Source: a virus
Lineage: Duplodnaviria; Heunggongvirae; Uroviricota; Caudoviricetes
Direction: 5' to 3' (one strand)
Virus record (IMG/VR): IMGVR_UViG_2671180864_000007
DNA length: 22,134 nucleotides
Part shown: piece after piece, positions 1 through 22,134 of the stretch
How positions within the stretch are numbered: position 1 is the first letter of the stretch
Layout of the letters: the number at the start of each line of letters is the position of its first letter
Notes under the pieces: model-generated
Seen by the model: only the letters and a program-made list of their open reading frames with translations
The model's database searches: none
Told to the model about the DNA's origin: nothing
Program-made: the position numbers and the translations under genes

Positions 1-430
1 CCTCAAAAACACCATCATACACTAAATCAGTAAGTTGGCAGCATCACCAGCCTTCTTGAGGCTACCACCTGTTTTCAGGTGTCATTCAGACGTGATTTGC
101 CCCAGATTGGGAAAGCACGCTTTTTTCTCAGCTATCGTCCTCTTATTTTGCCGTTACATTTCTTTTTGCACTCTAATGATTAATTTACAATAATAATATC
201 GGTAATTATTGAGTAATAATAAATTGATTATTGCAAATGTAATTTAATTCCATCTTCGCGTTATATTCCAATCTTTAATCTCCGCATGGAACAAGTTGCA
301 TGCGTGACTATATTAAGACAACTTATAACCACCAAAACATTTGCTTTGCAAGCAAAAACAGTGACCATTGACTCTAAGAAAATTCCGATCTATTGTTAGG
401 GTCATCAAAGTTACTTAACAGTATTCCGAA

Positions 431-532
431 ATGAAAATACAAAGCAAGCTAATTGTCTTATTAAACATTATTATTGCATTTATATTATTTGAGCTTTTAG
501 CTCAAAAATTTGGTTTGAGTACATTATTTTAA
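431..532 (+). CDS. Hypothetical 33-aa hydrophobic peptide (MKIQSKLIVLLNIIIAFILFELLAQKFGLSTLF); very tentative
   Basis: ATG-to-TAA ORF found by hand in the AT-rich region, predicted as a single transmembrane-like helix; no recognisable Shine-Dalgarno; about 150 nt upstream of the terminator at 682-714. Confidence 0.12.
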   Translation: MKIQSKLIVLLNIIIAFILFELLAQKFGLSTLF

Positions 533-681
533 AGCAAGATAAACAATATCGGGCACTCTAGTTTTTATAATTAACAATTAAACGTCCATAAAATGTTATT
601 TACTTTTCTTCGCTATTGTCATATCTTAATATAGTGGCTTACGCCACTCTACTTTCATCACATTTTGTACGTTTATGTACT

Positions 682-714
682 CGCCATGAAGCTCTTTCAT
701 GGCGATTTTTTATT
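682..714 (+). terminator. Plus-strand intrinsic terminator in the AT-rich flank
   Basis: Stem cgccatgaa / ttcatggcg (682-690 and 696-704) with loop gctct, followed by ATTTTTTATT. Confidence 0.5.
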
Positions 715-797
715 CTTAATCCAAGAACATACTCCCTACCTATAGCAAAATCACTTTTTTAACAAAAGAATAACGTATTTAGGTAATCATTACGAAT

Positions 798-1379
798 TTA
801 CCCTATAGGTGCTACTGGCCATTCAATATCCGGTGCAGTTGATGTATCAACACGGTTCAGCAACACCCGATACTTTTTCCAGGCTTCCAGCAACAAGGTT
901 TCTTTCTCCGTTGCGATCTCCAGATCCACAGCATCCTGAAGCGGCGCTATATGCTCACTGGCTACCTGCATCAGGCTGTTTTTTGTTTCTTCCGCCTCCC
1001 GGATCCGGAACAGTTTTTCTGCTTCCGTATCCTTCACCCAGGCTGTGCCGTTCCACTTCTGAAACTCCCCTTCCGGGGATAACCAGGTGACATTTTCCGG
1101 TAATGAGCCGAGTTCAGAAATAAATAACGCGTCGCCGGAAGCCACGTCATAAACCGTTTTACCCCGATGATCTTCAACGAGATGCCACGATGACTCATCA
1201 CTGTTGAAAACAGCCACGAAACCAGCCGGAATATCTGGCGGTGCAATATCGGTACTGTTTGCAGGCAGACCTGTATGAGGCGGAATATATGCGTCACCTT
1301 CACCAATAAATTCATTAGTTCCGGCCAGCAGGTTATAAATTTTTATGGTCCGTGCTTGTTCACTCATTCTGAATGCCAT
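798..1379 (-). CDS. tfa: Tail fibre assembly protein Tfa
   Basis: 193-aa [57 protein letters not shown]..., near-identical to lambda Tfa as recalled. Confidence 0.92.
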
Positions 1380-3888
1380 TATGCGAGCCTCACAATATAG
1401 TTAAATGCGATGTTTTTGACGGTGTTTTCCGCGTTACCAGCAGCGTTAACGGTGATGGTGTGTCCATGTGAACCAATCGCAACAGAGTGCGTATGAGCAC
1501 CAATACCGACAGTATGCGCGTGTGCACCCGCAGATGCTGCTGTGCCGGACAGTGAGTGTGTATGGTTTCCTTCTGAAGATGATTTACCTACCCATTGGGA
1601 GGTGCCACTGGTTAATGAGCCACTGATACCAACCTGATTAGTCCCGCTAACTTGAGTACTCCCTGCCGGAAACATTCCAGTAGGTTGACTCCCGCTATTC
1701 GTTCTGGGCCCAGTCTGACTATGTTGGTGGGCCCCAGCTGAACTTGTAGAGCCGCTCAGACTGTGCGTATGCGCCCCGGTGTTATTCGTGGATTTAGTGC
1801 CGTAATCAAACGACGATGTGGTTTTCGTCCCCAAATCCGTACTGGATGCGCTGGCGCTGTGGGTGTGCGATTTAATGCCATCCTGTTCCTGAGACAATAC
1901 GGCACGACCACTGGCGGGCTTGCCCTTAATCGTCCAGCCACGCATATCAGGGATCACGCCTGACGGATAAGCGGCTGCAAGTTTCGGGTAAGCAGATTTG
2001 TCAAAAGTCTGCCCCTGCATCAGGGCATAACCAGACGGAACGGTATCTGATGGCCACGGGATTGGTGCACCGACTGGATAAAACTCTGCAGGAGGATGAG
2101 CCGAGGTGTAAAGCTGCGCCCACGGCGACCAGTTTGCGTCGGTCGTATCCCGTCGTGAACGAATAAATGCCGGAGCATGAGCACCGCTTGTACCACTCCA
2201 GCCGATGAGTAACTCACCTTCGCCAACGGCTGTCATCCCTTTCAGGTGAATGATATTTCCATACGCTGTTGGATATCCGTTGTTATACACCTCGTATAAC
2301 TCAAGACCTGCTGCCCCCTGCGTATTGTCTGTCAGCGCGGCTACCCGACCTTTTGAAGCCAGATTAACTGATGATACTGCTGTTCCACCTGACGGTAGCG
2401 CCCCGATCTCTGATGCCGTTGGCTTATTTCTGGAGTTATAGTCCCTTCGCCAGCCAGGTGAATAATCTGTTCCGTGATTAATATAGGTAAACTGGGCGTT
2501 GGTTGTTCCGCCACCGCTGGATGTGGTCGGAGTGGTAATGCGGATCGTCATCGCTGACTTTATCCCCATTACTTCAATGACAGCTCCGGCGAGATGAATA
2601 TTACCGCAGCCAGTATCAGTAATGATTTTATTATTGCCATAAGACCAGGAACCCTTGCACATCCAGTATGGATGGTTAAATGCTCCCTGAGAATCCAGCC
2701 ACTCGATAAACTGTGCAGTCGTCCAGTTTCCTGTTGTTGTGCTTACTGACCCACCGAAGGCACGGCAGGCACCAATATTTTTCGTAAAGGTGTCTTTGCC
2801 AGGGATATCCGCACCGTTCTGATCTTTCTGCAGACGTTTCTCAGCATTGTCATTGGCTGCTTTTACTGCCTTTGGCGTTGCCGCCAGCGTTTCAGACGTG
2901 CTGTTGGTCGCGCTGCTTAGCTGGATTATCCCTTTCTGTGCTGTCGTTGCATCCTGTGCGGTGTATTTCCCGTTAGCCAGGTCATACGCGGCCTTAACGG
3001 CTTTTGGTGTTGCCGCCAGTGACTCGGAAGTGCTGTTAGTCGCACTACTGAGCTGTACTATCCCCTTTTTCGTCGTGCTCGCATCCTCAAGCGCCACGGC
3101 GGATGCAATATCCTCTGCCCGTTTTGCCGCTGTCTCAGCGCGCGTTGCTGCAGATTCCGCCGTACTTTTGCTCTGAGCTGCTGCCGTCGCACTACCAGCA
3201 GCCTCTGTCGCCTTCGTGGATGCCGTCGTGGCGCTGCCCTTCGCTGCTGACGCCTGTCTGGTCGCCTCATCTTTTGAAGCAGACGCCGATGATGCCGATG
3301 ACGCCGCCGAACTGGCGGACGATGCGGCAGCCGTTTTTGAGGATTCTGCACGGGTTTCCGACGCTTTCGCGTTCGTTTCGGATGTCTTCGCTGCGGAAGC
3401 TGACCTCGCTGCTGCCGTGGCCTGCTCAGTGGCTTCGCCAGCCTTCGTTGTGGCTGTTGAAGCGGATGATGCGGCGCTTTCTGCCGATTTTCCGGCGGCG
3501 GTGGCACTGGCTGAGGCCTGCCCGGCACTTGTTGACGCGGCGCTGGCAGACGACGCAGCCGCTGTTTTTGAGCCTGCCGCAGCTGAGGCACTCTGTCCCG
3601 CTGCCGTTTCAGAAGACCTGGCGTTCGTCTCGGACGTTTTGGCCGCCTTCGCAGAATTTGCAGCCGCCGTCGCCGAGGAAGCTGCGCTACTGGCGCTTGA
3701 TGATGCGTTCGTTTCTGATGATTTTGCCGCCTCTTTTGAAGCCGACGCATCCCGGGCTGAGGTGGCAGCTTCTGACGCTTTCGTGGTCGCGGTGGATGCA
3801 GAAGTGGCTGCTGATTGTTGTGACGCTGCCGCATTCGTTTCTAACGTTTTCGCCGCACCGGCACTGGTAGCCGCCGCGCTTTTTGAGG
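1379..3888 (-). CDS. stf: Side tail fibre Stf, 3' portion: Ala-rich repeats, two phage-tail-fibre repeats, a non-lambda central block, and a lambda/T4 gp37-like C-terminus with HxH motifs
   Basis: ORF ends ...[49 protein letters not shown] (lambda Stf C-terminus); the TAA overlaps the tfa ATG (TAATG). Confidence 0.8.
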
Positions 3889-3899
3889 NNNNNNNNNNN
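3889..3899. other. Assembly gap (N run) inside the stf repeat region
   Basis: 11 N; the flank 3318-3888 is identical to 5060-5630. Confidence 0.9.
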
Positions 3900-5047
3900 A
3901 CATCATTCCCCGTAAAATACGGAAACCTGTCTGCCGCAGTAGCAAGCCCCGCCAGCGCCGTCAGGGTGGCATCTTTCGGTTGCTTACCCGCAAGCGCGTT
4001 AGTCATGGTGGTCGCAAAATTCGGGTCGTTGCCCAGCGCCGCAGCCAGCTCGTTCAGCGTGTTCAGTGCATCAGGTGACGAATCTACAAGGGCGGCAATC
4101 GCAGCCATAACGAAAGCCGTGCTTGCGATTTGGGTATTATTCGTTCCCTGTCGCGCAGTTGGTGTTGTTGGCGTTCCGGTCAGTGCAGGACTATTTAAGG
4201 GCGCTTTCTTGTTCGTTTCACCCATTACCGCCTTAACCGCTTTTGGCGTTGCCGCCAGTGACTCGGAAGTGCTGTTGGTCGCACTGCTGAGCTGTACTAT
4301 CCCCTTTTTCGTCGTGCTCGCATCCTCAAGCGCCACGGCGGATGCAATATCCTCTGCCCGTTTTGCTGCTGTCTCGGCGCGCGTTGCCGCGGATTCAGCA
4401 GCAACTTTGCTCTGAGATGCAGCCGTCGCACTGCCTGCCGCCTCTGATGCTTTCGTTGTTGCTGTCGTGGCACTACCTTTCGCTGCTGACGCTTGTCTGG
4501 TCGCCTCATCTTTTGAAGCAGACGCAGATGATGCCGATGACGCCGCTGAACTGGCTGACGATGCGGCTGCTGCCTTAGAGGAAGCAGCATTGTCTGCTGA
4601 AGTCTTTGCATTTGTTTCAGAGGTTTTTGCTGCAGAAGCAGACCTCGCTGCTGCAGTGGCTTGCTCAGTGGCTTTGCCAGCCTTCGTTGTGGCTGTTGAA
4701 GCGGATGATGCGGCGCTTTCTGCCGATTTTCCGGCGGCGGTGGCACTGGCTGAGGCCTGCCCGGCACTTGTTGACGCGGCACTGGCAGATAATGCAGCCG
4801 CTGTTTTTGAACCTGCCGCAGCTGAGGCGCTCTGTCCCGCTGCTGTTTCAGAAGACTTAGCGTTCGTCTCGGACGTTTTTGCCGCCTTCGCGGAATTTCC
4901 TGCCGCCGTTGCCGAGGAAGCTGCACTACTGGCACTTGATGATGCATTCGTTTCTGACGTTTTCGCGGCACTGGCGCTGGTAGCTGCCGCGCTTTTTGAT
5001 GACTCTGCAGCAGCACTTTTTGCTGCTTCACGGGCCTTTGTCGATGC
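3900..5047 (-). CDS. stf: Stf internal segment (Ala-rich repeats then the lambda-like central region ...[57 protein letters not shown]...FTGND), bounded by gaps on both sides
   Basis: Hand translation of the 1379-4336 ORF frame upstream of 4336 stays open and gives ...[38 protein letters not shown]...[17 protein letters not shown]. Confidence 0.6.
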
Positions 5048-5059
5048 CNNNNNNNNNNN
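5048..5059. other. Assembly gap (N run) inside the stf repeat region
   Basis: N run; the flank below it matches 7199-7265 and the flank above matches 3318 onward. Confidence 0.9.
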
Positions 5060-6204
5060 GACGATGCGGCAGCCGTTTTTGAGGATTCTGCACGGGTTTC
5101 CGACGCTTTCGCGTTCGTTTCGGATGTCTTCGCTGCGGAAGCTGACCTCGCTGCTGCCGTGGCCTGCTCAGTGGCTTCGCCAGCCTTCGTTGTGGCTGTT
5201 GAAGCGGATGATGCGGCGCTTTCTGCCGATTTTCCGGCGGCGGTGGCACTGGCTGAGGCCTGCCCGGCACTTGTTGACGCGGCGCTGGCAGACGACGCAG
5301 CCGCTGTTTTTGAGCCTGCCGCAGCTGAGGCACTCTGTCCCGCTGCCGTTTCAGAAGACCTGGCGTTCGTCTCGGACGTTTTGGCCGCCTTCGCAGAATT
5401 TGCAGCCGCCGTCGCCGAGGAAGCTGCGCTACTGGCGCTTGATGATGCGTTCGTTTCTGATGATTTTGCCGCCTCTTTTGAAGCCGACGCATCCCGGGCT
5501 GAGGTGGCAGCTTCTGACGCTTTCGTGGTCGCGGTGGATGCAGAAGTGGCTGCTGATTGTTGTGACGCTGCCGCATTCGTTTCTAACGTTTTCGCCGCAC
5601 CGGCACTGGTAGCCGCCGCGCTTTTTGAGGACTCTGCAGCGGCAGCACTTTTTGAGGCTTCAGTGGCCTTTGTTGATGCCGTTCCTGCGCTGGAAGACGC
5701 TGACTGAGCCGACGAAGCGGCCTGTCCGGCTGACGTGCTGGCTGCACGTGCTGAATCTGCAGCATCAGTCGCATGGGTTGCCGCCTCACGGGCTGATGTG
5801 CTGGCATCGCTGGCTGATTTCTTCGCGGCTGCCGTGTTCTGTGCCACCGCGGACGCGTTACGCGCCACCTCTTCCACCATCAGCTCAAAACGGCGCAGTG
5901 CCTCCGGACGGGCATCATCCTCCGTCATGGCACCGAGAAAATCATTCAGCGTACCGGGTCGGGAATCTTCATACACGGTGATGGTCCCGGCATGTGACGG
6001 CGGGAATCCTTCCACCAACAGAATAACGCTGTACTGACCGTACTCAACGTCCATGCTGTAACGCCCGGCTTCATCCGGATTTTCTGAGGCCAGCGTGTTC
6101 ACCACCACCGTGGTGCTGTTACGTTTTGCTTTCAGCTGGATTGTGCAGTTCTGTACCGGTTTTCCTGTGCCGTCTTTCAGTACACCTGAAATCTTTACTG
6201 CCAT
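5060..6204 (-). CDS. stf: Side tail fibre Stf, 5' portion (lambda-like N-terminus MAVKISGVLKDGTGKPVQNCTIQLKAK...), 3' end cut by the N run at about 5048-5059
   Basis: ATG at 6202-6204 (the ORF track starts 6 nt upstream at GTG); N-terminal domain followed by the Ala-rich repeat region. 5060-5630 is identical to 3318-3888. Confidence 0.7.
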
Positions 6205-6214
6205 ATTCACCCCA

Positions 6215-6242
6215 CAAAAAAGCCCGCCTGAACCGGCGGGCT
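6215..6242 (-). terminator. Intrinsic terminator upstream of the stf start (second copy of the 10033-10060 element)
   Basis: Same sequence as 10033-10060. Confidence 0.5.
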
Positions 6243-6302
6243 GTCATAACACTGTGTTACCTGGCTAATCAGAATTTATAACCGACACCCACGATGAAAC
6301 CG

Positions 6303-6526
6303 TCAGTGCGCCAGAGACGTGTTGCTGTGGCGACCGTCATCACTTCCGGTCAGCACATCGTGCGTTTTCCCCTTATTGTCAGTTACGCGGATATAATCCC
6401 CGGAAAAAGTCGACACACGGCTGTAAGCCACACCCGCCATCGCATACGCGCTGAACCATTCATTCACGCGCACAGACGGCCCCGCCATCACGCTGAACCA
6501 GCGGTTACGCACGGAATCTTCATGCC
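6303..6526 (-). pseudogene. lom: Lom fragment (3' part with the same internal deletion as the copy at 10121-10603), joined to stf repeat sequence at N 6527
   Basis: 6260-6526 is identical to 10078-10344; ORF 6303-6512 reads ...RHSNTSLAH*. Confidence 0.55.
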
Positions 6527-6527
6527 N

Positions 6528-7768
6528 GTCGCACTGCCTGCCGCCTCTGATGCTTTCGTTGTTGCTGTCGTGGCACTACCTTTCGCTGCTGACGCTTGTC
6601 TGGTCGCCTCATCTTTTGAAGCAGACGCAGATGATGCCGATGACGCCGCTGAACTGGCTGACGATGCGGCTGCTGCCTTAGAGGAAGCAGCATTGTCTGC
6701 TGAAGTCTTTGCATTTGTTTCAGAGGTTTTTGCTGCAGAAGCAGACCTCGCTGCTGCAGTGGCTTTGCCAGCCTTCGTTGTGGCTGTTGAAGCGGATGAT
6801 GCGGCGCTTTCTGCCGATTTTCCGGCGGCGGTGGCACTGGCTGAGGCCTGCCCGGCACTTGTTGACGCGGCACTGGCAGATAATGCAGCCGCTGTTTTTG
6901 AACCTGCCGCAGCTGAGGCGCTCTGTCCCGCTGCTGTTTCAGAAGACTTAGCGTTCGTCTCGGACGTTTTTGCCGCCTTCGCGGAATTTCCTGCCGCCGT
7001 TGCCGAGGAAGCTGCACTACTGGCACTTGATGATGCATTCGTTTCTGAAGATTTCGCTGCCTCTTTTGAGGCCGCCGCACCCCGTGCCGAGGTGGCAGCT
7101 TCTGACGCCTTCGTGGTCGCTGTGGATGCAGAAGTGGCTGCCGATTTTTGTGATGCTGCGGCATTCGTTTCTGACGTTTTCGCGGCACTGGCGCTGGTAG
7201 CTGCCGCGCTTTTTGATGACTCTGCAGCAGCACTTTTTGCTGCTTCACGGGCCTTTGTCGATGCCGTTCCTGCGCTGGAAGACGCTGACTGAGCCGACGA
7301 CGCGGCCTGTCCGGCTGACGTGCTGGCGGCACGTGCTGAGGCTGCAGCATCGGTTGCATGAGTTGCCGCCTCGCTGGCTGATTTTTTCGCGGCTGCCGTA
7401 TTCTGTGCAACCGCGGAGGCGTTACGTGACACCTCTTCCACCATCTGCTCAAAGCGGCGCAGTGCCTCCGGTCGGACATCATCCTCCGTCATGGCACCGA
7501 GAAAATCATTCAGCGTACCTGGTCTGGAACCTTCATAGACGGTAATGGTCCCGGCATGTGAAGGCGGAAAACCTTCAACCAGCAGGGTGACGCTGTACTG
7601 ACCATGCTCAACATCCATGCTGTAACGTCCGGCTTCATCCGGATTTTCAGAGGCCACCGTGTTCACCACCATCGTGCTGCTGGTTCGTCTGGCCTTCAGC
7701 ACAATGGTGCAGTTCTGTACTGGTTTTCCTGTGCCATCTTTAAGCACGCCAGAAATTTTTACTGTCAT
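6528..7768 (-). CDS. stf: Side tail fibre Stf, 5' portion (variant N-terminus MTVKISGVLKD...), 3' end cut at the ambiguous base 6527
   Basis: ORF 6488-7768 encodes the Stf N-terminal domain plus the Ala/Ser/Thr-rich repeat region (...[40 protein letters not shown]...). Confidence 0.7.
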
Positions 7769-7781
7769 ACTTTTCCACCAA

Positions 7782-7814
7782 TAAAAAAAGCCCGCAGCAG
7801 TGACGCCACGGGCT
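7782..7814 (-). terminator. Intrinsic terminator between lom and stf (copy Y)
   Basis: Minus strand: agcccg...cgggct hairpin followed by TTTTTTT; the stem is short and the loop long, so this is weaker than the other terminators. Confidence 0.4.
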
Positions 7815-7919
7815 TCAGGACAGTGTAACTTTACGTTTCCTCAAACGCAGTTCACCCCATAAGGTGGATGAACCTGCGTATCATAACAATATTTACAGAA
7901 GATAAATCGGCGTCTGTTG

Positions 7920-8519
7920 TCAGATACGGTATCCGATACCAACAATAAATGCATCCGTTCGCCAGTCACCACTACCGGAACCTTCATAAGCAAGGTCAAT
8001 GGTCACGGATTCGGTCGGGTTAAACTGCACGCCAGCCCCCCACGCCAGAGACGTGTTGCTGTGGCGACCGTCATCACTTCCGGTCAGCACATCGTGCGTT
8101 TTCCCCTTGTTGTCAGTTACGCGGAGATAATCCCCGGAGAAAGTCGACACACGGCTGTAAGCCACACCCACCATCGCATACGCGCTGAACCATTCATTCA
8201 CGCGTACAGACGGCCCCGCCATCACGCTGAACCAGCGGTTACGCACGGAATCTTCATGCCAGCGGGTATCGCTGTAGTGCGTTTTTTGCTCATCCTCAGC
8301 ATTGGCATAACTGAAGGACGTAATCAGCCCCAGCGCGTCCGTAAACTCATAACGGTATTTCACGTTAATCCCGTTCAGATTATCGCTGCCGGGAGCGTTC
8401 GTACGGGCATGAAGATACCCCGCGCTCAGTGTGGACTGATGTTCAGACGCCCATGCAGGCGCACCGGATACGGCCAGGCAAATGGCTGCGGACAAAATGG
8501 CTGCACAAACTTTACGCAT
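7920..8519 (-). CDS. lom: Lom outer membrane protein (Ail/Lom/OmpX family), intact copy
   Basis: 199-aa ORF with signal peptide MRKVCAAILSAAICLAVSGAPAWA and the beta-barrel C-terminus ...DAFIVGIGYRI; matches lambda Lom. Confidence 0.88.
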   Translation of the reverse strand: MRKVCAAILSAAICLAVSGAPAWASEHQSTLSAGYLHARTNAPGSDNLNGINVKYRYEFTDALGLITSFSYANAEDEQKTHYSDTRWHEDSVRNRWFSVMAGPSVRVNEWFSAYAMVGVAYSRVSTFSGDYLRVTDNKGKTHDVLTGSDDGRHSNTSLAWGAGVQFNPTESVTIDLAYEGSGSGDWRTDAFIVGIGYRI

Positions 8520-8542
8520 AATTACCTCTCGCTTTTCTGCAA

Positions 8543-8567
8543 TAAAAAAGGCGCCATTTCTGGCGCC
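8543..8567 (-). terminator. Intrinsic terminator between J (copy B) and lom
   Basis: Minus strand: stem ggcgcca / tggcgcc with loop gaaa, followed by TTTTTTATT. Confidence 0.55.
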
Positions 8568-8586
8568 CGTATATGGGTTATAAAAT

Positions 8587-9916
8587 TCAGCTGATACTGA
8601 TGCCTGCGGTGGCTTTCTTCATCACCACAACCAGCAAATCGCTGATACTTGCTGTGGGATACCAGTTATTCACCAGCCATGCTGACACCGAAAACTCCAG
8701 CGTCATGTGGCCGCGACCAGCTGGCATATCAATAACACCACTGTAAATCAGCGTATTATCCAGCGCGGTACGGTTATAAATTTCAGCACCGTTTTTCCGT
8801 ACTATCAGGCGGCATGACGAATAAATATCGTTATTCTCCCGCTCATGTTTAGCGCCGCTGAATGCCACCGCCGGAATAACAATTTGCCTGTCAAAAGGCT
8901 GATCGTCATAAATCCTGACGGTAATGGTCCCTGATGGCCACCGCTCCGGTGCCCGGGAGTCCCGCGGAAAAGCCTTACCCACTGTTTTGACTATATCGCC
9001 TTCAATCTGGTTGGCTGACAGTTTCCCCTTAATCTGACAGTTCTCATTAATTGTGACATTGTTGAGCGTCCCGGCGTTCGCATTCACACTGCCACTGATA
9101 TCTGCATTTTTAGCGGTCAGTTTTCCGTCCGGTGTCAGGGAAAATGCCGGAGGATTACCGCCGCTGGTAATGGTGGGAGCCGTCAGGCGTTTCAGGAACA
9201 CGTCGTTCATGAATATCTGATCGCCCTGACCAACAAACATCGGCTTTGTGTTGCCATTCGCAGGATTAATCATCGCAATCCTGTCTGCCGCCAGCAGCAC
9301 CTGACTCTGCATTCCTGCTGGCGTATTCTCAATACCGGCACCGATACCCGCAATATAAAGGCGTCCGTCCTTCATCTGTTGCAGCTTCACAGCCCACATG
9401 CTGTTCAGATTATTATTTGTATCAACCTGAACCTTCTGTATCTGCTGGATTGCCGCACTCTGGTCTTTCAGTTTCTTATTGACAGTCTGCGTGATTTCAT
9501 TGCTGACATCCGTAATGGACGTCCTGATTTCAGCCAGGTCAGGCGCAAGCTGACCGTTATCAATCTGCGTCCACAGCTCCTGAGCCAGATGTGTTTTCCC
9601 TATCTCTCCTTTGAAAAAATCCAGGTAACCTTCCGCATCATCGCTCGCCCGACCGACAGCCTCCACGAATGCCGATTTGCCAACGGTGTTCACACTGCGA
9701 ACGTAAAAATAATAATCATGGCCCGGTTTGATATTGATACTGGCGGCTATCCAGTACAGCGCCGTGCCAAGATAGCGGGCGCTGGTTTCAACCTGCCTGA
9801 TATCCGCAATCCGCTTTTCCGAGAACCAGAACTCAAACTGTACCGTCGGGTCATAAACGGCAAGATGCGGCGTTGCGGTTATCTGAAAATAGCCCGGCGT
9901 CAGCTCAATCCGCGAC
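8587..9916 (-). CDS. J: Second J 3' fragment (5' end cut by the gap) with a different C-terminal (putative receptor-binding) domain from the J at 10674
   Basis: [44 protein letters not shown]... is near-identical to the J at 11100-12000 up to ...NENC.IKG, then diverges over the last 145 aa or so (8587-9024). Confidence 0.7.
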
Positions 9917-9927
9917 NNNNNNNNNNN
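9917..9927. other. Assembly gap (N run) at a repeat boundary
   Basis: 11 N; the flank at 9928 onward is identical to 6110 onward (stf 5' end) and the other flank is the J 3' region. Confidence 0.9.
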
Positions 9928-10022
9928 GTGGTGCTGTTACGTTTTGCTTTCAGCTGGATTGTGCAGTTCTGTACCGGTTTTCCTGTGCCGTCTTTCAGTA
10001 CACCTGAAATCTTTACTGCCAT
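9928..10022 (-). CDS. stf: Side tail fibre Stf, 5' end only (truncated by the N run at 9917-9927)
   Basis: ATG at 10020-10022 preceded by GGGGTGA; encodes MAVKISGVLKDGTGKPVQNCTIQLKAK..., the lambda Stf N-terminus. Identical to 6110-6204. Confidence 0.6.
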
Positions 10023-10032
10023 ATTCACCCCA

Positions 10033-10060
10033 CAAAAAAGCCCGCCTGAACCGGCGGGCT
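10033..10060 (-). terminator. Intrinsic terminator immediately upstream of the stf start
   Basis: Minus strand: stem agcccgcc / ggcgggct with a 6-nt loop, followed by TTTTTT; 14 nt before the stf ATG. The same element recurs at 6215-6242. Confidence 0.55.
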
Positions 10061-10120
10061 GTCATAACACTGTGTTACCTGGCTAATCAGAATTTATAAC
10101 CGACACCCACGATGAAACCG

Positions 10121-10603
10121 TCAGTGCGCCAGAGACGTGTTGCTGTGGCGACCGTCATCACTTCCGGTCAGCACATCGTGCGTTTTCCCCTTATTGTCAG
10201 TTACGCGGATATAATCCCCGGAAAAAGTCGACACACGGCTGTAAGCCACACCCGCCATCGCATACGCGCTGAACCATTCATTCACGCGCACAGACGGCCC
10301 CGCCATCACGCTGAACCAGCGGTTACGCACGGAATCTTCATGCCAGCGGGTATCGCTGTAACGGGTCAGCTGGCGATTCTTGTCTCCTGCATAGCTGAAT
10401 GACGTCACCAGCCCCAGCGTATCCGTAAACTCATAACGGTATTTCACGTTAATCCCGTTCAGATCATCACTGCCGGGAACGTTGGTCCGGGCATGAAGAT
10501 ACCCCGCGCTCAGCGTGGACTGATGTTCAGACGCCCATGCAGGCGCACCGGATACGGCCAGGCAAATGGCTGCGGACAAAATGGCTGCACAAACTTTACG
10601 CAT
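10121..10603 (-). pseudogene. lom: Lom (Ail/OmpX-family outer membrane protein), copy with an internal deletion of about 88 bp and a premature stop
   Basis: 160-aa ORF identical in the N-terminal part to the intact copy at 7920-8519, ending ...SNTSLAH*. The Lom C-terminal sequence DGFIVGVGYKF* follows out of frame at about 10096-10120, missing about 29 aa plus a frameshift. Confidence 0.7.
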
Positions 10604-10625
10604 AATTACCTCTCGCTTTTCTGCA

Positions 10626-10651
10626 ATAAAAAAGGCGTCATTCCTGACGCC
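10626..10651 (-). terminator. Intrinsic terminator between J and lom (copy 1)
   Basis: Minus strand: stem ggcgtca / tgacgcc with loop ggaa, followed by TTTTTTATT; it lies between the J stop (10674) and the lom start (10603). Confidence 0.55.
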
Positions 10652-10673
10652 ATTTATTGGGGTTATAAATATT

Positions 10674-13600
10674 TCAACGAATACTGATGCCGGAAGCCGC
10701 TTTTTTGGTCACAATCACCGTACAGTCGGTGATATTGCCTGCCCCCTGATTGCCTTTCTGGAAAATCTTAAACTCCAGAGTGACGCTACCACCACCACTA
10801 GGCATATCAATAACTGCACTGTAACTACCGGGAATGGCACCTTTAGTTTCTCTGGATGCGATTAATACGCCGTTTTTGCGAACTTCAAAACCATAACCCG
10901 TGTATCGCGTGCCTCCTGGGTTATTTCCGCTCCCCGGATCGTCATACGCTATACCGTTAAAAATAATGGGCGGAATAATAATCTGGCGGTCAAAGTTATG
11001 ATCATCGCTTATGGTGACTGTAACCGTCCCGTTTGGTGTTTCCGTGTTACCCCACGTACCAGCCTGTTTCGGAAATGATTTGGATACAGCTTTAACGAAG
11101 TCACCTCTGACCTGAGTCGCCTCCAGCATGCCCTTAATCGTACAGTTTTCATTTACCGTGACATTGTTGAGCGTCCCGGCGTTCGCATTCACACTGCCAC
11201 TGATATCCGCATTTTTAGCGGTCAGCTTTCCGTCCGGAGTCAGGGAAAATGCCGATGGATTTCCACCGCTGGTAATGGTGGGGGCCGTCAGGCGTTTCAG
11301 GAACACGTCGTTCATGAATATCTGATCGCCCTGACCAACAAACATCGGTTTTGTGTTGCCATTCGCAGGATTAACCATCGCAATCCTGTCCGCCGCCAGC
11401 AGCACCTGACTCTGCATGCCGTCAGGGGTGTTCTCAATACCGGCACCAATACCCGCGATATAAAGGCGTCCGTCCTGCATCTGCTGCAGCTTCACAGCCC
11501 ACATGCTGTTCAGGTTATTATTTGTATCAACCTGAACCTTCTGTATCTGCTGGATTGCCGCACTCTGGTCTTTCAGTTTCTTATTGACAGTCTGCGTGAT
11601 TTCATTGCTGACATCCGTAATGGACGTCCTGATTTCAGCCAGGTCAGGCGCAAGCTGACCGTTATCAATCTGCGTCCACAGCTCCTGAGCCAGATGGGTT
11701 TTCCCTATCTCGCCTTTGAAAAAATCCAGATAACCGGATGCATCATCACTCGGCTGACCAACAGCCTCCACGAATGCCGATTTGCCAACGGTGTTCACAC
11801 TGCGGATATAAAAGTAATAATCATGGCCCGGTTTGATATTGATACTGGCGGCTATCCAGTACAGCGCCGTGCCAAGATAGCGGGCGCTGGTTTCAACCTG
11901 CCTGATATCCGCAATCCGCTTTTCCGAGAACCAGAACTCAAACTGTACCGTCGGATCATAAACCGCAAGATGCGGCGTGGCGGTTATCTGAAAATAGCCC
12001 GGCGTCAGCTCAATCCGCGACGGTGCTGCCGGTGCGGCAATCCGGAAGGTGGTGGTGGCAGGTTCACCCTGCTGGCCATAGCTGTTTATCGCCCGCACCG
12101 TCAGGGTGTATTCCCCGAGCGGCAGGCCGCTGAAACGGTGCTCCGTGTCTGCGGTGATGGCGGTGGTCACCAGTCTGGCATCCGTTCCCTTACCACTGGT
12201 CAGGCGCAGACTGAAGCGCACACCCTTCACCACCCGCGGCGTGTCCCATTTCGCCTGCGCCAGATACTGGCCGTCAGGTGCTGCACTGCCGGTGGGATGA
12301 CGCTGTTCAGGGAACCTGACTGCGGCTCAAAGCGGGCACCGTTATCCACGATGGCTTCTTTTTCCAGTACGTGCTGCACCGCCGTGATGGCAAAGGTGCC
12401 GTCCGTGTTTTCCCGGACGGAGACACAGCGGAACAGGCGACGGCGCAGTGACGGCAGGGAGAGTCCCCACACCCCGTATGTCTCCACACCATCAGGCAGG
12501 GTACTGACCTGTATCCGGTCCGGCGCGGGGTGTTCGGTGATGTCCACACTCACCGGCTTACCGCTGCCGTTAATCAGGTTCACCGTGGCGGCACCGGTCT
12601 CCGGAAGTGTCACTTCACGGTCCAGCGTCAGAGTGCGGGTGGCAGCATCAATGGACAGGACACGTCCGCCGGTCAGGGTCCCGGCATAGTCGTTATCACA
12701 GATTTCAATGATGTCACCGGGTGTGTGCCGCAGCCCCTGAGACCCGAGCGTGAAATCCACCGTCTGCGTTTCCAGCAGTTCGGTCTTTATCACCCACAGT
12801 CCGGCACGGTGGGCCTGACCGCGGCTGGTACAGCCGAACGCGTCCATCTTCAGCAGGTTGCGTCCGTAGCGCAGTATGGCTTCCGGGTCTTCCACCAGTT
12901 CCGTGGAGGTCTGCCAGCCGTTCTGCGGGTCGGTATAATTCACCTCCACCGCCGTGTGCCGGTCCTTCAGGGCACTGAAGCTGTAGCGGAAACCCACGCC
13001 GTTATCATCCACCACCACATCGCTGTTGGTGTACGGCCACACCACATCCGACGGGCGGTCCTGAACAAACGTCAGCGTCTGGCCGTTCCATACCGGCATA
13101 CAGCGCATCGCCGAGCAGAAATCACTGAGCACGTCCCATGCCTTACGCTGTTGTGCCAGGTACGCATTGAAGGTCATCCGCGGCTCGGTCTCCCCGAAAC
13201 TATCCGGGACCGTCTGGTCGCAGTACTGCCCGATGGCATACAGCGCCCACTTGTCCACATCCGCCGCCCCCAGACGTTTTCCCATGCCGTAGCGCGGGTG
13301 AGTCAGCATGTCCCACAGACACCAGGCCGGATTGTTGCTGTATGCCGGTTTCAGGCTGCCGTCCCAGATACCACTGTACGTGCGTTTTTCCGGGTCATAG
13401 TTTGACGGCACCTGGATGATGCGACCGCGGATATGGTAGTTCACCGTCATCTGCTGGCCGCCGAACTGCTCCGCATCCACCTGCAGCCCCACAATGGCCG
13501 TGTTCGGGTAGCACTGTTTCACATCGATGATTTCGGTGTATGACGACCACAGCGTCTTATTCTGCAGCTGGTCCGTGGTGCTGTCCGCTGTCTCCCGGAC

Positions 13601-14143
13601 CATCCGGATGTTAAAAGGACGGGGAGGCAGATTATCCAGAATCACCGACGCCAGAAACTGCGAGGTGGTCTTGCCGTTAATGGTGACATCCTTTTCTGTC
13701 ACCCAGTTACCGTTACGCTGTAACTGAATCAGCAGGCGGACGGATGTCGGGTTTCGGTCACCCTTTGACGTGGTCTGCACCAGTGACTGCACCCCGAAGG
13801 TAACCCGCAGGCGGTCAATGTTCGCGGACGTAATGGTGCGCGTCACCGGTTTTGCCTTCGTCACTTCCACGCCCAGTCCGGTTTCAGCACCGGAGGACTC
13901 AAAGCCTTCCGGTGGTGTCTGCTCCTGCTCCCCGGCGCGTCAGACCGCCGTCACACCGTGTATCACGGGATTACCGTCCGTGTCCGTCAGCGGGGTTTTG
14001 TTCACCAGGATACTCTGCAGTCCCTTCACCGGACCTTCTATCAGTCCCTCACCAATCGCATCAATCACGCTCATCATCTGCGTGGATTTGAGATTATCCT
14101 TCGCCTCACGAGGCGTGTGTGCCTTACCGCCACCTTTTCCCAT
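10674..14143 (-). pseudogene. J: Central tail fibre / tail tip protein J, disrupted as sequenced: in-frame TGA at 13940-13942 and a frame change within about 12230-12275
   Basis: Three collinear ORF pieces (13940-14143, 12227-13870 extended upstream, 10674-12233) each match lambda J segments (MGKGGGKAHTPREAKDNLKSTQ...; ...TRTITSANIDRLRVTFGVQ...; ...[41 protein letters not shown]...). Pieces 1 and 2 share a frame and are separated only by TGA; piece 3 is in the -1 frame. The last 150 aa or so diverge from lambda. Confidence 0.7.
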
Positions 14144-14249
14144 ACAGCCTTCCCCTGAATAAATTAACCGCCACTTGCCATTCCGTACAGAAGTCGGATA
14201 TCCTTCGCCCGAAAAGCATGAAACACATTTCTGCCATGCTAAAGAGAAA

Positions 14250-14282
14250 CCCCGGTATCAGCAGATACCGGGGTTTTCTTTC
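14250..14282. terminator. Bidirectional intrinsic terminator-like hairpin in the I-J spacer
   Basis: 10-bp stem ccccggtatc / gataccgggg (14250-14259 and 14264-14273) with a 4-nt loop, flanked by AAAGAGAAA upstream and TTTTCTTTC downstream, so a U-rich tail follows on either strand. Confidence 0.5.
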
Positions 14283-14346
14283 ATGCCCACCGATAATCCT
14301 GTTGGTTAAAACCGGTAATGGCATAAAAATTCTGAATATCTTCACA

Positions 14347-14376
14347 TTTTCACAAACTGACTGTGGCGCGTATAAT
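14347..14376 (+). promoter_or_regulatory. Candidate sigma70-type promoter on the plus strand (consensus -10 TATAAT at 14371-14376, weak -35)
   Basis: Perfect TATAAT hexamer in an AT-rich stretch; an alternative extended -10 TGATATAAG lies at 14400-14408. About 65-95 nt upstream of the plus-strand terminator at 14441-14479. Confidence 0.3.
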
Positions 14377-14440
14377 TTCTCTGCGTTAATTTTTTTGTCG
14401 TGATATAAGAATAATTCCTTACACTTAATCTTCGTAACTC

Positions 14441-14479
14441 TCCCGCAGTTCCTGTCCGCGATCACTGCGGGATTTTTTT
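14441..14479 (+). terminator. Plus-strand intrinsic terminator in the I-J spacer
   Basis: Stem tcccgcagt / actgcggga (14441-14449 and 14464-14472) followed by TTTTTTT (14473-14479); there is no U-tract on the minus strand. Confidence 0.5.
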
Positions 14480-14486
14480 ATTCTTT

Positions 14487-15167
14487 TTACCCCTGCCGCC
14501 CGATAACCACGACCTTTCCGCCCCCGCCTTCATCACGGGTGCTGATGTCCTGGGATATACGGCGGGAGCCAACCAGCATTTCCCCGTAAGGCACCGGCAT
14601 CGGGTTCCCCTGGGCAATCATGTTATCCAGTGAGGAAAAGTACGTGTTCTGTCTGCCGTTATCCGTTGCGCGGTAATCCGGTGTTTTTGCCTTCGGGGCC
14701 AGCATCTGGGCCACACCGCCCAGAATCATGCTGGCTCCAAGTGAAAACAGCATCGTGGTGGCAGAAAAACCACCGGCTGCCAGGGCTGAACCCCATAACG
14801 CCATTGATGCCCCGGCAGTGAAGAAAGAGCCCACGATGGCTGCCGCCCCCAGCACAATCTGCAGTCCACCCTTTCCGGCCCCGGCCAGTCGCGGCACAAT
14901 GTGGATGACCGTTCCCTCACCCAGCTGTTCGTGAAGACGGGCGTACACCGCCTCCGGTGCCGTGTCATAACCGGCAATACGTATCTGGTACCAGCCTTCG
15001 TTCATCTGACGGCGAAAGCCCGGCATCTGCATCGACAGGGCGCGAATGGCTTCCGCTGCCGTGTTCACATACAGGCTGAGGCGGCGGCCAAATCGTTGTA
15101 AATCCCCGTGAAGGCAGATGCGTGCCAGTGGCGGTGACGCCAGACTGAATGCGTTCGTCGTTGCCAT
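14487..15167 (-). CDS. I: Tail tip assembly protein I
   Basis: 226-aa ORF MATTNAFSLASPPLARICLHGDLQRFGRR..., collinear with lambda I, including the Gly/Ala-rich hydrophobic segment. Confidence 0.9.
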   Translation of the reverse strand: MATTNAFSLASPPLARICLHGDLQRFGRRLSLYVNTAAEAIRALSMQMPGFRRQMNEGWYQIRIAGYDTAPEAVYARLHEQLGEGTVIHIVPRLAGAGKGGLQIVLGAAAIVGSFFTAGASMALWGSALAAGGFSATTMLFSLGASMILGGVAQMLAPKAKTPDYRATDNGRQNTYFSSLDNMIAQGNPMPVPYGEMLVGSRRISQDISTRDEGGGGKVVVIGRQG

Positions 15168-15808
15168 TTTTCGGAATACCTCTCCCGTTTACTCAGTTGT
15201 TCAGGCAGATGGTGAAGCAGCTCACCGTTGCCGCAGTAAATGGCGGCATGGTTCGGTACCGAAGCACCAAAGCAGCACAGCAGAATATCGCCCGCCTGTG
15301 CAGAGGACAGGGGCACCCGGTAAAAGCCGGTGACCGCCATATTGTCCAGGTAAAGGTTCTGACCGTTGCGCCACCAGTCATCCTCGCGATGAAAATCCGG
15401 CATTTCAGTCCCCGCCAGATGATAAGCATCCCGGAACAGCGTGTAACAGTCCGTCACCCCGTGCTCAAAGCGCCGTCCTGTCAGATGTGGCACACAGCGG
15501 AATTTGTGAATGTCACCCCGGCAGACCAACCACCAGGGCAGTGCGCTTTTTATCTGCAACCGCCGGTCAGCCTCGCTCAGCCAGGGCAGCCCACCGGGAT
15601 GACTGTGGACCAGTGCCACAATCTCCCCCTGCATCTCTGCCCGCAGCCAGTCTTCCGGTGCGATACGAAAATACGCCTCCGGCTCTGCGGAAATATTCAC
15701 ACAAGGGATATACCGCTCCCCCTCCGGCGTGCTTATCACGAAGCCGCACGACTCCGCAGGCGCACACCGCCGGGCATGTGCCAGAATCGCTGATTCAGTC
15801 TGTGTCAT
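15065..15808 (-). CDS. K: Tail tip assembly protein K (JAMM/MPN metalloprotease-like N-domain plus NlpC/P60-like C-domain)
   Basis: Start placed at the internal ATG (15806-15808) giving MTQTESAILAHARR..., the lambda K N-terminus; the longer ORF-track version overlaps L out of frame. Contains E...HSHPGGLPWLSEAD (JAMM-like) and a downstream Cys/His region. 247 aa, with the 3' end overlapping I by about 100 nt as in lambda. Confidence 0.85.
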   Translation of the reverse strand: MTQTESAILAHARRCAPAESCGFVISTPEGERYIPCVNISAEPEAYFRIAPEDWLRAEMQGEIVALVHSHPGGLPWLSEADRRLQIKSALPWWLVCRGDIHKFRCVPHLTGRRFEHGVTDCYTLFRDAYHLAGTEMPDFHREDDWWRNGQNLYLDNMAVTGFYRVPLSSAQAGDILLCCFGASVPNHAAIYCGNGELLHHLPEQLSKRERYSEKWQRRTHSVWRHRHWHASAFTGIYNDLAAASACM

Positions 15809-15818
15809 AAACCGGGAT

Positions 15819-16517
15819 TTACTGCGAAAGTTTATTAATGGAAAGGAAACCGCCAAAATTGCCGACATTCCTGCGCAGTTCACACCCGCGCATGCACTTG
15901 CTGCATCTGTCCTTACGGATATCCGTGGTGGGGTTGTCGAACTCATCCGCCACCGCAGGACCGTTATACCCGCATTCATCTCCCCGGTAATCCCACATAC
16001 AGGTGTTCGCCAGCATGATGCGACCGGGAAACAGCGCCCCGTCCGTCTCGGTCGGTGTAGCCAGCACAAACGAGGCCGTCATGGCTGTCAGCTGCGACAT
16101 CTGCTCCACCACCCAGCGGTCACTCAGCTCCTGCTCCGGGTCCGCCTCCGGATTGCCCGCAACGAAATTCACCGCATCCAGAAAACGGGCATACACCCGG
16201 CGGCGGACCACCGTGGCCCCCACCAGACTCTGCAGGTCTTCCGCCATCCCGGTGACCAGACCGAACAGATTGGACACCGTCAGCGACGGTCTGGCACTGC
16301 TGCCCCGGCCGTTCATCTCAAAGCCGCTGCCGTCAATCGGGTATGCCTCATACTTACGCCCCTGCCAGGTGACCGGCTCCCCTTTTTCATTCAGCTCATT
16401 ACAGAAAAAATACCGCTCACCACCCTGTACCGTCAGGTCGATTTCCCAGAGTACCACCCGCGGTGACTGCTCTGACTTAACCGACTCGTTCAGACTTTCT
16501 TCGCGAATATCCTGCAT
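15819..16517 (-). CDS. L: Minor tail protein L
   Basis: 232-aa ORF MQDIREESLNESVKSEQSPRVVLWEIDLT...GGFLSINKLSQ, matching lambda L. Confidence 0.92.
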   Translation of the reverse strand: MQDIREESLNESVKSEQSPRVVLWEIDLTVQGGERYFFCNELNEKGEPVTWQGRKYEAYPIDGSGFEMNGRGSSARPSLTVSNLFGLVTGMAEDLQSLVGATVVRRRVYARFLDAVNFVAGNPEADPEQELSDRWVVEQMSQLTAMTASFVLATPTETDGALFPGRIMLANTCMWDYRGDECGYNGPAVADEFDNPTTDIRKDRCSKCMRGCELRRNVGNFGGFLSINKLSQ

Positions 16518-16846
16518 CAGTTCACCACCTGCTTAAACTCCGCGCTGAACTCAACGCGCAACATCCCGACCCGCGCAGACCACCCGGCACAGGTCACCTT
16601 TATCTGCCGGTATGCATAGGGTGGCTTCCACAAAAATGCCTTCCAGCCACCGTGCTCTGCCAGGAACGCTTCCAGATGCCGGGCCTCCTCCCGGGTCACG
16701 GAAAGCGTCACCCTGTATGTTTTCAGGTCAGCATTCAGCCCTGCCGCCATACGCTGTGAGTACCCGTCACCAAAACGCACTTCACGCACCGATGGCTGCG
16801 AGTTCACCTCCATATCCGGCTTCACTTTCCAGCGAAAGGTTTTCAT
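16517..16846 (-). CDS. M: Minor tail protein M
   Basis: 109-aa ORF MKTFRWKVKP...EFSAEFKQVVN, near-identical to lambda M. Confidence 0.92.
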   Translation of the reverse strand: MKTFRWKVKPDMEVNSQPSVREVRFGDGYSQRMAAGLNADLKTYRVTLSVTREEARHLEAFLAEHGGWKAFLWKPPYAYRQIKVTCAGWSARVGMLRVEFSAEFKQVVN

Positions 16847-19416
16847 CCACCGCTCCCTGATAACATACCGCCATCACGCAACTGCAGCCGGAGTTCATCC
16901 TGTGCCCCCTTGCGGGCCATCTCATACACCGCTTTCATCAGCTGCGGCCCTGCCCGCCCGTTGGGGCCGTCGTTCTGAATCACCACGTGATTGTTCTGAT
17001 TAAAATTAATGCCTTCCGCCCGCCGCATCTGCGCCGGACTTCCGGCACCGCCGACATAACCACCTTCCGCATAGCCCCGCATCAGGCGGTACAGATTGCC
17101 GACACCAATCCGGCTGGTCGCCTCCTTCGTGAAGACAAACTCCCCGCGATGAACAATCCCCGCAGGTTCATATTTACCCCCCGTCCCCGTAAATCCCCCG
17201 GTCGCGAAATGGAAGTTCGCCGCCGCAGCCTGAATGGCCGTCCCCGTGGAGGCAGACGCACCACCACCGAAAGCACCGCCAATGGCGCTGCCGATACTCC
17301 CGACTATCCCCACCATCGCCTGCTTCAGAAAAATCTCTGTCAGCATGGACAGCACAGAACGGGTGAAACCACGCCAGTTCTGTTCGCTGCCGATCAGCAT
17401 CGCTGCCATATTCTGTGCAATACCGTCAAAGGTCTGCGTGGCCGCGTTTTTAACCTGCGAAAAACTGTCCGTCGCACTTTCCGCCCACTCGCCCCAGCCG
17501 GACTTCATCCCGGCCATCCAGCTTCCACGAAGCTGCTCCTCCGCAGACCAGGTGTTCTTCAGTGCAGATGTGGCCTTCGCCAGCGCAGCCGGATTATCAC
17601 CGTACACCTCACGAAGGCGCTGCTCTTCCGACTCCCGCTGCGCCTGACGGTCGGTGAGTCCGCGGGCTTTTGCGCTGATTGCCGCCTGCTTCGCGCTCTG
17701 CTGCTGTTCAAACCGCGCCGCCTGCTGTGCCAGCTCATTCAGCCGTTTCTGGTGTTCAATCTTGTCGCCCAGCTCAGCCAGCTGGCGTTTGTACTCCAGC
17801 GTTTCTTTCTCATGGGCCAGCAGGGATTTTTCCTGCTCAGATAACTGCCGTTTCGTGGCGGCCTCTTTCAGGACCACATACTGATTTTCCGCTTTCCATA
17901 AATCACGGCGCTGCTGGCTGATTTTTTCATTCGCACCGCTGTGCTTCTCCAGCGTCCTGAGCTCAGTTTCAAGCGCCAGCAGGGCTGCATGCGCCTGGTC
18001 TTCCTGGCGCTCACCGGCAGACACCTTCACACCGGACGGCTTTTTCTGCGTCGACTCATAATCCTTTTTTGCCGACGCCATCAGCGTGTTGTAATCCGCC
18101 TGCAGGATTTTCCCGTCTTTCAGGGCCTTATTCAGCTCTTCCTGCCGGGCGGTATATTTCTCCAGTGGCGTCAGCAGGCGCTCATACGCCTTCTGCGCCT
18201 CTCCGGTATACTTCAGCTGTGACGACTCACGCTCAGCCCTGTCCCTTGCCGCCAGTTCACCGGCTTTTTCCATATCCGACTGCAGCGTTGCCGCTGCCAG
18301 ACCCAGACGGGCATTTTCCCGGTCATCCCATGCGCCCTGAAGGTTGGCCCGGAAAGAGGAGGTTTTACCGCGGCGCTGGCTCCGACTCTGGTACCACTGC
18401 CATTTTTTATCCGCCTCATCAAATGCCTTCTGCGCACTGGCGAGCATATCCGCTGAGGATTCCGGACGACCGATATCCAGAATGGCATCCCACATCGATT
18501 TGAATGCCTTCCCTGTTTTATCCGCCCAGGTCTCCAGTGTTCCCATGTTTTCTTTCAGGCGACGGGTCTGCTCATCAAAGCCTTTCGTGGCGATATCGTT
18601 CGCCGCCTGCAATGCCCCGGCCTCGTCTCCGGAACGCTGCAGCTGTGCAACATACGCAATCTGCTCTGCCGTCACGTTACGGAACTGGCGCGCCATCGCC
18701 ATCAGTCCCGACGTCGGGTCAGTGGTCAGCTTCCCGAAGGCTTCAGCGACTTTATCCACCTCCACACCGGATGCAGACGCAAAACGCGCGACACTCTGGT
18801 TGATGGCATCAAACTGTTCACCACCACGCACACCGGCATTCACCAGGGCTGCCAGTGACTCTCTCGCCTGGTTAAACGTCAGCCCTGCTGCCTGCCCGGC
18901 TCTTGAGAGAGTCAGCATACGATCGGCAGTCAGTCCGGACTGATTACCGGAAAGAACCAGGGTTTTATTAAACGCTGAAAGCGTGGAATCTCCCTGGTAC
19001 CAGGCGTACACCAGTGCACCTGTCGCCACCGCCAGCGAGGTGACCCCGACCATCGGCAGGGTGATCGCATCGGCAAGCCCCCTGAACATGGGGATCATCC
19101 CGCCGAAGGAGTCCTTCACCTGACCGCCCTGTTGCAGCAGGATCAGCCAGGGATTCTGACCACCGGCAAGCTGCGTGGCGATATCCGTAAACTGTGCGGG
19201 CAGGGTTCGCATGGCCGCTTTATACTGCCCGACGGAAATCCCGGCTTTTTGTGCAGCCAGCGCCTGGCGGCTCAGGCCCTGTTCAACAGCACTGGCGGTT
19301 TTTCTGGCGTCGGTATCCAGACCTGAAAAATGACGCCTTACCCGGCTCATCTGCTCATCGAAACGGACAGCATCCAGACTCAGGTCAATAACAAGATCAC
19401 CAACCGGCTGGGACAT
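16843..19416 (-). CDS. H: Tail tape measure protein H
   Basis: 857-aa ORF collinear with lambda H (853 aa as recalled): MSQPVGDLVIDLSLDAVRFDEQMSRVRRHF...; ATG at 19414-19416 preceded by GGGAGGTG; stop overlaps the M start. Confidence 0.93.
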   Translation of the reverse strand: MSQPVGDLVIDLSLDAVRFDEQMSRVRRHFSGLDTDARKTASAVEQGLSRQALAAQKAGISVGQYKAAMRTLPAQFTDIATQLAGGQNPWLILLQQGGQVKDSFGGMIPMFRGLADAITLPMVGVTSLAVATGALVYAWYQGDSTLSAFNKTLVLSGNQSGLTADRMLTLSRAGQAAGLTFNQARESLAALVNAGVRGGEQFDAINQSVARFASASGVEVDKVAEAFGKLTTDPTSGLMAMARQFRNVTAEQIAYVAQLQRSGDEAGALQAANDIATKGFDEQTRRLKENMGTLETWADKTGKAFKSMWDAILDIGRPESSADMLASAQKAFDEADKKWQWYQSRSQRRGKTSSFRANLQGAWDDRENARLGLAAATLQSDMEKAGELAARDRAERESSQLKYTGEAQKAYERLLTPLEKYTARQEELNKALKDGKILQADYNTLMASAKKDYESTQKKPSGVKVSAGERQEDQAHAALLALETELRTLEKHSGANEKISQQRRDLWKAENQYVVLKEAATKRQLSEQEKSLLAHEKETLEYKRQLAELGDKIEHQKRLNELAQQAARFEQQQSAKQAAISAKARGLTDRQAQRESEEQRLREVYGDNPAALAKATSALKNTWSAEEQLRGSWMAGMKSGWGEWAESATDSFSQVKNAATQTFDGIAQNMAAMLIGSEQNWRGFTRSVLSMLTEIFLKQAMVGIVGSIGSAIGGAFGGGASASTGTAIQAAAANFHFATGGFTGTGGKYEPAGIVHRGEFVFTKEATSRIGVGNLYRLMRGYAEGGYVGGAGSPAQMRRAEGINFNQNNHVVIQNDGPNGRAGPQLMKAVYEMARKGAQDELRLQLRDGGMLSGSGG

Positions 19417-20268
19417 ATCTCACACCTCCCGGAATCCCCGCTGAAGCCATCATTAATGCGGCATCATCCACCATGACATCCGCCACATCCGCAGACGATA
19501 AAATATCGCGCCCTCCGTCCCCACCGAACCGGACGCCTCCGGCAAGTCCTGCCGCTTTCTGCATCAGCATTTTGTCCTCATCCGGCCTCTCCACCTGCTC
19601 TTCCTCATGCCGGGGGACAAGCAGACTGAAATCAGAGGGATGCATATCCGGATCGCAAAAAAACAGGCTGAGTACAGCGTACGTCAGCCCGGAAAAATGC
19701 ATATCCAGCTGGGTATCCTGAAAATAATGCGTGCGGTAAAAACGGCGCCAGTCGGCATATTCGGTGGATGTCATCCCGGCAAGCATGGCGCGCCAGTCGG
19801 GTCTCCCCATCTCACGCGCCAGTCTGAGGGCAAAGTTCAGCTCGCCGTCGAAGACTTTCCCGCAGAAAAATCATCATCAGTCAGCGTGTTATTTTTCGCC
19901 ACTTCAGTAATATCAGTATCCGGACGAACAGCTTCGATCATCCCGGACAGGCACAACACCACGTCTTCCGCCCGGGCAATGGCATCGGCAGGCCAGGTGG
20001 TGAGCACTTCCTGCTCTATCTTCATCACGGCCTCATTCATTGACGGTGACTGCGTTTTCTGTGGATGGTTATGCCACAGGGACATCGCCACCAGAAACGC
20101 GCCGGTTCTGACGAGATCTTCCACGCTTACCTGCAGGTTGCCGCTGGATTCTGCCTGTTCTGCACGCCGTTTCAGGAGGGCAAGATGCTCGATACGCTGC
20201 AGCGCAGACAATTCGGAAAGCGTGACAGACACACCGTTATATTCAAATTGTTCTGTTTTCAGAAACAT
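19397..20268 (-). CDS. T: G-T fusion tail assembly chaperone made by programmed -1 ribosomal frameshift (G frame to 19855, then T frame to the stop at 19397-19399)
   Basis: The T-frame ORF (19397-19810 in the ORF track) is open upstream to the slip site and lies in the -1 frame relative to G (codon low coordinates 1 mod 3 to 2 mod 3). The heptamer GGGAAAG sits 17 nt before the G stop, as in lambda. Confidence 0.8.
19837..20268 (-). CDS. G: Tail assembly chaperone G
   Basis: 143-aa ORF MFLKTEQFEYNGVSVTLSELSALQRIEHLAL... matching lambda G; strong SD (GGAGGT) upstream; ends ...SAGKSSTAS with the GGA-AAG codons inside the slippery site. Confidence 0.9.
   Translation of the reverse strand: MFLKTEQFEYNGVSVTLSELSALQRIEHLALLKRRAEQAESSGNLQVSVEDLVRTGAFLVAMSLWHNHPQKTQSPSMNEAVMKIEQEVLTTWPADAIARAEDVVLCLSGMIEAVRPDTDITEVAKNNTLTDDDFSAGKSSTAS
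19855..19861 (-). other. Slippery heptanucleotide G GGA AAG for the G/G-T -1 programmed frameshift
   Basis: Forward sequence ctttccc at 19855-19861 is GGGAAAG on the minus strand; the zero frame reads GGA-AAG (Gly-Lys near the G C-terminus). Confidence 0.8.
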
Positions 20269-20281
20269 GTATTACCTCCGT

Positions 20282-21034
20282 TTACCCTGCAGCGCCCGCT
20301 TCAGTAACGGTGACTTCAGCCACTGCGGCGAACTGACCATTTCCGCTCACCACAGGGATCTGCACCTTACCTGTCGCCACGCCGTTTACCGTAATTGTCA
20401 TATCTTTCACACTAATGGTGGCTTTCGACGGATCGGCGGAAACCGCTCTGAACGTCTTGTCGGTTGCACTTTCCGGCTCAAAAGAAACCGTCAGGGTGGT
20501 TGTTTTCCCTTTTGCCACCGTACCGGATGTCGGCGTCACCTTAATCGCACTGACCGGCGTAATTTTGCTGCGTTCTTCCGCTACAGAAGGTTTACCCACG
20601 TTAGTGACTTTCACCGTGCGGGTGATCACTTCTTTCGCCGTCACGGCCTTACCGATACTGCTGACCCAGCCACGAAACACATCCACCGTGCCATTCGGAA
20701 AACGGATTTTATAGGCCCGGACATCGCCGCTTTCAAACCAGCCTATAAGCCCTTTCTGGCCTTCCTCTCCCGGTTTCCAGGCCAGCGTAAAACTGGTATC
20801 ACCTGCAGATTTCTGCCCCTGCCCGGTCGCGCTCCAGTCCGCGTCTTCATCATCCAGGTAGTTATCATCATAGGATTCAGCCGTCATCTCGCCCGGCGTC
20901 AGATCCTTCACCTTAGCCAGTCGCTGCCAGTCATCGTCTGACAACGGGTTTGCATAAGCATCAGCCTTGCCGTTGTAAACCCACAGAGTGGTACCGGCAC
21001 CTTTTACCGGCTCCAGGGGATTTGGTGTTGCCAT
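20282..21034 (-). CDS. V: Major tail tube protein V with C-terminal Ig-like (Big_2-type) domain
   Basis: 250-aa ORF; N-terminus ...[12 protein letters not shown]... and C-terminal ...[31 protein letters not shown] match lambda V. ATG at 20266-20268 preceded by GGAGGT. Confidence 0.92.
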
Positions 21035-21041
21035 ATCGTCC

Positions 21042-21437
21042 TCACATCTCGTATGTAATGGAATAAGTCAGATCCGCAGAGCTCCATAACGCCATATCGT
21101 CATCACGACGATACTCATAGCCCTGCGTAACCATCGTGGTAATCAGTCCTGCCAGTGCAGGGATCGCAGTCATCGCCGGATAAATCCGGCTTTCCATCCA
21201 CTGATCGAGCTCCGAATCAGGTACCTGTGCCGGTAAAAACACCTCAATATGCAGTGTGGCCCGCCAGGTATCTGCATCCAGCTCTTCACCGGTATACTCT
21301 GCATCCGTCAGATAAACCGCGATCGCAGGAAAATCCTCTTCGTCAAAAACAACGGGGCGACCATCAAACAGCGTCGCCCCGTGTTCATGCTGCTCGAGTG
21401 CATCCAGCACTGCGGCACGAATGTCAGTGTGTTTCAT
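21042..21437 (-). CDS. U: Tail terminator (tail tube-head junction) protein U
   Basis: 131-aa ORF; sequence ([17 protein letters not shown]...[10 protein letters not shown]) is near-identical to lambda U as recalled, with the same length. Confidence 0.92.
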
Positions 21438-22009
21438 CGTTTTATCGCAATCCTCAGTTGTTGTTTCAGCGCGTATGCCAGTTCTTTAGGCAGGCGTTCA
21501 CGCCGGATACGGTCAACATTCTCATCAAATGCCTGTTTCAGTGGGGCCGCCATCGGGATTTTCACCACCTGAATGGGAAGGCGATTACGCTTTTTCCTTC
21601 CCTTGTCGTCATTGCCCTCCTCATATCTGGCCTGGGGAAGACGTTGCATAACATGCCAGCGCCCATTATTTAATCGCTGGATAAATGCCCGCTGATAACG
21701 ATGCTGACCGGCTTTGAGTATGCTGTTCGGACGACGCCCCAGCATTCTGATCCCCAGCTTAATCACAGGGAGATCACCGCGGTTAACGATAATTCTGGCA
21801 TTCGGATTTCTGACCGTCGCCCGTTTCAGTCTGGACCGTTCCTTTACCAGTTTCCGTCTCACCCTGGTTTCCCGGGCAACCTGTGACGAAGACTGATTAA
21901 TCGCCGTTGTGGCCACGCGGTTAATGGTCATTGCAGAAGCAGCCGGAATGGCGTTTTTACGAACCCGGCTCAGATTGTCAATCGCCTGATCAAGCCCTTT
22001 TATCGCCAT
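21434..22009 (-). CDS. Z: Tail completion protein Z
   Basis: 191-aa ORF in the position of lambda Z between FII and U; ATG at 22007-22009; stop overlaps the U start (ATGA). Confidence 0.88.
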   Translation of the reverse strand: MAIKGLDQAIDNLSRVRKNAIPAASAMTINRVATTAINQSSSQVARETRVRRKLVKERSRLKRATVRNPNARIIVNRGDLPVIKLGIRMLGRRPNSILKAGQHRYQRAFIQRLNNGRWHVMQRLPQARYEEGNDDKGRKKRNRLPIQVVKIPMAAPLKQAFDENVDRIRRERLPKELAYALKQQLRIAIKR

Positions 22010-22023
22010 AATTCACCCTGCGT

Positions 22024-22134
22024 TTATCGTCGCCGGTTAACTGCGGGTGGTTGCCCACGGTTGAGCCAGAGATAACAGCTGCCCCCGTCATCCGGAGATG
22101 TCAGCGCCAGTGATATAAGACGGTAATTCGCCAT
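22024..22134 (-). CDS. FII: Head-tail joining protein FII-like, C-terminal end only (5' end lies beyond the window)
   Basis: Minus-strand reading from the window edge gives ...SPDDGGSCYLWLNRGQPPAVNRRR then TAA at 22024-22026, matching the lambda FII C-terminus as recalled. The Z start follows 15 nt downstream. Confidence 0.7.
   Translation of the reverse strand: MANYRLISLALTSPDDGGSCYLWLNRGQPPAVNRRR

What the first reader, a model, noticed from the sequence alone, without database searches (positions are those of the whole stretch)
8587..11130. Two alternative J C-terminal domains on an otherwise near-identical J backbone
The J 3' end at 10674-11129 and the second J fragment at 8587-9024 share near-identical sequence up to ...[26 protein letters not shown] and then diverge completely over the last 145-151 aa. 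In lambda, the J C-terminus is the receptor-binding region that recognises LamB. Both tips here also differ from the lambda tip as I recall it, so they probably specify different receptors. This is the signature of modular host-range exchange, either between co-resident prophages or as a duplicated cassette.
Basis: partly seen in the sequence, partly recalled or inferred. Interest (0 to 1): 0.45.

Follow-up and report, generated by a model that had tools for sequence, protein, structure and literature searches.

The report
Two prophage J tips, mis-scaffolded together
The two different phage tail-tip (J) endings are real, already-known receptor-binding variants from two separate prophages of Shigella sonnei, and they sit side by side here only because a short-read assembly interleaved the two prophages.

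Summary
A J 3' end (10674-12021) and a second J fragment (8587-9916) are about 95% identical over 891 nt, then differ over the last 145-151 codons, then converge again at the stop codon and lom.

Two corrections apply. The tips are not unrelated: they share 40% aa identity (E 1e-30), and both are full-length Pfam Ig_GpJ_C receptor-binding domains. The adjacency is an assembly artefact:
- The window is contig CXDC01000070.1 of GCA_001258035.1.
- The J' piece is bounded by N runs (9917-9927 and 6527).
- The sequence outside those gaps is exactly duplicated (6110-6526 = 9928-10344).

In finished S. sonnei 53G the two tips lie about 550 kb apart:
- Prophage P1 has an intact 1165-aa J ending in tip A, followed by a truncated lom.
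- Prophage P2 has a J pseudogene (W68*, 22-bp deletion) ending in tip B, followed by an intact lom.

The window's "full" J is itself a P2/P1 chimera, switching at 11980-12021, exactly where the J' contig begins. Its 519-aa product occurs in no other assembly.

Tip A is 95% identical to the phage 434 tip, which uses OmpC. Tip B matches the "1A2" gpJ tip, which is also OmpC-dependent.

Verdict: known biology (modular J tips in co-resident prophages) plus a scaffolding artefact. Low interest.

The parts
10674..11129 (-). Tip A: J receptor-binding domain (151 aa plus stop), 434-type. It belongs to S. sonnei prophage P1.
   Evidence: Pfam Ig_GpJ_C, 94.7 bits, profile positions 1-134 of 135. 95% aa identity to the Lambda h434 imm21 J tip. 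100% identical to the end of the intact 1165-aa J of S. sonnei 53G P1. Matches lambda gpJ residues 988-1131 in PDB 8iyk.
11130..12021 (-). J backbone copy A (second Ig-like domain, helical shaft and central straight fibre). P1-like up to 11979. The switch to P2 lies in the identical stretch 11980-12021.
   Evidence: There are no mismatches to P1 (L007) from 11131 to 11552, and 47 of the 50 mismatches to P2 (L016) lie at 11140-11979. Only 3 mismatches to P2 occur from 11980 to 22134, and dense mismatches to P1 begin at 12022.
12022..14143 (-). N-terminal two thirds of the P2 J pseudogene, with W68* (stop codon at 13940-13942) and a 22-bp deletion near 12277 between CTGACGG repeats.
   Evidence: Searches show both lesions. 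The same 67-, 547- and 513-aa ORF pattern is present in finished S. sonnei genomes. The window aligns to L016 over this stretch without gaps.
10121..10603 (-). Truncated lom of P1 (160 aa, ~83-bp internal deletion).
   Evidence: Pfam Ail_Lom, profile positions 1-159 of 199. Complete E. coli genomes span 1556 bp against the 1473-bp query. The exact protein lies directly between J and stf in finished S. sonnei genomes.
9928..10344 (-). P1 segment (stf start, terminator, lom 3' part) that appears twice in the scaffold. It is an exact copy of 6110-6526.
   Evidence: 417 bp at 100% identity, running from one gap edge to the other. The segment is single-copy in S. sonnei 53G at L007 10260-10676.
9917..9927 (.). 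Scaffold gap (11 N) at the 5' end of the J' fragment.
9025..9916 (-). J backbone copy B. This is the true continuation of the P2 J pseudogene. Its upper end corresponds to position 12021 of copy A.
   Evidence: The contig 6524-9916 is 99.5% identical to P2 of 53G. The 443-aa translation is 100% contained in the P2 513-aa ORF.
8587..9024 (-). Tip B: J receptor-binding domain (145 aa plus stop), '1A2'-type. It belongs to P2.
   Evidence: Pfam Ig_GpJ_C, 137.5 bits, profile positions 1-135 of 135. At least 124 of 145 aa are identical to the gpJ 1A2 tip, read from a machine-read supplement. 95-98.6% identity to tips of Stx2a phages and phage 2G7b. The J' fragment that contains it (8587-9693) matches PDB 9wca 'A8 gpJ 713' at E 1.8e-138.
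7920..8519 (-). Intact lom of P2 (199 aa).
   Evidence: Pfam Ail_Lom, profile positions 1-198 of 199. A 199-aa lom follows the pseudo-J in the finished genomes.
6527..6527 (.). Single-N scaffold joint at the lower end of the inserted P2 contig (6528-9916).
3889..5059 (.). A second interleaved piece. The P2 stf fragment 3900-5048 lies between two 11-N gaps, and the P1 flanks are exactly duplicated (3318-3888 = 5060-5630).
   Evidence: 3900-4969 is 99.2% identical to P2, while the flanks are 100% identical to P1.

Best explanation
The window is a chimeric short-read scaffold (GCA_001258035.1, contig CXDC01000070.1) of a Shigella sonnei isolate. It interleaves the tail-fibre ends of two separate lambdoid prophages.

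- P1 carries an intact J ending in a 434-type receptor-binding domain (tip A), then a truncated lom, stf and tfa.
- P2 is a decayed prophage. Its J is a pseudogene (W68*, 22-bp frameshifting deletion) ending in a '1A2'-type receptor-binding domain (tip B), then an intact lom and stf.

The two J genes are about 77% identical upstream. They become about 95% identical at the position equivalent to window 12021. There the assembler crossed from P2 into P1. The true P2 continuation (6528-9916) was left as a separate contig, and the scaffolder dropped it between two overlapping P1 contigs.

Biologically, each tip is the distal Ig-like domain of the trimeric central tail fibre. It binds an outer-membrane porin and thereby triggers tail opening. 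Both tip types are documented to use OmpC rather than LamB. Conserved flanks make the tip an exchangeable cassette by homologous recombination. Those flanks are the ...[11 protein letters not shown]...NENCxIKG stretch upstream and the stop codon, terminator and lom downstream.

Shown: sequence relationships, domain identity and locus structure in finished genomes. Inferred: the assembly mechanism, the receptor, and exchange by recombination.
For: Gaps and duplicated flanks:
- N runs lie at 3889-3899, 5049-5059, 6527 and 9917-9927.
- Gap-edge to gap-edge exact duplications exist: 6110-6526 = 9928-10344 (417 bp) and 3318-3888 = 5060-5630 (571 bp).

Comparison with S. sonnei 53G:
- Window 1-3888, 5060-6526 and 9928 to about 11980 tile one P1 locus at 100% with exactly those overlaps.
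- Window 11980-22134, 6524-9916 and 3900-4969 tile the P2 locus at 99.2-99.97%.
- The two loci lie at about 2.63 Mb and 2.08 Mb of HE616528.1.
- Tip A equals the end of P1's intact J, and the J' fragment lies within P2's 513-aa ORF, both at 100%.

Other genomes and assemblies:
- All finished S. sonnei places shown have a single J, then lom, then stf.
- No place in 5,426 complete E. coli genomes covers both tips; the maximum coverage is 84%.
- The collapsed path is collinear with complete genomes.
- The chimeric 519-aa ORF exists in one contig only, of length 22,134, which is the window. Its component proteins occur in 560-1212 blocks.

Domain and receptor:
- Both tips are Pfam Ig_GpJ_C and match PDB lambda gpJ and A8 gpJ.
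- Tip A is 95% identical to the h434 tip, and 434 uses OmpC (PMC11101478, PMC3509688).
- Tip B matches the OmpC-dependent gpJ 1A2 (PMC11338833).
Against: - No reads were available, so the mis-join is inferred from finished genomes of other S. sonnei strains, not from this isolate.
- The crossover inside contig 9928-22134 contains no N, so a real gene conversion in this isolate cannot be formally excluded.
- Within 11553-11887, six sites match P2 rather than 53G's P1. This could be strain variation or path mixing in the assembly graph.
- Receptor assignments rest on sequence identity to characterised tips, not on assays. The 1A2 comparison used machine-read DNA with errors, so the identity is a lower bound of about 86%.
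Confidence: 0.9

Rival explanations
1. A genuine tandem duplication in this isolate: J - lom - stf' - J' - lom. It would act as a reservoir of an alternative tip for host-range switching.
For: The scaffold places the pieces adjacent and in the same orientation, and direct repeats flank the tips.
Against: - The J' piece is joined only through N gaps.
- The flanks are exact duplicates that are single-copy in finished genomes.
- No inverted repeats of 40 nt or more exist in the window, so there is no inversion substrate.
- No complete E. coli genome and no finished S. sonnei genome shows this arrangement.
- J' has no 5' part or start, and the upstream J is a pseudogene.
Confidence: 0.03
2. The P2/P1 hybrid J (crossover 11980-12021) is a real inter-prophage recombination or gene conversion in this isolate. 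Only the placement of contig 6528-9916 is artefactual.
For: The crossover lies in uninterrupted sequence within a 42-bp identical stretch. Lambdoid prophages do recombine at such homologies (established knowledge).
Against: - The displaced P2 continuation is still in the assembly and starts exactly at the crossover.
- The left end of the scaffold is P1 and the right end is P2, and these loci are 550 kb apart in 53G. A real join would imply a large rearrangement or deletion.
- The hybrid ORF is unique to this one assembly among the collection searched.
Confidence: 0.06
3. The two tips come from two different strains in a mixed or contaminated sample.
For: Interleaved near-identical sequences can arise from mixtures.
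Against: Every finished S. sonnei genome examined carries both prophages with exactly these tips, so no mixture is needed.
Confidence: 0.01

Closest known systems
Phage 434 / lambda h434 J host-range tip (OmpC-binding)
   Same: Tip A is 143/151 aa identical (95%) to it. It has the same junction with the conserved fibre shaft and the same downstream lom context.
   Different: It has eight substitutions. Here it sits on an S. sonnei prophage followed by a truncated lom. The receptor was not assayed here.
gpJ '1A2' and 'A8' chimeric tips of Brodel et al. 2024 (PMC11338833); PDB 9wca/9wcb 'A8 gpJ 713'
   Same: Tip B matches the 1A2 tip at 124 or more of 145 aa and aligns with A8 at about 60% (90 of 150 positions). 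The J' fragment carrying tip B matches the solved A8 gpJ chain at E 1.8e-138. The engineered fusion point (lambda J residue 964) lies in the same conserved stretch that bounds the natural divergence.
   Different: The natural allele here sits on a pseudogenised J, so it is not expressed as a functional fibre. The exact identity is uncertain because the supplement text is machine-read.
Lambda gpJ receptor-binding domain (residues ~987-1132; PDB 8xcj, 8xck, 8iyk; LamB-binding)
   Same: Same Pfam domain (Ig_GpJ_C), same position at the C-terminus after the central straight fibre, and conserved core motifs (FDRQI, IDMP.G.G, KK...GIS).
   Different: Only 35.5% (tip A) and 43.1% (tip B) aa identity, with indels in regions aligning to loops. 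The expected receptor is OmpC, not LamB.
Repeat-induced chimeric contigs and misplaced repeat contigs in short-read scaffolds
   Same: Short N runs are present. Sequence is exactly duplicated on both sides of the inserted contig. The switch falls at the point where two repeat copies become near-identical. Both scaffold ends stop next to IS elements of the finished loci.
   Different: None found. The pipeline used for this assembly was not verified.

Membership tests
Lambda-type J C-terminal receptor-binding domain (Pfam PF12421 Ig_GpJ_C) | Full-length profile match above the curated cut-off | tested here: met
   Tip A scores 94.7 bits and tip B 137.5 bits against a cut-off of 26.2, covering profile positions 1-134/135 of 135.
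Lambda-type J C-terminal receptor-binding domain (Pfam PF12421 Ig_GpJ_C) | Located at the extreme C-terminus of J, after the Ig_J_second and Phage_Tail_Tip (fibre) domains | tested here: met
   The J' fragment has Ig_J_second at 2-101, Phage_Tail_Tip at 155-283 and Ig_GpJ_C at 312-442. Both S. sonnei J products have the same architecture.
Lambda-type J C-terminal receptor-binding domain (Pfam PF12421 Ig_GpJ_C) | Sequence homology to experimentally solved RBDs | tested here: met
   Tip A matches lambda gpJ 988-1131 (E 1.7e-17) and A8 gpJ (E 3.1e-26). The J' fragment carrying tip B (window 8587-9693) matches A8 gpJ (E 1.8e-138) and lambda gpJ (E 1.9e-116).
Lambda-type J C-terminal receptor-binding domain (Pfam PF12421 Ig_GpJ_C) | Trimeric Ig-like fold with bottom loops contacting a porin | not tested
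   No structure prediction was run. The fold is inferred from homology (PMC11101478).
434-type (OmpC) host-range tip | Near-identity to the tip that confers 434 host range on lambda h434 | tested here: met
   143/151 aa identical to OM418627 J.
434-type (OmpC) host-range tip | OmpC-dependent adsorption | not testable with these tools
   This rests on the literature for 434 (PMC11101478, PMC3509688).
1A2-type (OmpC) gpJ tip (PMC11338833) | Near-identity to the 1A2 C-terminal segment | tested here: met
   At least 124 of 145 aa are identical in a frameshift-tolerant alignment to the machine-read supplement DNA. This is a lower bound because of reading errors.
Genuine tandem or switchable alternative-tip cassette | Both copies physically contiguous on one molecule | tested here: not met
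   They are joined only via N runs with duplicated flanks. Finished genomes place them about 550 kb apart.
Genuine tandem or switchable alternative-tip cassette | Inverted repeats or a recombinase that could swap the tips | tested here: not met
   The window has 0 inverted-repeat pairs of 40 nt or more. No recombinase is called between J and tfa in the S. sonnei loci.
Assembly or scaffolding artefact | Inserted piece bounded by gaps, with exact duplication of the sequence outside the gaps | tested here: met
Assembly or scaffolding artefact | Finished genomes of the same species are collinear once the inserted pieces are removed, and the inserted pieces map elsewhere | tested here: met
Assembly or scaffolding artefact | The junction product is absent from independent assemblies | tested here: met
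   The chimeric 519-aa ORF is found only in CXDC01000070.1.
Assembly or scaffolding artefact | Read-level support is lacking across the joins | not testable with these tools
   Raw reads were not available.

The most novel reading that the evidence does not exclude
In this particular isolate a real inter-prophage recombination has grafted the C-terminal ~450 codons of P1's J (434-type tip) onto the P2 tail module, or has created a tandem array. That would catch host-range module exchange between resident prophages in the act.
Probability: 0.06. Interest if true: 0.3.

Novelty: already known. Interest (0 to 1): 0.08.

Why it matters
This matters little as biology:
- Modular exchange of the J receptor-binding domain at this exact conserved junction is textbook for lambdoid phages. 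It has already been exploited for engineering with lambda gpJ chimeras fused at residue 964.
- Both tip alleles are common. They occur in 1,877 and 2,788 of 5,426 complete E. coli genomes, and in isolated phages.

The useful outcome is a caution. Apparent tandem alternative-tip cassettes in draft assemblies of poly-lysogens can be produced by repeat-induced mis-scaffolding. N runs with duplicated flanks are the tell-tale sign.

One minor point of interest remains. S. sonnei keeps two different, probably OmpC-directed J tips, one on an intact J and one on a decayed J.

Tried and rejected
- Tandem-cassette or switch idea: rejected. There are no inverted repeats, no contiguity and no precedent in complete genomes.
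- 'Tips are unrelated domains': rejected.
- 'Window is E. coli ST131': the ST131 prophage is the best E. coli match for the right half (97.9%) and carries a tip of the tip-B type (window contig 6524-9916 aligns across it at 95.1%). But S. sonnei loci match at 99.5-100%.
- Sequencing-error explanation for the J stop codon and 22-bp deletion: rejected, because the same lesions are in finished S. sonnei genomes.
- A search for a paper on PDB 9wca 'A8 gpJ 713' found nothing.
- The direct DNA word search of the Brodel supplement failed because 1A2 is recoded. A frameshift-tolerant protein-to-DNA alignment solved this.
- Not attempted, because sequence evidence was decisive: structure prediction, fold search, and the large protein-database searches.
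Full report
**Layout of the window**

The minus strand carries a lambdoid tail module: H (16843-19416), M, L, K, I (14487-15167), J, lom, stf and tfa. The sequence contains four N runs: 3889-3899, 5049-5059, 6527 and 9917-9927. It is therefore a scaffold, not a contiguous sequence.

**Checking the observation**

I aligned 7900-9916 with 9928-12010.
- The backbone is 94.7% identical over 881 aligned nt.
- The tip is 53.8% identical.
- The stop/terminator spacer is 88.6% identical, and lom is 92.7% identical.

The tips are not unrelated, however. BLASTP gives 40% identity at E 1e-30. Both are end-to-end matches to Pfam PF12421, 'Tip attachment protein J, C-terminal receptor binding domain'. Both sequences searched against the PDB, tip A alone and the J' fragment that carries tip B, hit solved structures of lambda gpJ (tip A at residues 988-1131) and of 'A8 gpJ 713'. 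In lambda numbering the conserved stretch runs to about residue 986.

**The adjacency is an artefact**

Several independent lines agree.
- The J' fragment starts mid-gene directly at the 11-N gap.
- The 417 bp outside that gap (9928-10344) are repeated exactly at 6110-6526, ending at the single N at 6527.
- Likewise 3318-3888 equals 5060-5630, bracketing the piece 3900-5048.
- Removing the bracketed pieces gives a path collinear with complete genomes.
- In 5,426 complete E. coli genomes no place covers both tips. The best coverage is 84%, obtained by reusing the backbone.
- Each tip on its own is common within full-length gpJ genes: 1,877 and 2,788 genomes.

**Source and true structure**

The truncated 160-aa Lom is found in finished Shigella sonnei genomes: Ss046 CP000038.1, 53G HE616528.1 and 75/02 CP019689 (identities from PMC5447701). 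There it always lies between a J of 1151-1165 aa (split only in one fragmented assembly, L014) and stf.

The window's 857-aa tape-measure protein is found at a different S. sonnei locus. There J is split into 67-, 547- and 513-aa ORFs and is followed by a 199-aa Lom.

BLAST of the window against the two 53G loci gives the following.
- 1-3888, 5060-6526 and 9928 onward are 100% P1, tiling one locus with exactly the 571- and 417-bp overlaps.
- 11131-22134, 6524-9916 and 3900-4969 are 99.2-99.5% P2.

Mismatch positions place the switch inside contig 9928-22134 between 11979 and 12022. The upper end of the J' contig (9916) corresponds to position 12021. This is also where the two J genes go from about 77% to about 95% identity.

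Further checks agree.
- Tip A equals the end of P1's intact J at 100%.
- The 443-aa J' translation lies within P2's 513-aa ORF at 100%.
- The hybrid 519-aa ORF occurs in one contig only: CXDC01000070.1 of GCA_001258035.1, 22,134 bp, which is the window itself.
- Both ends of the window stop next to IS elements of the finished loci, as expected for a short-read assembly.

The CX-prefixed WGS sets cited in PMC5447701 are S. sonnei isolates of Holt et al. 2012. That this record belongs to the same batch is my inference.

**What the tips are**

Tip A is 95% identical to the tip of Lambda h434 imm21. It is 96-99% identical to the tips of phages Evi, ev207, Kati, Perceval and many Stx phages. Phage 434 and lambda carrying its J use OmpC (PMC11101478, PMC3509688).

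Tip B is 95-98.6% identical to tips in Stx2a phages, 2G7b and others, and 43% identical to lambda. A frameshift-tolerant alignment to the machine-read DNA in the supplement of PMC11338833 gives at least 124 of 145 identical residues to gpJ '1A2'. The '1A2' and 'A8' chimeras were tested against OmpC variants in a delta-lamB background. [quoted passage not shown] Both tips therefore probably target OmpC, not different receptor proteins.

**Mechanism (from the literature, inferred for these alleles)**

The trimeric RBD at the end of the central fibre inserts loops into the porin. Binding spreads the RBD bases and twists the straight fibre, which opens the tail tip (PMC11101478). The conserved flanks explain how tips are exchanged by homologous recombination among lambdoid phages.

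P2's J cannot make a fibre. It carries W68* and a 22-bp deletion, both present in finished genomes. P1's J is intact.

**Verdict**

These are real sequences and known biology, placed side by side by an artefact. Novelty: already known. Interest: low.

Noticed in passing
window 12022-14143 (stop codon 13940-13942; deletion near 12277): The J of prophage P2 is a pseudogene. It has a W68* nonsense codon and a 22-bp deletion between CTGACGG direct repeats. The same ORF pattern (67, 547 and 513 aa) is present in several finished S. sonnei genomes, so it is a fixed lesion and not a sequencing error.
   Followed up: yes
window 10121-10603: The lom of prophage P1 has an ~83-bp internal deletion that gives a 160-aa product. 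This exact protein is indexed in 1212 blocks of the public collection, and the complete genomes shown that could be identified are S. sonnei. It could serve as a lineage marker.
   Followed up: partly
window 838-1036 (-): There is an Rfam hit to IS009 (RF02111, 218.5 bits, full length) inside the tail-fibre assembly gene (798-1379).
   Followed up: no
window 14144-14486: A ~343-bp AT-rich spacer (about 46% GC against about 58% around it) lies between I and J, which abut in lambda by my recollection (not checked here). A spacer of the same length is present in the ST131 prophage (L001 11789-12131) and in S. sonnei P2. No gene is called there and its function is unknown.
   Followed up: no
window 11553-11887: Six sites in the otherwise P1-like J backbone match P2 rather than 53G's P1. 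This is either strain variation or path mixing in the assembly graph.
   Followed up: partly
window 1193-1255: A 63-bp segment in tfa is absent from S. sonnei 53G and Ss046 but present in other S. sonnei assemblies (L008, L012). The tfa products are 150 aa in 53G (none is called in Ss046) and 193 aa in the assemblies that keep the segment.
   Followed up: partly
window 3889-5059: The stf region shows the same artefact as J. A P2 stf fragment (3900-5048) is inserted between two overlapping P1 contigs, so any repeat or domain analysis of stf in this window would be misleading.
   Followed up: yes
window 8549-8568 and 10634-10651 (-): A terminator-like hairpin followed by a T run sits immediately after each J stop codon. 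In the two-copy alignment the spacer containing it is 88.6% identical between the copies. It forms part of the downstream flank of the tip cassette.
   Followed up: no
L001 967-2866 (E. coli ST131 prophage): In the ST131 relative of P2, a reverse-transcriptase gene and a SLATT-domain gene sit just beyond tfa. This looks like a candidate defence cargo at the prophage end. It is not present in the window.
   Followed up: no

What the first reader, a model, noticed from the sequence alone, without database searches (positions are those of the whole stretch)
13937..13945. In-frame UGA inside J in a weak-termination context (UGA followed by C)
The J N-terminal piece (MGKGGGKAHTPREAKDNLKSTQ...GVTAV) ends at TGA 13940-13942 and the same reading frame continues directly (RAGEQEQTPPEGFESSG...) with full J similarity; the homologous lambda position is, as I recall, a sense codon (Phe). 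UGA followed by C is the least efficient stop context in E. coli, so some full-length J could be made by read-through. The alternatives are a nonsense mutation in a decaying prophage or a base-call error.
Basis: partly seen in the sequence, partly recalled or inferred. Interest (0 to 1): 0.45.

Follow-up and report, generated by a model that had tools for sequence, protein, structure and literature searches.

The report
Nonsense mutation in decaying prophage J
The in-frame TGA is real, but it is an ordinary Trp-to-stop point mutation in the tail-tip gene J of a defective Shigella sonnei prophage, and a frameshifting 22-bp deletion further down the same gene means read-through could not restore full-length J.

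Summary
On the minus strand, J starts at ATG 14143 and codon 68 (13942-13940) is TGA, followed by C.

The nearest intact J genes (E. coli ATCC 25922, FDAARGOS_1255, phage ASU11) have TGG (Trp) at that codon. Lambda has TTC (Phe). The lesion is therefore a single G-to-A transition.

It is not a base-call error. The exact 67-aa N-terminal piece occurs on 551 contigs, including complete S. sonnei genomes.

It is not a conserved recoding signal. Of 120 viral-contig J genes, 119 have a sense codon there. All five TGA carriers found are the same S. sonnei element. None of 185,579 species-representative genomes has the TGA.

The same gene carries a 22-bp deletion between CTGACGG repeats (12271-12277). 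This shifts the frame and stops translation at 12229-12227. It also has four G:C-to-A:T substitutions at residues conserved as far as lambda: P34L, G315S, G318E and P593L.

In related genomes, IS elements replace the head and lysis genes directly upstream of Z.

Any UGA-C leak (tRNA-Trp would restore the ancestral Trp) would yield only a truncated product of about 638 aa. The verdict is a pseudogene in a prophage remnant, of low interest.

The parts
13940..13942 (-). Premature TGA at codon 68 of J (W68*). It arose by a single G-to-A transition from TGG.
   Evidence: Searches give the sequence and translation. Searches show that the nearest intact J genes have TGG and that lambda and S. sonnei prophage-2 J have TTC.
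13937..13939 (-). CGC, the Arg69 codon. Its first base is the '+4 C' of the UGA-C tetranucleotide.
   Evidence: the Arg codon (CGC/CGT/CGG) is present in all five aligned J genes; the motif is W/F-R-A-G-E in all of them.
13943..14143 (-). J N-terminal piece, codons 1-67. It includes the lineage-specific P34L change (CTG at 14044-14042).
   Evidence: translation; the exact 67-aa product is on 551 contigs and is named Shigella sonnei. Searches show P34L.
12227..13936 (-). J middle piece, in the same frame as the N-terminal piece (FNIII-A and hub domains). It runs out of frame after the deletion and ends at TGA 12229-12227. It carries G315S (13201-13199), G318E (13192-13190) and P593L (12367-12365).
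   Evidence: residues 1-622 align with lambda tip attachment protein J (PDB 8IYK) at E = 0.
12271..12277 (-). Junction of a 22-bp deletion between two 7-bp direct repeats (CTGACGG). Intact genes read CTGACGG-TGGAGGTGAGTGCAG-CTGACGG. The deletion shifts the J frame.
   Evidence: alignment with ATCC 25922, ASU11 and the S. sonnei 53G copies; codons 625-632 missing; sequence.
10674..12233 (-). J C-terminal piece in the shifted frame (519-aa ORF; Ig-like, tail-tip-fibre and receptor-binding domains). From about 11980 downstream its sequence is no longer the prophage-1 allele.
   Evidence: Pfam; 46 mismatches cluster in 11140-11979; this 519-aa product is found only on this one contig.
14487..22009 (-). 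Upstream tail genes Z, U, V, G, T, H, M, L, K and I of the same prophage remnant. All are open here.
   Evidence: gene lengths and Pfam families; 11980-22134 is identical to S. sonnei locus L009.

Best explanation
The TGA is a fixed, lineage-specific nonsense mutation (TGG Trp68 to TGA) in the J (tip attachment / host-specificity) gene of a defective lambdoid prophage remnant of Shigella sonnei. J is a pseudogene.

Besides the stop, it carries:
- a 22-bp repeat-mediated deletion that shifts the frame about 557 codons downstream;
- four non-conservative G:C-to-A:T substitutions at residues conserved as far as lambda.

The element has lost its head and lysis genes to IS-associated deletion, so nothing selects for a working J.

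Mechanistically, RF2 terminates at UGA-C and releases a 67-residue peptide. A small fraction of ribosomes may insert Trp through near-cognate tRNA-Trp (inferred from the literature). Those ribosomes then go out of frame at 12271-12277 and stop at 12229-12227. They would produce at most a fragment of about 638 aa that lacks the receptor-binding C-terminus. The +4 C is the first base of the conserved Arg69 codon.
For: 1. Ancestral state. E. coli ATCC 25922, FDAARGOS_1255 and phage ASU11 read GTC TGG CGC where the window reads GTC TGA CGC. Lambda has F68.

2. Not an error. The exact 67-aa product is indexed in 633 blocks and 551 contigs, 15 of them with contigs over 1 Mb, and sources name it Shigella sonnei. 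The window at 11980-22134 is base-for-base identical to locus L009. It differs from six other chromosomal loci by 1-4 bases outside the 11140-11979 tract.

3. Not conserved recoding.
- A degenerate-pattern census of 120 viral-contig J genes gave TTC 91, TGG 28 and TGA 1.
- The TGA-specific pattern found 5 viral contigs, all the same element at 97.8-100% identity.
- It found 0 of 185,579 species-representative genomes.
- No E. coli complete genome matches the 404-nt N-terminal segment at 100%. The best hits are 99.5%; in ATCC 25922, the one read at base level, the two differences are TGG and CCG.

4. Further lesions in the same gene.
- The 22-bp deletion between CTGACGG repeats is present in every carrier whose sequence covers the site.
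- All five amino-acid-changing differences from the nearest intact gene (P34L, W68*, G315S, G318E, P593L) are G:C-to-A:T changes. Four of the five positions are identical in all five intact homologues aligned, lambda included, and the fifth (G318) in four of five. The 15 other differences are synonymous.

5. Defective element.
- In S. sonnei chromosomes IS21 and an IS3-family element lie directly upstream of Z.
- In L010 the order is holin, DUF1327, IS fragment, Z, with no endolysin, terminase, portal or capsid genes.
- Some strains show further independent breaks: H split in L010, I split in L008, and the J middle piece shortened in L011 and L140.

6. No stimulatory element. The 76 nt from the stop fold no better than shuffles (z = -0.02), and no Rfam match reaches its gathering score.
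Against: - UGA-C is a documented weak terminator, and TGA is the leakiest stop in E. coli, usually read as Trp (PMC5289835, PMC11126739). Some read-through product is therefore plausible, and it would carry the ancestral residue.
- The ten tail genes upstream of J are still open in this contig, so the module is not uniformly decayed. This is expected for a young clone, but I did not date it.
- Transcription and translation of the locus were not tested.
- The region beyond the contig end (upstream of Z) cannot be seen in this genome. It is inferred from near-identical loci.
Confidence: 0.95

Rival explanations
1. Programmed or selected stop-codon read-through: the UGA-C is maintained so that a regulated fraction of full-length J is made.
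For: The UGA-C tetranucleotide is the weakest bacterial stop context. The frame continues directly with J sequence. tRNA-Trp misreading would insert the ancestral Trp.
Against: - The stop is not conserved: 119 of 120 viral J genes have TTC or TGG.
- All TGA carriers are one near-identical element.
- None of 185,579 species representatives has it.
- The downstream frame is broken by the 22-bp deletion in every carrier that covers the site.
- The downstream sequence shows damaging substitutions rather than purifying selection.
- No stimulatory structure is present.
- Head and lysis genes are absent from the element.
Confidence: 0.01
2. Sequencing or assembly error: the true base gives a sense codon (TGG).
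For: The window is one contig of a draft short-read assembly (CXDC01000070.1). Its distal half looks chimeric.
Against: The identical 67-aa truncated product is on 551 contigs in 633 index blocks, 15 of them with contigs over 1 Mb (complete chromosomes). Seven chromosomal loci are identical at this site and ungapped across the whole J N-terminal and middle region.
Confidence: 0.005
3. Leaky 'pseudo-pseudogene': incidental read-through, with or without a compensating -1 frameshift after the deletion, yields trace J-derived protein that has some residual role.
For: Proteogenomics in Salmonella reported low-level translation across disrupted pseudogenes, with C the most frequent base next to read-through stops (PMC9122581 abstract). 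TGA read-through of up to several percent, mostly as Trp, was measured in E. coli K-12 (PMC11126739).
Against: - Two independent rare events would be needed for full length.
- By eye I found no classical slippery heptamer between 12277 and 12229; no formal scan was run.
- There are no capsid genes to build a virion.
- Four additional damaging substitutions are present.
- No expression data exist.
Confidence: 0.03
4. The UGA encodes selenocysteine.
For: Enterobacteria have the Sec machinery (general knowledge). The codon is UGA.
Against: Homologues have Trp or Phe, never Cys, at this position. There is no significant hairpin downstream (z = -0.02) and no Rfam hit.
Confidence: 0.002

Closest known systems
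Bacteriophage lambda gpJ (tip attachment / central tail fibre protein; PDB 8IYK, 8K35, 9E7M)
   Same: Residues 1-622 of the repaired translation align end to end with lambda J at E = 0. The Pfam domain order matches: FNIII-A_GpJ, Phage-tail_3, Ig_J, Ig_J_second, Phage_Tail_Tip, Ig_GpJ_C. The gene order Z-U-V-G-T-H-M-L-K-I-J-lom-stf-tfa is the same.
   Different: Codon 68 is a stop here (Phe in lambda, Trp in the nearest relatives). The gene carries a frameshifting 22-bp deletion and four damaging substitutions. A 343-bp spacer lies between I and J, where lambda has 60 bp.
Defective, IS-truncated lambdoid prophage remnants of Shigella and E. coli
   Same: Only part of the phage (the tail module) is retained. 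IS elements sit at the truncation point. Pseudogenes are present, and different strains show different additional breaks. Extensive IS-driven pseudogenisation in Shigella is documented (PMC8072062 abstract).
   Different: Nothing notable. This is a typical example.
Functional UGA read-through sites decoded by tRNA-Trp (for example Q-beta coat/A1, from my own knowledge) and the UGA-C of prfB
   Same: The stop codon is the same. For prfB the UGA-C tetranucleotide is also the same. The expected near-cognate decoder is tRNA-Trp.
   Different: Those sites are conserved and their downstream frames are intact and required. Here the stop is a recent mutation in one lineage and the downstream frame is broken.
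'Pseudo-pseudogenes' of Salmonella Typhi and Paratyphi A (PMC9122581)
   Same: Both involve an in-frame stop next to C in a host-restricted enteric pathogen, where trace read-through is conceivable.
   Different: No expression evidence exists here, and this gene has two disabling lesions.

Membership tests
Lambda gpJ tip attachment protein family | Sequence and domain architecture of gpJ (FNIII-A, hub/Phage-tail_3, Ig-like domains, tail-tip fibre, C-terminal receptor-binding domain) | tested here: met
   Pfam hits on the three pieces. The PDB search hit lambda J at E = 0 over residues 1-622.
Lambda gpJ tip attachment protein family | A single uninterrupted reading frame of about 1130-1230 codons | tested here: not met
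   There is a stop at codon 68 and a 22-bp deletion frameshift, giving three ORF pieces of 67, 547 and 519 aa. Intact relatives are 1132-1230 aa.
Programmed stop-codon read-through (recoding) site | The stop codon is conserved at the same position across diverged homologues | tested here: not met
   The census gave TTC 91, TGG 28 and TGA 1 of 120. All five TGA carriers are the same element. No species-representative genome has it.
Programmed stop-codon read-through (recoding) site | The downstream extension is intact and under purifying selection | tested here: not met
   The 22-bp deletion frameshift is present in every carrier that covers the site. All five non-synonymous differences from the nearest intact gene fall at conserved residues.
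Programmed stop-codon read-through (recoding) site | A leaky context or a stimulatory RNA element | tested here: inconclusive
   The +4 C is present, but it is the first base of the conserved Arg69 codon. The downstream fold is no better than shuffles (z = -0.02).
Programmed stop-codon read-through (recoding) site | A read-through product is observed | not testable with these tools
   This needs a reporter assay or proteomics.
Selenocysteine UGA | A bacterial SECIS hairpin just downstream, and Cys or Sec in homologues | tested here: not met
   No significant structure was found. No Rfam family matched. Homologues have Trp or Phe.
Pseudogene in a defective prophage | A disabling lesion relative to intact close homologues | tested here: met
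   TGG to TGA, compared with genes at 98-99.5% DNA identity.
Pseudogene in a defective prophage | Multiple independent lesions or relaxed constraint in the same gene | tested here: met
   The gene carries the 22-bp deletion and P34L, G315S, G318E and P593L.
Pseudogene in a defective prophage | The element lacks modules essential for virion production | tested here: met
   This was shown in near-identical loci. IS21 and an IS3-family element abut Z, and L010 has holin-DUF1327-IS fragment-Z. It cannot be seen in this contig, which ends 125 bp upstream of Z.
Sequencing artefact | The lesion is unique to one assembly | tested here: not met
   It is on 551 contigs in 633 blocks, including complete chromosomes.

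The most novel reading that the evidence does not exclude
Near-cognate tRNA-Trp decoding of the weak UGA-C would put back exactly the ancestral Trp68. A small, condition-dependent amount of a roughly 638-residue J N-terminal hub fragment might then be made. With the still-open Z-I tail genes, that fragment might assemble into something the cell uses, such as a receptor-blind tail-like particle. This would make the locus a 'pseudo-pseudogene' rather than dead DNA.
Probability: 0.02. Interest if true: 0.35.

Novelty: already known. Interest (0 to 1): 0.07.

Why it matters
It matters little. The result documents how one cryptic S. sonnei prophage lost its host-specificity gene: a transition to a stop codon, a repeat-mediated deletion, and IS-associated loss of the head genes.

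It has two practical uses. For annotation, the 67-, 547- and 513/519-aa 'host specificity protein' entries in S. sonnei records are pieces of one pseudogene. As a caution, a 'weak' stop context next to a conserved Arg codon is not evidence of recoding.

Tried and rejected
- **ASU11 annotation.** Phage ASU11 has a 66-aa 'hypothetical protein' overlapping the start of J. I first suspected the same split. Reading the DNA showed that this ORF lies in the I-J spacer and that ASU11 J is intact with TGG. Rejected.
- **Species-representative scan.** The TGA-specific degenerate pattern found nothing in the species-representative genomes. This is informative as a negative, but it did not identify the source.
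- **Source of the window.** An exact-protein look-up found it.
- **Poole et al. 1995 (PMC398062).** The paper is not held. The UGA-C statement is therefore cited second-hand from PMC5289835.
- **PMC9841425.** This paper deals with mammalian systems, so I did not use it for the bacterial claim.
- **RNA evidence.** An Rfam scan at a permissive E-value over 13500-14600 gave only chance-level hits. Folding downstream of the stop gave z = -0.02.
- **Searches not run.** I did not run the large protein-homology searches, structure prediction or the metagenome scan. The DNA-level evidence was already decisive.

Full report
**Observation**

J lies on the minus strand and starts at ATG 14143. The plus-strand bases 13940-13942 are TCA, which is TGA on the coding strand, and the next coding-strand base (13939) is C.

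Translation from 14143 gives 67 residues (MGKGGGKAHTPREAKDNLKSTQ...GVTAV), then the stop, then RAGEQEQTPPEGFESSG... in the same frame. The stop is codon 68.

**Identity of the gene**

The three ORF pieces carry, in order, the gpJ domain set: FNIII-A_GpJ, Phage-tail_3, Ig_J, Ig_J_second, Phage_Tail_Tip and Ig_GpJ_C. The pieces are 13940-14143, 12227-13870 and 10674-12233.

The repaired N-terminal 622 residues align end to end with lambda tip attachment protein J (PDB 8IYK and others) at E = 0. Upstream on the same strand are Z, U, V, G, T, H, M, L, K and I, all open.

**Ancestral state of codon 68**

- The closest intact genes read GTC TGG CGC where the window reads GTC TGA CGC. These are E. 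coli ATCC 25922 (99.5% over the first 404 nt), FDAARGOS_1255 (98.1% over 2164 nt) and phage ASU11.
- Lambda J and the second S. sonnei prophage J have TTC (Phe) at this residue.
- The lesion is one G-to-A transition.
- The +4 C is the first base of the Arg69 codon, which is CGC, CGT or CGG in every aligned homologue. The 'weak context' was already there before the mutation.

**Is it an error?**

No. The exact 67-aa product is indexed in 633 blocks of the assembly collection, 15 of them with contigs over 1 Mb. It sits on 551 contigs, and sources name it Shigella sonnei.

Window 11980-22134 is base-for-base identical to chromosomal locus L009. It differs from six other chromosomal loci by only 1-4 bases outside one recombinant tract.

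The window is the whole of contig CXDC01000070.1 (22,134 bp) from draft assembly GCA_001258035.1.

**Is the stop conserved, as a recoding signal would be?**

No.

The codon was TTC in 91, TGG in 28 and TGA in 1.
- A TGA-specific version found five viral contigs, all the same S. sonnei-type element at 97.8-100% identity to the window.
- The same TGA-specific pattern found nothing in one genome each of 185,579 bacterial and archaeal species.
- None of 5,426 complete E. coli genomes matches the N-terminal 404 nt at 100%. The best hits are 99.5%. In ATCC 25922, the one I read at base level, the two differences are TGG and CCG.

**Other damage in the same gene**

The alignment with intact J genes shows a 22-bp deletion. 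Intact genes read GTGCAGCAC CTGACGG TGGAGGTGAGTGCAG CTGACGG. The window keeps a single CTGACGG (12277-12271), the signature of slippage between 7-bp direct repeats.

The J frame therefore runs into TGA at 12229-12227. The rest of J continues in another frame as the 519-aa ORF.

Every carrier of the TGA whose sequence reaches this site has the same deletion. This follows from the ungapped alignments.

Against the nearest intact gene there are 15 synonymous differences and five that change the protein: P34L, W68*, G315S, G318E and P593L.

- All five are G:C-to-A:T changes.
- Four of the five positions are identical in all five intact homologues aligned, lambda included, and the fifth (G318) is identical in four of five.

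This is what relaxed selection with the usual mutational bias looks like.

**State of the element**

In S. sonnei chromosomes, an IS21 copy (istA/istB) and an IS3-family element lie directly upstream of Z.

In locus L010 the order is nanS-like esterase, holin, DUF1327, an IS fragment, then Z. Only about 850 bp separate DUF1327 from Z, so endolysin, terminase, portal and capsid genes are absent.

Individual strains show further private breaks:
- H is split in L010.
- I is split in L008.
- The J middle piece is shortened in L011 and L140.

The window ends 125 bp upstream of Z. The head-gene loss is therefore inferred for this genome from near-identical loci and is not seen directly.

**Mechanism**

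What the sequence shows is a premature UGA at codon 68, followed about 557 codons later by a frameshift and a second stop.

What is inferred from the literature:
- RF2 terminates at UGA-C less efficiently than at other tetranucleotides (PMC5289835, citing Poole et al. 1995).
- TGA is the leakiest stop in E. coli and is mostly misread as Trp (PMC11126739).

A small fraction of ribosomes could therefore insert Trp, which is the ancestral residue. The product would still end at 12229-12227. It would be a fragment of about 638 aa without the Ig-like, tail-tip-fibre and receptor-binding domains.

Full-length J would also need a -1 shift within the 48 nt between the deletion junction and the stop. 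I saw no classical slippery heptamer there.

No RNA structure beyond chance follows the stop (z = -0.02). No Rfam family matches above its gathering score. Selenocysteine is excluded on the same grounds, and because homologues have Trp or Phe and never Cys.

**Comparison with known systems, and verdict**

This is a member of the lambda gpJ family by sequence, but it fails the requirement of an intact frame. It resembles known UGA read-through sites only in the codon and its neighbour, and it fails both conservation tests.

It is a textbook pseudogene in an IS-truncated cryptic prophage of a Shigella clone, a lineage known for IS-driven pseudogenisation (PMC8072062). The 'pseudo-pseudogene' idea (PMC9122581) cannot be excluded without expression data, but nothing here supports it.

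Novelty is nil and interest is low.

**Caveat on the window itself**

Downstream of about 11980 the contig alternates between the two S. sonnei lambdoid prophages. It contains duplicated J C-terminus, lom and stf N-terminus segments. The chimeric 519-aa J C-piece exists in no other contig of the collection.

That half is probably a short-read misassembly across prophage repeats. It does not affect the finding, which lies in the part of the contig that is identical to complete genomes.

Noticed in passing
window 14144-14486 (I-J spacer), especially 14349-14480 on the + strand: A 343-bp spacer separates I and J, where lambda has 60 bp. The same spacer is present in E. coli ATCC 25922 and phage ASU11. 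On the strand opposite the tail genes it has a near-consensus promoter-like site (TTCACA-16-TATAAT, 11/12, at 14349-14376). About 70 nt downstream is the hairpin CCCGCAGT...ACTGCGGG plus a run of seven T (14443-14480). Together these suggest a candidate small RNA of about 100 nt (fold z = -2.25). No Rfam family matches.
   Followed up: partly
window 14249-14276: A perfect 10-bp stem (CCCCGGTATC / GATACCGGGG, loop AGCA) is flanked by A-rich and T-rich runs. It looks like a bidirectional terminator inside the I-J spacer, upstream of the J start.
   Followed up: no
window 1-11980: The distal half of the contig is a patchwork that switches at least five times between the two S. sonnei lambdoid prophages. 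It has two lom copies (7920-8519 full length, 10121-10603 truncated at 160 aa), two J C-termini (8587-9693 and 10674-12233) and two stf N-termini (6488-7768 and 4297-6210). The chimeric J C-piece is found in this contig only. It is probably a short-read misassembly, or possibly a rare inter-prophage recombinant.
   Followed up: partly
window 11140-11979: All but 0-4 of the mismatches to the S. sonnei prophage-1 copies cluster in this stretch (46 sites). This marks the switch of the J C-terminal region to a prophage-2-like allele. That allele is not identical to prophage 2: 28 mismatches and 6 gaps over 9928-12125.
   Followed up: partly
window 1-48 and 22010-22134 (contig ends): Both contig ends abut insertion sequences in the complete genomes: an IS1 end at position 1, and IS21 just beyond 22134. 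This explains why the draft contig breaks there. The first 800 bases give about 74,000 matching places in E. coli genomes because of the IS1 end.
   Followed up: partly
loci L008, L010, L011, L140 (related S. sonnei-type copies): Different strains carry extra private lesions in the same tail module. I is split into 113 + 80 aa in L008. H is split into 428 + 385 aa in L010. The J middle piece is shortened to 503 aa in L011, and L140 has an extra gap in J. Decay of the remnant is ongoing.
   Followed up: no

What the first reader, a model, noticed from the sequence alone, without database searches (positions are those of the whole stretch)
14144..14486. AT-rich insertion of about 340 bp between I and J carrying terminator hairpins and a promoter-like element (candidate small RNA or regulatory moron)
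In lambda, as I recall, I and J are separated by only a few tens of bp; here the spacer is about 343 bp and 14280-14440 is markedly AT-rich compared with the flanking tail genes. It contains a GC-rich 10-bp hairpin with U-tracts on both sides (14250-14282), a consensus TATAAT (14371-14376), and a plus-strand hairpin plus T7 terminator (14441-14479) about 65-95 nt downstream of that -10. This layout fits a short plus-strand transcript antisense to the tail operon, and a hairpin that could stop non-antiterminated minus-strand transcription before J-lom-stf. The only ORFs here (113 aa minus, 94 aa plus) run through the hairpins and overlap the J start, so a protein product looks unlikely.
Basis: partly seen in the sequence, partly recalled or inferred. 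Interest (0 to 1): 0.55.

Follow-up and report, generated by a model that had tools for sequence, protein, structure and literature searches.

The report
Prophage small RNA gene (PasB family)
The extra DNA between the phage tail genes I and J is a self-contained small-RNA gene of the known PasB family, which is Hfq-dependent and prophage-encoded; this copy is a diverged allele that the published survey method would have missed.

Summary

- **Gene layout.** The 343-bp I-J spacer (14144-14486) carries, on the + strand (antisense to the tail operon):
  - the only near-consensus sigma-70 promoter in the window (TTCACA-16-TATAAT, 14349-14376);
  - a 7-bp GC hairpin followed by U7 (14443-14479).
  - Together these predict a ~97-nt RNA (14383-14479).
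- **Known relatives.** PasB of EPEC E2348/69 sits at the same position and in the same orientation. It is an 83-nt RNA seen on northern blots, Hfq-dependent, with 37 RIL-seq partners. By my coordinate mapping, so do EcOnc22/23/24 of O157 Sakai (~85 nt, destabilised without Hfq).
- **Homology.** A profile built only from E2348-type alleles matches window 14383-14478 end to end (E = 9e-11).
- **Why the allele was missed.** The body is only ~72% identical to E2348/69 PasB. A megablast with word size 28, as used in the 2026 PasB census, finds nothing in the window.
- **Distribution.** The identical allele is in CFT073 and ATCC 25922, and 633 records of the 5,426 complete E. coli genomes match at >=99%.
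- **Second hairpin.** The hairpin at 14250-14282 is a very stable terminator-like element that could act in both directions. Its role is inferred.

The kind is known; this is a new member. Interest is modest.

The parts
14144..14486 (.). I-J intergenic spacer of a lambda-like tail module. It acts as a moron slot: AT-rich, 343 bp versus 60 bp in lambda.
   Evidence: In related loci the same slot is 234-346 bp, or 854-903 bp when it also holds a sodC gene.
14330..14382 (+). Conserved promoter block. It holds tandem TTCACA hexamers (14341-14346 and 14349-14354, the second being the -35), a 16-nt spacer, and the -10 TATAAT at 14371-14376.
   Evidence: 11/12 match. Only such site in the window. Near-identical in E2348/69 and O157 copies. 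Present with <=3 mismatches in 64 of 77 loci that were selected only by their I protein.
14383..14479 (+). Predicted primary transcript of a PasB-family sRNA, 97 nt. By analogy with the annotated 83-nt PasB, a processed or mature 5' end would lie near 14397.
   Evidence: Start inferred from the -10 position; end is the U7 run. A profile of E2348-type PasB alleles matches 14383-14478, E = 9e-11. The annotated PasB 5' end lies 24 nt downstream of the -10, after the U-run. Fold z = -2.1 (97 nt) and -2.45 (83 nt).
14425..14434 (+). UUAAUCUUCG: the most conserved non-terminator stretch across 35 distinct alleles, and the candidate seed. Unpaired probability is 0.83-0.97 for 14429-14434 and lower (0.29-0.83) for 14425-14428.
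   Evidence: conservation and unpaired probability; unpaired in the consensus fold. This agrees with the seed position proposed for PasB in the 2026 preprint.
14443..14479 (+). Rho-independent terminator and probable Hfq-binding module. A 7-bp stem (14443-14449 / 14465-14471) has a variable loop and is followed by U7 (14473-14479). The 3' end lies 7 nt from the I stop codon.
   Evidence: The stem is present in all 20 aligned alleles while the loop varies in length and sequence. The published PasB northern probe covers this segment, with a 20-nt exact match.
14241..14282 (.). Strong terminator-like hairpin that could act in both directions. The 10-bp GC-rich stem is extended by A-run/U-run pairing.
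   Evidence: dG -26/-27, z -7.1/-6.1. It occurs only in the 'long' spacer class. It is precisely deleted in L065, L142 and L202. Other spacer classes and lambda carry unrelated hairpins with the U-run in the tail-operon direction.
14144..14240 (-). J 5' leader of the long spacer class, with GGGGAAGG as the Shine-Dalgarno sequence. It contains a weak + strand promoter-like site at 14175-14204 (9/12).
   Evidence: No evidence of a separate product.
14487..15167 (-). Tail assembly gene I (226 aa).
   Evidence: Pfam Lambda_tail_I, 6e-17.
12263..14143 (-). N-terminal part of the tail tip gene J. It is disrupted here by an in-frame TGA at 13942-13940 and a frame change near 12263-12284.

Best explanation
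The spacer holds an autonomous small-RNA gene, a 'moron' with its own promoter and terminator. It lies antisense to the phage late tail operon, between I and J.

**Predicted expression.** In a lysogen the tail genes are silent. Host sigma-70 RNA polymerase would start at about 14383 and terminate at the U7 run (14479). That gives a ~97-nt RNA, possibly trimmed after the 5' U-run to ~83 nt.

**Family.** The RNA is a diverged allele of PasB (EPEC), a family that by my mapping also includes EcOnc22-24 (EHEC).

**Predicted mechanism.** By homology, its terminator hairpin plus U-tail binds Hfq. Its conserved unpaired core (UUAAUCUUC, 14425-14433) base-pairs in trans with mostly core-genome mRNAs to alter their translation or stability.

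**What is shown and what is inferred.**
- Shown here: the anatomy, the homology, the conservation pattern and the distribution.
- Taken from the literature for homologues only: expression, size, Hfq dependence and trans partners.
- Inferred: expression and targets of this allele.

**The separate hairpin at 14250-14282.** It is most likely an intrinsic terminator that insulates the slot. It would stop unmodified polymerase coming down the tail operon before J-lom-stf, and stop + strand antisense transcription before the sRNA promoter. Q-modified polymerase would read through it in lytic growth. This is inferred.
For: **Anatomy**
- The 11/12 promoter is unique in the window.
- A terminator hairpin plus U7 follows it.
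- The segment is AT-rich.

**Position and orientation**
- They are identical to PasB of E2348/69, which lies between I and J and antisense to them.
- In about 120 related IMG/VR loci the element always lies between I and J.

**Homology**
- The promoter block and the terminator are near-identical.
- The full-length profile hit has E = 9e-11 and is the only significant hit in the window.

**Conservation pattern typical of an sRNA gene**
- The promoter, 5' leader, core and terminator stem are conserved.
- The terminator loop and the flanks of the core vary and carry indels.

**Experimental data on homologues**
- PasB gives an 83-nt band on northern blots. Its RNA-seq level falls by log2 -6.8 and -2.4 without hfq.
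- PasB has 37 RIL-seq partners, 30 of them CDS or 5'UTR. It is the second RNA in >=98.7% of chimeras, and over 98% of chimeric fragments involve core-genome partners.
- EcOnc22 gives an ~85-nt band and is destabilised in a delta-hfq strain. EcOnc22/23/24 map to the I-J spacers of Sakai Sp15, Sp14 and Sp11 on the antisense strand.
- The Sakai coordinates needed a +139 offset, supported.

**Retention**
- 1,846 of 5,426 complete E. coli genomes have a family member, and 633 records match this allele at >=99%.
- The allele is intact here although J is a pseudogene.
Against: - There are no transcript data for this allele or this strain.
- Rfam has no model, so there is no independent family call.
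- The body is only ~72% identical to PasB (64 of 89 aligned columns), so its targets may differ.
- The terminator stem never varies, so it offers no covariation support. The only covarying pair is in a weak 5' stem.
- The annotated PasB 5' end does not sit at the distance expected from the strong promoter. Either PasB is processed or that end is imprecise.
- Assigning the EcOnc22-24 Hfq peaks to the sRNA body depends on a +139 coordinate offset between genome versions. I inferred that offset from two markers and did not read it from the old record.
Confidence: 0.85

Rival explanations
1. The RNA acts mainly in cis. It is fully complementary to the I-J intercistronic part of the late tail mRNA. 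It could pair with that mRNA, whether from its own prophage after induction or from a superinfecting relative with the same spacer, and so change processing, stability or J expression.
For: - The gene is embedded antisense in the tail operon at a fixed position in all loci examined.
- Its 3' end is 7 nt from the I stop.
- The spacer, and therefore the complementarity, is shared by many lambdoid phages.
Against: - It overlaps neither the I coding sequence nor the J ribosome-binding site. In this spacer class the J start is 240 nt from the sRNA start.
- In EPEC over 98% of PasB chimeric fragments involve core-genome partners. Its tabulated partners are 30 CDS/5'UTR and 4 3'UTR/IGR elements.
- Tail genes are almost silent in the lysogen (baseMean 5-15).
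- The allele is kept intact beside a dead J here.
Confidence: 0.08
2. The segment is a non-functional length variant, a decaying remnant of recombination between phages. The promoter-like and terminator-like motifs would be incidental.
For: - The spacer varies in length from 234 to 903 bp and is mosaic.
- IS insertions and a hairpin deletion occur in some copies.
Against: - The promoter and terminator are the best-conserved parts of an otherwise variable spacer.
- Homologues are abundant, Hfq-bound RNAs in two pathotypes.
- An 11/12 promoter is expected 0.2 times per window by chance.
Confidence: 0.04
3. The spacer encodes a small protein, from the 113-aa minus-strand ORF, the 94-aa plus-strand ORF, or a shorter ORF within them.
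For: The ORFs exist. One phage record labels the matching region 'hypothetical protein'.
Against: - No Pfam hit, and only chance-level PHROG hits (E = 0.1-0.2).
- Alignments with close relatives show indels of 2, 3, 2 and 2 nt plus a ~100-nt block, which break both frames.
- The ORFs run through both hairpins and the promoter.
Confidence: 0.01
4. The 14250-14282 hairpin is not an insulator of the tail operon. Instead it is the terminator of a second + strand product from 14144-14282. That product would be a ~70-nt RNA from the weak promoter-like site at 14175-14204, or the relic of a lost cargo gene.
For: - There is a 9/12 promoter-like site at 14175-14204.
- The hairpin has a U-run on the + strand too.
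- In two related loci the same sub-slot holds a + strand sodC gene with its own + strand terminator, just upstream of the PasB promoter.
Against: - The promoter is weak (-10 TATCCT).
- The long class is almost invariant, so conservation says nothing.
- None of the O157 Hfq peaks I mapped (EcOnc22/23/24, 33, 51, 54, 59) falls on such a segment.
- Lambda and the short classes have hairpins whose U-run faces the tail-operon direction only.
Confidence: 0.1

Closest known systems
PasB sRNA of EPEC E2348/69 (Pearl Mizrahi et al. 2021, PMC8550237; census by Zhu, Shabalina and Storz 2026, bioRxiv 10.64898/2026.05.13.724894)
   Same: - Same slot (I-J spacer of a lambdoid prophage) and same antisense orientation.
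- Near-identical promoter block, and an identical 25-nt terminator/U-tail segment.
- Same conserved core, similar predicted size, and the same overall fold (weak 5' stem, unpaired core, terminator).
   Different: - The body is only ~72% identical, with several indels. The terminator loop is 5 nt longer, and the core flanks differ (CCUUACACUUAAUCUUCG versus CCUUCACAUUGAUCUUCA).
- The longest shared exact word is 25 nt, so the census search (word size 28, coverage >75%) cannot find it.
- The census describes PasB variants as differing by only a few nucleotides.
- The spacer here also has an extra ~100 bp with a different hairpin.
EcOnc22 / EcOnc23 / EcOnc24 of E. coli O157:H7 Sakai (Tree et al. 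2014, PMC4104026, Table S2)
   Same: - Hfq-crosslinked RNAs on the strand antisense to the tail genes, in the I-J spacers of Sp15, Sp14 and Sp11.
- ~85 nt on northern blot, destabilised without Hfq.
- The spacers carry a PasB-family allele with the same core and terminator stem.
   Different: - A third allele type with a weaker promoter (AATAAT -10, degenerate -35) and a different 5' body.
- The link to PasB is my mapping and is not stated in either paper. It rests on a +139 coordinate offset.
Phage 'morons' (Juhala et al. 2000 concept, cited): lom and bor in lambda, sodC in lambdoid prophages
   Same: - An autonomous transcription unit (promoter, cargo, terminator) placed between two late genes.
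- Composition differs from that of its neighbours.
- It would be expressed from the repressed prophage.
- The same slot carries sodC in some relatives.
   Different: The cargo is a non-coding RNA, and it is oriented against the late operon.
AgvB / AsxR anti-sRNAs of EHEC prophages (Tree et al. 2014)
   Same: Prophage-encoded, Hfq-binding, short, with a Rho-independent terminator.
   Different: - They lie 3' of PR' in the lysis-region moron site, not in the tail module.
- They are 51-60 nt.
- They have an unrelated sequence.
- There is no Rfam AgvB or AsxR hit in the window.

Membership tests
PasB sRNA family | Gene lies in the intergenic spacer between tail assembly gene I and tail tip gene J of a lambdoid prophage, on the strand opposite the tail genes | tested here: met
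   Window: I 14487-15167(-), J start 14143(-), sRNA on +. E2348/69: PasB 1466343..1466261(-) lies between I (ends 1466255, +) and J (starts 1466496, +).
PasB sRNA family | Sequence homology to E2348/69 PasB over most of its length | tested here: met
   An nhmmer profile of six E2348-type alleles matches model positions 1-97 to window 14383-14478, 36 bits, E = 9e-11. Global identity of the mature regions is 64/89 columns.
PasB sRNA family | Operational criterion of the 2026 census: blastn hit with word size 28 and query coverage >75% | tested here: not met
   Word size 28 gives no hit. Word size 11 gives only the 25-nt terminator (30% coverage). This is a search threshold, not a biological definition.
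PasB sRNA family | [quoted passage not shown] | tested here: met
   7-bp stem plus U7. Conserved core at 14425-14434, unpaired probability 0.83-0.97 for 14429-14434. The feature is described.
PasB sRNA family | Expressed as an ~83-nt RNA whose stability depends on Hfq, with multiple trans mRNA partners | not testable with these tools
   Known only for E2348/69 and, by my mapping, for Sakai EcOnc22. There are no transcript data for this allele.
Phage moron | Own promoter and terminator flanking a cargo that is inserted between conserved late genes and absent from the reference phage | tested here: met
   Promoter and terminator. The lambda spacer is 60 bp and holds only a hairpin. GC drop.
AgvB/AsxR anti-sRNA family | Located 3' of PR'; 51-60 nt; conserved 3' region GUAUCUCAUGC...GCCCGAACCC | tested here: not met
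   Different location, length and sequence. No Rfam RF02702 or RF02703 hit.
Any Rfam family | Covariance-model score at or above the gathering threshold | tested here: not met
   No gathering-level hit in the spacer. The best sub-threshold hits (SSRC34_2 at 27 bits versus a threshold of 48, and others) only pick up the hairpin.
Intrinsic (Rho-independent) terminator, for the 14250-14282 hairpin | Stable GC-rich stem-loop immediately followed by a U-rich tract on the transcribed strand | tested here: met
   The 10-bp stem has 6 GC pairs. UUUUCUUUC follows on + and UUUCUCUUU on -. The consensus scan missed it, probably because the stem extends into the A/U runs. Termination activity was not testable.

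The most novel reading that the evidence does not exclude
The I-J slot may hold a family of interchangeable sRNA alleles. All share the promoter, the Hfq module and a short core, but they have diversified in the body. I found at least three major types (EPEC PasB, Sakai EcOnc22-24, and this ExPEC type) plus recombinants between them. Different E. coli lineages would then carry prophage sRNAs with different regulons. The ExPEC allele, found in CFT073 and ATCC 25922, would control a target set not seen in EPEC. In addition, because the RNA is perfectly complementary to the late mRNA of any phage sharing the spacer, it might also interfere with related superinfecting phages.
Probability: 0.15. 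Interest if true: 0.6.

Novelty: new member of a known kind. Interest (0 to 1): 0.35.

Why it matters
The kind is already established: prophage tail modules of pathogenic E. coli carry an Hfq-dependent sRNA gene (PasB). This window adds four practical points.

1. **The family is under-counted.**
   - The published census of 147,705 complete prokaryotic genomes found PasB in 1,107 chromosomes using a word-28 BLAST.
   - A looser search here finds a family member in 1,846 of 5,426 complete E. coli genomes.
   - 633 records match the window's allele at >=99%, and that allele is invisible to the census search.
2. **Reference strains carry it unannotated.** Widely used ExPEC and quality-control strains (CFT073, ATCC 25922) hold this allele, and no record I opened or that was listed under a hit annotates it as an RNA gene.
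3. **Two literatures describe the same locus.** EcOnc22-24 of O157 and PasB of EPEC appear to be the same locus.
4. **The I-J slot is a general cargo site.** It holds the sRNA alone, sodC plus the sRNA, or IS elements.

None of this changes how such sRNAs are thought to work.

Tried and rejected
- **Rfam.** I ran gathering and permissive scans. Nothing real turned up in the spacer, only hairpin-driven sub-threshold hits.
- **AgvB/AsxR anti-sRNAs.** This was my first recollection for an EHEC prophage sRNA. I rejected it because the genomic site, size and sequence all differ.
- **Coding potential.** The 113-aa and 94-aa ORFs have no family hits and suffer frame-breaking indels.
- **A second sRNA ending at the 14250-14282 hairpin.**
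  - I checked whether O157 Hfq peaks of about the right size fall in an I-J spacer.
  - EcOnc33 (~71 nt) and EcOnc54 do not: they lie next to the esterase and in the L-K moron of Sp6.
  - Sp6 has no I-J spacer at all, because I is truncated and followed by espX7.
- **EcOnc51 as a coordinate marker.** It is ambiguous, because PasA has two terminators 150 nt apart. I used AgvB1 and EcOnc59/cfa instead.
- **One-genome-per-species scan with the promoter pattern.**
  - It returned only E. albertii and a contaminated Streptomyces assembly.
  - The E. coli representative genome lacks the exact promoter pattern.
  - The scan therefore shows no exact-pattern match in any other genus, but it says little about more diverged copies.
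- **Literature searches.**
  - A full-text search for the promoter and terminator words found no relevant paper.
  - A search for a UPEC report of this sRNA also found none.
- **Covariation.** The terminator stem is invariant, so it gives no support either way.

Full report
**Observation.** The window carries a lambda-like tail module on the minus strand. Pfam identifies I at 14487-15167. It identifies J domains in 12227-13870 and 10674-12233, with J starting at 14143. The I-J spacer is therefore 14144-14486, 343 bp. In lambda itself I ends at 15444 and J starts at 15505, a 60-bp gap.

GC drops to 0.34-0.43 inside the spacer, against 0.53-0.64 in the flanking genes.
- The promoter TTCACA-16-TATAAT (14349-14376, + strand) matches 11 of 12 consensus positions. 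It is the only site that good on either strand of the 22-kb window, and 0.2 are expected by chance.
- The downstream hairpin (7-bp stem, 14443-14449 with 14465-14471) is followed by T7 at 14473-14479.
- The other hairpin (14250-14273, with A- and U-runs on either side) folds at -26 to -27 kcal/mol on both strands, z about -6 to -7.

**What it is.** The spacer is not annotated as an RNA gene in any record I opened or that was listed under a hit. Most rows show no feature at all. Rfam has no family for it.

The literature does have it. Pearl Mizrahi et al. 2021 (PMC8550237) found by RIL-seq five prophage sRNAs in EPEC E2348/69. Their Table S6 places PasB at NC_011601 1466343..1466261, minus strand, 83 nt, between E2348C_1436 and E2348C_1437. 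The northern probe is AATCCCGCAGTGATCGCGGAGCT. Those two genes are the tail assembly protein I (ends 1466255) and gpJ (starts 1466496), both on the plus strand. PasB therefore lies in the I-J spacer, antisense to the tail genes, exactly as the predicted RNA does here. The reverse complement of the probe matches window 14455-14474 exactly over 20 nt.

Aligning the window, E2348/69 and an O157 copy gives three results:
- The promoter block (window 14330-14382) is almost identical.
- The last 25 nt of the RNA are identical.
- The body between them has diverged.

A profile HMM built only from E2348-type alleles finds window 14383-14478 end to end (model positions 1-97, 36 bits, E = 9e-11). It finds nothing else significant in the window. 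I conclude that the locus is a pasB homologue.

**Second experimental line.** Table S2 of Tree et al. 2014 (PMC4104026) lists EcOnc22 (Sp15, ~85 nt by northern blot, destabilised in delta-hfq). It names EcOnc23 (Sp14) and EcOnc24 (Sp11) as its homologues, all on the + strand.

In the current Sakai record these three positions fall in I-J spacers whose tail genes are on the - strand. The spacers carry a third allele type of the same RNA, with the same core and terminator stem.

The paper used an older genome version, so I had to establish the coordinate offset.
- AgvB1 is displaced by +139.
- With +139, the core-genome peak EcOnc59 moves from the end of ydhC into the cfa 5' leader. There it lies more than 100 bp from both coding sequences, which the paper's own filter requires.
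- The spacing between the three EcOnc copies is the same in both versions, so one offset applies to all three.
- With +139, the Hfq peak (2902853-2902913) lies inside the predicted RNA (about 2902836-2902926).
- EcOnc51 could not settle the offset.

Neither the 2021 paper nor the 2026 census connects PasB with EcOnc22-24. This link is my inference. It should be checked on the old record.

**Family anatomy.** In essentially all of them the element sits between I and J.

These loci yield 31 distinct RNA alleles, many of them recombinants of a few body types. The window's allele is the commonest (38 loci). A second set of 80 loci was chosen only by their I protein. In 77 of them both I and J could be located:
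- All 77 carry the terminator word.
- 64 carry the promoter word with at most 3 mismatches.
- The other 13 have diverged promoters (7) or a sodC insertion (6).

Across 35 alleles, the parts that stay nearly constant are:
- the 5' GCGUUA and the U-run;
- a core, UUAAUCUU (window 14425-14432);
- the CCCGCAG/CUGCGGG stem and the U-tail.

The terminator loop (4 to 16 nt) and the sequences flanking the core vary. The consensus fold has a weak 5' stem (U-run with an A-rich stretch), an unpaired middle and the terminator. In the window RNA, positions 14429-14434 of the core have unpaired probabilities of 0.83-0.97. This agrees with the seed position proposed for PasB in the preprint. The stem never varies, so covariation neither supports nor contradicts it.

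**Transcript ends.** The strong promoter predicts a start near 14383, giving a 97-nt RNA. The annotated 5' end of PasB lies 24 nt downstream of the equivalent -10, just after the U-run. No credible promoter serves that position. Either the primary RNA is trimmed to 83 nt or the coverage-based end is imprecise. The window equivalent of that end is about 14397.

**Why the allele was missed.** The mature regions are 64/89 columns identical, and the longest shared exact word is 25 nt. Megablast with word size 28 finds nothing in the window. Word size 11 finds only the terminator, at 30% coverage.

The 2026 census (bioRxiv 10.64898/2026.05.13.724894) searched complete genomes with word size 28 and required >75% coverage. 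Its relaxed search excluded Escherichia and Shigella. It reports that PasB variants differ by only a few nucleotides.

In the 5,426 complete E. coli genomes available here, 1,846 have a match to window 14330-14486. Of the matching records, 633 are >=99% identical and 810 are 60-80% identical. The E2348/O157 type falls in or near that lower band.

CFT073 and ATCC 25922 (FDA strain Seattle 1946) both carry the window's allele and 343-nt spacer unchanged, next to an intact J. No paper in the searchable library mentions these sequences or a UPEC sRNA at this site.

**How it most likely works.** By homology, it is a trans-acting, Hfq-dependent, base-pairing sRNA expressed from the repressed prophage. 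In EPEC:
- pasB reads fall by log2 6.8 and 2.4 without hfq, and the tail genes beside it are nearly silent;
- expression was higher in the non-activating condition;
- PasB had 37 distinct partners, 30 of them CDS or 5'UTR;
- it was the second RNA in 100% and 98.7% of chimeric fragments, and fewer than 2% of fragments involved accessory-genome partners.

For the window's allele these properties are inferred. The altered core flanks could shift its target set. A cis effect on the complementary I-J junction of late mRNA cannot be excluded. However, the RNA overlaps neither the I coding sequence nor the J ribosome-binding site, and the allele is intact here although J is dead.

**The other hairpin.** The window belongs to a 'long' spacer class, with 188 nt between the J start and the promoter word. 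The E2348/69 and Sakai copies belong to 'short' classes (85-96 nt).

The short classes have an unrelated hairpin (CAGGCAYC...GRTGCCUG), preceded on the + strand by CAAAAACAA. That makes it an intrinsic terminator in the tail-operon direction. It shows one compensatory C-G to U-A change between variants. Lambda's 60-bp spacer consists essentially of such a hairpin with UUUUG in the tail direction.

A terminator-like hairpin just upstream of J is therefore common. It is not universal: spacers bearing sodC lack one with a U-run, and three loci have lost precisely the long-class hairpin.

The window's version has U-runs on both sides. The simple scan did not list it, probably because the stem extends into the A/U runs. 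That is reasonable, and I add that it would also shield the sRNA promoter from + strand read-in. Both roles are inferences. The alternative is that it terminates a second + strand product starting from the weak 14175-14204 site. That has no support beyond the motif.

**Verdict.** The window adds an uncatalogued but very common allele, a probable unification of PasB with EcOnc22-24, and a clearer picture of the I-J spacer as a cargo slot.

Noticed in passing
L161, L164, L186, L191 (854-855-nt spacers); L198, L200 (903-nt spacers): In some relatives the I-J spacer also carries a Cu,Zn superoxide dismutase gene (sodC-like, ~175 aa) on the strand antisense to the tail operon, with its own terminator. 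In six loci it replaces the PasB promoter, with the junction at the sRNA +1 region, and the sRNA body remains downstream. In two loci it sits upstream of an intact PasB promoter and a window-type sRNA, forming tandem morons.
   Followed up: partly
window 13940-13942 and 12263-12284: J is a pseudogene here. There is an in-frame TGA at codon 68 and a frame change near residue 627, after which identity to the ATCC 25922 J drops to ~50%. The sRNA locus next to it is intact.
   Followed up: partly
window 6488-10603: There is a partial tandem duplication or recombination of the J-lom-stf region. It comprises a second J C-terminus (8587-9693), a full lom (7920-8519) and a second tail-fibre N-terminal ORF (6488-7768). 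These lie next to a truncated lom (10121-10603) and another tail-fibre N-terminal ORF (4297-6210).
   Followed up: no
window 838-1036 (-): Rfam IS009 (RF02111) matches at 218 bits, inside the tail fibre assembly gene (798-1379). The 2026 census lists IS009 as one of the commonest structured hits in PasB flanks.
   Followed up: no
L126 (NZ_JBHTEB010000006.1, labelled Streptomyces flavalbus): This 3.4-kb contig in a Streptomyces assembly is 97% identical to window 12223-15615 (J-spacer-I) and has 58.6% GC. It is almost certainly E. coli prophage contamination.
   Followed up: yes
L020, L034; L065, L142, L202: The slot suffers insertions and deletions. One locus has an insertion next to the hairpin (L020). 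In another, the sequence diverges just after the -35 into what looks like an IS element (L034). Three loci have lost exactly the long-class hairpin, between short TTTCT repeats.
   Followed up: no
L002 1844-1867 (E2348/69); window 14383-14397: The published 5' end of PasB lies 24 nt downstream of the conserved TATAAT, immediately after a U-run, and no credible promoter serves it. This suggests either 5' processing of a ~105-nt primary RNA or an imprecise coverage-based end.
   Followed up: partly
L124 846-905 (lambda 15445-15504): Lambda's own I-J spacer is essentially one hairpin (CCGCC-CGCA-GGCGG) followed by UUUUG in the tail-operon direction, about 20 nt upstream of the J start.
   Followed up: no
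window 14341-14354: The -35 region is a tandem direct repeat (TTCACA TT TTCACA) that is invariant in most alleles. It could be a regulator binding site, given that PasB is condition-dependent in EPEC. I recognised no match to a known operator by eye.
   Followed up: no
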